Shown: in pieces, positions 1 to 64,000 of the stretch
How positions within the stretch are numbered: the first letter of the stretch is position 1
Layout: each line of letters starts with the position of its first letter
Assembly: GCA_964633225.1 (NCBI GenBank)
Contig: CAZWFQ010000001.1
Coordinates: 27,001-91,000 of the forward strand
DNA length: 64,000 nt
From: an uncultured Anaerolineaceae bacterium
GTDB lineage: Bacteria; Chloroflexota; Anaerolineae; Anaerolineales; UBA4823
Reading direction: 5' to 3'
Translations under genes and position numbers: made by a program
The notes under the pieces: generated by a model
Told to the model about the DNA's origin: nothing
The model's input: only the letters and a program-made list of their open reading frames with translations
Databases searched by the model: none

Positions 1-779
1 GATCCATCCTCAATAAAAACATCAGGATTCAAGCCATTTCCCCATAGGGGGAATAATAAAGCGCCGCCGAAATCACAGTAGTCTACCAATTCAAAGTGCT
101 TGCATAGGGTCGGAATGATCTCGTCCGAACGGACGGCTTCAGATGGATCCTCTCTGATCACATCTTCTGGGTTGATGCGCATTACCTGAGGAGAACGCCG
201 CCAGGAAAGTGGCAGCACTTCCATCACTCGGTTGATAATCTCTAATTGCTCTGCGCTGTATTGAAAGCGGGGTGGCCCAACATATTCATTGATCAGGATA
301 TAGCTTCCTGGCTTGAGCGTTTGGCGCAGTTGAGTACATAAATGATCTAGATTTTCCACATGGTGCAACGCACCGAAAATCATTGCTAGATCGTAGCGAT
401 CTTCTTCCAGGACGATGGCGTTAGCATTATCTGTCCAATAGCGCACGCGCTCGCCCAACCCGGCTTTTTCGGCCTCTTGTTGTGCAATTGCAAGCGATCC
501 GGCTGAGACATCAAAGCCTTCCAATTGCTTACATATCCCCGCGGCCAGCGCCTGGCGGTCGCAGGTGCCAGTTCCACAGCATACGCTGATGGCGCGCTCA
601 CAGGGGCCATTTTTCAAAAAGCTCTTGGCCAACCATTCGGGCATCGTGGTGGCAAATGGAATGATATTCGCGTTGATATAGGCGTCAATAATGGGGTGGT
701 GACTCCAGAAATCTTTGGGGATTCCGTTTGCCCACTCACTATTTTCCCAACGCTTGGCAACTCGTTCTAGATCGCTCAT
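1..779 (-). CDS. class I SAM-dependent methyltransferase, C-terminus cut by the window edge
   Basis: Not in the ORF track because it is open at the window edge. My own translation from the ATG at 779-777 reads MSDLERVAKRWENSEWANGIPKDFWSHHPIIDAYINANIIPF..ERAISVCCGTGTCDRQALAAGICKQLEGFDVSAGSLAIAQQEAEKAGL..DLAMIFGALHHVENLDHLCTQLRQTLKPGSYILINEY. It has a glycine-rich SAM motif I, an acidic motif II and an LKPG motif. Track ORF 386..610 is an out-of-frame shadow. Confidence 0.75.
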   Translation of the reverse strand, partial: MSDLERVAKRWENSEWANGIPKDFWSHHPIIDAYINANIIPFATTMPEWLAKSFLKNGPCERAISVCCGTGTCDRQALAAGICKQLEGFDVSAGSLAIAQQEAEKAGLGERVRYWTDNANAIVLEEDRYDLAMIFGALHHVENLDHLCTQLRQTLKPGSYILINEYVGPPRFQYSAEQLEIINRVMEVLPLSWRRSPQVMRINPEDVIREDPSEAVRSDEIIPTLCKHFELVDYCDFGGALLFPLWGNGLNPDVFIEDG

Positions 780-793
780 CTTATCTCTCTTTT

Positions 794-1651
794 TTACTTA
801 CCATGGAAAAATGGAAGCGTGCGCCACCAGGGAGAGCTTTGAATTTCTTCCAGTTTGTGATGCGCGTCGGCCAACTGTGCATCTTTTTGATTAATCAGCA
901 GTTCCTGCTGTCTGGCAACCTCTTTGGCGGCTTGCAACTCTTGGGTTAACGCTTGGATGTGTTTCTCATAAGCCTCGATCTGGATGCGGGCCTGGATAGC
1001 CTGGAAGCGCAGGTCGGCATTTTCTTTCCAGAGCGGCATAAGCCGCCGCTCATAGTCATGCACCAGGCGTACGAGCGGGACATCTTTGCGCACCAGGCGC
1101 ATGGCCCAGGGGGTGATGAACGACGCGTCGAAATCAACGTCGCGCAAAAAGCCATGCCGGGCAAAGGCCTCAGCCCAGTATTCTGGAGGTTGGACATTGA
1201 AGTGAGTGGCCTCTTGATAGTCGTACGGTGTGGATGAGAATAAAATATCGTCGCTATGCTTGCACAAGTTGGCGATTGCTTTGGAAGCCTCGGCTGGTTG
1301 CAGATGTTCAAGCACTTCGATACACACGATCAGGTCATAGTGGGCTTGCGGGAAGGGTTCCAGGATGGAGCTTACCTGGCAGTAGGGCTGGAATTCTGGG
1401 TGCACCTTCTGGATGGCATACTCAGAGATATCGATGCCCCAGGCATCTACCCCGTGCTTGCGCAGGCCCTCCACCAAAAAACCCATGGCACACCCGGCAT
1501 CCAGGGCGGTGGTGGGTTTGATGTCGCTGACGATGCGTCGCGCCAGGCCATCGAAGAGCCCCAACCATTCCTGGTTGCGTTCATAGGGTTTTCCGCAGTC
1601 ATGGCTGTAGTAGTAGGCATTGAATAGCTCAGATGGCGTTTGGGATGTCAT
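794..1651 (-). CDS. SAM-dependent methyltransferase with C-terminal coiled coil (WbdD-like candidate chain terminator)
   Basis: Track ORF 794..1702 starts at a TTG. The first ATG at 1651 (MTSQTPSELFNAYYY) is preferred. Motif I is LDAGCAMGFLVEGL and DLIVCIEVLEHL is also present. The last ~75 aa (QAIQARIQIEAYEKHIQALTQELQAAKEVARQQELLINQKDAQLADAHHKLEEIQ) look like a heptad coiled coil. Confidence 0.7.
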   Translation of the reverse strand: MTSQTPSELFNAYYYSHDCGKPYERNQEWLGLFDGLARRIVSDIKPTTALDAGCAMGFLVEGLRKHGVDAWGIDISEYAIQKVHPEFQPYCQVSSILEPFPQAHYDLIVCIEVLEHLQPAEASKAIANLCKHSDDILFSSTPYDYQEATHFNVQPPEYWAEAFARHGFLRDVDFDASFITPWAMRLVRKDVPLVRLVHDYERRLMPLWKENADLRFQAIQARIQIEAYEKHIQALTQELQAAKEVARQQELLINQKDAQLADAHHKLEEIQSSPWWRTLPFFHGK

Positions 1652-1714
1652 GGGATGTAGGCTCCATTCAGTGGGTGCAGTGGCTGCTGGTGCAGCGGGC
1701 AATCACAATTTGGG

Positions 1715-3163
1715 TCATGCGGTTTCCAGCGGATATGGATCGTCTGATCGCCATTCGCCGCGCAGGGTCAGCAGCCCGTAGCGCTCTTGGTTGATCTCAT
1801 CTCGGTTGATCACGCGGAATGGGTAAAGACGATCGTGGTAGTCAAAGATCTCGGTGTCCCCATCGTTAACGACCGCCACTGAGAAATTATACAGCCCATC
1901 CAATAGCGGCAGCGATGGGATGGTATACGTGATGCTGCCAATTTCTCTCAGGGCGGGCAGTGTGACCCCGGCAGTGGATGTGTTGGGGCCGGTGATGTGT
2001 ACGCCATCCTGGCGGTGGATGGCAAGGCCGAAAATGGGGGCCGAAACAGGCTGGTGGGCTTTGTAGTCCATGTGTAGCACCAGGGCCTGGCCGGTTTCAA
2101 AGATGGTTTGCTCCTGCCCAGCCTGGTCTGTGATCCGCACCCGTGTGATCTCGACTTTGCGTGTGCCCCAACGGGTGGGGGCGGCTTGTTCTTTGTCCAG
2201 GTCTGCACTAGCAGAGCTTTTCATGCCATCGTCAAATGTGATATTTGATGGAACCGGGCTATCTCCATCTGGCTGTTCTGCTTCGCCAGAGGCACCTGGT
2301 GCTCCCGTAGCGGTGCGGATGGCCTCGCGCTCGGCAGCCATACGAGCGGCTTCGCGTTCAATGGTCCGCCGCAAATATTGGTTCACAACCGCTTTGGCTG
2401 TACCCAATGAAACCAATTCGCCATGATCAAGCCAGGCGGCACGCGTGCAAATCTCTTCAACACGTTCCATGCTGTGCGACACGAGCAGAATGGTGGTTCC
2501 GGCTGCCTGGAAGGACTGGATGCGCTCATAAGATTTGGTCTGAAATTCCGCGTCGCCCACACCCAAGATCTCGTCTACGATCAAGATTTCCGGCCGTTTT
2601 GCGGTGGCAATTGAGAACCCTAACCGGGCAAACATACCGGTCGAATAGGTGCGCAGGGGGGCATCGATGAATTCTTTTAGGCCTGCAAATTCAATCATGC
2701 TTTCCATGCGTTCTTCAATTTCTTCTCGGGTCATGCCAAGTAGGGCGCCGTTCAAATAAATGTTTTCGCGGCCAGTCAATTCCGAATCGAAACCGGCGCC
2801 CAATTCCAGCAGAGGGGCAACTCGGCCGTACAGCCGCACCCGCCCGCGTGTTGGGCGCAGCACACGGGCCACGACCTTAAGCAAGGTACTTTTGCCGGCG
2901 CCGTTTTGACCGATCAGCCCGAATACTTCGCCGCGCCGGATGTCGAGCGTAATGTTTTTCAGCGCCCAAAGGCTGTTAGTCTTGACCCGCCCTTGCATCC
3001 AGCGAATGGCGTACTCTTTAAAAGATGGAATCCGTTCTTGTGCTACCCGATAATGTACTGAGACATTGTCGAGTATGATCACCGGTTCTTGGTTGTCTTG
3101 CTGTCTGGGAGGCGAGGAAAGCGGGGTGCTGGATGTCATATTAGATACGATAGGCAAGTTCAT
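1715..3163 (-). CDS. wzt: polysaccharide ABC exporter ATP-binding protein (Wzt/TagH type) with C-terminal glycan-binding-like domain
   Basis: 482 aa. Walker A GQNGAGKST, signature YSTGMFARLGFS, Walker B ILIVDE, and a Wzt/TagH-type N-terminus (FKEYAIRWMQGRVK..WALKNITLDIRRGEVFGLIG). An extra ~150-aa beta-rich C-terminal domain (RKVEITRVRITDQAGQEQ..LYNFSVAVVNDGDTEIFDYHDRLYPFRV) resembles Wzt_C. An alternative ATG at 3139 would remove the 23-nt overlap with wzm. Confidence 0.85.
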   Translation of the reverse strand: MNLPIVSNMTSSTPLSSPPRQQDNQEPVIILDNVSVHYRVAQERIPSFKEYAIRWMQGRVKTNSLWALKNITLDIRRGEVFGLIGQNGAGKSTLLKVVARVLRPTRGRVRLYGRVAPLLELGAGFDSELTGRENIYLNGALLGMTREEIEERMESMIEFAGLKEFIDAPLRTYSTGMFARLGFSIATAKRPEILIVDEILGVGDAEFQTKSYERIQSFQAAGTTILLVSHSMERVEEICTRAAWLDHGELVSLGTAKAVVNQYLRRTIEREAARMAAEREAIRTATGAPGASGEAEQPDGDSPVPSNITFDDGMKSSASADLDKEQAAPTRWGTRKVEITRVRITDQAGQEQTIFETGQALVLHMDYKAHQPVSAPIFGLAIHRQDGVHITGPNTSTAGVTLPALREIGSITYTIPSLPLLDGLYNFSVAVVNDGDTEIFDYHDRLYPFRVINRDEINQERYGLLTLRGEWRSDDPYPLETA

Positions 3164-3956
3164 CTACTCGTTTTGTAAATACAAACCAACCGATGACCAG
3201 CGTAGCAATTGCAAGGCCGGCTGTGATTAGCCAGGCCTGGGGCGTAGGGGTCTGGCCCAGGTAGATGATGGAACGAAAAACATCTAGCATGGTTGTCATC
3301 GGATTCCACTGCACAACGGGGGCAAACTTCGCCGGCACGATGCTGAGCGGGTAAATGATCGGCGTCAGGTAAAACCATATGGTCAAAAAGACGCTGTACA
3401 TATCGACAATATCTGTAAAGAACACCGCCAGCGTCGAGAGCAGCAGCGAAAGACCCAGGGTGAACATGACCAGGATCAAGATGGCAAGCGGCAGCAACAG
3501 CAAGGCTGGGGTGAATGGGTGGCGCATGAAGAGCATGACCAATGCCAGCGGGATCAGGGCCAGCAAGAAATTGATTACCCCATTACCAGCCACTGAAACG
3601 GCAAAAATGGTGCGCGGCAGGTAGATGCGTTTGAGCAGCCCGCTGCCCCAGATCAGTGTATACATCGCTTGTGTGGTGGTCTGAGACATCATATTCCAGG
3701 TGATGAAACCCACTAGCAAGTAGACGGTGTAATTCTCGACGTCAAAGCGGAAAATTTGTGAAAAAGCAATCGTCAAGACCAGCGTATTGAGCAGAGGATT
3801 CAACAACGTCCAGATGATGCCCAAAGCAGAACGCTTATAGCGCGTCTTGATGCTGTTCGAGATTAATAGCTGTAGTAGATCACGGTAGCGCCACAGTTCA
3901 CGCAGCTCATGCAGGGCCGGCGAACGGGCGGCATCAGAATCATAAGTCAGTTGCAT
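3141..3956 (-). CDS. wzm: polysaccharide ABC exporter permease (ABC-2 / Wzm-TagG type)
   Basis: 271 aa with about six hydrophobic segments and an ABC-2-type N-terminus (LRELWRYRDLLQLLISNSIKTRYKRSALGIIWTLLNP). It lies immediately upstream of the ATPase gene. Confidence 0.85.
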   Translation of the reverse strand: MQLTYDSDAARSPALHELRELWRYRDLLQLLISNSIKTRYKRSALGIIWTLLNPLLNTLVLTIAFSQIFRFDVENYTVYLLVGFITWNMMSQTTTQAMYTLIWGSGLLKRIYLPRTIFAVSVAGNGVINFLLALIPLALVMLFMRHPFTPALLLLPLAILILVMFTLGLSLLLSTLAVFFTDIVDMYSVFLTIWFYLTPIIYPLSIVPAKFAPVVQWNPMTTMLDVFRSIIYLGQTPTPQAWLITAGLAIATLVIGWFVFTKRVDELAYRI

Positions 3957-3959
3957 AGG

Positions 3960-5111
3960 TTATTGTTGGCCAATTGGGCCGCTTTCTAAAATTGCCTTGA
4001 CAATGCGTCCGGCTGCTTTGCCATCGCCATAAGGGTTGATGGCCTGCGCCATGGCCGCATGGGCTGCAGGATCATCCAACAGGCGGCGCGCCGCATGGAC
4101 GATCTGCTTCGTGTCGGTTCCAACCAGGCGAACGGTGCCGGCCTGCACACCCTCGGGGCGCTCGGTGACTTCGCGCAGCACCAGCACCGGCGCCCCCAGC
4201 CCGGGAGCTTCCTCTTGCAGGCCGCCCGAATCGGTCAGCACCAGGGTGGCGCGTTTCATCAAGTGTACCATAGGTTGGTAATCCAAAGGCGGCAGCAAGA
4301 ATATGTTGGGGACGCCGGTCAGCAAGCGGTAAACTGGCTCTTGGATATTGGGGTTCAGGTGCACCGGGTAAACAATGCGCAGGGTATTGCCATACGTTTC
4401 AGCCAGCTCGCGCAGCGCAGCGCAGATATTTTCGATCGGCTGGCCAAAGTTCTCTCGCCGGTGTGCGGTGACCAGGATGAGACGAGGGGTGCCCACTTCT
4501 GCCTGGCGGGGCAGGCCAATGGTGTCGAGCAGGGCATTGATCTCTGGGGTGGGCGGGAGCGCCGCCACGGTTTGCAGTGCATCGATCACGGGGTTGCCGG
4601 TGACCAGCACGCTTTCGGCCGGGACCCCCTCGCATAGCAAATTCTGGCGCGATTGCTCGGTGGGAGCAAAGTGCAGGTCGGCCACAACGCTGGCTACCCG
4701 GCGATTGATCTCTTCGGGGAAGGGCTGCCATTTGTCTGCGGTGCGCAGACCGGCTTCCACATGACCCACGTGGATGCGCCGGTAAAAGGCTGCCAGTGCG
4801 GCGGCCATCACGGTGGTGGTATCTCCTTGAACCAGGATCCAATCTGGCTTGAGCCTGGCCAATACCGGGTCGAGATGGGTGAAGATGGCTGCCGTCAGAC
4901 CTGCCAGGGTTTGGTCGGGGCGCATCAGGTCCAGGTCAACATCGGGAACAATATCGAACAGGTTAAGCACCTGGTCGAGCATCTGGCGGTGCTGGGCAGT
5001 GACACAGACCTGGGCTGTGATACCCGGGGTGTGGGCCAAAGCCCAAACCACAGGTGCCATTTTGACGGCCTCAGGCCGGGTACCAAAGATAGACAGGACG
5101 CGGATAGTCAT
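3960..5111 (-). CDS. wecB: UDP-N-acetylglucosamine 2-epimerase (non-hydrolysing)
   Basis: 383 aa. Family motifs are present: MTIRVLSIFGTRPEAVKMAPV, GHVEAGLRT and PFPEEINRR. Confidence 0.9.
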   Translation of the reverse strand: MTIRVLSIFGTRPEAVKMAPVVWALAHTPGITAQVCVTAQHRQMLDQVLNLFDIVPDVDLDLMRPDQTLAGLTAAIFTHLDPVLARLKPDWILVQGDTTTVMAAALAAFYRRIHVGHVEAGLRTADKWQPFPEEINRRVASVVADLHFAPTEQSRQNLLCEGVPAESVLVTGNPVIDALQTVAALPPTPEINALLDTIGLPRQAEVGTPRLILVTAHRRENFGQPIENICAALRELAETYGNTLRIVYPVHLNPNIQEPVYRLLTGVPNIFLLPPLDYQPMVHLMKRATLVLTDSGGLQEEAPGLGAPVLVLREVTERPEGVQAGTVRLVGTDTKQIVHAARRLLDDPAAHAAMAQAINPYGDGKAAGRIVKAILESGPIGQQ

Positions 5112-5115
5112 AGGA

Positions 5116-5991
5116 TCAATTCATGGCCAGGTGCAAGGCGGTTTGCCAGGCGGGCAGGCGCAGGTTGAAGGTGCGCTCGAACAGCGAACAATCGAGGGCA
5201 GAGAATAGAGGCCGCTGGGCTGGGGTGGGGAAGTCGGCCGTAGCCGCGGGCAGGATCTGCTGCACGGTTTGACCCTGTTGCTGTGGGTCCAACCGCAGAA
5301 TTTCCTGACCCCATTCCAGGCGGCTGCAGTGTCCCCATCCAGCCAGGTGGTATAGGCCGCTGCGCCCAGCCAGGTACGCCGGGAGATCGCTGCCAGCCTG
5401 TGCAAGCAGCAAAGCTGTGGCCTGTGCCAGGGCCCTGGCCCATGTGGGGTTGCTGACCTGGTCGCTGACCAGTTTGAGGGTGCTTTGCTGGCGCGCCCAC
5501 CCCAAGACTTTGGTCACAAAACTATCGCGGCGTGTGCTGTAAACCCAGGCAGTGCGTAATACCAGGTAATTCCCGCCGATTTGTTGGATGGCCTGTTCGC
5601 CAGCCAGCTTGGATTGACCGTAAACCCCCAAGGGTTTTGCCAAGTCGCTTTCGATATAGGGCGCGTTTTTGCTGCCATCAAAAACATAATCGGTCGAGTA
5701 ATGGATCAGGGCGGCGCCGAGGCGCAAAGCTTCTTCTGCCAGCATACCTGGCCCCTCTGCATTGATGGCATGGGCCAGGGCTGATTCGCTCTCGGCCCGG
5801 TCTACCGCGGTGTAGGCGGTGGCATTGACAATCAACTGCGGCCGGACCTGCCGGACAAGCGTCCGGATTGTCTCCGGTTGAGCGAAGTTGATGGCCGGAT
5901 AATCGGCGGCGTCAACATCGCCCAGGCCGGCCAGGCAGCGTTCCAGTTCCCAGCCCAGTTGGCCAGTGTTACCGAGCAGTAAAATGCGCAT
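5116..5991 (-). CDS. rmlD: dTDP-4-dehydrorhamnose reductase
   Basis: 291 aa. MRILLLGNTGQLG, YSTDYVFDGSKNAPYIESD and PLGVYGQSKLAGE (YxxxK). Last gene of the rmlCBAD block. Confidence 0.9.
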   Translation of the reverse strand: MRILLLGNTGQLGWELERCLAGLGDVDAADYPAINFAQPETIRTLVRQVRPQLIVNATAYTAVDRAESESALAHAINAEGPGMLAEEALRLGAALIHYSTDYVFDGSKNAPYIESDLAKPLGVYGQSKLAGEQAIQQIGGNYLVLRTAWVYSTRRDSFVTKVLGWARQQSTLKLVSDQVSNPTWARALAQATALLLAQAGSDLPAYLAGRSGLYHLAGWGHCSRLEWGQEILRLDPQQQGQTVQQILPAATADFPTPAQRPLFSALDCSLFERTFNLRLPAWQTALHLAMN

Positions 5992-6013
5992 AGTCTTTGA
6001 CCTTGTCTTTGAA

Positions 6014-6901
6014 TTAGCTCTGGTGGAAGGGGATTTCTTCTTTTACCAGGCGCAGCAAGTATTGGCCGTATTCGTTACTTTCCATCTCTTTGCCCAACCT
6101 GTGAAGTTGGGCGGCGTCGATAAAGCCCAGGCGATAGGCAATCTCTTCGGGGCAAGAGATCATCATGCCTTGCCGCTCTTCAACCGCATGGACAAAGTTG
6201 GCCGCCTGGAGCAAGGATTCGTGGGTGCCGGCATCCAGCCAGGCCACCCCGCGTCCCAGCACCTCTACCTGTAGCTGTCCCTGGTTCAGGTAGAGCATGT
6301 TCAAGTCGGTAATCTCAATCTCGCCGCGTTTAGAAGGCTTGAGCGAGGCGGCCATTTCAACTACATGCCCATCATAGAAATACATACCTGGTACGGCATA
6401 ATGCGAGCGGGGGTGGGCGGGCTTCTCCTCAATGCTCAATGCACGTCCGTTGGCATCGAATTCAATCACCCCATAGCGTTCAGGGTCCCGCACCGGATAG
6501 GCAAAGACGCGCGCCCCTTGTGCGATGTCGGCGGCGTGGCGCAGTTGGGCCGGCAGGCCGTGCCCAAAGAAGATATTATCACCCAAGATCAGGCAGACCG
6601 GGTCTGTGCCCACGAAGTGGCGCCCAACTAAGAAGGCATCTGCCAGGCCGCGTGGCTCGGCCTGCTCGGCAAATTCAAAATTCAGGCCCCATTGCTGCCC
6701 GTTTTGCAGCAGCATGCGGAAGCCCGGCAGGGCATCGGGCGTGCTGATGATGAGGATCTCTTGAATACCCGCCAGCATAAGCATGGAGAGTGGATAATAG
6801 ATCATGGGCTTGTCGTACACTGGCAGCATCTGCTTGCTGGTGCCAAGGGTGAGGGGATACAGGCGGGTGCCTTTGCCCCCGGCGAGGATGATACCTTTCA
6901 T
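6014..6901 (-). CDS. rmlA: glucose-1-phosphate thymidylyltransferase
   Basis: 295 aa. The N-terminus [36 protein letters not shown] is classic RmlA. Confidence 0.95.
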
Positions 6902-6911
6902 AGTCTCTCCT

Positions 6912-7991
6912 TTATGACGTGCGGTTGGCGTAATTTTGATCCAGCCATTTTTGATACTCGCGCTGCTCGCGGGTGGCTTTTACCCAATCCGGATGCGAGA
7001 GATACCATTCAACGGTCTTCTGTAAGCCGCTGCCCAACGATTGGCGCGGCTGCCACCCCAGCGTGTTCTGGATCTTGGCAATGTCGATGGCATAACGGCG
7101 GTCATGCCCGGGCCGGTCAGGGACGAATTTCATCAATTGGCTGTGCGGCGCATGTGGAGAATGGGGGCGCAGCTCATCCAGGGTGGCGCACAGATGCTGC
7201 ACCACCTCCAGGTTGGTAGGTTGAGAGCCGCCGCCGATGTTGAAGGTCTGGCCGGGTGCGCCTTTGGTGATCACCAGCCAGATGGCTTCGCAGTGATCTT
7301 CCACGTACAGCCAGTCGCGGATCTGTTTGCCATCCCCGTAAATGGGCAAGGGCCGGCCATCGGCTGCGTTGAGGATCATAAGCGGGATGAGCTTCTCTGG
7401 GAATTGGTTGGGGCCGTAATTGTTGGTGCAGTTCGTAATGCTGTAAGGCAAGCCGAAGGTATGGCCCCATGCGCGCACGTAATGATCGCTGGCAGCCTTG
7501 GCTGCCGAGTAGGGAGAGCTGGGGTCATAGGGGGTTTCTTCATCCCAGGCAGGGTCTTCCAGAGACAGGGTGCCGAAGACCTCATCGGTAGAGATGTGGT
7601 GGAAACGAACCGCCTCGAGCGGGAAGGCCTTTTCGACGATCCAATACTGGCGAGCGGCCTCTAACAGCGTGAAGGTGCCCACTACATTGGTCTTTAGGAA
7701 TTGGTCGGGGTATACGATGGAACGATCCACGTGGGTCTCGGCAGCAAAGTGGACAATCGTATCAACCTGGTGTTTATGCATCAGCTCATCCACCAATGCC
7801 CGGTCGCAAATATCGCCTTTGACGAAGGTGTGGCGCTCAGGGTCGGGCAGGTCTTGCAGGTTCTCCAGGCTGCCAGCATATGATAGGATGTCCAGGTTGA
7901 CAATGTGTATTTCTGGCTCGGTCTTGAGTAAAAAACGGACGAAATTCGAGCCGATGAACCCCGCCCCCCCGGTGACCAAAACGTTTTTCAT
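6912..7991 (-). CDS. rmlB: dTDP-glucose 4,6-dehydratase
   Basis: 359 aa. [24 protein letters not shown] (YxxxK) and [23 protein letters not shown]. Confidence 0.95.
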
Positions 7992-8018
7992 GTCATCTCC
8001 TTTTGGGTGACCTGCTGG

Positions 8019-8579
8019 TTACCCTTCCATAGTCTTGTAAACTTCTGCTTCTGATAAGAGCTTGCCTTGCTGGTCTTTTGCTGCCAAGATAGGCATCTCG
8101 CCGGCTGGAATTGGCCATGCAATGCCCAGGGCCGGGTCGTTCCACAGTAAGCTGCGCTCCCATTGGGGAGCGTAATAGTCGCTGGCTTTGTAAACCAGCT
8201 CTGCCCAATTGCTGAGTGCGTAAAAGCCATGTGCAAAACCGGGTGGGACCCAAAGCTGCTGCTTGTTCTCAGCCGAGAGGATCACGCTCACATGTTGACC
8301 AAAGGTAGGAGAATAGCGGCGCAAATCGACGGCTACGTCAAAGATCTCGCCTGCCACCACGCGCACCAGCTTGCCCTGGGGCTGCCGGATTTGGTAGTGC
8401 AGGCCTCGCAGGGTACCTTGCTGTGAGCCCGAATGGTTATCTTGAACGAAGTTGACATCGATGCCGGCCGCGGCAAATTTTTGGGCCTGGTAGGTTTCCA
8501 TGAAGAAACCGCGCTGGTCGCCAAAGACTTTGGGGGTAATGAGCAGTACATCAGGGATTTGAGTAGGTGTGATTTGCAT
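8019..8579 (-). CDS. rmlC: dTDP-4-dehydrorhamnose 3,5-epimerase
   Basis: 186 aa cupin. DQRGFFMETY, GTLRGLHYQ and KLVRVVAGEIFDVAVDLR. Confidence 0.95.
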   Translation of the reverse strand: MQITPTQIPDVLLITPKVFGDQRGFFMETYQAQKFAAAGIDVNFVQDNHSGSQQGTLRGLHYQIRQPQGKLVRVVAGEIFDVAVDLRRYSPTFGQHVSVILSAENKQQLWVPPGFAHGFYALSNWAELVYKASDYYAPQWERSLLWNDPALGIAWPIPAGEMPILAAKDQQGKLLSEAEVYKTMEG

Positions 8580-8592
8580 AGGTATATTGTAA

Positions 8593-8612
8593 TAGTGAAT
8601 GGTGGATCGTGG
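8593..8612 (-). repeat. tandem heptamer (YCACNAT)n element, copy a (5' leader of rmlC)
   Basis: The minus strand reads CCACGAT CCACCAT TCACTA, 14-33 nt upstream of the rmlC ATG. Confidence 0.6.
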
Positions 8613-8671
8613 CTAGATGTGTCTTATTTTGAAGTGGCAGGGATGTGCTGATGGTGATCGTGTCTTGATCG

Positions 8672-10234
8672 TCAGTGGGCCGCGCATTGATAAATAATGA
8701 TATCGTAGGTTACCTGGTAAGGGGCGCCAGGAAATATATTGATGATCCGGCAGTTTTGAGCTGCATATCCTCGTTCTAGCCCTGGGGCTGCCCCACTAAA
8801 GAGCGCCAGGTAGTCTGGTTGGTACTGGTCTACCGCCCAGATAGCCGCCTCTTCATATGTGGTTGTGAGCTGGGCAGCAATGTCTGGCTGGATCAAGCCT
8901 GCAAAGTCGACCATGGGACGCTGTGCATAATACCCGATGATACCCACTTCCAGCGCACCCACCGATGCCTGGGGAGACGTGTTTTGCGCCAGCCATTGGC
9001 CAACGGGACGAAAGAACGCCAGGCGTGGATCAGGCGATCCTTGCACCTGCCAGAGGTCCCCCGCTTGCGTGATCAGAAGCAAGCCAAGGATGGCAGCCGC
9101 AGGAACAATGGGGAATAGGTGGTGTCGGTGGAGAGGTGAATTCTGCCTGGATGCTATCCACCGGATCAAGTTCATACATTGATCTAATCCCAGGCCCAGT
9201 GCCACGAAGAAAGGCGGCACAAGCGGTGCATAGTACCAAAAATAGCGCGTAACGCCCAGGGCGGCATATGCCATGAAATATAAAAGCCCCCACCAAAGAA
9301 TCAGCACAGGGGCTGTGGGGTCGGGCGCATCCGGCTCGCTGCTTGGCGAGATAACGGGCCGGGTCAGGGCACTGATGACGCCAGCCAGGCTCAACAGGCC
9401 GGCCAACAGGTAAGGCCAGGCGGCGTAACGTTCTAGAATCGAGAATATTCCGGCAGCGAACCCGATGCTGATCGCCAGGTTGCCTTGGTTTTGCTTGGCA
9501 GCCAGGGTGACCGGCAGGGGGGAACCGAAGTAACCCCAGGCAAAGATTGCCCATGCCAGGATCAACGTCAGGTAAATGCCAATTGCTTTCCAGGGGATGG
9601 GCCTGCGCCGGAGAATGTGATCGAACGCTAAAGGTATAACCAACAGCAGGCCATCAGGCCGGGTCAGGGCTGCCAGGGCCGCGCAGAGGGCGGTCCGGGG
9701 GTAATTTCGGCGTTGGTAGCTGGCAAAGGTTGCCAGGCAAAATGTCAGGTAAAGCGGCGTTTCTGAACTGAGGGTGCTGACCACCAGGGGAAAGGTGGGG
9801 TAGAGCAAGAGCCCCACCCAGCCGACAGCTTCAGACTGCCACTGCTTACCCAAGTCCCACAAGCATAGGCCTCCCAGCGGCAGGCTGATCGCACCCAGTG
9901 CTACAGCCAGGCCGGGGATCAGTTGCAGATCATCTCCCGGCCAAATAGCGCTTAGCCCTGCCAGGATAAGGGTGAACAGAGGGGTGGTGGTGCTTAAAAT
10001 ATGCTCGCCCGGGTTGTAAACAAACCCCACGCCATGCGCCAGGTTATGGGCGTAGCGATAGGTGATGAATGGGTCGTCGTATCCCCAATGTGAGAACGCC
10101 AGGTAGCCAAGCAGGCCGGTAAGCAGGATATACACCGGAATCCGATACCGTTGTCCAGAGTAAGGGATTTGGCGGAGCCAGTTCCAGCCCTGGCGTTTGC
10201 CATTGGGGCGATCAGTTGGTTCAGGATGTGGCAT
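8672..10234 (-). CDS. polytopic membrane protein, GT-C-like glycosyltransferase candidate
   Basis: 520 aa with more than 10 hydrophobic segments. Acidic first-loop motif WGYDDPFITYRYAHNLAHGVGFVYNPGE. C-terminal ~110 aa are soluble-looking. Confidence 0.55.
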   Translation of the reverse strand: MPHPEPTDRPNGKRQGWNWLRQIPYSGQRYRIPVYILLTGLLGYLAFSHWGYDDPFITYRYAHNLAHGVGFVYNPGEHILSTTTPLFTLILAGLSAIWPGDDLQLIPGLAVALGAISLPLGGLCLWDLGKQWQSEAVGWVGLLLYPTFPLVVSTLSSETPLYLTFCLATFASYQRRNYPRTALCAALAALTRPDGLLLVIPLAFDHILRRRPIPWKAIGIYLTLILAWAIFAWGYFGSPLPVTLAAKQNQGNLAISIGFAAGIFSILERYAAWPYLLAGLLSLAGVISALTRPVISPSSEPDAPDPTAPVLILWWGLLYFMAYAALGVTRYFWYYAPLVPPFFVALGLGLDQCMNLIRWIASRQNSPLHRHHLFPIVPAAAILGLLLITQAGDLWQVQGSPDPRLAFFRPVGQWLAQNTSPQASVGALEVGIIGYYAQRPMVDFAGLIQPDIAAQLTTTYEEAAIWAVDQYQPDYLALFSGAAPGLERGYAAQNCRIINIFPGAPYQVTYDIIIYQCAAH

Positions 10235-10249
10235 GAAGGACGCTGTAGA

Positions 10250-11320
10250 TTAGCGCAAGATCAGGGGCAGGATGGTGGTGAAGATCTGGCTGCCAATAAA
10301 GGGGCGGGGTGGATCATAGGCTGTGTTCCAGATCAAGGGAGAAATAGTCACGGTGTAGTTGGTCAGGTAAGAGGTGTAAACCTGGCCAGCCTGATCGGCC
10401 CAAACTTCGTGCGCCCAACCAGGGGCGATGGTACGTGTTTCGCTCCACGGGCCAGCCGGGCTGGCGCCAATGCGGTACACTTCGGCGCCGCCGGAATAGT
10501 GATAAAAGAGATAGTAGCTGCCGTTGGCATAAAACAACGTGGGGCTTTCAGGTATGTTGGTGAAAGGACCAAAAGGTGCGTTAACCACTGAGTTTTGGCC
10601 GTTGCCGATCATCAAACCGCTGCTGGTTGGAAGCGGTACAGGCGGGATGACAGTGCCCCAATCGCGCCAGGGGCCAGCCGGGTTGGATGCTGTAGCCAGG
10701 CCGATGATGCCGCCGGTTTCATCCGTGGCGGTATAGTAGAGGTAGAGCTGTGGCCCGATCCGGAAAACAGCCGGGTCGCGGCAGTCAGCCCACTGGCCTG
10801 GCTGCCAGTTTGTGCCAGTATGATCGGGCTGAAAGACAACCCCTTGTTCCTCCCAAGATTTGGGATCGGCGGGGTTGGTGCTGGTGGCGAGCAGGATGCT
10901 TTGGGTGTAATCGTTTGTTACACCGGTGTAATACATGTAATAGACGCCATTTTCAACGAATACGTGCGGCGCCCAAACGGCATATTCATCCCAACTGCCA
11001 GTTTTGCGCTCAGCCAGGATGGGATCCAAGGTTTCCCAGGTGCAAAGATCGCTCGAACGGCCGTATACAAATTGTGCCTCACCGGGCAGGTAGATTGAAA
11101 CCAGGTAGTAATATCCGGCATGCCAAAAGATGGTGTGATCTTTCAGCCCAAAGTCGGTTGGGAACCAACCGGGCTTTTCGCAAGGCGGGATTGTGAGATG
11201 TGTTGGTCTGAACGACCGCTGTCCCGAAAGGACAGCGGTCGTGACCGGTTCTGCAGCCTGGGCCGGGAGGACAAAAAATAATCCCAGCGCCAACAGCCCC
11301 AATACCACTCGTACACGCAT
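10250..11320 (-). CDS. secreted five-bladed beta-propeller glycoside hydrolase-like protein (GH43/32/68 clan)
   Basis: The track ORF starts at TTG 11356. The ATG at 11320 gives a signal peptide, MRVRVVLGLLALGLFFVLPAQA/AEP. Blade-like repeats are WHAGYYYLVSIY, AVWAPHVFVENGVYYMYYTGV, CRDPAVFRIGPQLYLYYTA and ESPTLFYANGSYYLFYHY. Confidence 0.6.
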   Translation of the reverse strand: MRVRVVLGLLALGLFFVLPAQAAEPVTTAVLSGQRSFRPTHLTIPPCEKPGWFPTDFGLKDHTIFWHAGYYYLVSIYLPGEAQFVYGRSSDLCTWETLDPILAERKTGSWDEYAVWAPHVFVENGVYYMYYTGVTNDYTQSILLATSTNPADPKSWEEQGVVFQPDHTGTNWQPGQWADCRDPAVFRIGPQLYLYYTATDETGGIIGLATASNPAGPWRDWGTVIPPVPLPTSSGLMIGNGQNSVVNAPFGPFTNIPESPTLFYANGSYYLFYHYSGGAEVYRIGASPAGPWSETRTIAPGWAHEVWADQAGQVYTSYLTNYTVTISPLIWNTAYDPPRPFIGSQIFTTILPLILR

Positions 11321-11371
11321 TCTGTTCTTGGCGAGTGATCGGTTGCGGAGAAACAAGGGGTCTTTGGCCAG

Positions 11372-12664
11372 TTATCCCTGGTCAACTGGCGCTGACGGTT
11401 GAGAAACTGGAGGTTCGCTTTTTGGTAGTGTGGGTGAGCGCCACCAGTCGATCAAAAAAATCACCGCCGACGAGAACAAGAAACCAGCGGCCCCGGCAAT
11501 GGCGCCGTTGATAGCCGAGCGCGGTCCAATGGGATGATTGGGGTCAGGTGGTAAGGCCAGGCCCACAATCCGGGCTGCCTGGTCGCCTCGTTCAAACGAG
11601 ATCTTCGACTCAACCACCTGGTTTGCCAGGGCAACATAAGCCTGCTGGTTTATGTTACGTTGCACGGCTAGTGTTGTGTTCTTATATTGCGCTATTTCCA
11701 ATTCAACACCTAAATCAATAATGGCGGCGGCGGCGGCATCGGCAAGGTCAGCATGGATTTGGCGTTGGGTTTGTAATGCCGTGATCAACACTTGCAGATC
11801 ATCACGCGCCTGGCTAACCGTATATCCTTCGCCCATTAGATCGGCGGTATTATCCACCGGGATGCTGATTTCAATGCCTCCCACTGAACCAACAGACCTT
11901 TGGCGCAGGGCCAGGAAGCTTAGTGCGTCTTGAAGGGGAAGTGGTTTACTGGCGCTCAAGCTTTGCAGTTGGGTGTAAAAAAGTTCGATGTCATCGATTA
12001 ATATATCTAAACCGTCGATATTTTTTAGATTGGATGCTAAGGATTCTCTTGCGTCTTGATACTGGATTTCAAGCACAGGGATTTGGCCTTCTGGCAGGTA
12101 ATCGATTAGGGCTTGTTCGGCTTCATCCCAGTCCTGGCGCGCATTGTTAGCCAGGGCTTCGAAGTTATCAATGCTCTCTTCATTCAGCCCAGAAAGCATG
12201 TTCAGACGCTGTGTGAACAACCTGGCCCAGGTGTTGACTAGAGCCGCGGCGCGTTCTGGGTTCCCGTCGACCACAGACAGGCGTATTTGCTGCGTGCCGA
12301 TTATCGTGGCATCCATGCTGTCTTTGAGCGAAACCAGTGTCTTCTCAGGATCTAGTAACGGCGCAACGGCAGGGTCCTGATACACTTCCAATAGCAGGTC
12401 ATCTACGAAGGCCATATCTGGGGATTTTATCTCTGTTATGATGTTGGTCTCGACTGTTGAATCCAGGTTGGTGCTAAAAATAGGCTTGGCCATGAATACC
12501 ATTGCCGTGGCCTCATACTGCTTGGGCAAGAAAAGCTTGCTGTATGCATAAACTGAAACGGCTAACAGCAAGCTGATGCCAATGATCCACCATTTACCTT
12601 TCCACAATGTCAGGATAATTGCTCGCAGGTCAATTTCGTCATCTTCAAGGTGCATTGTGTTCAT
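11372..12664 (-). CDS. Wzz-like polysaccharide co-polymerase (chain-length determinant), no kinase domain
   Basis: The track ORF runs to 12790 across the upstream gene. The ATG at 12664 gives MNTMHLEDDEIDLRAIILTLWKGKWWIIGISLLLAVSVYAY (N-terminal TM), a long helical middle region and a C-terminal TM (AIAGAAGFLFSSAVIFLIDWW). This is PCP topology. Confidence 0.7.
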   Translation of the reverse strand: MNTMHLEDDEIDLRAIILTLWKGKWWIIGISLLLAVSVYAYSKLFLPKQYEATAMVFMAKPIFSTNLDSTVETNIITEIKSPDMAFVDDLLLEVYQDPAVAPLLDPEKTLVSLKDSMDATIIGTQQIRLSVVDGNPERAAALVNTWARLFTQRLNMLSGLNEESIDNFEALANNARQDWDEAEQALIDYLPEGQIPVLEIQYQDARESLASNLKNIDGLDILIDDIELFYTQLQSLSASKPLPLQDALSFLALRQRSVGSVGGIEISIPVDNTADLMGEGYTVSQARDDLQVLITALQTQRQIHADLADAAAAAIIDLGVELEIAQYKNTTLAVQRNINQQAYVALANQVVESKISFERGDQAARIVGLALPPDPNHPIGPRSAINGAIAGAAGFLFSSAVIFLIDWWRSPTLPKSEPPVSQPSAPVDQG

Positions 12665-12675
12665 AAACAGTCCTT

Positions 12676-13485
12676 TTATTGAAGTGTAGTTGATTTTCTT
12701 AGCCAGAGGCGCAGGCGCAAGGGCAGCCAGGCATAGGCCAGGCGGCGCAAATACCAGCGCAAAGCCAGGGGAGATACGCGCCAGAGCCACTCTGGACGAG
12801 GTTGTACCACGCGCCGGTAGACGCGCAGCATTTCAGGGTAACAACGATCATCAATGGTTGTGCTTTTGCCTTGCTTGTGCAGGCGAAAATTTGCCCACAG
12901 GCGCGGGTGGTAAACCAAAGGTCCTAACTGGGCCAGCCGCACCCACAGATCATAATCCATGGCAAAGTGAAAGCTCGGGTCCAGCGGCCTGATCTGCTGC
13001 CAGTGGCGCACCCAAAAGAAGGTCGTCTGCTGTGGAATGTGGACTGCCCCGCGCAGCATGCCTTGCAGGTCAGTCTGGCGCGCCGGGAAACGCTCTAAAA
13101 CTGCCCCGTGCTCGTCGATCAGGTTTGCGTCGGCATACACCATGACGGTTTCGGGGTGGCTGGTCAGAAAGGCCACTGCTTCGGCGACGGCGCCGGGCAG
13201 GTACGTGTCATCTGAATTGATCCATGCCAGGATCTCGCCGTGGGCATGAGCGAAGCCTTTGTTGATCGCATCTGCCTGGCCTTGATCGGGTTCAGATACC
13301 CACCAGGCGATCTTGCCAGCCTCGGCGTAACGCCGGATGATCTCGCTGCTGCCATCTGTAGAGCCGCCATCCACCACCAGGTACTCAATGTGAGAATAAT
13401 CCTGCTCAACCACAGAGCGGATGGTTTCTTCCAGGTAGGCAGCCTGGTTGTAGGATGGGGTGACGATGGAGACGAGAGGATTCAA
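12676..13485 (-). CDS. family 2 glycosyltransferase (tandem paralogue A)
   Basis: 269 aa. The start is TTG, with no nearby [33 protein letters not shown] and WINSDD form the GT-A signature. Confidence 0.8.
   Translation of the reverse strand: MNPLVSIVTPSYNQAAYLEETIRSVVEQDYSHIEYLVVDGGSTDGSSEIIRRYAEAGKIAWWVSEPDQGQADAINKGFAHAHGEILAWINSDDTYLPGAVAEAVAFLTSHPETVMVYADANLIDEHGAVLERFPARQTDLQGMLRGAVHIPQQTTFFWVRHWQQIRPLDPSFHFAMDYDLWVRLAQLGPLVYHPRLWANFRLHKQGKSTTIDDRCYPEMLRVYRRVVQPRPEWLWRVSPLALRWYLRRLAYAWLPLRLRLWLRKSTTLQ
13301..13390 (-). repeat. conserved DNA block shared with 14321..14410 (tandem GT2 duplication, offset exactly 1020 nt)
   Basis: By hand alignment I counted 10 mismatches in these 90 nt. 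There are identical runs of 20 nt (caccaggcgatcttgccagc) and 20 nt (gagccgccatccaccaccag). Flanking regions are much more diverged. Confidence 0.8.
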
Positions 13486-13503
13486 GAGAGTAGGTCAAGA
13501 TCG

Positions 13504-14505
13504 CTAAACCCAACGCAGGCCGTTGTCTTCAACGATGAGTTGTTGGGTGTGATGTTGTAGGCGGCGGCGCCAGGTGCGGTAGGTCAAGAAGAACCTTCCC
13601 AGTCCCACAGAGCCGCCAAGAGCCTGGACGGATTTATACCACAGACGCGCAGATTTAGGGAAGTCTAGCTGCCAGGCCTGGCGGAAGTGCCCCAGGGCCT
13701 GGCGGTAACCACTGCTGGAGCCTGGGTCGGCGGCATCAATCAGCCGCCGGCCCGCAAAAAGGTGCAGGCCAGCCCGGATGGCCCTGTTCTGCGTTCGCAG
13801 GGTGGGTTGGAATAATGGTACGGCCTCGATAGATTTTACAAAGCGAAAGGCTTCATCCACAAAGCGGGCTGCCTGGGCAATGGTCTTGGCATCTTGGTGG
13901 GTGCGTTCGACTGCCCAGAATTGGGGTACATGGAGAATCGGGAAGCGCGCGGCGATTTCGACCCATAAGATATGGTCAAGAATCAGGTGATAATCGGTGC
14001 GTAAAAACCCGGCTTGCTCCAAGGCCTGGCGACGCATGACCACGGCCGGCTGCAAGAGGACATTGAAAGACAGCAGGTCGGGCAGATTGTACTGGGGATA
14101 ATGGTGCCAATCCAGCAGGCGCAGATCTGCATCCACCATCACCCCATCCCCATACACCATGCCGGCTTCAGGGTGGGCTTGCAAGGCCCTCACGGCCTGG
14201 CTGAGGATGTCTTTTTGATAGTACAGATCATCAGAATTCAGCCAGGCTACGAACTCTCCCTGGGCACGGGCAAAGCCCTTGTTGATGGCATCAGCCTGGC
14301 CCTGGTCTGGTTCTGAGATCCACCAGGCGATCTTGCCAGCTTCGGCATAGCGCCGGATGATTTCGACGCTGCCGTCGGTAGAGCCGCCATCCACCACCAG
14401 GTATTCGATGTTAGGGTAATCTTGCCACAACACCGAGCGGATGGTCTGCTCGAGAAAGCGGGCGTGGTTGTAGCAGGGGGTGATGATTGTGAGCAGTGGA
14501 TGCAT
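13504..14505 (-). CDS. family 2 glycosyltransferase (tandem paralogue B)
   Basis: 333 aa. [30 protein letters not shown] and WLNSDD. The N-terminal ~100 aa are nearly colinear with 12676..13485. Confidence 0.8.
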
Positions 14506-14512
14506 GCGAAAA

Positions 14513-15331
14513 TTACTTGTTGCAGAATAGTGTATTGTAATCCACCTTGGGGAAGATCGTCAGCTTACCTCCCACGGTGGCGTCTAGCACGCGCCGTCCA
14601 TCTGCCGCATAGGCCTGGCGGGCCAAGGTGTAGGCCCGTTCAGAGCCTTCCAGGTCGGGGAGCTGCCATTTGAAACCGGCCCCAAAGTAGTTGGGGGTAA
14701 AGTGGTTGGGATCATCGCCTTGCGAGACGATGGCCTGGTTGGCCTGGCCTTTGGTTTGAAAGTTGTGATCCACACCCACCAGGATGGCCTCTTGGAAGCC
14801 CATGTAAAATGCCAACTGTAGGGCCACGTAGGTGACGGTAAGGCCCTCAAACATGCGCCCGGTGGCATCGAGGGCGAAGTTCTCGACACCTGTGAAGTCG
14901 GTGTCGAGGTAATTCAAGCTTGGGTCTTCACGGAACCAGGTGCGGGCGCGCCAGGTGATGAAGCGCGGTAAGCTCAGCCCTTGCATCTCCGCCGCGCATT
15001 GCTCAAGCACCAGGTCGTTGACCGAGACCAGGTAAGTGGTGGTGAACCCCAGCTCGGGGAAAAGCAGGTAGATGCGGTTGAGCCCAAAAGTGAATTCATT
15101 GCGCAGCTTGCCCAGGTCGGTTTGGCGCAGGCTGGGGCCGTTGCCGATGATGAAGCAGCGTTTGCCGGCATGTGCGTTGTGGTAGGTTTGCATGCGAGCC
15201 TGGCTGCGCCGCCAACGCGGATCGATGGTCTGCGCCCAAACGTGGCGCCGGCGGTTGCGCCAATCCCAATATGCGTTGGATGTGGCATTCCATAAAGGCG
15301 CAGGAACGATCTTCTTAAGGGTGCTTTTCAT
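14513..15331 (-). CDS. DUF115 / MptE-like (Maf-like) protein, candidate nonulosonic-acid transferase
   Basis: 272 aa. [17 protein letters not shown] and LVGVDHNF resemble the DUF115 family, which includes Campylobacter motility accessory factors. ATGA overlap with the upstream SDR gene. Confidence 0.55.
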
Positions 15332-16101
15332 TCGGTGCTCAAGCGGGCGGTAGCGCCACCATCCACGATCACAGCCTGGCCGGTCATAAAGGAAGACTGC
15401 ACATTATCGGCCAGGAAGTAGATGGCATGGGCGATCTCAGAGGGCAAGCCCACGCGCCCATTGACCGTTTTGCGGGCCAGGTTATCCAGGCGCGCTTGCA
15501 CATCGCCGCCTTGCACATGCCCGCGGCCCAGGCCAGCGCGCAGCATGGGCGTATCCACGGCGCCGGGAAGGATGGCATTGACGCGGATGTTGTTGGGTGC
15601 CAGTTCAATTGCCATGGCGCGCGTCAATGCCAGCAGGCCGCCCTTGCTGGCTGCGTAGGCAGCAATGTTGGCAGAGGTGGCAACCGCATGCACCGATGAA
15701 ACATTGACGATGGCCCCTCCGGCAGCGGCCTGGAACAGGGGATAAGCCAGCTTGACACTCAAGAAGACAGAGCGCAAGTTAGATGCCATGACTGCATCCC
15801 ATTCTTCGATGCTGGTTTCAAGCAGCGGCTTGGCGATCTGCAAAGCTGCATTGTTGATCAGTGCGTTCAGATAGCCCGTGAAGGCCTGGGCCTGGCGAAA
15901 GATTGATTCTAGATTCTCGCCAATCGAGATGTCTGATTCGATGAACAAACCATTGGATGGAAACGGTTCGCCGAAACTTGAGCGGTCAACCCCAATGACG
16001 CGCCAGCCGGATTCAGCGAACAACTTGACGGTGGCGCGGCCAATGCCGCCGGCAGCGCCGGTAATGAGTACGGTTTTGGGAAGTGTTTGTGAGGGGAACA
16101 T
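15328..16101 (-). CDS. short-chain dehydrogenase/reductase (FabG/PtmA-like)
   Basis: 257 aa. TGAAGGIGRAT (TGxxxGxG), NNAA and YAASKGGLLALTR (YxxxK). Confidence 0.8.
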   Translation of the reverse strand: MFPSQTLPKTVLITGAAGGIGRATVKLFAESGWRVIGVDRSSFGEPFPSNGLFIESDISIGENLESIFRQAQAFTGYLNALINNAALQIAKPLLETSIEEWDAVMASNLRSVFLSVKLAYPLFQAAAGGAIVNVSSVHAVATSANIAAYAASKGGLLALTRAMAIELAPNNIRVNAILPGAVDTPMLRAGLGRGHVQGGDVQARLDNLARKTVNGRVGLPSEIAHAIYFLADNVQSSFMTGQAVIVDGGATARLSTE

Positions 16102-16104
16102 AAG

Positions 16105-16143
16105 ATAGTAAATAGTGGATAGTGAATGGTGAATGGTGGGTCG
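16105..16143 (-). repeat. tandem heptamer element, copy b (5' leader of SDR 15328..16101)
   Basis: The minus strand reads CGACCCA CCATTCA CCATTCA CTATCCA CTATTTA CTAT and ends 4 nt before the ATG. Confidence 0.65.
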
Positions 16144-16161
16144 CCTCTAAGTGATCAGTGG

Positions 16162-17106
16162 TTATCTTTGAGAGAGGCCTAACCCATCGAGCAGGTTCTT
16201 GATGGTATTGGCGTGAACGCGTTCCCAGGCCGCCGGGCTGGAATTGGCGTTGTGGGGGGCCAGCATCACGTTATCCATGCAGCACAGCGGGCTGGTAGCG
16301 GGTAGAGGCTCGTGCTCGTACACATCCAGGGCCGCACCGGCAATCTGTCCGGCTTGCAGGGCCGCAACCAGGGCAGGCTCTTCGATGATAGGCCCGCGTG
16401 CGGTGTTGATCAGCACTGCAGTCGGCTGCATCATTGCCAGGGTGCGGGCATTCAGCAAGTGGTAGCTGGTGGGGTTCAGGTCGCAGTTTATTGAGACAAA
16501 ATCTGACGCGGCTAACAGTGAATCGAGGGTGGTCATCTCGACATCATTTTCTTTGATGAAAACGTGATCGACCTCGGCAATGTCGGTACCCAAAACGCGC
16601 ATGCCAAAGGCTCTTGCCCTGCGGATGGCCGCTTTGCCAATGGTGCCCACCCCCACCACGCCCAACCAGCACTCGCTTAGCGAGCGACCAGGGATCTTCT
16701 CCCAGACGCCTGTTTTGACGGCCTGATCCATCCAGGGCAGGCGGCGGGCAAATGCCAGCACGTATCCTAGGACTGAATCAGCTACTGGCAGGGTGAATGC
16801 ATTGGGCGTGTTACCCACTTTGATGCCCAGGCGAGCCGCAGCAGCCCGGTCAATTGAGTCAACGCCTGTGCCCCACTTGGAGATGATCTTGAGCCGAGGT
16901 GTGCAGGCCTCCAGCACGCGGGCCGTATAGTGATCGTCGCCGCAGATCGTGCCATCGAACTGCCCGGCGTAAGCCAGGATTTCCTCTTCTCCCAGGCGCT
17001 CATGCACATCAGGGACGATCAGCTCCAACCCATAGCTTTCGAGCACAGGGCGGAAGCGGTCGAGGAAGGGGATCATGTAAGGTGCAGAAAAAAGTATTGT
17101 GGTCAT
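16162..17106 (-). CDS. D-isomer-specific 2-hydroxyacid dehydrogenase family protein
   Basis: 314 aa. GVVGVGTIGKAAIRRARAFGMRV (NAD fold) and NTARGPIIEEPALVAALQAGQIAGAALDVYEHEP. Confidence 0.8.
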   Translation of the reverse strand: MTTILFSAPYMIPFLDRFRPVLESYGLELIVPDVHERLGEEEILAYAGQFDGTICGDDHYTARVLEACTPRLKIISKWGTGVDSIDRAAAARLGIKVGNTPNAFTLPVADSVLGYVLAFARRLPWMDQAVKTGVWEKIPGRSLSECWLGVVGVGTIGKAAIRRARAFGMRVLGTDIAEVDHVFIKENDVEMTTLDSLLAASDFVSINCDLNPTSYHLLNARTLAMMQPTAVLINTARGPIIEEPALVAALQAGQIAGAALDVYEHEPLPATSPLCCMDNVMLAPHNANSSPAAWERVHANTIKNLLDGLGLSQR

Positions 17107-17118
17107 CGTTTATCCATT

Positions 17119-17778
17119 CTAGCGGTTACGCAGCAAGAAATCGGTAATCGCAAAGTCGAGTTCTTCGTCGATATCCCAGGCTTCGGCCGGATCAATCTCG
17201 AACATCAGCGGGCGTTCGCCAAGCCGGTTGCGGCGGTCAAGCAGAATATGGCGCGAGAAGATGTAGAGACAAGAGTTCTCTTCGTAAACAGGGGGCAGAT
17301 CTTGGGTTTGTAGGAGGATGGCAGGGTTATGGTTGATGGCCCGGCCCAATTGATCCCACAGCCGGGTTTGCAGGCGGGTGACCGAAAAGAGTGAGTCGTA
17401 AGCGGGGTAAGATGCTTGCAGGGCCTGGATGGCGTTTGAGATGCTGCTCGGACGCAGCAGAGGGTTGGTGGAATGGGTTTGCAAGTATAGGTCTGCTTCC
17501 ACCTGGGCTGTGTCGTAAGCCAGGATCTCATTCATAGGGATGGTGTCGGAGCGCAGGTGCTCGGGCCGGTCGATCACATGCACGGTGGGAAAGTGCTGGC
17601 GCAGGCCGTCCATCACCGGCTGGCTGTCGGTATCGACCACGATATCGCTGATCTCAGGACAGGCCAGCAAGGTTTCTATGATATGGTGAAAGAGCGGTTT
17701 GCCAGCCAGCAGGCGGTAATTCTTGCCTGGAACACGCTGGCTATGGTGACGCATGGGTACAAGAGCGGTTATTTTCAT
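17119..17778 (-). CDS. CMP-sugar (acylneuraminate-type) cytidylyltransferase, copy 1
   Basis: The track ORF extends to 17922. The ATG at 17778 forms an ATGA overlap with the upstream stop and gives MKITALVPMRHHSQRVPGKNYRLLAGKPLFHHIIETL, a CTP_transf_3-type N-terminus. Confidence 0.7.
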   Translation of the reverse strand: MKITALVPMRHHSQRVPGKNYRLLAGKPLFHHIIETLLACPEISDIVVDTDSQPVMDGLRQHFPTVHVIDRPEHLRSDTIPMNEILAYDTAQVEADLYLQTHSTNPLLRPSSISNAIQALQASYPAYDSLFSVTRLQTRLWDQLGRAINHNPAILLQTQDLPPVYEENSCLYIFSRHILLDRRNRLGERPLMFEIDPAEAWDIDEELDFAITDFLLRNR

Positions 17779-18773
17779 AGCGGGCCTTGTGGATACTGGA
17801 TGGGGGGGATCTGGCGGGTGGAATTTTCGGGGGAGAAAGTCACCCCAGGCGGGTAATAGAAAGTCTGGCGGAGCTGCCAGGTGAGAGGCCCAGCGTGGCG
17901 GTAGCCTTGATAGGTACCCCAAAACTGCATCCAGCGGAACCAGAGGATGCTGGTCATAACGCCCTTATGGGTCAACTGCCCCTGGCGAGCGGCATGCCAC
18001 AAGTCGTTGGTGGCGTTGGATGTGAAGAGACGAACAAAATCCCACCAGCGAAAATGTTCCTGTGGAAAAAGGTGCTTGAAGGCCATTGCCTCACGGCGGT
18101 AGCGGTTGAACACGCCGCGCGGGGTTTCGTGGTGCACGTGCGCCACCTCGGCCTCGGCAATATAAGAGATGGCATAACCCTGCGCCATGATGCGATGCGC
18201 CCAGGCCAGGTCTTCCAGGCCAGGCAGGGTCTCATCATACGGGTATTGCTGCCAAAGGCTGCAGCGGATGGCGGCGTTGGCGTTATTGCAGAACGGGTAA
18301 GGCTGGCGCGGCTGAGAGCGGTCTGCATACCAGGCGGCAAATATTTGATGTTCCGAAAATTTGGTACTGGCGTTACCACGCTGTTTGCCGTAAGAGAGCG
18401 CAATTTGAGGGTCCTCGAAGGGGGCTAAGAGACGCTCCAGCCAATCTGGATAAATGGGGTAAACATGGGCACTGGCAATGACCACCAGTTCGTTCGAAGC
18501 CTGGGCGATGCCCTGGTTCAGCGAATAGCCAAAGGTAAACGATTCGGGGCGGATACGGACTACCTTGACCGGGTAGCGCTCAGCCACTGCCACGGTCGCG
18601 TCGGTTGAGCCAGAGTCAACCAGGATGATCTCTACATTTTTGACCGTTTGCTTTTGGATGCCCTCCAGCAAACGGCCAATGTGCTGTTCTTCGTTGAAAG
18701 CGCGAATCACAATTGAACAGGCATTAGAAGCCCCGTTTTGTGGGCTTGGTGAGCTCGCTACTTCTCTTACCAA
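17775..18773 (-). CDS. family 2 glycosyltransferase
   Basis: 332 aa. TTG start, with no ATG alternative upstream of the catalytic core. CSIVIRAFNEEQHIGRLLEGI and ILVDSGSTDAT are present. Confidence 0.75.
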   Translation of the reverse strand: MVREVASSPSPQNGASNACSIVIRAFNEEQHIGRLLEGIQKQTVKNVEIILVDSGSTDATVAVAERYPVKVVRIRPESFTFGYSLNQGIAQASNELVVIASAHVYPIYPDWLERLLAPFEDPQIALSYGKQRGNASTKFSEHQIFAAWYADRSQPRQPYPFCNNANAAIRCSLWQQYPYDETLPGLEDLAWAHRIMAQGYAISYIAEAEVAHVHHETPRGVFNRYRREAMAFKHLFPQEHFRWWDFVRLFTSNATNDLWHAARQGQLTHKGVMTSILWFRWMQFWGTYQGYRHAGPLTWQLRQTFYYPPGVTFSPENSTRQIPPIQYPQGPL

Positions 18774-19660
18774 TCGAGATCCTTTTCGTAGCCCAGTTTG
18801 ATCAGCATCTCTCCAGCTACTTTCTTAAAGATGGCTTTGTGCTCATCTGTAAAGTGCTTTTGCCAGTCGCCGACTTTGCCACTGCGGAAGGTGGGTGACT
18901 TTTCGGGGATGATGTTTCTTTCAATCACATCCATCAATTGTTGGCGGCTGATTGGCAGGGTATCGACGCGCTGCAAGAAGTGGTCGGCGGCCTTGCCAAC
19001 CGCAGCCTGGCGGTCGAGAATGTAATCTTCGAAACGCTGTGCTAAAACGTTGGGTTGATCGATCCAGGCCACGTAAGGCTCAAAGCGCTGTCCGATGTCG
19101 GGGAAATCGACCGGCTTGCCATCTGGCCCCACAGCGTTGGGCAGGCCCAGGATGCTGGTGCGCAGGCGCTCTTCAAAAGTGGTCAGTACTTCAGTGTAGT
19201 ATTTGTGATGCACGTGCTCCTGGGCGCGGTCGGTGACGTAGAAGACGTGCGAGACGACCACGTCACGGGGATCGCGGTACATAAAATAAGGCAGGTAAGC
19301 TGACTGGCTGCATGCCTGTATGGCCTCGGGCCAGGTATGAAAGTGAGCCGCAGCCACATCGCCCGGACGTAGTGTTTTGAGGTAACGCACAGCATCTGAT
19401 CCGGCACGCGCTGCGCCCGTCTCTGAATCAAAAGCTGCAAAAACGTCAAATGAACGGTCAGAAAAAGGCCCCACTTGGACAAAGGCTTCAAGCACCTGGC
19501 GTAAGAGGTTGGTGCCGCTTTTGGGGAAAGAGATGCCCAGCAGCACAGGCCAGCCGTCTTTGGGTGATGCCGCCTGGCGGTACCGCCAGCCTTGTTCCAG
19601 GCGTTTCGCGTAGTATCGAAGCCAATAAGCGGTTCTAATCGCACGATCTTGAAGTTTCAT
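18767..19660 (-). CDS. sulfotransferase family protein
   Basis: 297 aa. A 5'-PSB-like loop FPKSGTNLL and a 3'-PB-like YRDPRDVVVSHVFY. C-terminal RSGKVGDWQKHF, as in PAPS-dependent sulfotransferases. Confidence 0.7.
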   Translation of the reverse strand: MKLQDRAIRTAYWLRYYAKRLEQGWRYRQAASPKDGWPVLLGISFPKSGTNLLRQVLEAFVQVGPFSDRSFDVFAAFDSETGAARAGSDAVRYLKTLRPGDVAAAHFHTWPEAIQACSQSAYLPYFMYRDPRDVVVSHVFYVTDRAQEHVHHKYYTEVLTTFEERLRTSILGLPNAVGPDGKPVDFPDIGQRFEPYVAWIDQPNVLAQRFEDYILDRQAAVGKAADHFLQRVDTLPISRQQLMDVIERNIIPEKSPTFRSGKVGDWQKHFTDEHKAIFKKVAGEMLIKLGYEKDLDW

Positions 19661-21399
19661 GAATGCCTCGCAAGGATGAATGCGGACTTGTCTTGTCCGC
19701 CAGTTTCTTCCAGCAGGCCATCCAGGATGGCTTGCATGGTGGGTGAATTTTCAGGTAAAAGCTGTTTCCAATCGAGCCCAGCTTTGAAAATGACAAAACC
19801 AGGTAGTTTCTGTGCTTCCAGGTAAGCATCAAATGGAAGTGAGGTGCGGAAAAGTTGGTAATACAACACACGCCGGGCGTTAATTTTGAATTCGGCCGGC
19901 GGGGTAATCACCTCAGCCACCAGGAAATCCTCAGCCTGTTGGCGGTGAGCCTCGGGTGTGAGCGGCAGATAGACGGTGTTAAAAGGGGTATAGCGGGCCT
20001 TGCCGGCGCACAACACGGGCGCACCCATGATGGAAGCTTCCAGGCCGATGGACGAGTTATATACCATGACGAACTTGGATCGCTGGATCATCTCGTATGA
20101 GCTGATGTATTCAGATGGCGCAACGAACATAGCATTAGGCAACTGCTTTAATCCCCGTCTTTCAGCCCAGGCCTGAACGGTCTCTTGGCTCTCTTTTTGC
20201 GGGCGCGTCTCGTCGGGATGGGCACGGACAACAAAAAGGGTTTCGGGATGAGCCCGGATCAATTCCAGAACTTGCTCCAGCCAGGCGAACATATCAGGAA
20301 AGATGGTGTTCGCATGCACCTGGCTGGTGTCAAAGATCACATTGGTGAAGACAGGAACCAACTGCTTGAATTGGGCCAGCTTATCCATAAAAGCCTGGTC
20401 CAGGCCGCGCATTTCAGGCCAGAAGCGGATGCCAGCCATGCTGAAGTTGCCGCGGAAACGTTGTTCCAGGTAAGTGTCCAGGCGAGCATTTTCGGCTTCA
20501 TCCAGCTCGTAATCGGGCGGAATATCCATGGGATAAGCAGTGGCTTCGCCAGGAGTGAAAAAAGCTGAGAAGGGGCGCATGCCAACCTCATGTGTGATGC
20601 AAGGGATGCCACGCGCTAACGCTAAGCGGCGCGCCACCGCCTCAGGGTAGAACATGCCGTTGAAAACAACCACCATGCGCGGGTTGGTACGCTCCAGGAA
20701 GGCTGTAAACTCTTTGGCAACATTGTATGCTGATAAAATGTACTGGCGCATCAAGAAACGGGTTGGCTGATTGTCTTCTAGGTTGTGACGGCGCAGGACC
20801 CAACGCAGCGAAGGGAGGACGATCTGGCCCAACGGCAGGGCTTCATCCGTTGATCCAAACGGATAATGAAAATTGGATAACTCGGAAATGCTCAAATCTC
20901 GCACAGCGGCAGCAAGCGCTGGGTTTTGGACATAATTGAACCACTCCACAGGCTGGTGCAGCATGCGGCGGGCGTGGCGTTGGCAGGCGGCACAGGGCGG
21001 CTGTTTGCGCGGCCGGTTACGATCCGTCCCAAGCACGCAGCGGCTCATACCAGCCAGGCAGTGAAAGTGAACTACCGGCTGTCCTTGCAGACGCAGTGCC
21101 AGGGAGGTCAGCAGGTGGAAGGCATTGTTCAGGTTGAGGTTCAAAATACCTGATGAAAGCTTGACGAAAGCCACCGGGCGGCCCTTGGGTTGGGGGGCTT
21201 GTTCATTGATTTGGCGGGCCAGGTCAGCGATACGCTGGCTGTTCACCCGCTCATATCTTGAGATCAAAGCGGTCGCGCGATAGCGGCGAGCGATCTCCAA
21301 TAACCGTCTATATGTTCTTACGCTTAGTTTAGCTTGCTGGTTATCCACTTCGTTCATTTGTCTGGGTTGGGGCTGGTGCAGAAACCTCGCCTGTTTCAT
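19657..21399 (-). CDS. KpsS/KpsC/TagF-like GT-B protein (capsule-synthesis-like), paralogue 1
   Basis: 580 aa. VVRAHPDE and VMVYNSSIGLEASIMGAPVL are shared with 42200..43810 and 31663..33093. N-terminal Cys cluster CLAGMSRCVLGTDRNRPRKQPPCAACQRH. An alternative ATG at 21357 shortens the overlap with the upstream gene. Confidence 0.5.
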   Translation of the reverse strand: MKQARFLHQPQPRQMNEVDNQQAKLSVRTYRRLLEIARRYRATALISRYERVNSQRIADLARQINEQAPQPKGRPVAFVKLSSGILNLNLNNAFHLLTSLALRLQGQPVVHFHCLAGMSRCVLGTDRNRPRKQPPCAACQRHARRMLHQPVEWFNYVQNPALAAAVRDLSISELSNFHYPFGSTDEALPLGQIVLPSLRWVLRRHNLEDNQPTRFLMRQYILSAYNVAKEFTAFLERTNPRMVVVFNGMFYPEAVARRLALARGIPCITHEVGMRPFSAFFTPGEATAYPMDIPPDYELDEAENARLDTYLEQRFRGNFSMAGIRFWPEMRGLDQAFMDKLAQFKQLVPVFTNVIFDTSQVHANTIFPDMFAWLEQVLELIRAHPETLFVVRAHPDETRPQKESQETVQAWAERRGLKQLPNAMFVAPSEYISSYEMIQRSKFVMVYNSSIGLEASIMGAPVLCAGKARYTPFNTVYLPLTPEAHRQQAEDFLVAEVITPPAEFKINARRVLYYQLFRTSLPFDAYLEAQKLPGFVIFKAGLDWKQLLPENSPTMQAILDGLLEETGGQDKSAFILARHS

Positions 21400-22273
21400 C
21401 GCCTACCACGCGTCGCAGCTTGCGCAGTGAAGACATTTCGCTATCGTACACCCGTTTTACACCATCGCCAACGGCCTGCTCGGTTACTCGGATGTATTTG
21501 ACCAGCCGCTCAACCCCGCCTGGCTCCACCGATGCTGCCTGGTCACCACCCCACATGGCCCGGTCAAGGGTCACATGGCGCTCAACCATGCAGGCGCCCA
21601 TGGCAACCGACACCACGGTCGGGATCAGGCCGACTTCATGACCTGAGTAGCCGATCGGGCAGCTAAACGTGTCTCGCAGGGTGCGGATGACCGATAGGTT
21701 CAGTTCTTCTGGCTCGCAGGGATAAGTGCTGGTAGCGTGGGTAATGATCAGGTTTTCTTCTCCCACAACCCCTACTGCCGCCCTGATTTGTTCCATGGTG
21801 GACATACCGGTTGATACGATCATGGGGCGGCCTGTCTTACGTACGTAGCGCAGCAGTTTGTGATCGGTCAGTGAAGCAGACGGGATCTTGTAGCAAATGG
21901 GGTTAAATGCCTCCAGGAAATCAACGGCGGCCTCATCCCACACAGAGGCAAACCAGGGTATGCCCTTGAACTTGCAGTATTCGTCGATTGTACGGTACTG
22001 GGCTTCGTCAAATTCAACCTTATACCGGTAATCCAGGTACGTGATATACCCCCAGGGGGTCTCGCGCATGATACTTTGTTGTTCGGGGGGCACGCACAAA
22101 TGGGGGGTTCGCTTCTGGAATTTTACGGCATCCACACCGAACTTGGCCGCCATATCGATCAAGCCCTGGGCAATTTCGACGCTGCCATTGTGGTTGATGC
22201 CGATCTCGGCGACAATATACGTAGGGTGTCCATCGCCAACTTTACGATTTCCAATGGTGATTTCGCGGGTCAT
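21341..22273 (-). CDS. NeuB-family (sialic/ulosonic acid) synthase without recognisable SAF domain
   Basis: 310 aa. IGNRKVGDGHPTYIVAEIGINHNGSVEIA, DAVKFQKR, MIVSTGMST and GYSGHEVG. The protein ends ~50 aa after the TIM-barrel core, so the C-terminal SAF/antifreeze-like domain of canonical NeuB appears to be absent. Confidence 0.75.
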   Translation of the reverse strand: MTREITIGNRKVGDGHPTYIVAEIGINHNGSVEIAQGLIDMAAKFGVDAVKFQKRTPHLCVPPEQQSIMRETPWGYITYLDYRYKVEFDEAQYRTIDEYCKFKGIPWFASVWDEAAVDFLEAFNPICYKIPSASLTDHKLLRYVRKTGRPMIVSTGMSTMEQIRAAVGVVGEENLIITHATSTYPCEPEELNLSVIRTLRDTFSCPIGYSGHEVGLIPTVVSVAMGACMVERHVTLDRAMWGGDQAASVEPGGVERLVKYIRVTEQAVGDGVKRVYDSEMSSLRKLRRVVGDETGEVSAPAPTQTNERSG

Positions 22274-22300
22274 AGGGTCTCCTGTTGGAATAAATTAACA

Positions 22301-22330
22301 TTTATAGAGTGAGGATTTCATCGCAGTCAT
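22301..22330 (-). promoter_or_regulatory. weak candidate promoter upstream of the SAF-less neuB-like gene
   Basis: The minus strand reads ATGACT (comp. 22325-22330), an 18-nt spacer, then TATAAA (comp. 22301-22306). It lies in an AT-rich 97-bp gap, with GGAG 5 nt before the ATG at 22273. Confidence 0.3.
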
Positions 22331-22370
22331 GTACAACTTGGGGGTGGGTCAATAAATCGCAGGGTCTCAC

Positions 22371-23693
22371 TTAATGTGAGGCGCAAAGCAGGTCGCATAG
22401 TTCGCGCACCGCGCCGTGACCGCCCGGATACGACAGCACCATGTCGGCCTGGTCGAAGGCCGCCGGGTGGGCGTCTGCTACCACGACCGCGCAGCCCACC
22501 AGAGGAAAGCAGGGCACATCGTTGATATCATTGCCCAGGTACACCACCTGGGCAGGATCTATCTGGCGTTCAGCCAAGAGCTGGCTCAAAGCCGCAGCCT
22601 TGTCTTTGATGCCTTGTTGGATGGGCAACTCCAGCTTGCGGCAGCGAGCCGCTACAACCGGATTCTCTTCGGTTGAGAGCACCACAGCAGGGATGCCCGC
22701 CTTGCGCAGCATAGCAATCCCCATCCCATCGCGGCGGTTGGCTGCCACCATCTCGTGCCCATCCTGATCCACCCACACCCGGTCATCGGTCATCACACCG
22801 TCAAAGTCGAAGACTACCAGGGCGGGATGCTCGGGGATGGGCCGGGGGAAGGCTTTTGGACGCGAGCGGATGTCTTCTGGCAGGCCAACGACATCCATTG
22901 GGCAGGCATCTTCTTCAATCGGTCCTGGTTCGTTCTCGCCGGCCAGCGTAGGGCGTACCATGGGCAGCTCGCCTCCTTCGGATGCAAAGAGACCCTTGGT
23001 GATCAGCCACTCTGCGCGTTCCCAATCGCGCAGTGTATCAATATCAATCGTATAGTGGGGATCTATGTGCAATGGCAGGATGATGTTCCCGCTGAGAGAT
23101 GCCTTTTCCAGAATGGTGCGGCTGCGAATGGCGTCAATGTGCCCAGTCTGCCAGTAGGTTTGGGGCAGGGCCTGGCGTGGGGCGTTGTAGGGTTCGTCCA
23201 GTCCAGGTACGGTCAACAGGGGGCGCATTTGGCCGCCTTCGTCAACCTGCCACATTTTGAAAGGGTTTTGCCCCGATGGAACAATGCCGCGCACGGAATC
23301 GGCTGCCGGATGGTCAATCAGCATCTGCACAGCCTGGTCCACGCAGTTGGGCGGGCGGATAGGCGAGGTGGGGCGCAGTTGGACCACAATATCTGGCACG
23401 TAACCTTCATGTTCTTTCAGCCAGCCCAAAGCATGGGTAAAGACGGGAAAATCGGTGGTGGTGTCTTGCGCAAATTCGGCCGGGCGCAAGAAGGGCGTCT
23501 CGGCGCCGCAAGAGCGGGCCACTTCGGCAATCTCTTCATCGTCGGTTGAGACGATGGTGCGTGTTATCAGGGCCGATTGCAAGCCCGCGGCGATGCTGTA
23601 AGCGATCAGGGGGTGCCCGGCGAGCAGGCGGATATTTTTGCGCGGAATGCTCTTAGAGCCGCCGCGGGCAGGGACCAGGGCAAGTATGTTCAT
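22371..23693 (-). CDS. bifunctional CMP-sugar cytidylyltransferase (NeuA-like) / KdsC-type HAD phosphatase fusion
   Basis: The track ORF extends to 23903. The ATG at 23693 makes an ATGA overlap and gives MNILALVPARGGSKSIPRKNIRLLAGHPLIAYSI (CTP_transf_3). A ~70-aa linker follows, then ALVVFDFDGVMTDDRVWVDQDGHEMVAANRRDGMGI..KDKAAAL..YLGNDINDVPCF (HAD motifs I-IV of the KdsC/YrbI type). Confidence 0.75.
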   Translation of the reverse strand: MNILALVPARGGSKSIPRKNIRLLAGHPLIAYSIAAGLQSALITRTIVSTDDEEIAEVARSCGAETPFLRPAEFAQDTTTDFPVFTHALGWLKEHEGYVPDIVVQLRPTSPIRPPNCVDQAVQMLIDHPAADSVRGIVPSGQNPFKMWQVDEGGQMRPLLTVPGLDEPYNAPRQALPQTYWQTGHIDAIRSRTILEKASLSGNIILPLHIDPHYTIDIDTLRDWERAEWLITKGLFASEGGELPMVRPTLAGENEPGPIEEDACPMDVVGLPEDIRSRPKAFPRPIPEHPALVVFDFDGVMTDDRVWVDQDGHEMVAANRRDGMGIAMLRKAGIPAVVLSTEENPVVAARCRKLELPIQQGIKDKAAALSQLLAERQIDPAQVVYLGNDINDVPCFPLVGCAVVVADAHPAAFDQADMVLSYPGGHGAVRELCDLLCASH

Positions 23694-24328
23694 CGGTGAC
23701 CGTTCGTTTTCAAAGGGATCTTGGCCAAAAGTTGATAGCCAATTGTGGTTTTCTTGCTTGTGCTGCCCCCTGGCTTTTGGATCAGCCGAGAAACAGAGAG
23801 CAGGCGTGGGGTAAAGAGCGGGTAGGGCTGTTCCAACAGGCGAGGTTCCTCCTGCTCTGGGGTAAAAATGCCTTCCAGGGCGGTGATCAAAGTGGAAACC
23901 CATCCTGCCGGGTAGAGCATGGTGACGCCTTCTCCCTGGATGGCATGTTCCAGGGCAGCAGCAAAGCGGCGCTGATGCTCATCTGTGGCAAGCTCTTGGG
24001 TATCCTGGGTATCCCATTTCAAGATGTACCCCTGGCGGTAGTTGGAGTAGAGCGGGGTCAGCGCTGCTGCCGTTAGGGTGCTCAAGGAGACCGGTACGCG
24101 CTGGCAGAAGGCATGCAGCCGTTCGACCAATCCATCCAGCGCCTGTGAGCTGTCGACCTCCAGGCGCTGGCAGGTTTGGTGGACGGGCAGCACGGCGCGG
24201 CCATCATAAATCTGCTGCAAGTCCGACTGCCGCTGCTGCATGGCATTGATCTCGGCGGGGTCATCTGATTCGAGCAAGATGCAGATATCGCCCGGGATGC
24301 TCGGCCGGGCATAGTTTGGCTGTATCAC
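23690..24328 (-). CDS. hypothetical protein (no family recognised)
   Basis: The track ORF starts at GTG 24340. A second GTG at 24328 forms a GTGA overlap with the upstream stop. The stop makes an ATGA overlap with the NeuA-HAD gene. I recognise no motif. PVHQTC loosely recalls 2H-phosphoesterase HxT, but the second motif is missing. Confidence 0.5.
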   Translation of the reverse strand: MIQPNYARPSIPGDICILLESDDPAEINAMQQRQSDLQQIYDGRAVLPVHQTCQRLEVDSSQALDGLVERLHAFCQRVPVSLSTLTAAALTPLYSNYRQGYILKWDTQDTQELATDEHQRRFAAALEHAIQGEGVTMLYPAGWVSTLITALEGIFTPEQEEPRLLEQPYPLFTPRLLSVSRLIQKPGGSTSKKTTIGYQLLAKIPLKTNGHR

Positions 24329-25182
24329 CAGGCAGTCCACCCGCCGTCAACAACCACGTTATTGCCGGTCATATAGGAGGATGCATCTGATGCCAGGAAG
24401 AGCAGGGCGCCATTCATTTCGTCTTGCTTGGCCATGCGGCCCATCACGGTACGGGCTGAATAGGCCTTGAGGAAGACCTCATCGTGGTCATTGAACACGC
24501 CCCCAGGGGTCAGACAATTGACGCGCAGGTCGGTGCCGGCGTAATAGGTCGCCAGGTAGCGGGTCAGGCCAAGCACGCCGGCTTTGGTGACCGAGTAATA
24601 GATGGGCTTGAAGGCGGTCTGCTGCCCGTCGCGCTGGTAAAGGCGTTGGTCGGGGGCCACCAGGCCATACGTGGAGCAGATATTGATGATCGAACCTTTC
24701 TTCCCCTGGGCCAGCATCGGGCGGACGGCAGCCTGGCAGCACAGGAACATGCCGGTCAGGTTGACATCCAGGGCAGATTTCCAGGCCTCAAGCGGGTAAT
24801 CTTCAAAAGCGCCCGAAATGGCGCCGCGCTTGGCCATCTCTGCCAGTGCCGCGGGGTCGAACTTGGGATCGAGGGCTGCGCTGTTGACCAGGATATCCAG
24901 GCGGCCGAAGCTGCTTAGTGCCGTCTCGACCATGGTCTGGGTCGATTCGGGCCGGGTGACATCTGTCGGCGCGGCCACAGCCTGGTAGCCATCCTGGCGC
25001 AGGGTCGCGGCAACGGCTTCGCAAGCGGCGGCATTGATATCTGCCACCACAACCGCGGCCCCGGCCTCTGCCAGGCTGCGGCAGAACTGCTTGCCCAGCA
25101 GGCCCGGCCCGCCAGTGACGATGGCGACGCGCCCAGTGAGATCGAATTTTGAAAGAACGGTTGGTTGAGAAGCGATAGACAT
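24325..25182 (-). CDS. short-chain dehydrogenase/reductase
   Basis: The ATG at 25182 (MSIASQPTVLSKFDLTGRVAIVTGGPGLLGKQF) is preceded by GGAG 5 nt upstream. NSAA and YSVTKAGVLGLTR (YxxxK) are present. The track start at 25218 is less likely. Confidence 0.8.
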   Translation of the reverse strand: MSIASQPTVLSKFDLTGRVAIVTGGPGLLGKQFCRSLAEAGAAVVVADINAAACEAVAATLRQDGYQAVAAPTDVTRPESTQTMVETALSSFGRLDILVNSAALDPKFDPAALAEMAKRGAISGAFEDYPLEAWKSALDVNLTGMFLCCQAAVRPMLAQGKKGSIINICSTYGLVAPDQRLYQRDGQQTAFKPIYYSVTKAGVLGLTRYLATYYAGTDLRVNCLTPGGVFNDHDEVFLKAYSARTVMGRMAKQDEMNGALLFLASDASSYMTGNNVVVDGGWTAW

Positions 25183-25229
25183 GAAAACTCCAGAATTTTT
25201 GTGGTGTTCGACACTCATCGCGAGCGAGG

Positions 25230-25259
25230 ATTATATCCTAAGACCTGCCTGGTGAGCAA
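25230..25259 (-). promoter_or_regulatory. candidate sigma70-like promoter upstream of SDR gene 24325..25182
   Basis: The minus strand reads TTGCTC (comp. 25254-25259), an 18-nt spacer, then TATAAT (comp. 25230-25235). It lies in a ~100-bp intergenic gap, with a GGAG Shine-Dalgarno 5 nt before the ATG at 25182. Confidence 0.4.
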
Positions 25260-25284
25260 AGGAAGGCGGCGGTGTGTGCACGGG

Positions 25285-26895
25285 TCATGGCAAGCGGCCA
25301 AAGATGATCACGTTGCCATAGTTAGCGAACAACGGCATGCCAGTTGAAATTTCATCGTAGGTCGCCATATCTGCGGGCTCCTGGCTGTTGTGCAGGTCAA
25401 ATAGCACCAACACGGCCTGGCCCTCCAGCAGCCGTGCTTGCATTTGTACCAGGTCGCTGGCAAAGTTGGTCCTGGCCTGGGTCGTGACCGCATCCATGGG
25501 GGTTGGCAAGACATAAGCCGATTTGCCGGTCAGCAGGAAGATTGCCCCGGGCTTGTCGGAATAGATCAGCATTGTTGACGGCAGGTCACGCACGACCTGG
25601 ATAGCGGGCGAGGCTTGCCATCCCTGGTGAGCAAACCCCCGGGCCTCCAGCCTCAGATCACGCACTGCCGTCACGCCGTCCCATACGCTGGCAAGGACCA
25701 GCCCGGTGCACAACAAGGCCAGTACCCATTTGACAGCTGCCGCTCGTTGGCCAAGATTTTGCCACAACCAGGCCAGCCCACTGGCAAATAGAATGATCTC
25801 TGGCACATATGCCACAGCAAGAATGCGGTCGTTCAAAGGTGTGGTGGCGTCGAAAAGGCTGATCGACAAAACCAGAAAACCCAGGTAGGTGAGGATGTGG
25901 GCTGCCAACACAAATGCCAGGGCCAGGCTGCCCGTCGATGGCTGTACTGCCGGGCGGCCGCGCCATTGGTGCCATATCACCCAGCCCAGCCAGGCCAAGA
26001 TGCCGGGGACAACGATCAATGCTAGCAGGCTGAACAGCCATCCCCACAGCCGGTGGGCGGCCAACAGATCATCTGGGGCCAGCCAGGTGAGCAGGTTTTT
26101 GATTCCTTCCAACAGGGTTGCCAGGGGAATAGGGTGCCAGTTGAACTGGCGGTTGCCGAGCGAACTGACCTGGCTAAGCCTCAGGTTATAGCCCATCCAG
26201 GCGAGCAGTGGCAGCAGCATACCTGCTACGAGCAAGGCCACGGCCCGCAGTGGGTTGGCACGCAGGGATATCCGGCCAGGAATAGAAGGCCAGCCTTCCA
26301 TTTTCAGCAGAGTGAACGTCAGCAGAATGGGGATGACCAGGCTGGCTCCGGCATAACGCGTCAAGATGGTCAGGCTGAGCAAAATGCCCGTCAAGAGCGG
26401 CCAACCCCAGTGCCGGCGCTCAAAACTCTGTGCCATGGCCAGGCAGGTTGCCAGCAAAAGCGTTAAAAACAGCGGCTCACTCATCAGCATGGCATAAACG
26501 CCCAGGTGCACATCTGAAACAGCCAGCAGCACTGCCCCTAATAAGGCAAAAGGTCGCGAGCCGCAGATCTTATCAATGCTCAATCCTACCAGGATGATGT
26601 CAATGCCAAACAGCAAGCTGATTGCCAGACGGCCACCCGCCAGCAGATCTGCCCCTGCTGCGCCCAGTGCTGCCAGGAGCAGAGAAAAAAGCGGTGGAAA
26701 GTGGGTGATGGGCTTTAGTTCGCCGCCGCCCGAAGTACGGACATAGCCATTGCCCGCCAGCAGGTTGGAAGCACCTTCAACGTAAGTGGCAGAGTCATTG
26801 ACCAACCCAAACCCATAGGGAGAACTGTACCATAAGGTCCAGGCGCCGATGCCGGCAACGATGAAGAGCGCAAGCAGAAATAACTTGTATTTCAT
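25285..26895 (-). CDS. polytopic membrane protein, GT-C (ArnT/PMT-like) glycosyltransferase candidate
   Basis: The ATG at 26895 makes an ATGA overlap. More than 10 hydrophobic segments. First-loop motif NDSATYVEGASNLLAGNGY is paralogous to SDSTEYIVSARTLLAGDGLG in 28901..30595. C-terminal ~130 aa are soluble-looking. Confidence 0.55.
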   Translation of the reverse strand: MKYKLFLLALFIVAGIGAWTLWYSSPYGFGLVNDSATYVEGASNLLAGNGYVRTSGGGELKPITHFPPLFSLLLAALGAAGADLLAGGRLAISLLFGIDIILVGLSIDKICGSRPFALLGAVLLAVSDVHLGVYAMLMSEPLFLTLLLATCLAMAQSFERRHWGWPLLTGILLSLTILTRYAGASLVIPILLTFTLLKMEGWPSIPGRISLRANPLRAVALLVAGMLLPLLAWMGYNLRLSQVSSLGNRQFNWHPIPLATLLEGIKNLLTWLAPDDLLAAHRLWGWLFSLLALIVVPGILAWLGWVIWHQWRGRPAVQPSTGSLALAFVLAAHILTYLGFLVLSISLFDATTPLNDRILAVAYVPEIILFASGLAWLWQNLGQRAAAVKWVLALLCTGLVLASVWDGVTAVRDLRLEARGFAHQGWQASPAIQVVRDLPSTMLIYSDKPGAIFLLTGKSAYVLPTPMDAVTTQARTNFASDLVQMQARLLEGQAVLVLFDLHNSQEPADMATYDEISTGMPLFANYGNVIIFGRLP

Positions 26896-28904
26896 GGGAT
26901 TTGTTTCACAACGCAAAATACGGCCCCATCGCGTCCAACACTGTACAAAATGGGTGCTTCGAGATGGATCTTTTGATCGGCATTGGTTCGGGTTGAGAGC
27001 AAGAGCAGGCTGCCAGAGAAGGTTTGGTCATCTTCAGGTTCAAAGCCTTCGATGACCAGGCCCGGGGCGGCATATTCTTGGGCAATTGACGGCTGGCGTT
27101 GGACGAACAGGGTTGTCCCTGCGGGAGTATTGGTGTTGACCTGCGTCATGATGTCTCGATAACAGGTCAGCCAATAATCGGTTTCGAAATGCCGGAAAGC
27201 GCCGCCGGTGCCGCCGACCAGCGCATTGTAGTAGGTATATTGGTAAGGGTGCAGCCTTACCATACCGGCAATGCCTGGCAAGGCCAGGGCTGCCAGTAAG
27301 AGAACATTGAGCCATATCCGGCGGCTGGAATTCAAGATGACCTGCAGGGCCAGCCCTGCGCAGATGAAGACCGGTGGCAGGATGAACAGAAAGTGCCGGT
27401 AGCCATCATACATTGGTGGACGCAGGACCAGGACGTAAACAAACATCAGCAAGAACCACAACAGCACGGCACTTAATGAGCGCCATTCAATGTCCTTGCG
27501 CGCGATGCGCTGTGCTGCCGCTGCCAGCCCGCCCATGCACAACGGCCAAACTGGCAGGGTCAGCGTGATTGCCAGCATCACCGGTAGATAAGTGGCTGGC
27601 AGTTGATTTGATAGATGCGCTGCCCCGTTGTAGATCACGGAAAGTATCTGAGGGTTATTCGCCATATGCTGAAGAACCCCGATCAGGTTTTGCAGGGGGG
27701 CTTCCCACAGGTAAGGCCAGGTGACCAGCATCACCAGGATTGCAATGACAGCGTAGATCACCATGCCCGCCAGGGGGCGGCGTTCAGAACGCAGGTAGAA
27801 ATACAGCACAACCAACAGGCCTGCCAACGGGCCTATGATGCGGATCGATGTCAGCAGGCCCAATGCTGTCCCAGCCAGTAGGATTGGCACCCACAAACGC
27901 CGCCAACTGTGCTCCACCTGCGTCCCGCTTACCCACCAGCCAGGCCGGGTGGGCAGGGGGGCCAGTTTTTCGCTCAGCCAGGCCGCTCTGCGTTGAAGCC
28001 CGGCTCGCAAAAAGGTGAAAGCCAGTGCTGCGATCGTCAGCACACCTGCCAGGATGGCAAGACCCAATTTGAGATGCGAGAACAAAATCAAGGCCTTGTT
28101 GGCATAGGCTTCTTCTGGCACTGTGTTGGCATTGGCAGCCAGGAGGCTGAACAGGCGGCCTGCCAGGCTCTCGGGAGAAGCCAGGTAGGCTTTGTGGATC
28201 AGCACACCGGCCAGGGCCTCGAGTTGGGGAGAAAGCGCATAGGCCCCTGCCGCCAGGATCACTCCTGCCAGGGCCATGGCCTGCAAAATGCGGCTCAGCT
28301 TTTTCCAGCGCGCTTCAGACCAGGGGGCACGCGGCTGTGCATCTGCCTCCTCTTGCGAAAGGCGGTCTACCATCCGGAACCCCAAGAAAATGGCCGCTAT
28401 GAAGAAGACCGTGAATGGGATATCCTTGGGGTTGATCCAGGCATGGCCCCAAAAAATCGGCTGGGTGCTGAAAAGGAGCGTCGCCCCAAAAGCAGCAAAG
28501 GTGTTCAGCCAACGTTGGCAGAGTGCATAAAAGAAAACTACCCCCGCCTGGAAGGTCAAGAAATTTACCAGGTGCCATAGCGCCACACGGCTGACCGGCA
28601 GGGCCCAGTCCAGCAGGTCGACCACTACCTTAGCTGGCAGCAAGTATGCTGGGCCGTAGATTTTGTGATCCGCTGCGCTGGGGCCATAGGCGTTCTCGAT
28701 GTCGAAATCCCCGCTCAGCCGCTCGGTAATGGAATAGGCATAGGGGATGGTATCAGCATAGGCATAAAATAACGGTTCATCCCAACTCAGACTGTAATCT
28801 TGAAAGGTGACCAACCCGGCAACCAGGTTGACAGCCAGCAAGAGAATTAAAGGAAAATTGGGGTGACGCGCGGTGCGAAGCACCAGAGCGCTGAACGTGT
28901 TCAT
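26892..28904 (-). CDS. polytopic membrane protein, GT-C-like glycosyltransferase candidate
   Basis: 670 aa with many hydrophobic segments. First-loop acidic motif LSWDEPLFYAYADTIPYAY. ATGA overlaps at both ends. Confidence 0.55.
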   Translation of the reverse strand: MNTFSALVLRTARHPNFPLILLLAVNLVAGLVTFQDYSLSWDEPLFYAYADTIPYAYSITERLSGDFDIENAYGPSAADHKIYGPAYLLPAKVVVDLLDWALPVSRVALWHLVNFLTFQAGVVFFYALCQRWLNTFAAFGATLLFSTQPIFWGHAWINPKDIPFTVFFIAAIFLGFRMVDRLSQEEADAQPRAPWSEARWKKLSRILQAMALAGVILAAGAYALSPQLEALAGVLIHKAYLASPESLAGRLFSLLAANANTVPEEAYANKALILFSHLKLGLAILAGVLTIAALAFTFLRAGLQRRAAWLSEKLAPLPTRPGWWVSGTQVEHSWRRLWVPILLAGTALGLLTSIRIIGPLAGLLVVLYFYLRSERRPLAGMVIYAVIAILVMLVTWPYLWEAPLQNLIGVLQHMANNPQILSVIYNGAAHLSNQLPATYLPVMLAITLTLPVWPLCMGGLAAAAQRIARKDIEWRSLSAVLLWFLLMFVYVLVLRPPMYDGYRHFLFILPPVFICAGLALQVILNSSRRIWLNVLLLAALALPGIAGMVRLHPYQYTYYNALVGGTGGAFRHFETDYWLTCYRDIMTQVNTNTPAGTTLFVQRQPSIAQEYAAPGLVIEGFEPEDDQTFSGSLLLLSTRTNADQKIHLEAPILYSVGRDGAVFCVVKQIP

Positions 28905-30595
28905 TTTTGACCTTCAGGCCTGGGGTAGAAGAAGATGGCCCCATTACAAGAAGATGTGTAAACTTCTAGCCCTTGTGTAACCGTGTTGAGTTGGGCAAGG
29001 ACATTGGCGCTCCAGGGCGAATCGCCAGGTGCGCAGTAGGGATAAAAGATTACCAGTGCGGCCCCTGTCTCTCGGAAAACTCTTTGTATCTCGTCGCCGG
29101 GCAGATCTCCGTAGCGCGTCGTACTCTCTAAGTGGCAGGGCCAGTAGGGATCATTGGTCGGGCCGCAGAAGTCATATGCCGGGCGGTTGGTCCACAGCAG
29201 CACGGCAGGCGCCCGGTTGCTGATGACCGGGATATTGGATGGCAGGCCTTGCAGGGCTTGCAGGGTAGGGGAATGCTGCCAGGCCAGGCTGGTAAAGCCG
29301 CCCCCCTCGCGATAATAAGCATTGGCAATTTGCCAGCTTGCCTGGGCATTCGATGCAATGAAGACCAGGGCTGCGCCAACCGCTGCCATAAGTAAGATGA
29401 GCCTCGATTTGGCCTGAATTGGCTGGGTTGGGCCTGGCTGGCCCCAGGCCTGGGTGATGAGGCGCCCAATCGGCAGGACGATGAACAGCAGCCCAAACTG
29501 CACCGGCAGTAAAGTGCGGTTGATGATATCGGGCGTGGGCGTGGTAGAGATGAAGGTGTAAACCAGCAAAGCCAGGTAGGCGGCGATGAAGGCAAGCCAT
29601 AGACCCACCCATAAGCCCAGCGGGCTTAACCTGCCGGCAGATTGAGCATCCTGCCGGGCTTGCTTCCAGATGGATAGAACGGCTGCCAGGACAAATAAGA
29701 GACCCAGTCCCAGCAGCAGGTTGCGCGCCAGTTTATAAGAATAATCCGGCAGGAATTGGGGGAACGGCAGCCAACTCCACAAGACTTCTGCGAACTGCAA
29801 GCGCAGGGGGGTGAGTGTTTCCCAGAGGTTGGCCGGTATGTGAAAGCTGCGCGAGCTGATGGTGCGCGTCTGCGCATACACCCATGCCAGCCAGGCTGTG
29901 GTGGGCAGCAGGCTGACTGCCCCGAAGACCAGGCACTGCCGGAGACGGGCTTTGAGGGGGGTATGGTTTAAGCAAAGCAGACCAGCCAACCCGGCGGCAG
30001 CCAGCGCTACGCCCGGGTAACGCACCAGGCTGGCGGCAGATGCCGCCAGGGCTGAGAAAACGACCAGGCGCTCTGAGCTTGCGGGGGGTGTTTCTCGCGG
30101 CGCGGATAGATAGATGGCAAGCAGGCCGAAGCTGAGTGTGGCGGCGAGAAAGAACAATGGCTCCGTCATGGCGCCGCTGAACACGTCCACCAGGTCTGGC
30201 ATGGTCAGCACGGCCAATCCGGTGAGCACGGTCAGCCAGGCTGAATGGAACATGCGATGAACAAACCAGGAGGCAAGAAAAATGGTGCCCCCGAAGAACA
30301 GCACATTCAGCCAGCGCGCTGCATCCAGCATTTCAATCCCCAAGAAGCCAAAAACGCTCAACAGCAAGGGGTAGAGCGGTGGGTGCAGAGAGAGCGGCTT
30401 GAATGTGCCGGCGGGGGTATAGATCCCCAGCCCGTCGCCTGCCAGCAGTGTACGCGCTGAGACGATATATTCTGTCGAATCGCTGTAAGCCCAGGGGCCC
30501 CAGCGCGTACTGAGAATGATGACCAGGCAACCTGCCAGGCTGAGCAGCGTGATCAGAAGAAGAGTCCGGTCAATCTTGCGGGAGGCGCTTGGCAT
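28901..30595 (-). CDS. polytopic membrane protein, GT-C (ArnT/PMT-like) glycosyltransferase candidate
   Basis: The track ORF reaches 30706 and overlaps the upstream gene. The ATG at 30595 gives MPSASRKIDRTLLLITLLSLAGC. Loop motif YSDSTEYIVSARTLLAGDGLG. C-terminal ~150 aa are soluble-looking. Confidence 0.55.
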   Translation of the reverse strand: MPSASRKIDRTLLLITLLSLAGCLVIILSTRWGPWAYSDSTEYIVSARTLLAGDGLGIYTPAGTFKPLSLHPPLYPLLLSVFGFLGIEMLDAARWLNVLFFGGTIFLASWFVHRMFHSAWLTVLTGLAVLTMPDLVDVFSGAMTEPLFFLAATLSFGLLAIYLSAPRETPPASSERLVVFSALAASAASLVRYPGVALAAAGLAGLLCLNHTPLKARLRQCLVFGAVSLLPTTAWLAWVYAQTRTISSRSFHIPANLWETLTPLRLQFAEVLWSWLPFPQFLPDYSYKLARNLLLGLGLLFVLAAVLSIWKQARQDAQSAGRLSPLGLWVGLWLAFIAAYLALLVYTFISTTPTPDIINRTLLPVQFGLLFIVLPIGRLITQAWGQPGPTQPIQAKSRLILLMAAVGAALVFIASNAQASWQIANAYYREGGGFTSLAWQHSPTLQALQGLPSNIPVISNRAPAVLLWTNRPAYDFCGPTNDPYWPCHLESTTRYGDLPGDEIQRVFRETGAALVIFYPYCAPGDSPWSANVLAQLNTVTQGLEVYTSSCNGAIFFYPRPEGQK

Positions 30596-30618
30596 CAGTG
30601 GCGGGATAGAAAGCAGGC

Positions 30619-31659
30619 TTATAAGGTGATCAGGGCGCCGCGTTGGGACGATTCGAGTGCGCTCAGGGCCAGGCGCAGGGCCTGGGTGCCATCTTGCAAA
30701 CCGCACACGGGCTGGGCTTCACCGCGCAGCACAGAAAGAAAGTGCCGTGTCTGCTCCACAAACATCCAGTTGCGCTCAAAGCCTGCTGGTGGATGAACCA
30801 CCAGCCAATCTGCACTGAGGGTGTACTCGGCGAATTGTGTTGGATAATAAGGGCCATAGCTTTCAGCCTGGTGGTCGTGCCGGTAGAGGCGGGCACTGCC
30901 ATCGGCATTGTCCCAAAGGATATGCCCCTGCGTACCGGTGAGCTCAAGGGTGTGGGTAGGAGGCTGCTGGTTGTAGTCCAGGTGCACGCTGCCCAGGGCC
31001 CCGTTAGCAAAACGCAAACCGATCTCAGCGTTGTCTTCTACCGGCATGTTCAGGCCTGTGCTGCTGGTAAAAGCCCATACGGCACTGACCTCACCCAAAA
31101 GCCAGCGCAGGTAATCCAGCGGATGGGTGAGGGTGCGTACCACGCCTCCGCCCAGGTCGGGGCGGGCCGCATAACCCTGTTTATAATCTTCCCAGGGATG
31201 CCAGTTGGGCAGGTATTCGCCCCAGTGGGCTCGCGCCGAGATGGGGGTGCCGATGGCGTCCATTTCCAGCCAGGCCTTCACCTGGCGCAGGCCGGGATGA
31301 TAGCGGAATTGAAAGCCAACCAAAACTTGCCGGTTGTTCTTCTGCACAGCCGCCTGAAGGCGATCCAGCCCCTCCAGCGTGTGCGAAATGGGTTTTTCAA
31401 GGAAGATGTGACAGCCCGCCTCGGCTGCCGGGATGGCAACCTCCATATGCAGGGCGGTAGGGTTGGTGATGAAGACGGCATCTGGATGTTGGGCCAGGGC
31501 CGCCGCCAGGTCGGTTTCTACCGGGTAACCCGCCAACTCGTCATCTGAGAGGGTGGCAAGGTGGGTGCGGTGGAGGGTGATATGGGTTTCGCCCAGCGCC
31601 ACCAGGTTGCGAAAGTGGCGCCGGCCAATTGAGCCAAGACCAGAGATCAGGAATTTCAT
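30619..31659 (-). CDS. Gfo/Idh/MocA family oxidoreductase
   Basis: 346 aa. MKFLISGLGSIGRRHFRNL (Rossmann fold) and HIFLEKPISH (EKP motif). Confidence 0.8.
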   Translation of the reverse strand: MKFLISGLGSIGRRHFRNLVALGETHITLHRTHLATLSDDELAGYPVETDLAAALAQHPDAVFITNPTALHMEVAIPAAEAGCHIFLEKPISHTLEGLDRLQAAVQKNNRQVLVGFQFRYHPGLRQVKAWLEMDAIGTPISARAHWGEYLPNWHPWEDYKQGYAARPDLGGGVVRTLTHPLDYLRWLLGEVSAVWAFTSSTGLNMPVEDNAEIGLRFANGALGSVHLDYNQQPPTHTLELTGTQGHILWDNADGSARLYRHDHQAESYGPYYPTQFAEYTLSADWLVVHPPAGFERNWMFVEQTRHFLSVLRGEAQPVCGLQDGTQALRLALSALESSQRGALITL

Positions 31660-31662
31660 AGG

Positions 31663-33093
31663 TTACGGGATCCGCGAGAGCAAATATTCGCCGGTGCGGC
31701 GTCCAGCGCTGGCATCGGTGTAGGTTACCTCGCGTTGGATGAAGGCCTGGCGCTGGGGGGCATCGGCATCGGGAGTTTGCAGGTAGAAGTTGATCGCCTC
31801 GGCGAGTTCGGCTTCGTTGTTAGCCACGCGCCCAAAGCCCGATTGGCGGAAGCGGTAGTGGGTGGGCCAGTTGCCGATCTGCGAGAGCGGCAGGGAGTAC
31901 TTGCGCGGCACGTTCCAGCCGCCGGGGGCATCAATGCAGGCGCTGACGATGGGCCGTTGGTGGATTGCCGTCTCTACCACCATGGTAGAGTAAACGGTCA
32001 GGAACACATCGGCGTGCCCCATCATCGATGTTTTTTCGGGCATATCTTCGCCGGAGTAGTAACCTAACGAGCCGCCCAGCGGCACTGGCTCAACAATGTG
32101 CACATGCGGGTACTGCTCTGCCAGTTGGCGGATCTGTTCTCGTTCACCGGCGAAGAGTTTATTATCCCAAAAGTGGTTGGGATGCAGGCGGATGAGCAGT
32201 TGGCTGGGGGCCGCAAGCTGGTCAGATGCCACCAGGCGGGCCAGGGCTTCGATATTCTGGTAATTGGGCGAGAAACTGACGAAGCTGGCGGCATAAGAGA
32301 GCAGCTTGCGTTCTGGGTCCAGGCCGTGCTGGCGGAAGTATTCATCCCGCGGAATGAGCCACTGTTTGCGGAAGTAGCCATCGTAAGAAGGGATGCCGCC
32401 GATGTGAATGTGTTCGGGATCCCAATCTGAACCCAGCACCAGCTCTTCTTTCTGCGCCTCAGACCAACAGTTGATCCAATCTACTGGTGCGCCAGGGATG
32501 GAATAGCTGCTGGGGTTATCCCAGCCAACCACCACCGCCGCAGTGGTGATGCCGCGGCTGTGCGCTTCGCGCAGCAGGTAGCGATCCATGCGCCAGCCAG
32601 GTGTGCTGGCAACCACCAGGCTGGGTTGGTAGCGCTCGAACAGGTTGGCATACAGGCCGGGGTTAAAGCGCATCTGGTAACGCACCAACCGGCGGCGGGC
32701 AGATGCAGATCGACGCAAGATGCCCACCGCGGCGCGCGCCGCAGGGATGAAGAGCCGGCGTGACCAACCAGCCTCGGCCTCTACCTGCTCGATGTAGCTA
32801 TCCATGGCTTCGGTATTGATGCGTTTCGATCCGCCCACCCGGCGCAGATAGGTCAGCCACCACTGAAGTTCTGGAGAAACGCGGGCGGCATATTCCTCGG
32901 CTTGCTTAAGGCGTAAGCCCTCCACGATCAAGCCTGGTTGGCCAAAACGCGCCTGGATCTGTTCTAGCAAGGCATCATCGGTGAGTAAGACCACCTCTAC
33001 GCCGGCATTGAGCAGGGTAGGCAGCACATCGCTTTGTAAGAAATAAACCACAGCCAGGCCATGGTCGGCAGAAATGAAGATTCGTTTTGTCAT
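31663..33093 (-). CDS. KpsS/TagF-like GT-B protein, paralogue 3 (uncharacterised)
   Basis: The ATG at 33093 gives MTKRIFISADHGLAVVYF. LLIRLHPNHF and FLTVYSTMVVETAIHQRPIV parallel the motifs in 19657..21399 and 42200..43810. Confidence 0.45.
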   Translation of the reverse strand: MTKRIFISADHGLAVVYFLQSDVLPTLLNAGVEVVLLTDDALLEQIQARFGQPGLIVEGLRLKQAEEYAARVSPELQWWLTYLRRVGGSKRINTEAMDSYIEQVEAEAGWSRRLFIPAARAAVGILRRSASARRRLVRYQMRFNPGLYANLFERYQPSLVVASTPGWRMDRYLLREAHSRGITTAAVVVGWDNPSSYSIPGAPVDWINCWSEAQKEELVLGSDWDPEHIHIGGIPSYDGYFRKQWLIPRDEYFRQHGLDPERKLLSYAASFVSFSPNYQNIEALARLVASDQLAAPSQLLIRLHPNHFWDNKLFAGEREQIRQLAEQYPHVHIVEPVPLGGSLGYYSGEDMPEKTSMMGHADVFLTVYSTMVVETAIHQRPIVSACIDAPGGWNVPRKYSLPLSQIGNWPTHYRFRQSGFGRVANNEAELAEAINFYLQTPDADAPQRQAFIQREVTYTDASAGRRTGEYLLSRIP

Positions 33094-33106
33094 AGTGATT
33101 GAGTTG

Positions 33107-34069
33107 TTAATCAGCGTAGTACCAGCGGAAGATGCGGTCATAAAGGCCCAGCAGCACACGTTTGACCGGGGCCGCCTGCAGGATGCGTTTTCGCAGGGGG
33201 TTGGGCCTGGCAGCCAGTTTTGGGGCAGCTTCGTTCGGGTCGTGTACCCAATCCAGGCGGTTGCTCATGTTCTGCGCCAAGAATTCGACCGGCATCAGGC
33301 GCAGGTAGCCGGCCTCGTTCATGCGCTGGTCAAGCTGGCGCACCTGGCCCATTGGGCGGTCCATACTGAAGGGTAAGAACTGCTGAATGACCGACTTGTA
33401 GCCTACAAACTGCCAGTGGCTGGCGCCCAGTTGGGCGGTCAAACCCTGGTATGTCACGCGCACATCTTCGGTGACCTCGTAGCGCTGGCGCACCTCTTCC
33501 TCGGCGGTGCCCAGGCTCATATCAAAGGCTTTAAAAGCCTCCCAGGGGATGAACTGGCCGCGTTCTAGCTTGGCTTCAGGGGTGCTTCCAGCCCAATCCA
33601 GGCCCGCGCTGTAGAATTCCGGCGGGGTGCGGAAAGGCCGGCTGGTGACCATGCCGACCTTGGGGAAGGTTTCGAGCACTGCCAGAGACTTGGAGAGCCA
33701 GTTCTTATAAAAGAAGGCATCATTATCGGTGTATGCGATGATCTCGCCTGGTGCGGCATCCAGCATGATGTTCCATGCGCCGCCTTTGCCCATGTTTTTC
33801 TGCGAGAGGATCAGGTATTGGATCTTGCCTTCGTCCTGGGCCTCGGTCAAGAAATCAATCGTTTCCTGGCAGGAGCCGTTATCGAAGACCAGCAGGTCGT
33901 AAGGCAGGTCGGTATTTTCCCAAATGCTGCCCAGGCAGGTCTTGAGCACGTCGAGGGTTTGGGCATAAAAGCCGCTCAAGAAAGGGATATAGTTCAGCAC
34001 GGCAACCGTCACGCGCTGGGGCTTGGCAACTTCTTTGACGAATTTTGCTGGGTTTTGGCCTTTTCTCAT
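33107..34069 (-). CDS. family 2 (GT-A) glycosyltransferase
   Basis: 320 aa. VTVAVLNYIPFLSGFY, LLVFDNGSCQET and IIAYTDNDAFF (DxD-like). Confidence 0.7.
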   Translation of the reverse strand: MRKGQNPAKFVKEVAKPQRVTVAVLNYIPFLSGFYAQTLDVLKTCLGSIWENTDLPYDLLVFDNGSCQETIDFLTEAQDEGKIQYLILSQKNMGKGGAWNIMLDAAPGEIIAYTDNDAFFYKNWLSKSLAVLETFPKVGMVTSRPFRTPPEFYSAGLDWAGSTPEAKLERGQFIPWEAFKAFDMSLGTAEEEVRQRYEVTEDVRVTYQGLTAQLGASHWQFVGYKSVIQQFLPFSMDRPMGQVRQLDQRMNEAGYLRLMPVEFLAQNMSNRLDWVHDPNEAAPKLAARPNPLRKRILQAAPVKRVLLGLYDRIFRWYYAD

Positions 34070-35007
34070 AGGTGTTTGAGCTTATAACTGATCTTGGCTC
34101 GCCATTCGTTCCAGGCTTTGCGGGGATGGAAGATGGCGAAGGTTAATTCGGCGAGGGGGAGAGATTTCCAACGCCGCAGGGGGAAAGTCTCAATCTCGCG
34201 CCACAGCCTGGCCCCGCGCCGCGGAGTGGGTTGGATGCGGTTGTCTATCATCTGATAGTTCGCGTCAGCCAGGGTGAAGATGGTACGCCGCCCACCTGCC
34301 AGGCGCACATTTTCAGTCGTCTCGGGCAGGCGGTAGTGCGGCTGCCCATCTGGCAGATGGCTGTAGTCATGATCCTGGTGGATGACCTGGATGGCCTGCG
34401 TGGCGTCAATCACGGGCCAGCCTTGCTGCCGTCCATGGAAGAACATCCAGTTATCCCAGCCGGCCCGGCCAATGGCAAAGGCGGGCATGGCAGTGAAGCA
34501 CTGCGCCGGGAATATAAAGTAATCGCTGCCGCCGGGCGGGTGGAGCCGGCCGCGCTGGCGCAGGTCTTCTTGCAGGCGGGCCTGCCAACCGGGGCTGAAG
34601 TCGATCATCTGCCGGATATCCAGGTCCCAGCGCTGCCCCACGATCAGGAATTTCTCGGCCTGTTGGGTTACCTGGACCGCCGCCTGGAGAAAATCGGGCA
34701 GCAGGATTACGTCGGCATTGACATAAGCCAGCAGCGATTGTGTCCCTGCCGCCTGGCGGGCCAGCTCAAAAATTGAGCTCACCAGGGGCGTGCCCTGGGC
34801 ATTACGGGCCACCTCGGGCAAATATCTCAGCTTGCCAGGGGCGCTTTCTTGAAGCTCCTGGCAGGCTTCGGCTAGCCCGGCCTCCTGTCCAATGACCAGC
34901 ACCTGCACATCTGCCCCCATCTGCAGCCAGGATTGGATGGCATTGCGCTGGATGATGTTGATATGCGGGTTGGTAAAGGGTTTGGGGGCGGTGAAAATGG
35001 TCAGCAT
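34066..35007 (-). CDS. uncharacterised glycosyltransferase-like protein
   Basis: 313 aa. MLTIFTAPKPFTNPHINIIQRNAIQSW, YVNADVILLPDF (DxD-like) and SDYFIF. ATGA-coupled to the downstream GT2. The family was not recognised with certainty. Confidence 0.4.
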   Translation of the reverse strand: MLTIFTAPKPFTNPHINIIQRNAIQSWLQMGADVQVLVIGQEAGLAEACQELQESAPGKLRYLPEVARNAQGTPLVSSIFELARQAAGTQSLLAYVNADVILLPDFLQAAVQVTQQAEKFLIVGQRWDLDIRQMIDFSPGWQARLQEDLRQRGRLHPPGGSDYFIFPAQCFTAMPAFAIGRAGWDNWMFFHGRQQGWPVIDATQAIQVIHQDHDYSHLPDGQPHYRLPETTENVRLAGGRRTIFTLADANYQMIDNRIQPTPRRGARLWREIETFPLRRWKSLPLAELTFAIFHPRKAWNEWRAKISYKLKHL

Positions 35008-35013
35008 AGAAGG

Positions 35014-35898
35014 TTATGCCTGGGTGCGGGTGTCTATATCAAATACAGTCTTGTGTTGGATGCTGGCGTTGATCTCAGCTAACTCAGGGTGGTTTTGGAC
35101 CAGGCTCAGGATGGTATGCCAGGGGAGAATGGTCTCTTCAGCATCGCCAGATGGCGCCAGGCCTTGTTGGGCCATCAAATGCTTAAAGATCTGCTGAACC
35201 AGCTCCAGGTCGGCGGGGGTGTCTACCGTCCAACGCAGGCTGCCCTGATCGGGTGTGTGATGGAGCTGGATGATGCGGAAGCCGCGTGGCGAGACGCCGT
35301 GGGTCAGGCGGTAGGGGAGGTCGATCAGGCTGTCTTGAACGGGGAATAAGTCAACATCTTCATACAGGTACGGCATCACGTGCTCGCGGTGGAAACGCTC
35401 GTGGGCCTCCTGCCATGCCCGCTCAAGGGCGGCGAAGCTGCACACTTCCACATCCAGGCCGATGGGCAGGCTGCGTGTCCAGGGTGGGGGCAGGCGGTTG
35501 GCAGCGAAATCGTAAGCGCCGGTCTGCTCAGGGGTAAAGCGGCCCTGAAAAGCCTGGATGGTCAGGTCAACCACAGCCGGGTCCAGCAGGGGGCAGTCGG
35601 CGGTGATGCGCACAATGGTGCCAGCCTGGAGTTGGCGAGCGGCCTGGTAATAGCGGTCCAGTACATCGGGCAGGCTGCCGCGGTAGCATGGATCGCCCCG
35701 CTCGGTGCAGAAGCGTTCAATGGCGTCATCATCGGGGTCAGTGGTGGTGGCAACCAGTACCTGGTCAACCAACTGGGCCCGTTTTGCTCGCTCAACCACA
35801 TGGGCCAGCATAGGCTGCCCGGCGATCTGGCGCAGTACCTTGCCGGGGAGGCGGGATGAAGACATACGTGCCTGGATGATGGCAATAGCAGAGTGCAT
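35014..35898 (-). CDS. SpsF/CTP_transf_3-type cytidylyltransferase, copy 3
   Basis: The ATG at 35898 gives MHSAIAIIQARMSSSRLPGKVLRQIAGQPMLAHVVERA and later RITADCPLLDP. The track N-terminal extension (to 35955) is translated heptamer-repeat sequence. Confidence 0.7.
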   Translation of the reverse strand: MHSAIAIIQARMSSSRLPGKVLRQIAGQPMLAHVVERAKRAQLVDQVLVATTTDPDDDAIERFCTERGDPCYRGSLPDVLDRYYQAARQLQAGTIVRITADCPLLDPAVVDLTIQAFQGRFTPEQTGAYDFAANRLPPPWTRSLPIGLDVEVCSFAALERAWQEAHERFHREHVMPYLYEDVDLFPVQDSLIDLPYRLTHGVSPRGFRIIQLHHTPDQGSLRWTVDTPADLELVQQIFKHLMAQQGLAPSGDAEETILPWHTILSLVQNHPELAEINASIQHKTVFDIDTRTQA

Positions 35899-35938
35899 AG
35901 GGAATAGTGAGTAGTGAATCGTGGAGAGTGGCGGGTTG
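35899..35938 (-). repeat. tandem heptamer element, copy c (fills the whole gap before the SpsF-like gene)
   Basis: The minus strand reads CAACCCGCCACTCTCCACGATTCACTACTCACTATTCCCT and directly abuts the ATG at 35898. Confidence 0.6.
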
Positions 35939-37045
35939 TTACTTGCTGGTGGCAATTTGGTAGGCTTTTTCTAGCTCGAGGAAGTTCTTTTGCCAGTCAG
36001 CGCGCGCTTCTGCAACCTGGCGAGCCCGCTGTCCCATGGCAGGCAGTACATGGCGCTGTTTAAGCGCCTGCAAGATGGCCTGGGTCAGGGCTTTGGCATC
36101 CCCATCCGGAAACCACCAGCCGTTTTCGCCGGGCGTGACCCATTCCTGATTGCCGGGAATGTCAGAAACCAGGGCCGGGCGCCCGCAGGCCATGGCTTCA
36201 AGCAAAGAGATCGATGAGCCATCGCTGTGTGATGCGCTGACGTAGAGATCGGCAGAACGGTAGTAGCGCGGCAGGTCGGCCTGCCCCACCTGCCCCGGGC
36301 AGTGGACGCGATCATCCACGCCGCCCTGGGTGAAGATGCGGCGCAGTTGGGCAGCCTGCGAGCCATTGCCGAGCATCAGCAGATGCAGTTCTGGGCACTG
36401 CTGGGCGGCGGCAACGAAGGCGCGGGCAATCACGTCCACCCCATAGATCGGCTCCCAGCCCCGGGTTGAGAGGATGGTGAAGGGCTGGTCCTCAATATCA
36501 CTCGGTACATGGTCGCCATCAGATGACGGCGTGAAATGTTGGATATCGACTCCCCACGGGAAGGTGACGATGCGCTCGTTGGGCATGCCGTAGGCAATGG
36601 CAAGCTGGCGGATGGTGTTGCAGTCGCCCACCAGGGCGGCGCTGTGTTTGAGCGTGTAGCGTGTGGCCCAGGCCCAGGCCCGGCTGCGGCGCGCATCATG
36701 CAGCAGGTCGTAGCCCCAAGACATCGAGACGATGGGCCGGAAGCCGCTCAGGGCCGCCAGGAAGGCGCAGCGCTGGATTGGTCCGGCCTGGATCAGATCG
36801 GGTTTGACCTGGCGGATGACGCGTTTTAAATCCATCAGCAGGCGCGGCCCATCGCTTAGCCCTGCCGGGGCTTGCCCGCCGGCCCAACTTACCTGTTCGA
36901 TCTCTGGCGGCAGGGCACGGTCTTCAAGCGGGTGGCCGCGCTGCTCCAGTCGCAGGTAAGCCACCTGGTGCGTTGTGCCCGCCAGGGCTGAGAGGTAGCG
37001 GTGGTCGTGGGTGGTGTAGTCGCGCGAAAAATAAAGGATACGCAT
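35939..37045 (-). CDS. family 4 (GT-B) glycosyltransferase
   Basis: 368 aa. The C-terminal half has the EX7E-type region SDGSSISLLEAMACGRPALVSDIPGNQEWV. Confidence 0.8.
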   Translation of the reverse strand: MRILYFSRDYTTHDHRYLSALAGTTHQVAYLRLEQRGHPLEDRALPPEIEQVSWAGGQAPAGLSDGPRLLMDLKRVIRQVKPDLIQAGPIQRCAFLAALSGFRPIVSMSWGYDLLHDARRSRAWAWATRYTLKHSAALVGDCNTIRQLAIAYGMPNERIVTFPWGVDIQHFTPSSDGDHVPSDIEDQPFTILSTRGWEPIYGVDVIARAFVAAAQQCPELHLLMLGNGSQAAQLRRIFTQGGVDDRVHCPGQVGQADLPRYYRSADLYVSASHSDGSSISLLEAMACGRPALVSDIPGNQEWVTPGENGWWFPDGDAKALTQAILQALKQRHVLPAMGQRARQVAEARADWQKNFLELEKAYQIATSK

Positions 37046-37053
37046 GCTGGGTG

Positions 37054-37497
37054 CTAGAGCCGCTTTTCGATCGCTGTGCGAAGCTTTTGCATGAGGGGTT
37101 TGTCTCGTCCGGCGTCAAAGCGCAGCGAGTCGATTTCCTCTTTGGGGTGTGACCAGGGCAGCCCCTGGCGCAGGTTCTCTGGCTCTGACATGTAGCGGGG
37201 GACGATGTGGGCGTGCAGGTAGGGGTCAGAATTGCCTGCAATGGCATAATTGATGCGGTATGCACCGGTGACTTCTAACAGGGCATCTCCGACCGTAGCC
37301 ATATCGCACAGGTATTCGGCCCGTTTGGCGCGATCAAGGTCGTTCAGGCTGGTTACCACCGGGTCGGGCAGCAGGATGCAGTACCCGCTCAGGAACTGCA
37401 TATCGCACAGCACCACCCAGCCTGAGGGCATGCGGCAGATCACGGTGGGGTTTGTGTTGGTTCGGGCGGTTTCAACGCGTTCGATAACAGTAGGCAT
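37054..37497 (-). CDS. HIT (histidine triad) family protein
   Basis: 147 aa. The histidine triad is PYLHAHIVPRY (HxHxH followed by hydrophobic residues). Confidence 0.65.
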   Translation of the reverse strand: MPTVIERVETARTNTNPTVICRMPSGWVVLCDMQFLSGYCILLPDPVVTSLNDLDRAKRAEYLCDMATVGDALLEVTGAYRINYAIAGNSDPYLHAHIVPRYMSEPENLRQGLPWSHPKEEIDSLRFDAGRDKPLMQKLRTAIEKRL

Positions 37498-37508
37498 AGG
37501 CTATCGCA

Positions 37509-38576
37509 CTAAGCTCCCAGGTCCGTCCAGCGCAGCTCTTTGCCGGCGGGGATAAAGTTCAGGGCGCGCGTGCCGATCACGTTGGCTACCTGGTCAGGTG
37601 TGATCGCCCCGGGGGTTGCCGGGCGCAGGACATCAATCATCTCGCGGGTAAGGACCTCACCGGGCTCGATATCGCGCCCGGCGCGCAAACAACGCCGTTG
37701 GACCACTGCCGTTTGCACTTCGTTGCCCGCCACGAACTTATCTGGCGAGCCGAGGGAGCGCTCCAGCAGGCGAGTTTCTTCAACCATGCGAGCCCAGTTT
37801 TCAGGGTTCATGGCGAACTTATGATCTGGGCCTTCGCGGTCATTGCTGTCGGTAAAGTGGCGCTCAATAACGCGCGCTCCCAGGGTCACTGCCCCCAAGA
37901 CGGGAGCCAGGGCATGGGTGTGGTCTGAAAGGCCCAGGATCACGCCGGGGAACATGGTGGCGTAGGTTTTGAGCACGTTCAGGTGCAGGTGATCGTAATT
38001 ATCGGGGCTGGCGGTGTAATTGGTATTGCACTGCATCAGCACCAACTGCGGGTTGATCTTGAGGATGGCATGCACGGCCTGCTGGACCTCGCCGATGGTC
38101 GAGGCGCCGGTGGCGATAAAGAAGGGTTTGCCTTTAGACGCCATCCGTTCCAGGGCTTCGATCCAGTCAATCTCACCAGAGCCGGCCTTATAAAGCTTCA
38201 CATGTTCATCGAGCATATCGATGGCTTCAAAATCGTAAGGGGCCGAGAAGAACTCAATGCCTACTTTGTCACATTCATCCTTAAGGATCGGTGTCCATTC
38301 AAAGGGAATGGACGCCCGCTGGTAGACCTCAAAGACCGATTTCTTCCAACTGGCCTGGTGCGAGACCTGGCTGTTCATGTGCTTGAAGCCGTAATCTGAG
38401 ACGATCTGGGGGGCGCGGAAGTTCTGGAACTTGGCTGAGTCAGCCCCGGCCTGTTTGGCCAGGCGGATGAGCATCTTGGCCCGTTCCAGGTCGCCGTCGT
38501 GGTTGGCGGCGATGTCGGCAATGAAATAGGTGGGGTGATTGGGGCCAATGGTGCGGTTGGAGATGGTGATGTCCAT
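37509..38576 (-). CDS. NeuB-family nonulosonic acid synthase with C-terminal SAF domain
   Basis: 355 aa. IGPNHPTYFIADIAANHDGDLERA, DSAKFQNF, FFIATGAST and GLSDHT. The C-terminal ~70 aa (RRCLRAGRDIEPGEVLTREMIDVLRP..IPAGKELRWTDL) are SAF-like. Confidence 0.8.
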   Translation of the reverse strand: MDITISNRTIGPNHPTYFIADIAANHDGDLERAKMLIRLAKQAGADSAKFQNFRAPQIVSDYGFKHMNSQVSHQASWKKSVFEVYQRASIPFEWTPILKDECDKVGIEFFSAPYDFEAIDMLDEHVKLYKAGSGEIDWIEALERMASKGKPFFIATGASTIGEVQQAVHAILKINPQLVLMQCNTNYTASPDNYDHLHLNVLKTYATMFPGVILGLSDHTHALAPVLGAVTLGARVIERHFTDSNDREGPDHKFAMNPENWARMVEETRLLERSLGSPDKFVAGNEVQTAVVQRRCLRAGRDIEPGEVLTREMIDVLRPATPGAITPDQVANVIGTRALNFIPAGKELRWTDLGA

Positions 38577-38594
38577 AGGATTCTCCGTTAAATA

Positions 38595-38618
38595 CAGTGG
38601 ATCGTGGATGGTGAATGG
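38595..38618 (-). repeat. tandem heptamer element, copy d (5' leader of the neuB-like gene with SAF domain)
   Basis: The minus strand reads CCATTCA CCATCCA CGATCCA CTG. Confidence 0.6.
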
Positions 38619-38629
38619 GATTTACTGCT

Positions 38630-38672
38630 GAGACGCAGAGAGCGCTGAGTTTTTGAGTTTTCTCCGCGTCTC
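38630..38672 (-). other. 12-bp RNA hairpin without U-tract in the 115-bp gap before the neuB-like gene with SAF domain
   Basis: The minus-strand RNA has GAGACGCGGAGA, a 19-nt loop, then UCUCUGCGUCUC. It pairs fully if one G-U wobble is allowed. No U-tract follows. Confidence 0.4.
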
Positions 38673-38691
38673 GACGGCGAAAATGGTTTTA

Positions 38692-39657
38692 TCAGGTGAA
38701 TAACCCTTGAATAAACTGTGGATAACCCTGTTGATAAAGTTGGTAAAAGGTCTCGATACCTGTGGATACGCTGGGGAGAGAATGCCCCAGGGCGGCGGCA
38801 AGCTTATCGGTGCGCATGGATAGGTTGGGAGAGCGGGCGGCTTTCAAACCACCTTGCATCACCGACGCGGGCTGGATCAGGCCTGCATCCAGGTCAAAGC
38901 GCTGGGCCAGGCGCAGGCCAAATTCGTACTTGCTCAGGCATTGGCTGCTCACAGTGTGGTAAATGCCGCTCAGATCCTTCTCCAACATTTCGATCAGCAC
39001 ATGGGCCAGGTCATTGGCCAGCAGGGGGCAGAAGAAGACATCCGTAAAGCCATTGACTTGTTTGCCCGCGCTCAAATTGTTGACGAAAAACTCCGCCAGG
39101 CTGCGCTTGCCAGAAGGGCTCCAGCCGAAGAGGTTTACCCGCGCAACAATGGCCTGGGGATTGGCCTGCATCACGGCAAGCTCGCCCTCCAGCTTGGTGC
39201 GAGCATAAACGCCCAGCGGGTTAGGAATATCCGTTTCGCTGTAGGCGCCGCGCTGACCGTCAAAGACGCAGTCGGTGGAAATGTGCAAGAAGCGCGCTCC
39301 GCCCCTGGTGACATTGGCGATCGATGAGCGAGCGTCTTGTCCAGTATGGGGCCGGCAAAGTTCAGCCAGTTGCCGCGGTAACTCGGTATTCAGTTGAGAT
39401 GCCAGCGCTGGGTCTGCTTCGCAGGCATCTACGTTCGCGAGGGCGGCGCAGTGGATGACCCAATCGGGCCGGGTTTGCTCTAACAGGCTTTCCACTGCAC
39501 CTGGGGCCAACAGGTCGGTCTGGACGACCTGGAAGGCAGTTGGCGCATTCGCAAACGCATGGCTGTTCGCCGTGCCGAATACCGTATGCTCCTTTGCCGC
39601 CTCCAGGGCCAGGTTGAGACCCAACAACCCGCTGGCTCCTGTGATCAGGATGCGCAT
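38692..39657 (-). CDS. RmlD-like NAD(P)H sugar 4-ketoreductase (SDR, RmlD substrate-binding type)
   Basis: 321 aa. MRILITGASGLLG, HISTDCVFDGQRGAYSETD and PLGVYARTKLEGE (YxxxK). Confidence 0.75.
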   Translation of the reverse strand: MRILITGASGLLGLNLALEAAKEHTVFGTANSHAFANAPTAFQVVQTDLLAPGAVESLLEQTRPDWVIHCAALANVDACEADPALASQLNTELPRQLAELCRPHTGQDARSSIANVTRGGARFLHISTDCVFDGQRGAYSETDIPNPLGVYARTKLEGELAVMQANPQAIVARVNLFGWSPSGKRSLAEFFVNNLSAGKQVNGFTDVFFCPLLANDLAHVLIEMLEKDLSGIYHTVSSQCLSKYEFGLRLAQRFDLDAGLIQPASVMQGGLKAARSPNLSMRTDKLAAALGHSLPSVSTGIETFYQLYQQGYPQFIQGLFT

Positions 39658-39678
39658 AGATTTTGAACCTATCCGAAA

Positions 39679-39695
39679 GGCGGGTTTTGCCCGCC
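39679..39695 (-). terminator. short GC hairpin plus TTT between the pseB-like and rmlD-like genes (weak terminator or attenuator candidate)
   Basis: The minus strand reads GGCGGG-CAAAA-CCCGCC followed by TTTCGG, in the 56-bp gap 39658..39713. Confidence 0.35.
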
Positions 39696-39713
39696 GGTTA
39701 TTCGGGTAGATGA

Positions 39714-40724
39714 TTACTCTTCTGGTGCAATATTCAAGTTCTTGTTTTCAAAAGGTGCCACCATCTGGCGGATCTGGTCAACATCCAGCCATTGGGGGTT
39801 ATTGTCGCTGGCGTAGTGGAACCCATCGGGCAGGGGCTTGCCGCACTCTTGCCACTCGTGCCCAAACCAAAGTGCGCCGCTGGGCTGAACGACAAACATA
39901 TCGTCCATCTCAAGCGTCGAGCGGGCCTCGTCTTCAGAAATCAGCACTTCGTGCAGTTTCTCGCCCGGGCGAATGCCCATCACTTCCAGGGTGGCATCTG
40001 GGGCAATGGCCTTGGCCAAATCAACGATCTTGGTGCTGGGGATCTTGGGCACAAAGACTTCGCCGCCGTGCATCTGTTCAATGCGGCTGATCACGAAACG
40101 CACGCTTTGTTCCAGGGTCAACCAGAAGCGGGTCATGCGGGCATCGGTGATGGTCAGCCGCCCACTGCTGCGCTGCTGCATGAAGATGGGCACAACGCTG
40201 CCGCGCGAACCTACCACATTGCCGTAGCGCACACAGGAGAAGCGGGTTGCCATGCCGCCGGCGTAAGAATTGCTCTGCACAAAGAGCTTTTCGGCCGCCA
40301 GCTTGGTGGCGCCATACAGGTTGACCGGGTTGACGGCTTTGTCGGTGCTCAGGGCCAGCACCTGTTTGACCCCGGCGTCCAGGGCTGCATCTATCACATT
40401 GCTGCTGCCCAGGATGTTGGTTTTGATCGCTTCCATGGGGTTATACTCGCAGGCCGGCACTTGTTTCAGCGCGGCTGCGTGCACCACAATATCCACCCCG
40501 TGCATGGCGCGGCGCAGGCGTTCCACGTCGCGCACATCGCCAATGAAGTAGCGCAGGTTGGGTTGGTTGAAGCCCGCCACGCGCATTTCGTGCTGTTTCA
40601 GTTCGTCGCGGCTGAAAACGATCAATTTGGCGGGGCGGTACTCGTTCAAGATGATCTCAACGAACTTCTTGCCGAACGAGCCGGTGCCGCCGGTGATAAG
40701 AACGACTTTTTCATTCCAGTTCAT
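39714..40724 (-). CDS. pseB: UDP-N-acetylglucosamine 4,6-dehydratase, PseB/FlaA1 type
   Basis: The track ORF extends to 40862. The ATG at 40724 gives MNWNEKVVLITGGTGSFGKKF. Also present are SRDELKQHEM, IGDVRDVERL, STDKAVNPVNLYGATKLAAEKLF, RYGNVVGSRGSVVP, MTRFW, GGEVFVPKIPS and IRPGEKLHE. As I remember them, this is colinear with Helicobacter/Campylobacter PseB. Confidence 0.8.
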   Translation of the reverse strand: MNWNEKVVLITGGTGSFGKKFVEIILNEYRPAKLIVFSRDELKQHEMRVAGFNQPNLRYFIGDVRDVERLRRAMHGVDIVVHAAALKQVPACEYNPMEAIKTNILGSSNVIDAALDAGVKQVLALSTDKAVNPVNLYGATKLAAEKLFVQSNSYAGGMATRFSCVRYGNVVGSRGSVVPIFMQQRSSGRLTITDARMTRFWLTLEQSVRFVISRIEQMHGGEVFVPKIPSTKIVDLAKAIAPDATLEVMGIRPGEKLHEVLISEDEARSTLEMDDMFVVQPSGALWFGHEWQECGKPLPDGFHYASDNNPQWLDVDQIRQMVAPFENKNLNIAPEE

Positions 40725-40737
40725 GCGATGGTAGCTC

Positions 40738-41262
40738 CTATAGTAATCCAAGGTAATCCAGCCCCAGGTAGCCAGTTTCCACATCGGTAAGCTGGCTGCT
40801 GCGCAGGTGCTGGCGGAAATCGGGCAGAGGCATTTCAAATACTTCAATGAATTCGTCCGCATCAGGGCTGGGCGGTTGGACTGGGCGGCAGTGGGTAGCC
40901 ACGAAGTTGTAGCGCACCATGGTCGAATAGGCGCAGTCCAGGCTGGTGCTGACCAACTCTAATTTTCCGGCATAGCCGGTTTCTTCAAGCAGTTCGCGGC
41001 CAGCGGCGGCTTCGGGGGCCTCGCCTGGCTCGGCGCCGCCGCCGGGCATTTCAATCAGCACTTTTTCGGGGCCGGGGCGAAACTGGCGTGTCATCACCAC
41101 CTGGTTCGCATCGGTCAGGGCCAGGATGCATACGGCGCGGCCCTCATGCTTGATATCAAAGATGCTCTCGCGTCCATCGGGCAGGCGGTACACGCGACGC
41201 AGGATGCGGCGCGAGCCGGTCTCCAGGGGTTGTTCAGAGAGCTTGATCCAGTCGTTGAGCAT
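40738..41262 (-). CDS. NUDIX hydrolase
   Basis: 174 aa. Nudix box GGGAEPGEAPEAAAGRELLEETGY. Confidence 0.8.
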   Translation of the reverse strand: MLNDWIKLSEQPLETGSRRILRRVYRLPDGRESIFDIKHEGRAVCILALTDANQVVMTRQFRPGPEKVLIEMPGGGAEPGEAPEAAAGRELLEETGYAGKLELVSTSLDCAYSTMVRYNFVATHCRPVQPPSPDADEFIEVFEMPLPDFRQHLRSSQLTDVETGYLGLDYLGLL

Positions 41263-41264
41263 GC

Positions 41265-42206
41265 TTAATCCTTACGTAAAACGATGAGCGGGTATTGGCC
41301 ATTCTCACCAAACCAGTGCGGCAGGCGTTCTTCCAGCCAGTACAGACAGCGCAGCCAGAAGCGCCCGCCCAGTCGGTGGTGGATGAAAGTGCGCAAGAAG
41401 TGCACGCTAACGCTGCGCCAGCACCAAATTTCGACCGGCATCTGTGCTCCAACCGTGGTTTTGAGCCAGGCGGGCGTGTGTTTGCGGACGAAGGTGCCTC
41501 TTGGAGTGGGTAGTGGAGAGTGGGTCGTGGATGCTGCCTGGTCAGCCGGCTGTGTCCGAGGAATGGGCCGGGAGGAGGGGCGAAGAAAATGATAGACCTG
41601 TTCTGCCAGCTTGATCCAGAAGTTGAAAAAGACGGTCAGCGGAGGCAGGTCCCAGCCATTGACGATCACCGCGCTGGAGGCGGGGGCCAAGACGCGCTGC
41701 AGCTCCTGGTAGGCACGCAGGTGCTCTTCAAAGGGCAGGTGGTGAATGGTGTGCAGAGAGACGATCCCGTCGAAGGTGCCGGGCTTGAAGGGTAGGTTGG
41801 CAATATCTGCCACCACAAACAACCCGTGCCCCCCATTGGATGCATCGCCAATCCGCTTGCGCGCTTCTTGCAAGGCCACCCGAGAGATATCCAGGCAGAC
41901 CCGGTATTGGTAGGGGGGGGGATCGTTCTTTCCCAACGAATATTCCAGGTATTCAGGATACTGGATGGGGCCAGAACCGGCATCCAACAGTAGGCGGCCC
42001 TTGGGCTTAAGGTGGCGTGTTACGCGCTGGTGGCAGTCGTGGATGTACTGCCGCGAGACCGGGCGCAGATCTTCGTAGGTGGCATTCTGATAAACGCCAG
42101 TACCCACTTCTTGCCAGCCTACCTGGTTATAGAATTCCTGTACCTGGGCCTTGGTGTTGGCAGGTGTGCCCGGTGCAGGGGATGCTTGCTGTTTTGGGGC
42201 TACCAT
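41265..42206 (-). CDS. class I SAM-dependent methyltransferase
   Basis: The track start at 42245 is TTG. The ATG at 42206 lies 3 nt after the upstream stop. LLLDAGSGPIQYPEY (motif I) and FDGIVSLHTIHHL are present. A heptamer-repeat-derived insert (STTHSPLPTP) sits in the C-terminal third. Confidence 0.7.
   Translation of the reverse strand: MVAPKQQASPAPGTPANTKAQVQEFYNQVGWQEVGTGVYQNATYEDLRPVSRQYIHDCHQRVTRHLKPKGRLLLDAGSGPIQYPEYLEYSLGKNDPPPYQYRVCLDISRVALQEARKRIGDASNGGHGLFVVADIANLPFKPGTFDGIVSLHTIHHLPFEEHLRAYQELQRVLAPASSAVIVNGWDLPPLTVFFNFWIKLAEQVYHFLRPSSRPIPRTQPADQAASTTHSPLPTPRGTFVRKHTPAWLKTTVGAQMPVEIWCWRSVSVHFLRTFIHHRLGGRFWLRCLYWLEERLPHWFGENGQYPLIVLRKD
41505..41533 (-). repeat. degenerate heptamer element, copy g (in frame inside methyltransferase CDS)
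   Basis: The minus strand reads CATCCACGACCCACTCTCCACTACCCACT and is translated as STTHSPLPTP. Confidence 0.45.
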
Positions 42207-43810
42207 TGAACTGGCTCTCCCACCAGGTAACGGAAGGTCTGCCAAAATGCCTGCTGGCCCTCAGCGCTTAATAGGCGCTGGATGGGCCATTCTTCCAGGT
42301 CTTTCCAGATGTGCAGCAAGTGCCAGGGGAAGGGATGTGGGTAATCGAAGAAAAAGCGGTAAGCATAGTGCCAGGCGCGCCCTACCTGTGCCTCTGCCAG
42401 ACGGTAGCTGGTGGGGTCTGTCAGTACTTGTTCCAAAGTCTTGAAATAATCTTCCCACGAAGCCGGGTCGAGGGTGAAGCCTTTCTCGCGGTAGTGGGTA
42501 TTGCCTACCACAATCACCGGCACGCCGCTCATGGCCATTTCCATGCCGACGGTGGTGGTGTAAACCAATCCCAGGTCGGCAATCTCTACGATATCGTAGG
42601 TGTTGACCTGGGCATCGGCTGCCACCAGGTGGATGTGTTCTGGCAGCTCGGGCAGTACCTGGCTGACCACGCCCGCCACCGATGGGCCTTTGGTGATCAG
42701 TTCTCCAGGGTGGATGCGGATGACGAACTGCACATCTGGGCGCGATACGAAGAATTGCACCGTGCGTTTGAGCCAATCGGTCATCGAATCGCTGAAGACC
42801 TGCCGCCCCAGGGTCAGGCTGTCGCCGATGACGTTGGTTGCCAATAAGACCACCGGGCGCTCATCCAGTCCCAGGGCCTGGCGCACCTTGGCGCCGCCGG
42901 TGCTGGGCACGCCTTGCCAGCGGCGGGCAAAATTCTCCCACAGGCTGGCGCGCTGGCGTGAGGCAAAGAGGGTGCGCACCTGGGCCATTTGCTCGTCGTT
43001 CAAGGTTTGATCCTGGCGGGCCTGCCACAGGTCGTTGGTTTCCTGGCGCATCACTTCGGCATTTTGAGCGATCCAGATGCGGCTGCGCTGTTCACCAAAT
43101 TCGTACGTTACTACTGGAATATCCAGGTAGCGCGCCACCTGGTAGAGCACCCCAAATTCCAAGATCGTGCCGTTGGGCAGGATGACCACATCTGGGCGCT
43201 GCTTTTGCAGCCAGGCCAGGGCAGCCTTGGCAGCTTCTAGATTGCGTTCCAGGCGCAGGCGGTAGAGGTCACTATCCTGGCTGACCTCCTCAACCTGGAG
43301 GGTGTACTGTGTATCCCGCAGGGCCACAAGGCGCACGGCCTCGTCCAGGGCGGGGGGCAGCGGCGTTGTTTGGGTTGTGGCCGCCCCAATTGGCAGCAGG
43401 GGGTGGATCTGCACCAGCGGCTCGAGCTGTTGGAGCAGTTTGTAGGCATACAGGTTATGCCGGCGCAGGTTAAAGCGTTCCATTGGCCGCTGCCAGCGGG
43501 CATAAGGCAGGTAAGAGAAGGTTACGCGGTGTCCTTGCCCGGCTAAGGCTGTGCTGAGCAAGGCGGCGTGTTCGATCCAATAGCGCAGGGTGCCAAAAAT
43601 AAAGATGCGCTTGGCGGGGGTGGTTTCGGAATGAGAGCCCAGGGCTGTTTCGGCTTGCTGTCGCCAGGTGGGGAGTAATTTTTCCATGCGGCGCAGTGAG
43701 AAGTCTGCCGTCAGCGGCTTGCCGGGCGTGCGGATGTACCAATAGGCCTCCGCCATGAGGGGAATCTTCCCCAGGATATTCTTGATGTCAGATTTCCCGA
43801 TCAGCTTCAT
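42200..43810 (-). CDS. KpsS/KpsC/TagF-like GT-B protein, paralogue 2
   Basis: 536 aa. FVIRIHPGE and LGLVYTTTVGMEMAMSGVPVIVVGNTHY parallel 19657..21399. ATGA overlap with wzt copy 2. Confidence 0.5.
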   Translation of the reverse strand: MKLIGKSDIKNILGKIPLMAEAYWYIRTPGKPLTADFSLRRMEKLLPTWRQQAETALGSHSETTPAKRIFIFGTLRYWIEHAALLSTALAGQGHRVTFSYLPYARWQRPMERFNLRRHNLYAYKLLQQLEPLVQIHPLLPIGAATTQTTPLPPALDEAVRLVALRDTQYTLQVEEVSQDSDLYRLRLERNLEAAKAALAWLQKQRPDVVILPNGTILEFGVLYQVARYLDIPVVTYEFGEQRSRIWIAQNAEVMRQETNDLWQARQDQTLNDEQMAQVRTLFASRQRASLWENFARRWQGVPSTGGAKVRQALGLDERPVVLLATNVIGDSLTLGRQVFSDSMTDWLKRTVQFFVSRPDVQFVIRIHPGELITKGPSVAGVVSQVLPELPEHIHLVAADAQVNTYDIVEIADLGLVYTTTVGMEMAMSGVPVIVVGNTHYREKGFTLDPASWEDYFKTLEQVLTDPTSYRLAEAQVGRAWHYAYRFFFDYPHPFPWHLLHIWKDLEEWPIQRLLSAEGQQAFWQTFRYLVGEPVQW

Positions 43811-45087
43811 AATGTCTCAATGATCCAATCCAGGGCCGGGCGTACCGGGCCAAGGCGCGGTTCAGGCCAATGTTTGCCAGGTGCGCCTGTGGCGTCAACG
43901 TTGAAAGCCAGGGCGTGGTCGTCCCAAAAATAACGCTTGACATGGAAGGCGCTGGCGTTGACCGCCAGGACATAGCGACCTTCGTTCAGCCAGTTGGCTG
44001 GCAGGGTGCAGCGGCTGAGGTAGTGCCCGGCTGGCCGGCTGCCGTGGCGCTCAAACTGCCCCGGGTCATCCGTATCAAAGGATGTAAAGACGTACTCGCC
44101 GCGCATGGTCAGCAGGTAAATGCCCACCCGCAACCCGGTGATGGGCTGGTCGAGACGGTATTCCACCTCGATGGTGAGCGGCTCGGTGGAACGCGCCGTA
44201 TCTACCACCCGGCCCTGTGGGTCGCGCACGCGCAGCGCCAGCGGTTGGAAGGGGGCCGCGTCGGCAGGCACTTCGTCAGCCTGCCACAGGCGTTCTCCAG
44301 CATCCGAAAAACCGGCTGCCATGTAATAATCCACTGCTTCAGGGGTGGGAGCGCGGTAGGCCAGGCGGCCTTTTTCGAGCACCAGGGTTTCCTCGGTCAG
44401 GCGCAGGATGGCTGACATATTATGGCTCACAAAGAGCACCGTACGCCCGGCCTGGGCCACATCACTCATCTTGCCCAGGCATTTGCGTTGGAATTCGGCA
44501 TCGCCAACTGCCAGCACCTCGTCTACCACCAGAATCTCGGGTTCCAGGTGCGCCGCCACTGCAAATGCCAGCCGCAGGTACATGCCGCTGGAATAGCGTT
44601 TGACGGGGGTATCAATAAATTGGCCCACCTCAGAAAATTCAACGATCTCTTCGAACTTGCGCTCGATCTCGGTGCGCTTCATGCCCAGGATAGCGCCGTT
44701 CAGATAGATATTTTCGCGTCCGGTCAGTTCTGGATGAAAGCCCGTGCCCACCTCGAGTAGAGAGCCCACCCGGCCATGAATTTCGGCCTGGCCGGTGCTG
44801 GGTTCGGTTACGCGGGAGAGGATCTTGAGCAAGGTCGATTTTCCGGCGCCGTTGCGTCCCACAATGCCCAACACCTGGCCGCGCCGGACGTCAAAAGAGA
44901 CGTCTTTCAGTGCCCAGATGGTGGAATGGCTGGAATCATCTGGGTTGCCCTGCCCGGCGGTCAATCGTTCGGCCAGGTGCCGGCCAGCGCTGGTGATGGT
45001 GTCCCGCAGGGTACGGTAGCGCTCAGGGGCGGTGCCGATGCGATACGACTTGCTGATATTTTCAACGCGAATGGCGATATCGTTCAT
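43807..45087 (-). CDS. wzt: polysaccharide ABC exporter ATP-binding protein, second copy, with C-terminal glycan-binding-like domain
   Basis: 426 aa. Walker A GRNGAGKST, signature YSSGMYLRLAFA and Walker B ILVVDE. C-terminal ~170-aa beta-rich domain (LALRVRDPQGRVVDTARSTEPLTIEVEY..GRYVLAVNASAF). Confidence 0.85.
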   Translation of the reverse strand: MNDIAIRVENISKSYRIGTAPERYRTLRDTITSAGRHLAERLTAGQGNPDDSSHSTIWALKDVSFDVRRGQVLGIVGRNGAGKSTLLKILSRVTEPSTGQAEIHGRVGSLLEVGTGFHPELTGRENIYLNGAILGMKRTEIERKFEEIVEFSEVGQFIDTPVKRYSSGMYLRLAFAVAAHLEPEILVVDEVLAVGDAEFQRKCLGKMSDVAQAGRTVLFVSHNMSAILRLTEETLVLEKGRLAYRAPTPEAVDYYMAAGFSDAGERLWQADEVPADAAPFQPLALRVRDPQGRVVDTARSTEPLTIEVEYRLDQPITGLRVGIYLLTMRGEYVFTSFDTDDPGQFERHGSRPAGHYLSRCTLPANWLNEGRYVLAVNASAFHVKRYFWDDHALAFNVDATGAPGKHWPEPRLGPVRPALDWIIETL

Positions 45088-45947
45088 TAGATTTCATCCG
45101 CAAAACTGCGTTCCATGCGCCGGAAGTAGAACATACCGCTTACCAGCACCACAAACGCCACGAGCGTAGAGATGATCAGCAAAGTCGGCGGGGTAGCCTG
45201 GGTCCCCAGGATGGCCCAACGGAAGCCTTCGATCACGCCGGTCATTGGGTTGAGCGCATACAGCCACTGCCACTTGGGCGAGACCTCTGATGAAGAATAG
45301 ACGATGGGGGTGATGAAGAACCAGATCTGTGTCAAAAATGGCAGGATATGCCCCACGTCGCGGTAGATCACATTCATTGCTGAGAGCCACAGGCTGAAAC
45401 CCAGGGCTGAGACCAGGGTCAGGAGCAAGAAAAGCGGCAGGGTTAGCAAGGCCGGGGTGAAGTGGAAATCAAAGTTGGCCCCCGGTGCAAAATGATAGTA
45501 GATGATGATGACCACCAGCACCCCAAAGGCAATGGCAAAATCCACCAGCCCAGCCAGGACGGATGAGACCGGGATGACCAGGCGCGGAAAGTAAACCTTG
45601 GTGATCATGTTGCGGTTGTTGACCAGGGCGCGTCCTGCATCGCTGAGCGCTTTGGAGAATAATCCCCAGGGCAGCAGAGCAGTGAAGTTGAAAACAGGAT
45701 ATGGAACGCCCTCTGAAGACAAATTGGCTACCCCGCCGAAAAGCAAGGTGAAGATCACCATCTGCACCACTGGCTGCAAGATGGCCCAGGTGGCGCCAAG
45801 CAAGGTCTGCTTGTAACGCACTTTCAAGTCGCGCCAGACCAAGAAGTAGACCAGCTCTCGGTAAACCCATAGATCGCGCAAGTTGAGGGCGGCCAACCCC
45901 CGTGTGGGGCGGAGGAGGAGAACGGAGTCGGAAGAAGTTGAAGGCAT
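45087..45947 (-). CDS. wzm: polysaccharide ABC exporter permease (ABC-2), second copy
   Basis: 286 aa. LRDLWVYRELVYFLVWRDLKVRYKQTLLGATWAILQP and six hydrophobic segments. 1-nt TAATG overlap with the ATPase gene. Confidence 0.85.
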   Translation of the reverse strand: MPSTSSDSVLLLRPTRGLAALNLRDLWVYRELVYFLVWRDLKVRYKQTLLGATWAILQPVVQMVIFTLLFGGVANLSSEGVPYPVFNFTALLPWGLFSKALSDAGRALVNNRNMITKVYFPRLVIPVSSVLAGLVDFAIAFGVLVVIIIYYHFAPGANFDFHFTPALLTLPLFLLLTLVSALGFSLWLSAMNVIYRDVGHILPFLTQIWFFITPIVYSSSEVSPKWQWLYALNPMTGVIEGFRWAILGTQATPPTLLIISTLVAFVVLVSGMFYFRRMERSFADEI

Positions 45948-45948
45948 T

Positions 45949-45966
45949 GAGTGAATAGTGGATCGT
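45949..45966 (-). repeat. tandem heptamer element, copy e (5' leader of wzm copy 2)
   Basis: The minus strand reads ACGATCCACTATTCACTC and ends 1 nt before the ATG at 45947. Confidence 0.55.
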
Positions 45967-45976
45967 CTATTGGTTG

Positions 45977-46933
45977 CTATGCACTGTTTTTTCGATACCA
46001 GGCAATTGTATGCTTCAGACCTTCTTCAAAGGAGGTCTGAGCACGCCAGCCGAAGTAATCGGCAGCGCGGGATGTATCGAGGGCGCGGCGGGGTTGCCCG
46101 TTTGGATAGCTGGTATCCCAAACCAGCTTGCCCTCGAAACCGGTCAGGCGGGCGATCATTTCTGCCAGGTCTTTGATGCTGATCTCTTGGCCTGAGCCGA
46201 TGTTGACTGGCTCGCCGCCGTTGTAGAATTCGGACGCGGTCAGGATGCCATCGGCAGCATCGCCAGCATAGAGGAACTCGCGCGTCGGTGAGCCATCGCC
46301 CCACAAGACCACTTCTTTATCGCCCCGTGCCTGGGCCTCGATGCATTTCCGGATCAGAGCAGGGATAACGTGAGAGGTGTTCAGGTCAAAATTGTCGCGC
46401 GGCCCATATAAGTTGACCGGCAGCAGGTAGATGGCATTGAAGCCGTACTGCTCGCGGTAAGCCTGGGCTTGTACGAGGAGCATCTTCTTTGCCAGGCCGT
46501 AGGGGGCATTGGTTTCTTCAGGGTACCCCTCCCAGAGGCTCTCTTCGCGGAAAGGAATGGGGGTGAACTTGGGGTAGGCACAGACGGTGCCGATGGCAAC
46601 AAATTTGTTGATGCCGCGCTTCCAGGCTTCGTGCATAAGCTGGACGCCCATCATCAGGTTGATATAGAAGAAATCGGCTGGTCGGGCGCGGTTGGCGCCA
46701 ATACCGCCTGCCAGGGCAGCCAGGTGAATGACGATATCGGGGCGGGCTGTATCATATAAGCGCTGGATATCGGCGGGCTGGACCAGGTCATATTCTTTGA
46801 TCGTGGGCACGTACACTTCGGCTGCGCCGCGCTGTTTGAGTGCTTCGAGTACAAAAGAGCCTAGAAAGCCGGCGCCTCCGGTGACGCAGACACGGCGGTT
46901 TTTCCAAAAGTTAGGGTCAGATTGCGGTGACAT
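45977..46933 (-). CDS. fcl: GDP-L-fucose synthase-like (GDP-4-keto-6-deoxymannose 3,5-epimerase/4-reductase)
   Basis: 318 aa. [26 protein letters not shown] (YxxxK), [11 protein letters not shown] and [11 protein letters not shown]. gmd is present at 55705..56673. Confidence 0.7.
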
Positions 46934-46968
46934 GTGTGGTTGCTCCTGATTTTTATAGCGACATAAAC

Positions 46969-47994
46969 TTACTGAACGATGAATTGGGCATTGCGGTAGC
47001 GGTGATCCTGTGGATTGCTGATCAAGCCGCTGCGCAGGGCGTGCAGCACCTCGCGTACGCCATCTTCAGCGGTGAGTTGGGTGGTGAAACCGAGCACCCT
47101 GCGGATTTTTTCGAATGAGACGGTGATATCGCGCATGTCGCCGCCGAAGGTCATATCTTTATAGCTGACCATGGTCTCGGGTAAGCGTTTCAATACCAGC
47201 TTAACGATCTCATCTTTGGTGTAATTGCCGGCATCTGAGCCCAGGTTGAAGATCTGGCCGCGCACGGCCTCGGTGGGGCTTTGCAAGCCCATAATCATGC
47301 CACGCACAGCATCTCGGATATGGACGAAAGAGCGCGAGTAGCCGCGTTGGTAGATCAACAGTTCACGGCGGGTATATGCTTCCAGCACGAACTGGTTGAT
47401 GATCAGGTCGAAACGGGTGCGGGGCGAGACGCCAAAGAGGGTTGCCAGGCGGAAGAGCAGCGGCGCACAAGTGGAGCTTCTCTGGCTGAGCAGGTAACGC
47501 TCAGATGCGATCTTGGTCTCGGCGTAGAGTGACTGCGGGGTGAGGGGCGATTCTTCGGTGACCGGCTGACCATCTGTTGAAAGACCATAATTGCTGTATG
47601 TGGAGGCATATACAAAGCGCTGCGTCCCCAGGGCCTCAGCTTGTTCAAAGACCTGTTGGGTGGCCTCCACGTTATAACGCCAGGCCACCTGCCGCCCAAC
47701 CGCCTGACAGGCGGGGAAGCCCACAATGCCTGCCAGGTGTACGATGGCATCTGGCTTGGGCCATCCATCGCTGACCGCATTGCGGATGGCGCGCGGCTCG
47801 CTGACATTGGCTTTGACAAAATGGAAGTTGGGATGAGGCAGGTAGGCCATCAACGACTCGCCGCCGAAAAGCAGCTCATCTACAACCGTCACACGATATC
47901 CCAGGCGCAGCAGTTCGCCGGTCAATAGCGAGCCAATGTAGCCCGCTCCTCCGGTCACCAGTACGTGCTGGGTGGGGTCAGGTATTGTGCTCAT
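46969..47994 (-). CDS. NAD-dependent epimerase/dehydratase family protein
   Basis: 341 aa. [12 protein letters not shown] and [11 protein letters not shown] (YxxxK). ATGA-coupled to the upstream regulator gene. Confidence 0.75.
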
Positions 47995-48512
47995 GCATTT
48001 TTCTCCTGCAGGTGGTCTGGATTGATGGTGAGCGTGATCTTGGCGCCGCGCACGACCAACACCGGCGTATGGTTGCTGGGCTGGCTGTCGATCACCTGGA
48101 TGTCCTGCTCCAGGCAGGTCAGGCGGCAGATATCGGTGATGTCTCCTGGCTGACCGGGCTGGCTGGCGTTTTCAATGCAAACGCTGTTGTAGCCCGCCTG
48201 CTTAACCTCCGTCAGAAGCTCGCCGACGTGTTGCCGGGTGCGGCGGTAAAGCAACATAGACTGCTCAATGTAATCGATCGTCAGGCGTGCGCGGAAGGCG
48301 ATGCCGTCTGGCGTAATGATGTAACGCAGCTTGCGCCGTTCGGCGCGCTTGACCTTTACATAACCCTTGGCAATCAGGCGCTTCAGGTGCCAGTTAACGG
48401 TGCCGACTGCCACGCCAAGCTGGGTGGCAAGCGATGCTTGGGTCACATCTGGGTCGTGCTCGATTTGCTCGAGCAGGGTCATTTCACGGGCGGGGTCGGG
48501 AGGTATATTCAT
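47991..48512 (-). CDS. winged-helix (MarR-like) transcriptional regulator with unknown C-terminal domain
   Basis: The ATG at 48512 gives MNIPPDPAREMTLLEQIEHDPDVTQASLATQLGVAVGTVNWHLKRLIAKGYVKVKRAERRKLRYIITPDG, which is wHTH-like. The ~90 C-terminal aa match no family I recognise. The track N-terminal extension would cover the promoter region. Confidence 0.65.
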   Translation of the reverse strand: MNIPPDPAREMTLLEQIEHDPDVTQASLATQLGVAVGTVNWHLKRLIAKGYVKVKRAERRKLRYIITPDGIAFRARLTIDYIEQSMLLYRRTRQHVGELLTEVKQAGYNSVCIENASQPGQPGDITDICRLTCLEQDIQVIDSQPSNHTPVLVVRGAKITLTINPDHLQEKNA

Positions 48513-48538
48513 TTCAGTTCTAAAATTCAATAACTGAA
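48513..48538. promoter_or_regulatory. inverted repeat TTCAGTT-N12-AACTGAA between -10 and start codon (candidate operator)
   Basis: TTCAGTT at 48513-48519 and AACTGAA at 48532-48538. The repeat abuts the -10 hexamer and the regulator's start codon, a typical autoregulatory placement for wHTH repressors. Confidence 0.4.
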
Positions 48539-48565
48539 TTATAACTGCTGATTTAAATAGGTCAA
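48538..48565 (-). promoter_or_regulatory. sigma70-like promoter for the MarR-like regulator operon
   Basis: The minus strand reads TTGACC (comp. 48560-48565), a 16-nt spacer, then TATAAT (comp. 48538-48543). The -35 lies inside the hairpin arm. The ATG at 48512 is ~26 nt downstream of the -10. Confidence 0.55.
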
Positions 48566-48602
48566 GGTGTGCGAGCGGTATCACTACTCGCACACCTTGA
48601 CC
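48560..48602 (-). terminator. perfect 16-bp hairpin after the PIG-L gene (terminator-like, weak U-tract)
   Basis: GGTCAAGGTGTGCGAG (48560-48575) and CTCGCACACCTTGACC (48587-48602) are perfect inverted repeats with an 11-nt loop. On the minus strand they are followed by TATTTAAAT. The hairpin starts 10 nt after the stop at 48612. Confidence 0.5.
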
Positions 48603-48611
48603 TGCGACAGC

Positions 48612-49253
48612 TTAGCAAACGTTGAACGCGCTGACCACCCGCAGCATTTCAAAGCCCTCGGCATAGGCTCGCTCAGCCAGCGCACCCTGGCGGATCATGG
48701 TGGCGCGCAGCACCTGGGGCTCAAAGTAGTAACGCTCATGGTAGGTGGAGTACTGCGAAAGCGCTTCGATCTTGCGTTCGGCATCCTGCTCAGAGACCTC
48801 TACCAAGAAGTGGGGGAAGAAGCCGTAGCTGCTGCGCAGGGCGTCGAAGCCCAACACGGTGGTGCCGCGGAAGGCACGCAGTACCTCTTCAGTGGTCTGG
48901 ACGTGATCTTGGTGGATGTCAGATCGGGTGTGCGTGAAGACGATATCTGGCTTAAAATCGCGGTTCAGGCGATATAAAAACTCGAGGATCTCCTGGCGCA
49001 TCTGGGGGAAGCGCCGCGTCTCGAAGCTTTCGAGGATATCTTTCTCTGGCGGCACGCCTAAGACCTGCATACTGTTGCGGTGCTCGGTGACCAGGTTTTT
49101 CAGGTCCGGGTTCTTTTGATTATCAGAAAGCGTAACGCATAAGATATCGGCTTTGCCGTTGATGTTGGCAATTAATGCGCCGCAGCCCAGTTCAATATCA
49201 TCGGGGTGTGCCCCGATGAAGCAAATACGTTGCCCGTAAAAATTCATGCTCAT
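48612..49253 (-). CDS. PIG-L/LmbE family deacetylase
   Basis: 213 aa. ICFIGAHPDDIELGCG and HQDH motifs. Confidence 0.8.
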   Translation of the reverse strand: MSMNFYGQRICFIGAHPDDIELGCGALIANINGKADILCVTLSDNQKNPDLKNLVTEHRNSMQVLGVPPEKDILESFETRRFPQMRQEILEFLYRLNRDFKPDIVFTHTRSDIHQDHVQTTEEVLRAFRGTTVLGFDALRSSYGFFPHFLVEVSEQDAERKIEALSQYSTYHERYYFEPQVLRATMIRQGALAERAYAEGFEMLRVVSAFNVC

Positions 49254-49303
49254 AAGGTGTTCCAGTGCTTTGCGATTCTCGCGGCGAATCTCGCAAAGAG
49301 AAT

Positions 49304-49324
49304 CGCCTGATTAGCGATCAGGCG
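49304..49324 (-). other. 8-bp hairpin overlapping the stop codon of methyltransferase 49318..50118
   Basis: CGCCTGAT (49304-49311) and ATCAGGCG (49317-49324) with a 5-nt loop. On the minus strand ATTCTCTTTG follows. A second imperfect hairpin, CTTTGCGA..TCGCAAAG, lies at 49268-49298. Confidence 0.3.
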
Positions 49325-50118
49325 TGGGCGATGAACCCGCCAACAACCTTGACCATCACCAACTGCCCGTCTTCTTTCATCCGGCGTTCAGCCACCTTTT
49401 TGATTTTTCCCATGATGCGCTCGAAATCCTCAGGGCTTTCAAAGAAGCTTTTCCACAGCTTGCGATCTTCTGAAAGGGAGGCGCGCGTGTACTCAAGGAA
49501 CGGCTCGGCGGCTTCGAAGGTCAGGGGATTCTCAAAAATGTGTTCTTCGACGCTTTTGAACTGGGTGCGCATGGCGCTCAGGATCTGGCTGGCGTATCGT
49601 GATGAGCCCGGCATGGGGGGGATTTCTTTGCCGGTAGCTTCGCGAATGACGTCATAGAATAGCTGTTTGTTTTGGGGCATGGGCCCACTGGTGAAGAGCC
49701 GCCCACCAGGCTTGAGCACGCGGTGCATCTGGCTGATGGTGAAGGGGATATCTGCCGCATAGTAGATGGCGAAGCAGCAGGTCAACAGGTCGAACTGGGC
49801 ATCGGGGAAGGGGAAGGTGTTGTTAAAATCCAGCTCGGTAATGGTGATGGGGCTGCCGATCTTGGCGTTCTCTTGGCGCGCCTTGGTCAGTAATTCTTCG
49901 TTCATGTCGCCGCCGGTGATCTCGGCTTTGCCTTGCAAGGCATTGTGGAATAAGAAGCACTGTTTACCGGCGCCGCAGCCCACATCCAGGATCCGAGCGC
50001 CAGGCTGGACGTTTAACAAAGCCAACATCCATTGGTCAATATCCTTGCCGCCGTATTTCTTGTGGATATCGATGCGGGTTAGCAAGTCTTCGGTAGTTTC
50101 TCGGTAATCAATCTTCAT
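49318..50118 (-). CDS. class I SAM-dependent methyltransferase
   Basis: 266 aa. ILDVGCGAGKQCF (motif I), FDLLTCCFAIYY and LKPGGRLF. Confidence 0.8.
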   Translation of the reverse strand: MKIDYRETTEDLLTRIDIHKKYGGKDIDQWMLALLNVQPGARILDVGCGAGKQCFLFHNALQGKAEITGGDMNEELLTKARQENAKIGSPITITELDFNNTFPFPDAQFDLLTCCFAIYYAADIPFTISQMHRVLKPGGRLFTSGPMPQNKQLFYDVIREATGKEIPPMPGSSRYASQILSAMRTQFKSVEEHIFENPLTFEAAEPFLEYTRASLSEDRKLWKSFFESPEDFERIMGKIKKVAERRMKEDGQLVMVKVVGGFIAHA

Positions 50119-50148
50119 GGGGAACCTTTCTCTGATTAAGTGGGAAAT

Positions 50149-50157
50149 ATTATACCA
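50149..50157 (-). promoter_or_regulatory. candidate extended -10 promoter (TGGTATAAT) upstream of methyltransferase 49318..50118
   Basis: The minus strand reads TGGTATAAT (comp. 50149-50157) in the 88-bp gap 50119..50206. There is no good -35, consistent with an extended -10 type. Confidence 0.4.
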
Positions 50158-50206
50158 TTGGTAGGGTCGGATTTTATGGGGGTGAAAGCTGGGCGCCTGC
50201 CAGGGG

Positions 50207-52273
50207 TCAGGGTTTTGTTATGCATGCGCTGATATCTGCCAGGATGCGGTAGTCTACGCCGATATTGACCGGCTGTTTCCGTTCTTCCATGAAATTTACA
50301 CAGGGTTGTTCAAAACGAGCCCGTTGGTCGTTGCTCAGTTCGCGCCACCAGCGCTCATCAAAATACACATAGTCGAAGCCAGCCTGGGCAATGGCAGCCG
50401 GATGGGGGTCGGTGACCAAGGCCTCCCATTCGGGCAAGGGAAAGTAGATGGTAGAATGGGCGCGCGGAATCCGCCCAAACAAGGCTGGCGAGCGGGATGC
50501 CATGGGGTCAAAGACCTGTGCCGAGGAGGGCAAACGGTCCCAATAGTCTTGGGCAATGCCGGCGTCCAGGTCGGTCAGGTAATAGGTATACTGTGTGAAC
50601 TGCATGGCGGGAAGCTGGAAAGCCAGGATCACTACACCGCCCACCAGTGCAATGACGCAGCCCAGGTCTAGACCCAATCGGGCGGGCAGGTTCAACCGTT
50701 TGCTCTTTTGCCAGAGGATAGGGAAGCCCAATACCAGCCAGGTCCACAGGGCCGTATCTGTCATACGCGTGGTAGAGCGGTCCACGCCGTATTCCACCAG
50801 CAAGCCAAAGAGCATGCTGAGCAGCGCACTCCAACCCAGGCCCAGGCTGAACCAATCGGCGCGGCGGCGCCTGGGCCACTGCCAGGCAATTACCACCGGG
50901 ATCAGCAGCAGTACCGGGCCCAGCTCTGCCAGCAGCACCAGAAGCTGCCGTCCATCCAAAATAGAGAGCTGCCCCAGGTGGGCCGAGTAGAGTGCGGGAG
51001 GCCAGCGCAAGGCAAAGCCATAGGCATTGGATGTTGCGGCGCTCTCTCCGATCAAGGCGGCGCCCGCGCTGCGCAGGGTTTCGGTGATGAAGCCGCCCTG
51101 TACTGCGCTGAGCAGTGCCGAGACAGCCAGCACCGCGCCCCACTGCATGGCACTGGTCCCCGGCAAAGAAGGTTGTTTCCCTGGTCCCTTACCCAGGGCC
51201 AAGAAAATCGCCAGGGCTATCCCAAGCCATAACATGGCGAAGATGTGTTCTGCGCTGAGCGCCAGGTTGGCGAAAATGAGAGTCCAGGCAGCCAGGCCCA
51301 GCGGGGTGAAGCGGCGCTGCGGCGGCAAGAGCAAGAGCAGCGTCAGAACAGTCATATAGGGCAGGGCGCCAGTGCCGCCCAGGGTGAAGGTCACTGGCAC
51401 AAAGATGCCGTTGTGGAAAGCAAAGGGGAAAGAGATGACCCCGCCGCCTTCGATGAACCAGGGCCGGAATAAAGCTGCAGCCAGGCTGGAGCCAGTATCC
51501 AGGCCGGTATTTTGCATGAGAACGCCCTTGCTCAGCCATGCCAACCAGGGGCCTGGCAGCAAGGTCAGCAGCCAGCGTGTGCCACCACCCAGGCCAAATG
51601 CCAGGCTGCCCAGCAGACCGGCTTTGCGAGAATGGGTCATGCGCCGCACCCAAACATAGCCCAGCACCATGGTGAAAGCCAACGCCGCGGAGCGGCTGGC
51701 ATCCCAGGCGCTCCAGGGAAAGAAGCCTGCCAGCCGTACCAGGCTGGCAGCAAAAACCTGGATCCCGTAATGGTATGCAAAGCGCAGATCGGGGTTGAGG
51801 TAAAGATGGGGGGGGATGTCGCCCGCGGCCATGGTGGAGACGAGGGGGATGTGCAGGTATTCATCGAAGAGCGCCAGGCCGCGGTGGATAAAGGTGAAAA
51901 GGACAGTGAGAAGTGCAGTGGCTAGTGGATAGTGAATAGTGGATAGGATCAGGCGCAGTGTATTTTTCAGACCAGCCAGGCGGGCGGGCCAGGTTACCTG
52001 CCCAGGTACAGCCAACCTGGCGGCGAACAGGCCGGCAAGCAGAATGCTGATGGCGCTCAGCCAATAGGCCGGGGTGAGCGGCAGCAGGTTGGCCAGCAGG
52101 TTGCTCAGGGTGATGAACAGCAGCAGCCCGGCAGCCAGGCCAGTGACCAGGCGCTCGGCACGCCGCAGGTAAAAAGCGCTGCTGACCAGCAGGTAGCCAC
52201 CTAGCGCCCAAGAAGCGGTCAGCAGCAGGTAGAGAATTAGATCGAGCAGGTTATCAGTACGGCTCCAGTACAT
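50207..52273 (-). CDS. large polytopic membrane protein (possible GT-C or polymerase)
   Basis: 688 aa with about 14 or more hydrophobic segments. Loop LFDEYLHIPLVSTMAAGDIPPH. C-terminal ~110 aa are soluble-looking. Contains an in-frame heptamer-repeat insert (STIHYPLATA). Confidence 0.5.
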   Translation of the reverse strand: MYWSRTDNLLDLILYLLLTASWALGGYLLVSSAFYLRRAERLVTGLAAGLLLFITLSNLLANLLPLTPAYWLSAISILLAGLFAARLAVPGQVTWPARLAGLKNTLRLILSTIHYPLATALLTVLFTFIHRGLALFDEYLHIPLVSTMAAGDIPPHLYLNPDLRFAYHYGIQVFAASLVRLAGFFPWSAWDASRSAALAFTMVLGYVWVRRMTHSRKAGLLGSLAFGLGGGTRWLLTLLPGPWLAWLSKGVLMQNTGLDTGSSLAAALFRPWFIEGGGVISFPFAFHNGIFVPVTFTLGGTGALPYMTVLTLLLLLPPQRRFTPLGLAAWTLIFANLALSAEHIFAMLWLGIALAIFLALGKGPGKQPSLPGTSAMQWGAVLAVSALLSAVQGGFITETLRSAGAALIGESAATSNAYGFALRWPPALYSAHLGQLSILDGRQLLVLLAELGPVLLLIPVVIAWQWPRRRRADWFSLGLGWSALLSMLFGLLVEYGVDRSTTRMTDTALWTWLVLGFPILWQKSKRLNLPARLGLDLGCVIALVGGVVILAFQLPAMQFTQYTYYLTDLDAGIAQDYWDRLPSSAQVFDPMASRSPALFGRIPRAHSTIYFPLPEWEALVTDPHPAAIAQAGFDYVYFDERWWRELSNDQRARFEQPCVNFMEERKQPVNIGVDYRILADISACITKP
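51917..51947 (-). repeat. tandem heptamer element, copy f (in frame inside membrane-protein CDS)
   Basis: The minus strand reads CCTATCCA CTATTCA CTATCCA CTAGCCA CT and is translated as STIHYPLATA. Confidence 0.6.
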
Positions 52274-52293
52274 GGGGGCTTTTTTCTACCTGG

Positions 52294-54084
52294 TTAGCGG
52301 CAGGGTTCGGCGCGCGGCACGTAGAGCACCACGCCCGCCGTTTCTAGCTCGGCCAGGGGCTCGTAATCGCACAGCAGGGGCTCTGAGACGTGACGCACCC
52401 AGGCGTCATTCTCCTCGCCAAAGCTATGTGCCGGACCCTGGTATTGGATGCTCATTGGCTCGGCCACAATAACGGCGTAACGCTGGTTCAGCAGATCGGC
52501 ATGGAAGGCATCAAGATAGGGGGCATTGGATGCCATGGCCATTTCCATCAGAAAGACCAATTCATAGTCGGCAACCAGGGGCGCTTCCACCTCGTCCAAA
52601 GCCAACAGGTGACGCTGGTTGATGAATAACACTTCGCCGCCTTGCTGAACGGCGACCTCCACCACCTGGCGCAGGGTTTGCAGTTCTGCCTGGGCGGCAA
52701 CCAGGTTGCGCTGGGGCAGGGGGCCGCCGGATGAGATGGCAAAGAAAATTGGGACAAGCAGGGCCATGGCCTGTAACAGGGCCGAGAGTGAATGGTAAAT
52801 GCCGGCCTGAGAGCGGCTGCGGTTGGGCTGTGTGACAGGCTCAGCAGGTGAGGTGTCGGGAGTCATACGCTCCAGGGTAATGAAACCCCCGATGATCAAA
52901 AGCAGGGCCAGGTAGGCATCCAGGTTGTGCAGGTTGCTGCCCCCGCCGATCTTGACGCTGACCACCACCCCACCCGCAAACAAAACAAAGAGGATCGCTC
53001 CAAGGCCAAGCAAGCGTAGGAAGTGATAGCGGCGCCAGTGCTGCGCCACGTGCAGGCAGATGAGCAGTACCAGCGGCAGCGAGACCAGGATTGCGCTGGG
53101 TAAGATGCCCAGGGGGTAAGTGGGATTAGGCTTCAGGCGGTACCAGAGCAGATCGGAACTGAAGCTGGAGCCAAACTGCTCGGCCGGGTTGCCAGACCAC
53201 AGTTTGTAGGCTGTTTGCGAAGCGTAAGCCAGGATGGTGCCAAGCAAAGTCCAGCCGGCGGGGGGCAGCAAATAGCGCCAGGCAGGGCGGGTCAGGGGCC
53301 GCTCCAGCAGGTACAGGGCGGCAGCCAGCAGCCCTGGAACGGGCAGCCAGTTAATCCGGCTGATGCCCGCCCACAGAGAGGCCAACAGCACCACCAGGAG
53401 GGTGCGCCAGGGTTTCTGCCCGTCATAAGCCCATAAGACCAGGATCACCATCACCAAGAGGTGATAATAGACCGGACCCTGGAACAAGAACAAGGCCGCC
53501 CATGCGGCAACGACTGAAGTCGTTACTACGATGGGTAAAGTAGGCAGTGTCGTAACGACTTTAGTCGTTACCAGGCCCAGCCGCTTTGCCAACAGCCAAC
53601 CTGCCAGGCTGCTGGTCACCAGCCACAGCAGTACCTGCCACAGGCGGTGCAGCCATAACGGCGAATTTGGAACGAGAAAGGGGACTGCCTGCATCAGATA
53701 GCGGCTGGGGTGCAGTACAGAAGTGGGAACACGCAGGCCGTAGAGCCATTCCGAAAGGTACAGCGACCCATAATAATAGCGGCTGGCTTCAGACCAGCCC
53801 AGCGAGAAGGGGAACGTGGAGAGATCGGGCAAGAAAGCCGCCAGCTTGTACACCACGCCTTGTGCCAGGGCAGTCAACAGCAGGGCCTGTCCCCAGCCCA
53901 GGGTGGCCTTGATGCGGCGCAGGATCCAGGCTCCGCCCACCACCAGTCCCCCAAAGAGCGCCGTGCGCGCCGGGATGATCAGGTCTTCTGGCAGGCCAGA
54001 AAGCCAGGTGCCCGCAGGCCCCATCACCAGCCAGGGGAAGAGGAGCAGCCAGAGCAAGAAGAGTAGGCTGAGTGGATATTTCAT
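52294..54084 (-). CDS. large polytopic membrane protein with C-terminal soluble domain
   Basis: The track ORF reaches 54258 and overlaps the upstream gene. The ATG at 54084 gives MKYPLSLLFLLWLLLFPWLV. More than 12 hydrophobic segments. The last ~170 aa are soluble-looking. Confidence 0.5.
   Translation of the reverse strand: MKYPLSLLFLLWLLLFPWLVMGPAGTWLSGLPEDLIIPARTALFGGLVVGGAWILRRIKATLGWGQALLLTALAQGVVYKLAAFLPDLSTFPFSLGWSEASRYYYGSLYLSEWLYGLRVPTSVLHPSRYLMQAVPFLVPNSPLWLHRLWQVLLWLVTSSLAGWLLAKRLGLVTTKVVTTLPTLPIVVTTSVVAAWAALFLFQGPVYYHLLVMVILVLWAYDGQKPWRTLLVVLLASLWAGISRINWLPVPGLLAAALYLLERPLTRPAWRYLLPPAGWTLLGTILAYASQTAYKLWSGNPAEQFGSSFSSDLLWYRLKPNPTYPLGILPSAILVSLPLVLLICLHVAQHWRRYHFLRLLGLGAILFVLFAGGVVVSVKIGGGSNLHNLDAYLALLLIIGGFITLERMTPDTSPAEPVTQPNRSRSQAGIYHSLSALLQAMALLVPIFFAISSGGPLPQRNLVAAQAELQTLRQVVEVAVQQGGEVLFINQRHLLALDEVEAPLVADYELVFLMEMAMASNAPYLDAFHADLLNQRYAVIVAEPMSIQYQGPAHSFGEENDAWVRHVSEPLLCDYEPLAELETAGVVLYVPRAEPCR
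53511..53571. repeat. nested palindromic repeat inside CDS 52294..54084
   Basis: CGACTGAAGTCGTTAC (53511-53526) and GTAACGACTTTAGTCGTTAC (53552-53571). GAAGTCGTTAC and GTAACGACTTT are inverted repeats (10 of 11 positions pair). AGTCGTTAC is also directly repeated. The region encodes LVTTKVVTTLPTLPIVVTTSVV. Confidence 0.6.
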
Positions 54085-54106
54085 CAATGGAAGCAATGGG
54101 AATGGC

Positions 54107-54715
54107 TTAGCGGCGTCGTTTGCGGCGGAAGAGTGCCAGAGGCAAAAGGATGAAGGTCGCCAGGGGCCAGACCCAGGATAAGTCGCCGGGGCCGTTTGTG
54201 CCGGTGCAGGCGATGCGGCGGCGGATGCGCACCAGGCGGTATTCTTTGGTGGCCGCATCCAGGGCTTCGTCGCTCATCTTAATTGGATCAAGTCCGGACG
54301 CATAAGCCGCAAAGCCGCTGGCAAAGAGCACCTGGCGCAAAATGGCCATACGGTTGGTGTCGTCCGATACGTCGATGGCGTCCCCCGCCCACCACCCATC
54401 CGGCAGCCAGACTTCAACGTTGGGGTTGCGGAGAATATTGCGATACCAATCTGCCAGGCTGCCAAAACCGGCTGTGCAGTAGAGATCGCCTTCGATAATG
54501 GTGTAATTCACCGGGGTGCGCCGCCGACGCCCCGATTTGCGCCCGGTGTGCGTCAACACCATGATGCGCCCGCCAACTTTTGGCCACCAGTTGACCCATG
54601 GGCCCAGTCCCAGCCGCCACAAGAACAGCATGAAGGGATTGAAGTATTTGAAGCCGCGGCGCAGCTTTTCATCCAAAGAAGATTGAGAAGGTAAGGAAGG
54701 TAATTGGGTGTTCAT
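54107..54715 (-). CDS. DUF385 / deazaflavin (F420)-dependent nitroreductase-like protein with C-terminal membrane anchor
   Basis: 202 aa. GGAGG lies 6 nt upstream of the ATG. GGRIMVLTHTGRKSGRRRRTPVNYTIIEGDLYCTAGFGSLADWYRNILRNPNVEVW is the split beta-barrel family signature. The C-terminal WVWPLATFILLPLALF is hydrophobic. Confidence 0.65.
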   Translation of the reverse strand: MNTQLPSLPSQSSLDEKLRRGFKYFNPFMLFLWRLGLGPWVNWWPKVGGRIMVLTHTGRKSGRRRRTPVNYTIIEGDLYCTAGFGSLADWYRNILRNPNVEVWLPDGWWAGDAIDVSDDTNRMAILRQVLFASGFAAYASGLDPIKMSDEALDAATKEYRLVRIRRRIACTGTNGPGDLSWVWPLATFILLPLALFRRKRRR

Positions 54716-54769
54716 CTATTCCTCCACGCTCAAAGCTTACCACAGAAAATGGGATTTCGCTCCCCTTGC

Positions 54770-55702
54770 TCAGAGTTTCTTGGAGTTTGCTTCTCCGGCC
54801 AGCATCTCTGGCACGAAGAGCGCGCCGGGCAGGCTGGCGAACATTTGCAGGACGCGCATCAGCAGTGCCAGGGTCAGGGCACTGGATGGGGAGATGCCGC
54901 CCAGGGTGGTGTAGAAGAAGGTCATCGAAAGCTCCTGGACGCCCATACCGTTGACCGAAATGGGTACCAGGGTGACAAAATAGGTGGCGCTCCACAAACC
55001 GGCGATGGACCAAAATGAGATCTGCTCTCCCATGCCACCCAACAGCAGCCAAACTTGGGCAAAGGTGCACAACATATGGATCCAGGTGCAGCCCAGGGCG
55101 CCCAGCAGGGCCCTTGGCTGGCCCAGCCAGCGTTTCATCACATCCAGCAGGTTTTGGCTGGCCTGCTTCAGGCGCTCCCATAACTTTCCCAGCCAGGGGA
55201 CGGCCAGGAAGAAGGGGTAATTCTTATGTCTGGAGGATGCAGGAGCGCTGCCCAGCCAACGGACGAAATCTGGCAGACCAAAGGGCAGAGCCATGGCCAT
55301 GCCCGCCATGCCCACCAGCCGGTCAGCCACCAGTGCCGCCAGGCAGGTTGCCCGGTCATAGCCCAGGCGCAGGGCCGCACCCAGGCGCACCACATCGCCG
55401 CCGATGGTGGTGGGTAAAAAATTGGAAGCGAAAAGCCCGGCCAGGGTGATGCGCAGGCTCTGCCAGAACGCAATGCCCGTGTTGGCTGAACGCATCAGTA
55501 CATGCCAACGTCCGGCCACAGCCAGGCGAGAGATGAATACCAGCAGCAGGGCCAGAACCAAACGCCATCCGGCAATCTGCCGGATGGCGGAGGTAATCTC
55601 GTCCCAGCCTTGCTGGGCGAGCAGGTAGATCAAAAGGGCCACCGCCAACAACGTGCCTACCCAGCGCAGCAGGGGCGGGCGGGCGGCGGACTTTTCGGGC
55701 AT
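54770..55702 (-). CDS. UPF0104 / lysyl-PG-synthase-TM-like 'flippase-like' membrane protein
   Basis: 310 aa with about 8 hydrophobic segments. The N-terminus LLRWVGTLLAVALLIYLLAQQGWDEITSAIRQI..WRLVLALLLVFISRLAVAGRWHVLM is typical of this family. Confidence 0.6.
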   Translation of the reverse strand: MPEKSAARPPLLRWVGTLLAVALLIYLLAQQGWDEITSAIRQIAGWRLVLALLLVFISRLAVAGRWHVLMRSANTGIAFWQSLRITLAGLFASNFLPTTIGGDVVRLGAALRLGYDRATCLAALVADRLVGMAGMAMALPFGLPDFVRWLGSAPASSRHKNYPFFLAVPWLGKLWERLKQASQNLLDVMKRWLGQPRALLGALGCTWIHMLCTFAQVWLLLGGMGEQISFWSIAGLWSATYFVTLVPISVNGMGVQELSMTFFYTTLGGISPSSALTLALLMRVLQMFASLPGALFVPEMLAGEANSKKL

Positions 55703-55704
55703 GC

Positions 55705-56697
<993 letters not shown>

Positions 56698-56709
56698 TCA
56701 GAAGGTGAA

Positions 56710-58350
56710 TTATAACCCAACGTCCTTGGATTTTGTCTTCCGATCTTTGAGCCAGCCGCCAATCAGGATGAGCACCGTGATCACCAGGGTGGCGGCAATC
56801 ATGATCCAGATATCCAGGTGGGGCAGGCTGGTGAAGTAGCGGCTGGCATACCACTCAGTGAACATGGCTACAAAGACAGCCTCGACAGCCAGCCAACGGT
56901 AGAGCCAGGCATCGCCCTGCTTTCGGGCCCAGCTCCAGGCCCAGGCCGCCAACAATGCCTGCCAGGCCAGCAGGATGGCGCGGTAGCGCGGGTTATCCCA
57001 CTGGTCGCCGCCAGCGTTCAGGGCCGCAATGATGATCCATGCCCACCCTGCCACGCTGATCCAGATCAACTGCATGCGGCGCGCTTCGCCTTTGGCGCGC
57101 AGTGCGCCGGTGAGTCCGTAAACCAAGAAAGGCGCCAGGGCGTACCACCCGGCGGCGCGCAAGAAGCCGATGATGCGCATGAGTGGGGCAGCGTCGGGGT
57201 CTCCAACCACAGCCGGAAGGACAGGCTGGGCAATCCCATACACCGTCACAATCAGCCAACGCCACTGCTCACCGGCACTGTCGAGCAGTTTTTGGAACAT
57301 GCCCGAAGCGCGCTCGGTGAGATATGATTGGAATTGGAAATTGTTTTGCAGCCAGGCAAACAAAACGCTAAACGGCCCATTGCCCTGTAATGATGGCAGG
57401 TTGGCCAGGATTGCGCCCCCCACCAGCAAAGCCACCACCAGCAGCCCAGCCAACAGGGCTGCCGGCAGCAAGACCCGGCTGCGTTGGGATGACAGCCAGG
57501 CGCCGGGGTCAAGCACCCATGCCCCCAGCAGCACGCCAATGGCGATCAAGGCAGCCAGGGGTTGGATCAAGAAGAGCAACAGGCCAGCTGCAATGACCCA
57601 GGCAATGGCTGGCCAAAATCGGCCAGTTCCAGGCACTTCTTTGTGCGCCTGGGCCAGGCCAAAGAAGGTCATGGCAACGGCAGCAAGCACAAAGGGCTCG
57701 CGCATCTGGCTGCTGCCCAACAGCACGCTTTCAGGGTACAGGGCAAATATCCAGGCAGCAGTGGTGCCTACCCAAGGCCCGAACCAGCTTCCGGCAGCCT
57801 TGCCAAGCAGCAGGGTTCCGCAAGCCGCAGCGGCCGCCCCCAGCAGCACAATCATCAGCGGGCGGTGGGCATCTGGGCTCAGCGTGCGGTAGAGCGTGGC
57901 GCTCAAGGCCAACAGGCCACCGTATTGGTCGCCGGAATAATCTCCTGAGAAGGCATCACTGAGCGGGTCAGAGGACGTCGCCAGCTCCCAGGCCTGGGTA
58001 TCGCGGATGTAGGCGTCGTGGAAGACATAACCGGCCTGGTGCTCTGCGCTATTCGCATAGCCAAGAGTGGGCAAGAAAATCAATAACAGCCCGCCAAGTG
58101 CCAGGCGGGCCCCAAAAGCAAGTTGGGCTGGGGCCAGGGTTGCTTTGTCGCTGCCAGAGACTTTCCAGGCGCCGTAGATGGCGGCCGCGGCCAGGGCAAA
58201 TAACAGCGTGTATGCCCCCCATGCGGCCAGAAAATTGCCGCGCCCATCGATGATGGCCAGCAGGCCGCCCCCACCCAAGATTTGGATGGTCCAGGATAGC
58301 GCCTGGCGGAGAGGTGGATGAATTCGGTTAAGAAGGGTTTGATCGCTCAT
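56710..58350 (-). CDS. large polytopic membrane protein (GT-C, ligase or polymerase candidate)
   Basis: 546 aa with more than 12 hydrophobic segments. No soluble domain and no recognised motif. Confidence 0.45.
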   Translation of the reverse strand: MSDQTLLNRIHPPLRQALSWTIQILGGGGLLAIIDGRGNFLAAWGAYTLLFALAAAAIYGAWKVSGSDKATLAPAQLAFGARLALGGLLLIFLPTLGYANSAEHQAGYVFHDAYIRDTQAWELATSSDPLSDAFSGDYSGDQYGGLLALSATLYRTLSPDAHRPLMIVLLGAAAAACGTLLLGKAAGSWFGPWVGTTAAWIFALYPESVLLGSSQMREPFVLAAVAMTFFGLAQAHKEVPGTGRFWPAIAWVIAAGLLLFLIQPLAALIAIGVLLGAWVLDPGAWLSSQRSRVLLPAALLAGLLVVALLVGGAILANLPSLQGNGPFSVLFAWLQNNFQFQSYLTERASGMFQKLLDSAGEQWRWLIVTVYGIAQPVLPAVVGDPDAAPLMRIIGFLRAAGWYALAPFLVYGLTGALRAKGEARRMQLIWISVAGWAWIIIAALNAGGDQWDNPRYRAILLAWQALLAAWAWSWARKQGDAWLYRWLAVEAVFVAMFTEWYASRYFTSLPHLDIWIMIAATLVITVLILIGGWLKDRKTKSKDVGL

Positions 58351-58370
58351 GTACGCTCTCTGCGTGATGA

Positions 58371-59837
58371 TTACTTCTTATCTGTTTTTTGGAAGAACCG
58401 GCGCTCTTTGATGCTTTGGATCCAATGCGGAGCGGCCTGGCTCAAGTACCACAGTCCCCACAAGACCACGCTCGATTGCAAGGGAACAAGGAAACGGGGG
58501 TTGTCGCCGTGATCGAGCATCGATTGCAGGATCGATGCCGCCCAGATGCTGGCAGCGAGATACCACAAAAAGGGTGTGAAGGTAGATTGAATAGATCCTT
58601 CGTACTGGAGGCTGGCGGCGCCAGCCAGGGAGCGCCGCTGCTTGAAGAATTGCTTGATTTGCTGGAACATCCACTGCAAAGATGTGATGACAAAAAGCAG
58701 ATTGAACCCGGCAACCAGGATGCGTTGCATGTTGATCAAGCCCTGGATGGGGGTTACCAGAGCGGGGGAGCGCAAGGCCTCCGGCGCCCAGTAAACAGGC
58801 GCAAACCAAAAGTATACCCAACCCTTGAGCACGTTGCGCAGGTACAGTTCGGGGTGCTCCCAGATCAGTCCTACAGAGATGCGTGCCAGGGTACGCGATA
58901 GGTCGTAAAAGTTGAGGCCTGAAATCTCACTCAGTTCAGGGATGGCATCCCAGATGGTGTTGGTCTGGGTGCCGTATTCTGCGATGTGAGCCTCTCGGTA
59001 GCGTAAGTAGGTGTCGCGAAGGGCAGCATACTCGTCGGGCACGTATTCAAAATAGCCTCCGGTATGCTGTACCAGGTGATAACCGGTCATGGTGGTCAGG
59101 CCCCAATCGCCATAGCGGCTGTGGATGAACGTGACCCAGCCGCCGAGGATCAGTGCTACTGGTACAAGAAAGGCCAGCAGGCCGAGCAGCCAGCGCTTTG
59201 GGTTGAGCAGTTTGATCGTCCCGGGTTTCAGGCCTGCCAGGAGAATGAAGAAGAGTGCCACAAAGGGCAGGTAAATGAATAAGGGGCGTGTAATGAGTGC
59301 CAGAGCGCTGAAGAGCCCAATAGCAAAGGCCAGCACCGGAGAACAAGGCTTAGCGGGAGCATCTTTCTGGAAAATAAGCACCCCTGCCAGGGCCAAGGTG
59401 ATGAAAAATGTAGTCAGGGTTTCGGTGAGCAGGTTGGCTTCAAAAAAGAGTTGGCCCAGGTTGAGGCTGTGGGCCAATCCCGCCAGCCCTGCCAGCCATG
59501 CTTTTCCGCTCAGGCGCCAGGCAATGTAGAAGAACAGCAGCGTGATTACCAGGCCCATGGCCATTTGCACCAGCCATATGTTTTCATCTGAGCCGATGCT
59601 TGCCAGGAATACCGGGTAACCTGGGGTGCGTGTGCCGTCGTAGCGTGCGAAGCCATTCAGTACTGAGCGTGATAAGCGGCGGTAAGAGGCCGAATCGCCG
59701 TGAGGCACGGGTGCATAGCCTGCCAGCAGGGCAATGCGAACCAGAGTAGCCGCGATCAGCACGCACGCCAGCCATAGGCGCATCTTGCTACGCTCGTCTT
59801 TCACTTCCCCAGGCATGCCAGGCTTAGATTCTTTCAT
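58371..59837 (-). CDS. polytopic membrane protein, GT-C (ArnT/PMT-like) glycosyltransferase candidate
   Basis: 488 aa. ATGA overlap with the upstream GT4. Loop motif HGDSASYRRLSRSVLNGFARYDGTRTPGYPVFL is similar to the other GT-C candidates. Confidence 0.55.
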   Translation of the reverse strand: MKESKPGMPGEVKDERSKMRLWLACVLIAATLVRIALLAGYAPVPHGDSASYRRLSRSVLNGFARYDGTRTPGYPVFLASIGSDENIWLVQMAMGLVITLLFFYIAWRLSGKAWLAGLAGLAHSLNLGQLFFEANLLTETLTTFFITLALAGVLIFQKDAPAKPCSPVLAFAIGLFSALALITRPLFIYLPFVALFFILLAGLKPGTIKLLNPKRWLLGLLAFLVPVALILGGWVTFIHSRYGDWGLTTMTGYHLVQHTGGYFEYVPDEYAALRDTYLRYREAHIAEYGTQTNTIWDAIPELSEISGLNFYDLSRTLARISVGLIWEHPELYLRNVLKGWVYFWFAPVYWAPEALRSPALVTPIQGLINMQRILVAGFNLLFVITSLQWMFQQIKQFFKQRRSLAGAASLQYEGSIQSTFTPFLWYLAASIWAASILQSMLDHGDNPRFLVPLQSSVVLWGLWYLSQAAPHWIQSIKERRFFQKTDKK

Positions 59838-60961
59838 TTCCAGCCTTCCAGGGCGCGGGCGGCGCGAGCTTGCCAGGTATATTGTTTCACATCTTGCAGG
59901 GCCTGTTGGGCCAGGCGCAGGCGGCAGGGCTCATCATCATAGAGAGCCTGCAGGGCGGCGCTCCAGGCCTGGGGGTCTTCGGGCGGGCACAGCACGGCAT
60001 TGGTCTCGTTCAGCACTTCACCAATCACGGGCAGGTCGCTAGAGATGATGGCGCGCCCGCAAGCCATGTAGTCAAACATCTTCATTGGGCTGGCGTATGC
60101 GGCCGAATTTCCCCCGCTGCTGCCGGCAATGGCGCGTTCATACGGCATGAGCAGCACATCGGCTGCCGCCTGGTAAATGGGCAGCCGGTGGTTCTCAATA
60201 AAACCGGTCAGGCTAACATTGTGCAGATTTTCAGAGGCCAGGTGTTCCCGCCAATGGGTTACATCCTGGGGGTTGCCGCCTACCCATAAAAAGTGCAGTT
60301 GAGGGAAGCGCCGCGCCAGATCCACCAACATGCTCATGCCGCGGCCCGGGTAGAGGTGCCCGGTGTACCCCACGGTGAACTGTTCAGGCATCTCCAGGCT
60401 GCGCCGGGCCGCCAGGGGGGCAGGCAGGGCAGCGTAGCGTTCAAGATCGATGGCGTTCGGCGAAATGATCGAGTGAACCGCAGATAGCGGGTAGCGGGCA
60501 GCGAGTTGTTGCTCTAGGGCGCGGGTAATTGGGAGGGTGCGCTTGCGGCCGGGCAGGCTGAGAAAGAGACGGAAGAGCCAGGGGCCAAGTGCGCCTTCGG
60601 GCGGGCCGTGCATTTCTAAGATCACCCCCAGGCCTGCCAGGAGGGCCAGGTTGGCGGCTTGCAAAGGCCACACATAAGCCAGGTCGGCCTCCAGGGCCTT
60701 GGCCCGCTGGACTGCCCGCCAGCAAAAATCATAGCGTTTCCAACGTGGGTTGGCAGGCAGCCATTCGATCGGGAAAGTGGTTGACAGGCCATAATTGGCT
60801 ATCAAGGCATCTGTGGTGGGTGGCTGGCTGCCTGCGCTTTGCGGCACCAGCAGATGCACCTCATGCCCAAGCTGCGCCAGTGCCTGGCAGGCTTTCATCA
60901 TCTGGATGCTGTTGGCAGTGGCAGAGGGGATTTGGGATGCGGCAATACAGGTGATCTTCAT
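59834..60961 (-). CDS. family 4 (GT-B) glycosyltransferase
   Basis: 375 aa. The C-terminal half has SPMKMFDYMACGRAIISSDLPVIGEVL (EX7E-like region). Confidence 0.8.
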   Translation of the reverse strand: MKITCIAASQIPSATANSIQMMKACQALAQLGHEVHLLVPQSAGSQPPTTDALIANYGLSTTFPIEWLPANPRWKRYDFCWRAVQRAKALEADLAYVWPLQAANLALLAGLGVILEMHGPPEGALGPWLFRLFLSLPGRKRTLPITRALEQQLAARYPLSAVHSIISPNAIDLERYAALPAPLAARRSLEMPEQFTVGYTGHLYPGRGMSMLVDLARRFPQLHFLWVGGNPQDVTHWREHLASENLHNVSLTGFIENHRLPIYQAAADVLLMPYERAIAGSSGGNSAAYASPMKMFDYMACGRAIISSDLPVIGEVLNETNAVLCPPEDPQAWSAALQALYDDEPCRLRLAQQALQDVKQYTWQARAARALEGWK

Positions 60962-62328
60962 ACTTCACTACTACCATTGGCGCCGGCGATCTCCTGGTTT
61001 CGTATCCTGCTCAGCCCCTTCCAGATGATGGTGCTAATGGAAACGACAAAGTAAGCTGACATGATGGCGGCCTCAGCAATGTACCCCAGGGCAGGCAGCA
61101 GCCAGAAGGTGAGCAGGGTTTTGAAGGACCCCACCACAGCCGATACTTTAAGCGGGAAGACAGGCATCCCCAGGGCCAGGAGTAGAGGGCGGTTCCAATG
61201 CAGGATATTGGCGAAACCATATCCGATGAGCAAGAAGAGCAGTGCCGGGTAAGCTGGGCTGAAATCGGGCCCGTACATGAAAGGGATCAGCCAGGCGCCA
61301 AAGATAGCCAGGCCGAGCGACACGGGCAGGGTCCAGGCAGCGGCAATAGCACTGACGCGCTGGAGCAGGCGGCGGGTGAGTGCCCAATCGCGGCGCGCCG
61401 TGGTTTGGGCGATCTCGGCATAGGTGGGCGCAATAAAGGGTTCAATGGGAAGCATGACCATGTTGATCAGCTTCAGGGCATAGCTGTAATAGAGCCCTTC
61501 GATGGGAGAGCGCAGCAGCGAGATGAGCAGGGTTTCGCTGTCACGCACTGCCAGGTTGACCGTTCCCTGCAGATTGGTGCTGATGGCAAAACGCAGGATT
61601 GCCCGCCAGTCGGGAACGGCGCGCAAGGAAGCGCGCCACCAGCCAGGCCCCAGCCTGGTGTTAAGTTGATGGAAAGCTAAGATCACAATTGCCAGCCCCG
61701 CAATGGCCTTACCCAACAGGTAGGCCAACAGCACTTCCATCAGCCCCCATTTGGCGAAATAGGCGGCTACGATCAGGCCGGTGGTCACAATGCTTTGTCC
61801 CAGGTTGACCAGTGCCACCAGGTTAAAGAGTTTGAAAGATTGTAAAACGCCAGTGGCGGTCTCGTACCCAAAATGGGTCAGCAAGTAAAGGCCGTAGATC
61901 AAGAAGAGGGGGGCAAAGATCGAATCTTTGGCCAGGTACCGCGCCGCCAGGGGAGCGGTGAGTGCCAGAACCAGGTAAGCCAGGATGACGGTCATGGCCT
62001 CGACCATTGCTGCGCCCTTAACGATTGCCGCCGCCCGGTCTTTACGCGCTTCGGCCATAGATTGGCCCAGGTAGCGCACCACCAATTCGCTCATGCGGAA
62101 GGACAGCAGGCGGTTGACATTGGAGGCATACGGCATGATCACGGCCACCAGAGGGCTTAAGGTCTCTGCACCCAGCAAGCGAGCCGCCAAAATGCCTTGC
62201 AGCATACTGAGCACCACGGCCGCCGCATTGCTGCCGAAGATGTAACTGCTGTTCTTAACAATGCCGCGCAGGAGTTTATCCTGCCACCAGGCACGCAGTG
62301 TCTCGATGAGGCGCGGTTTTTCTGTCAT
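60958..62328 (-). CDS. wzx: MOP-superfamily oligosaccharide flippase (Wzx-like)
   Basis: 456 aa with about 12-14 TM segments. N-terminus LLRGIVKNSSYIFGSNAAAVVLSMLQGILAARLLGAE is typical of polysaccharide-biosynthesis (Wzx/RfbX) proteins. Confidence 0.75.
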   Translation of the reverse strand: MTEKPRLIETLRAWWQDKLLRGIVKNSSYIFGSNAAAVVLSMLQGILAARLLGAETLSPLVAVIMPYASNVNRLLSFRMSELVVRYLGQSMAEARKDRAAAIVKGAAMVEAMTVILAYLVLALTAPLAARYLAKDSIFAPLFLIYGLYLLTHFGYETATGVLQSFKLFNLVALVNLGQSIVTTGLIVAAYFAKWGLMEVLLAYLLGKAIAGLAIVILAFHQLNTRLGPGWWRASLRAVPDWRAILRFAISTNLQGTVNLAVRDSETLLISLLRSPIEGLYYSYALKLINMVMLPIEPFIAPTYAEIAQTTARRDWALTRRLLQRVSAIAAAWTLPVSLGLAIFGAWLIPFMYGPDFSPAYPALLFLLIGYGFANILHWNRPLLLALGMPVFPLKVSAVVGSFKTLLTFWLLPALGYIAEAAIMSAYFVVSISTIIWKGLSRIRNQEIAGANGSSEV

Positions 62329-63314
62329 CAGAGCTTGATCTGGCTGGCCCAGTCTCGTTCAGCCTGGTACCAATCTACCAGGCGCTTGACGCCTTCTTGC
62401 AGCGATACAGATGGCTCCCAATTCAGCAGCCGTGCGGCCTTTTGTGTATCGGCCCAGTTGGCAAGCATATCGGCCGGATGGATTGGCTGGCGTTCGATGA
62501 TCGCCTGGCGTCCGATGGATGTCTCAAACAGGTGCAAGAGCTGGTTGATGCTGATGGTTTCGTGTCCGCCCAGGTTGATGACCTCGTAGCCGAGCGGCTT
62601 AAGCCCCAGGATCACGCCGCGTGCAATATCATCCAGGTAAGTAAAGCCGCGCGTCTGTTCCCCATCGCCGTTGAGCTTGACGGGCCGGCCCTCGCTGATC
62701 CATTGGGCAAAACGGAACATGACCATATCGGGCCGAGGGGCCGGGCCATAAACGGTGAAGAAGCGGAAGATCGTCACATCCAGGTTGTACAGGTAATGGT
62801 AGACATGGCACAGGGCTTCGGCGCCTTTTTTACTGGCGGCGTAGGCCTGTAGGGGGTGGTCGCTGTCAGCCACTTCAGGGGTGGGCAGTGGGGCATCCTT
62901 GCCGTAGATGCTGGAAGTGGAGGCCAGAATGAACTTTGGGATGCTTTGGCTACGGCACATCTCCAGCAGGTTCAGGGTGCCGGTCACATTGGTATCCACA
63001 TACACCCAGGGATCTTCTAACGACTGGCGTACACCTGCCCGGGCCGCCAGGTTGATGACTGCGTCAAACCGGTTGCCTTTGAGCGTTTCAACTGCACCGC
63101 GGTCGCTGATATCCAGGTGTTGGAAGGTGAAATGCGCCTCGCCAGGCCCGGCAGGTAGAGCCAGCAGCTTTTTCAAGCGGTACTCTTTCATGCGTGGGTC
63201 GTAGGCATCGTTCATGTTGTCCACCCCAACCACATTGTGCCCGCTTGCCAGCAGGAACTCACACACACGCGATGCAATGAAACCGGCAGCCCCTGTAACC
63301 AAGTAATTAGACAT
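62328..63314 (-). CDS. NAD-dependent nucleotide-sugar 4-epimerase (UDP-glucuronate 4-epimerase-like)
   Basis: 328 aa. LVTGAAGFIASRV, VDNMNDAYDPRMKEYRLKKL, YAASKKGAE (YxxxK) and TVYGPAPRPDM. Confidence 0.75.
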   Translation of the reverse strand: MSNYLVTGAAGFIASRVCEFLLASGHNVVGVDNMNDAYDPRMKEYRLKKLLALPAGPGEAHFTFQHLDISDRGAVETLKGNRFDAVINLAARAGVRQSLEDPWVYVDTNVTGTLNLLEMCRSQSIPKFILASTSSIYGKDAPLPTPEVADSDHPLQAYAASKKGAEALCHVYHYLYNLDVTIFRFFTVYGPAPRPDMVMFRFAQWISEGRPVKLNGDGEQTRGFTYLDDIARGVILGLKPLGYEVINLGGHETISINQLLHLFETSIGRQAIIERQPIHPADMLANWADTQKAARLLNWEPSVSLQEGVKRLVDWYQAERDWASQIKL

Positions 63315-63339
63315 ATCAGTACCTTGATATCCTATGCGT

Positions 63340-63396
63340 AAAAAATCACCGCAGAGAAGCAGCGGCTGAAGGACAGCTGCTGCCTCTCTGCGGTGA
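63340..63396 (-). terminator. rho-independent terminator after the dehydrogenase gene
   Basis: On the minus strand the arms TCACCGCAGAGAGGCAGC (comp. 63379-63396) and GCTGCTTCTCTGCGGTGA (comp. 63346-63363) pair over 18 positions, one as a G-U wobble, around a 15-nt loop. TTTTTT (comp. 63340-63345) follows immediately. The hairpin lies 7 nt after the stop at 63403. Confidence 0.75.
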
Positions 63397-63402
63397 ATGA
63401 GC

Positions 63403-64000
63403 CTAAAGTCTGACGACTTTCGGGTTATCCTTGCCTAACTTGCCCAGGGCGTTACGGGTATCCACCACCAGCTTGGCGGCATCCAGGATGGCTGGATAAT
63501 CGTAGTCGCTGTGGTTAGTTATGATCACCACGCAGTCCACGGCACGCACCGCGGCCATCAGGTCGGGCACGCTGATCATTTCCCAGTTATCATGGCGAAG
63601 CTGAGAAATATAAGGGTCATGATACAGCACGAGGGCGCCCTTTTCTTTCAACAGGGTGATCACGTCCAGGGCTGGGGATTCGCGCAGGTCATCAATATCT
63701 GGCTTATAGGCCGCACCCAGCACCAGCACGCGGTGGTCCTTCAGCGACTTGCCCTGCGAGTTCATGCCGTCCATCACCAGGCTGATGACGTGGCGCGGCA
63801 TATTACTGTTGATTTCTGATGCTAACTCAATGAAGCGGGCCGTGTACTTAAGCGCGTGCAGCTTCCAAGACAGGTAAAGCGGATCGATTGGGATGCAGTG
63901 CCCACCCAGCCCTGGGCCGGGGGTGAACTTCATAAAGCCGAAAGGCTTACTGGCCGCGGCGTCGATCACTTCCCACACGTCCACACCCAGGCGTTTGCAC
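63403..64000 (-). CDS. nucleotide-sugar 6-dehydrogenase (WbpA/TviB/WecC subgroup-like), N-terminus beyond the window
   Basis: The reading frame stays open to the window edge (..CKRLGVDVWEVIDAA..). PGPGLGGHCIPIDPLYLSWK holds the catalytic Cys, in the form I associate with UDP-N-acetylhexosamine dehydrogenases. VLVLGAAYKPDIDDLRESPA is also present. Confidence 0.75.
   Translation of the reverse strand, partial: CKRLGVDVWEVIDAAASKPFGFMKFTPGPGLGGHCIPIDPLYLSWKLHALKYTARFIELASEINSNMPRHVISLVMDGMNSQGKSLKDHRVLVLGAAYKPDIDDLRESPALDVITLLKEKGALVLYHDPYISQLRHDNWEMISVPDLMAAVRAVDCVVIITNHSDYDYPAILDAAKLVVDTRNALGKLGKDNPKVVRL

Follow-up and report, generated by a model that had tools for sequence, protein, structure and literature searches.

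Within the window, i.e. the whole stretch of 64,000 nucleotides that was analysed, which comes from an Anaerolineales bacterium of soil or sediment, a gene on the minus strand (22371..23693) codes for a 440-aa protein that Pfam and NCBIfam domain calls identify as a bifunctional CMP-nonulosonate synthetase and KdsC-type HAD phosphatase. Its NeuA-type cytidylyltransferase domain (22998..23693, minus strand; aa 1-232; CTP_transf_3, 2.9e-19) carries the motifs PARGGSKSIPRKN, QLRPTSP and DIDT, which are invariant in a 40-sequence alignment. An acidic, Pro-rich inter-domain linker (22824..22997, minus strand; aa 233-290) leads to a capless (C0) KdsC-type HAD phosphatase domain (22371..22823, minus strand; aa 291-440; Hydrolase_3, 7.5e-8). 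In NCBIfam, a PseF-like match covers aa 4-230 (159.9 bits) and a KdsC-like match aa 292-438, and PDB sequence matches were found for each domain separately. The fusion of a cytidylyltransferase with a HAD domain, as originally predicted, is thus borne out by both libraries. The structure prediction proposed as a check (AF2) gave two folded domains with a mean pLDDT of 83, and residues 253-279 of the linker are predicted to be disordered (pLDDT <50). The linker had been put at about 70 aa; it is present and, at ~58 aa, the estimate was roughly right. It is ~37 aa longer than in relatives, the homologues measuring 400-403 aa. The coding sequence starts with the ATG at 23693, which overlaps the stop codon of the upstream ORF (ATGA). 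A longer ORF reaching 23903 was considered as the fusion gene and rejected, because the ATG at 23693 agrees with the homologue N-termini (M-x-I-L-A-L-I-P-A-R-G-G-S-K).

The neighbouring gene (21341..22273, minus strand) encodes a 310-aa NeuB-family synthase with a KFQKR motif, which is predicted to condense a hexose 6-phosphate with PEP. The protein spans the full Pfam NeuB model (model positions 1-241 at aa 38-273, 2.3e-75). In agreement with the original prediction it lacks a SAF domain: none was detected by Pfam in this protein even at E<=1, and since only 37 residues follow the barrel while the SAF model has 63 positions, there is no room for one. SAF-like sequence was likewise found in no frame of 18500..22600. 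The same Pfam library does detect SAF in the second NeuB of the window (37509..38576), which served as a positive control.

Three further minus-strand genes belong to this context. A Capsule_synth (KpsS/KpsC-like) protein (19657..21399; PF05159, 1.1e-7), a candidate CMP-nonulosonate transferase, is encoded directly downstream of neuB. On the other side of the fusion lies an SDR oxidoreductase (24325..25218; Pfam adh_short_C2; NCBIfam NF006619 with 186 bits, under cutoff), PtmA/ElaC-like by context, and farther away a Gfo/Idh/MocA oxidoreductase (30619..31659; Pfam GFO_IDH_MocA and C-terminal domains), PtmF/ElaA-like by context. In loci that were gathered with the fusion as bait, so that association counts are descriptive only, the SDR gene adjoins the fusion in 69/80, the Gfo/Idh/MocA gene is co-conserved with both in 54/80, usually abutting the SDR gene, and the Capsule_synth gene has the same position downstream of neuB in 44/80.

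Distribution of the two-gene unit

All of the 120 closest homologues of the fusion contain both Pfam domains. The fusion is thus genuine and maintained by selection, and an assembly or frameshift artefact can be dismissed. Among the 150 best representatives at 50% identity, 76 have the order NeuA-HAD and four the reverse order HAD-NeuA. The fusion adjoins a 291-aa SAF-less NeuB in ~60 Anaerolineae species genomes. The closest homologues of the synthase are NeuB-only proteins as well (120/120), mostly of 291-292 aa, and the synthase gene adjoins the fusion gene in ~55 related loci. HAD, NeuA and this NeuB clade co-occur as fused genes, as reverse-order fusions or as separate adjacent genes. The unit of a short NeuB-type synthase and a cytidylyltransferase-phosphatase fusion is therefore ordinary and widespread. 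The novelty at first ascribed to a bacterial fusion does not hold, as it is very common, already known and annotated in public databases, and the literature reports that the CMAS-type C-domain occurs in some bacteria.

An unfused counterpart is found in a metagenome-assembled actinobacterial genome (Actinomycetota MAG, L080) with the operon HAD, NeuA, Gfo, SDR and 291-aa NeuB. It has all five components of the window module, including a SAF-less KR-type NeuB, but its HAD and NeuA are separate genes, with HAD upstream, whereas NeuA and HAD are fused in the window. The HAD protein of this operon has the GND motif and the E/R/K triad discussed below and is 51% identical to the Streptomyces avermitilis protein of PDB entry 3mmz. 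The latter is also the top PDB match of the window HAD domain (1e-45, 53% identity) and its nearest solved relative, with GND and the triad in both. The PDB title of 3mmz (putative HAD hydrolase) names no function. Wall teichulosonic acid of Streptomyces contains Kdn, and a link of 3mmz to this polymer is circumstantial.

Active-site residues of the phosphatase domain and the synthase

In an alignment with BT1713, KdsC and mouse CMAS, the HAD domain retains the nucleophile, the acid/base Asp, the motif II Ser and the motif III Lys; its key residues are D296/D298, S340, E342, R350, K353, K365, G387-N388-D389 and D392. Both motifs named in the original prediction, FDFDGVMTDD (with D296 and D298) and GNDIND (G387-D392), are present. 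In 76 representative fusions, the nucleophile Asp, Asp+2 and motif II Ser/Thr are each conserved in 76/76, the motif III Lys in all 74 that could be aligned, and the equivalents of D389 and D392 in 72/74 and 73/74, respectively. The description of the domain as apparently intact stands for the nucleophile, acid/base Asp, Ser and Lys, but with a reservation for motif IV, which reads GNDIND instead of the canonical GDDxxD of KdsC and BT1713. The first acidic residue is replaced by Asn388, which aligns with Asp103 of BT1713, the motif IV residue that ligates Mg2+ in BT1713 and KdsC structures. Since Asn388 is conserved across the clade, apart from five clusters with Asp, it does not reflect decay. 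The substrate triad Glu56/Arg64/Lys67 of BT1713, two members of which are altered in the BT1713 mutant structures 4hgq (E56A) and 4hgr (E56A/K67A), corresponds to E342/R350/K353 and is matched in 75-76 of the 76 fusion clusters. In KdsC enzymes, on the other hand, position 56 is Arg and position 67 is Asp or Ser. Foldseek comparisons of the domain with 3mmz and KdsC gave TM scores of 0.82-0.88.

In Bacteroides thetaiotaomicron the chemistry of Kdn-9-P synthase (BT1714) and Kdn-9-P phosphatase (BT1713) is documented (PMC6200933), and a cytidylyltransferase gene is adjacent. A Bacteroides locus with genes for CTP_transf_3, NeuB and a protein 99% identical to BT1713 clusters the same three activities as the window, albeit in three separate genes and not with the phosphatase fused to the cytidylyltransferase. 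On this short contig no Gfo/SDR partners are visible, whereas the window has both. The kinship with the Bacteroides proteins is remote, which counts against the pathway proposed below: identities amount to 34% for the synthases and 35% for the HAD proteins, and the cytidylyltransferases give no significant match. BT1713 and the window HAD share the capless KdsC-type fold and the triad, but differ in motif IV (GDD versus GND).

The Bacteroides synthase also shares with the window synthase and its clade a Lys-Arg pair that follows the 'KFQ' of beta2. In enzymes that use free sugars the residues there are TH (NmNeuB), TY (PseI), MF (SpsE) or AY (6ncs), and the basic KR pair is predicted to be a phosphate-binding feature. 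The retrieved loci contain 74 KR-type NeuB ORFs, 55 of them with a KdsC-type HAD less than 1.5 kb away, and seven of the non-KR type, none with such a neighbour. For nine KR-type synthases the retrieved stretch includes no HAD. The absence of SAF, which had been named together with a phosphorylated route, is irrelevant to it, because both the 346-aa Bacteroides synthase next to the BT1713 homologue and human NANS possess this domain. The 290-aa protein 6ncs, which matches the window synthase with 126 bits, is of similar length and its NeuB TIM barrel also ends without SAF. As it has AY in place of KR, SAF was probably lost independently in this different subfamily.

Proposed pathway and alternative readings

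While architecture, residues, synteny and breadth of distribution are directly observed, the activities are predicted. We propose, with a probability of roughly 0.6, that the two genes encode the central part of a pathway with three activities, which leads via a 9-phosphate to a nonulosonic acid of the non-aminated (Kdn) type in CMP-activated form. The SAF-less NeuB would produce Kdn-9-P, or a stereoisomer of it, by joining PEP to a hexose 6-phosphate, in the simplest case mannose-6-P. Judging from its conserved residues for catalysis and specificity, the C-terminal HAD domain would then strip the 9-phosphate. As with BT1713, the active form is probably a tetramer, each site being completed by Arg350 and Lys353 from an adjacent subunit. 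Finally, the fusion protein would itself join the free sugar acid to CTP by means of its N-terminal domain, in which the NeuA motifs are intact. The anticipated route from a sugar 6-phosphate to a nonulosonate 9-phosphate thus gains inferential support from the BT1713 triad, the linkage of HAD, NeuA and NeuB, and the KR pair of the synthase.

It has to be considered that the HAD domain could lack a catalytic role and serve the cytidylyltransferase as an oligomerisation platform, as has been proposed for vertebrate CMAS, with the synthase acting on a free sugar or another phosphatase taking over. Mouse CMAS (PDB 1qwj, 3ewi) has the same order of N-terminal synthetase and C-terminal KdsC-like domain and the same folds (Foldseek TM 0.81 and 0.88 for the two domains); its C-domain is reported to be inactive as a phosphatase and to serve oligomerisation, and, as in the window HAD, the first acidic residue of its motif IV is replaced by Asn. 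Furthermore, the window domain scores under all NCBIfam equivalog cutoffs (KdsC 126 versus 208, KDN-9-P phosphatase 89 versus 180). Yet in the mouse C-domain the nucleophile Asp is also replaced by Asn (NIDG), positions 56 and 64 are Arg and Ser, and motif IV reads GNEVSD, whereas the window domain retains the nucleophile, Glu and Arg at 56 and 64, and GNDIND, and in the 76 divergent clusters the nucleophile Asp, Asp+2, Ser, Lys and triad are near-invariant. Within the clade, position 388 can be either Asp or Asn. The domain also exists in the same module on its own or fused in the opposite order, which argues for selection on activity and makes a mere scaffold unlikely. A special tie to animal CMAS, to which the architecture of the fusion had been likened, is seen for neither domain: with an HMM of the fused clade, mouse CMAS-CT scores below bacterial KdsC, and the PDB sequence matches of the NeuA domain (9ftb, 6ifd, 1eyr and 1qwj at the top) place it nearer to the CMP-Pse and CMP-Neu5Ac synthetases of bacteria. 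A vertebrate-style Neu5Ac pathway, in which ManNAc-6-P and PEP yield Neu5Ac-9-P and, after dephosphorylation, CMP-Neu5Ac, would follow the identical phosphatase-dependent logic. The database names of the genes (N-acetylneuraminate synthase, acylneuraminate cytidylyltransferase) and a WecB epimerase in the window would fit, but these names are automatic, family-level annotations, and WecB, the only 2-epimerase of the window, is of the non-hydrolysing type (485 bits versus 93 on NeuC) and located 17 kb away among rhamnose genes. Neither the conserved module nor the rest of the window codes for a ManNAc kinase, NanE, GNE-like protein or hydrolysing NeuC, and the module has no other ManNAc-6-P-forming gene, no aminotransferase and no acetyltransferase gene. 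As the HAD triad is moreover that of the KDN-9-P phosphatase lineage, Neu5Ac-9-P, the intermediate initially considered, is very improbable.

For the Kdn-type pathway, the role of the oxidoreductases is a separate matter. The ElaA/ElaB/ElaC and PtmF/LegF/PtmA cassettes combine a Gfo/Idh/MocA protein, a CMP-nonulosonate synthetase and an SDR, and in Ela-type loci as in the related loci of the fusion both oxidoreductase genes are contiguous with the cytidylyltransferase gene in a nonulosonate locus. The likeness runs through shared PDB relatives: the window Gfo, NeuA domain and SDR match 3ezy, 6ifd and 6uh2 (the latter as second-best match of the SDR), the molecular-replacement search models for ElaA, ElaB and ElaC. 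ElaA and ElaC are proposed to act on CMP-legionaminic acid as a CMP-nonulosonate epimerase cassette. By analogy, the window pair may oxidise a single hydroxyl group on the CMP-sugar and then reduce it again, and the final donor may then be an epimer of Kdn. The Ela system, however, deals with a 5,7-diacetamido sugar by a free-sugar route without a phosphatase, whereas the window unit carries one. Alternatively, the pair could act upstream and convert a hexose 6-phosphate into an unusual epimer for the synthase, giving a Kdn stereoisomer from the start. Co-conservation of the pair with synthase and fusion across phyla (54-69 of 80 loci), inositol or sugar dehydrogenases as top NCBIfam matches of the Gfo protein, and the assignment of the PtmA/PtmF homologues of legionaminic acid clusters to the early precursor-forming segment are in line with this order. 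We consider it rather unlikely, as the CMP-sugar is the proposed substrate of ElaA/ElaC, the only Gfo and SDR pair flanking a CMP-nonulosonate synthetase that has been studied by structure and genetics, and the window trio matches the same PDB relatives; direct evidence favours neither order. From the gene context, the KpsS-like neighbour, which has a weak NCBIfam match to a BFO_1060-family glycosyltransferase, would transfer the sugar to a glycopolymer of the cell envelope, for which the ABC transporters encoded at the locus would be the exporters.

A cytidylyltransferase-phosphatase fusion of the Anaerolineae

The gene at 22371..23693 lies on the minus strand, as do all genes around it and its neighbouring synthase gene in the window, and its 440-aa product carries the Pfam domains CTP_transf_3 and Hydrolase_3. 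By NCBIfam models, residues 4-230 form a PseF-like cytidylyltransferase and residues 292-438 a KdsC-like HAD domain. The start codon shares bases with the stop of the upstream ORF (ATGA), and the N-terminus, MNILALVPARGGSKSIPRKN, is the same start as in every homologue; therefore, the longer ORF reaching to 23903 is not the gene. An AlphaFold2 model of the protein, computed with 40 homologues (mean pLDDT 83), shows two well-folded domains and an inter-domain linker that is disordered over residues 253-279. The linker is about 37 residues longer than usual, which is the sole difference from homologous fusions. In Foldseek comparisons, the first domain matched the CMP-nonulosonate synthetases 9ftb, 6ifd, 1eyr and mouse 1qwj, and the second one matched the KdsC-type structures 3mmz (a putative HAD hydrolase of Streptomyces avermitilis), E. 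coli YrbI and the C-domain of mouse CMAS, 3ewi. Neither sequence nor Foldseek comparison found a solved PDB chain spanning both domains.

The nucleotide- and metal-binding motifs of NeuA enzymes, known from the NmCSS literature, are an N-terminal P-A-R-G-G-S-K...R-K-N stretch, Q-x-x-P-T-S-P and D-x-D. The NeuA-type domain of the fusion has PARGGSKSIPRKN, QLRPTSP and DIDT, with residues that are invariant in 40 homologues, and its PF02348 score of 70.2 bits lies above the curated cutoff of 22.6. It falls below the PseF equivalog TIGR03584 (159.9 versus a cutoff of 205.7), and its scores against the KdsB models are far under their cutoffs.

A joined frame could in principle be due to a frameshift or an assembly error. 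The 120 best matches in a collection of 5.8 billion proteins all have both Pfam domains; most are 400-403 aa long, and the homologues are named 'acylneuraminate cytidylyltransferase' or 'YrbI family phosphatase'. A search of 50%-identity representatives gave 29,707 matching proteins at E<=0.001, and 76 of the best 150 are NeuA-HAD fusions. When one genome per species is considered, the fusion occurs in about 60 genomes, nearly all of them Anaerolineae (Chloroflexota) MAGs, with best identities of 67-70%. Since the same fused frame recurs in hundreds of independent sequences, an artefact is ruled out, and the fusion put forward in the original prediction is real, as the domain calls and the two-domain model also indicate. 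This fusion is widespread, annotated in databases and acknowledged in the literature, and thus not rare. Four proteins among the same 150 have the reverse order, the HAD domain being N-terminal to the cytidylyltransferase (P0261, P0282, P0286 and P0335, one of them 687 aa long with further sequence). Therefore, the two activities have been joined more than once.

Active site and substrate signature of the HAD domain

The predicted HAD domain has a capless Rossmann-like fold and superimposes on 3mmz and on the KdsC structures of E. coli and P. syringae with target-normalised TM scores of 0.78-0.88 and rmsd values of 1.8-2.3 Å. It passes the Pfam Hydrolase_3 cutoff (32.8 versus 20.9), is marginally below that of TIGR01670 (103.8 versus 106.95) and under that of the KdsC model PRK09484 (126.5 versus 208), and it stays under every NCBIfam equivalog cutoff. 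Reference sequences for comparison with the domain were extracted from PDB alignments. Relative to KdsC and to BT1713, the KDN-9-P phosphatase of Bacteroides thetaiotaomicron, HAD motifs I (DxD), II (S/T) and III (K) are present: the nucleophile is D296 (BT1713 D10), the acid/base D298 (D12), the motif II residue S340 (T54) and the motif III residue K365 (K80). In motif IV, D389 and D392 correspond to BT1713 D104 and D107. The canonical GDDxxD is not found; the motif reads G387-N388-D389-I-N-D392, so that N388 takes the place of BT1713 D103, the first acidic residue, which ligates Mg2+ in the BT1713 and KdsC structures. The phosphatase site had been described as apparently intact, which is correct for the nucleophile, Asp+2, motifs II and III, D389 and D392, but not for the Mg2+-ligand Asp.

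Across the representative fusion clusters the nucleophile, Asp+2 and the motif II Ser/Thr are each kept in 76/76, and the motif III Lys in all 74 aligned sequences. The equivalents of D389 and D392 are found in 72/74 and 73/74, respectively. Position 388 is Asn in 68 of 74 clusters and Asp in five. The GN at motif IV is common to the fusion, to its closest solved relative 3mmz (53% identity) and to the mouse CMAS C-domain. This conservation argues for a working site with a clade-specific metal-site variant rather than for decay.

Like the fusion, vertebrate CMAS joins an N-terminal synthetase and a C-terminal KdsC-like domain in one chain. The mouse C-domain, which is reported to be without phosphatase activity, is more degenerate than the bacterial one, with an Asn nucleophile, Ser at position 64 and GNEVSD. 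In PDB 3ewi the nucleophile motif reads CNIDGC, with Asn for Asp, and this substitution would be consistent with the reported inactivity. A special kinship with animal CMAS is unsupported by the scores. In pairwise comparison, the NeuA domain reaches 75 bits against the mouse enzyme versus 114 against the Aeromonas CMP-Pse synthetase, and an HMM of the fused bacterial clade gives 116.6 for the mouse C-domain versus 133-144 for bacterial KdsC. Judged from its residues, the fusion looks like an active natural counterpart of the animal CMAS architecture and could serve as a probe for the past role of the degenerate C-domain.

With respect to the substrate, Glu56, Arg64 and Lys67 of BT1713 align with E342, R350 and K353, and 3mmz has the same triad, as do 75-76 of the 76 clusters that represent the fusions. 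Arg64 is the conserved carboxylate-binding Arg. In KdsC enzymes, BT1713 position 56 is instead Arg, and position 67 is Asp or Ser. Daughtry et al. 2013 reportedly found that the Glu/Lys pair marks the KDN-9-P phosphatase lineage and that KDN9PP orthologues occur fused to the nucleotidyltransferase of the pathway. The PDB entries 4hgq and 4hgr are BT1713 mutants at Glu56 and Lys67 and confirm which residues were studied. The domain is only 35% identical to BT1713 and lies below the KDN-9-P phosphatase equivalog NF058599 (88.6 bits versus 180). By its signature it would be KDN-9-P phosphatase-like, albeit not a close BT1713 orthologue.

The neighbouring NeuB-type synthase

The 310-aa synthase (21341..22273, minus strand) matches PF03102 over positions 1-241 with 253.6 bits. 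It shows the TIM-barrel profile with metal-binding His, as its G-Y-S-G-H-E and E-R-H stretches line up with motifs of N. meningitidis NeuB that contain His. It stays below the equivalog cutoffs of NeuB_NnaB (246.8 versus 399.65) and PseI (203.1 versus 340.25). The barrel is followed by no more than 37 residues. No SAF match was obtained in the synthase even at E<=1, nor is SAF-like sequence encoded in any frame of 18500..22600, while the same library detected SAF in the second NeuB paralogue of the window (37509..38576, minus strand). These searches rule out that a SAF domain escaped Pfam or is encoded in another frame, and the predicted lack of SAF is borne out. The 120 nearest homologues, 76-92% identical and mostly 291-292 aa long, are all NeuB-only, so that lacking SAF is the rule in this tightly conserved clade; the closest named relative (92%) is from an Anaerolineales MAG, which suggests such a genome as the probable source of the window. 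SAF-less NeuB is already represented in the PDB (6ncs), and the type is common.

It is important to note that the lack of SAF does not mark a sugar-phosphate substrate. On a contig that encodes a protein 99% identical to BT1713, a CTP_transf_3 gene is followed by NeuB with SAF (346 aa) and then by the HAD gene, and human NANS also carries an antifreeze-type (SAF) domain. Because both the Bacteroides Kdn-9-P synthase and NANS have the domain, its absence says nothing about a phosphorylated substrate. The synthase, which is 34% identical to the Bacteroides homologue, shares with it a Lys-Arg pair after the beta2 'KFQ' (KFQKR and KMTKR, respectively). At this position N. meningitidis NeuB has TH, PseI TY, SpsE MF and 6ncs AY. 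A KdsC-type HAD gene is present within 1.5 kb of 55 of the 74 KR-type NeuB ORFs, compared with 0/7 non-KR paralogues, in a sample that is biased since the loci were collected using the fusion as bait. We propose that the KR pair, K54 and R55, may anchor the 6-phosphate of the hexose.

In three loci from Anaerolineae MAGs, a synthase ORF beside an unfused NeuA is 628-642 aa long (L065, from 8774; L067, from 2678; L068, from 8819). All three are of the KFQKR type, and the L065 ORF, when scanned, consists of NeuB, SAF and a xylose-isomerase-like TIM barrel (AP_endonuc_2). The KpsS-like gene, with its start as predicted, shares 59 nt with the 3' end of the synthase gene (21341..21399), and the synthase has a 19-aa low-complexity tail that is absent in its 291-aa relatives. 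The true KpsS-like start may lie further in.

A conserved module in a probable envelope-glycan locus

Among 80 related loci the core comprises a Gfo/Idh/MocA oxidoreductase gene (Gfo; 30619..31659 in the window), an SDR gene (24325..25218), the NeuA-HAD fusion, the SAF-less NeuB and Capsule_synth (KpsS/KpsC-like; 19657..21399), all on the minus strand in the window. A module of five components, Gfo, SDR, NeuA, GND-type HAD and KR-type SAF-less NeuB, extends from Chloroflexota to Actinomycetota and Myxococcota; some of the MAGs that have it are classified as Leptolinea and Flexilinea. In an Actinomycetota MAG, HAD, NeuA, Gfo, SDR and a 291-aa NeuB are encoded by separate genes; thus, the linkage of phosphatase, cytidylyltransferase and synthase is kept, fused or not. 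In Bacteroides, too, cytidylyltransferase, NeuB (there with SAF) and HAD are clustered. Kdn-pathway enzymes have been described for P. parvum and B. thetaiotaomicron (PMC6200933).

The conserved module contains no hydrolysing 2-epimerase, aminotransferase or N-acetyltransferase, and the sole 2-epimerase of the window is a non-hydrolysing WecB located among rhamnose genes. This gene content favours a non-aminated, Kdn-type product over Neu5Ac. From the observed architecture, residues and synteny we infer the activities of a pathway in which NeuB would condense PEP with a hexose 6-phosphate, probably Man-6-P, to a nonulosonate 9-phosphate. The HAD domain, as an oligomer, would remove the 9-phosphate, and the NeuA domain would convert the free sugar acid into the CMP-sugar. 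Gfo and SDR could tailor the latter by oxidation and reduction, and the KpsS-like enzyme would transfer the sugar into a polymer exported by the Wzm/Wzt transporters of the locus.

The tailoring step has a possible model in ElaA/ElaB/ElaC, for which a C8 epimerisation of CMP-legionaminic acid through oxidation and face-selective reduction has been proposed (PMC13656337). In both systems Gfo and SDR genes accompany the CMP-nonulosonate synthetase; they are contiguous with it in ElaABC, and the order Gfo-SDR-fusion is kept in most of the 80 loci. Gfo and SDR flanking a cytidylyltransferase also recall PtmF/PtmA of legionaminic acid loci. PDB searches with SDR and Gfo returned generic relatives only and no named nonulosonate enzyme; at the protein level, the only link to ElaA/ElaC is shared nearest PDB relatives. 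Gfo, the NeuA domain and SDR match 3ezy, 6ifd and 6uh2, the PDB search models for ElaA, ElaB and ElaC. This is circumstantial support for a Kdn epimer as the final donor, e.g. an 8-epi form, which might be formed on the CMP-sugar by Ela-like oxidation and reduction and might be destined for an Anaerolineae wall or sheath glycopolymer. That the module makes an undescribed Kdn epimer, not Kdn itself, and that GND is a functional metal site also present in the ancestor of the CMAS C-domain of animals is, taken together, a doubtful proposal to which we would give perhaps one chance in four.

Sludge, sediments and soils are rich in Anaerolineae, whose biochemistry is poorly characterised; searching the literature for reports of nonulosonic acids in Chloroflexi or Anaerolineae gave nothing relevant. 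If the proposed pathway is correct, many Anaerolineae make a Kdn-type sugar acid via the phosphorylated route that Bacteroides, algae and vertebrates are known to use. The route would then be more widespread than known so far, and a nonulosonate-containing envelope polymer would be suggested for a phylum of almost unknown surface chemistry. The fusion might also be a compact biocatalyst leading from the 9-phosphate to the CMP-sugar. The original prediction was a real and correctly described observation of a known type of fusion and synthase. It leaves current concepts unchanged, as databases hold many proteins of this architecture and earlier work has noted it. Of modest interest are the conserved metal-site Asn, the KR pair as a signature and, in a phylum that has been little studied, a tailoring step that is possibly Ela-like.

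The remaining genes of the window described here are likewise on the minus strand. Between SDR and fusion, overlapping both, lies a 216-aa ORF (23690..24340) with no Pfam or NCBIfam match. It is missing from 80/80 related loci, where SDR ends a few bases before the fusion start, and it could be a lineage-specific gene or a non-coding spacer. SDR and Gfo, adjacent in most relatives, are separated here by three large genes (5.4 kb; 25285..30706) for a 543-aa glycosyltransferase of the PMT_2 type and for two proteins, 670 and 601 aa long, without family match. Domain and NCBIfam calls reveal a second nonulosonate route (35014..40862) with a KdsB-like CTP_transf_3 gene (35014..35955), a GT4 (35939..37045), the SAF-containing NeuB, an RmlD-like reductase (38692..39657) and a PseB inverting 4,6-dehydratase above the NCBIfam cutoff (39714..40862); no aminotransferase was seen beside it. 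The locus also holds rmlA-D, WecB, methyltransferases and two Wzm/Wzt ABC transporter pairs (794..8579 and 43807..45947), whose Wzt has a C-terminal glycan-binding domain, and all 60 kb together have the look of a single large envelope-glycan locus. A four-gene block (14513..17922), each gene of which recurs in 15-46 of the 80 related loci, encodes an MptE-like (Maf-type) protein (14513..15331), an SDR (15328..16101), a D-2-hydroxyacid dehydrogenase (16162..17106) and a third CTP_transf_3 cytidylyltransferase (17119..17922). A Sulfotransfer_1 gene (18767..19660), located between the KpsS-like gene and a GT2 and present in 16/80 related loci, hints at a sulfated glycan.
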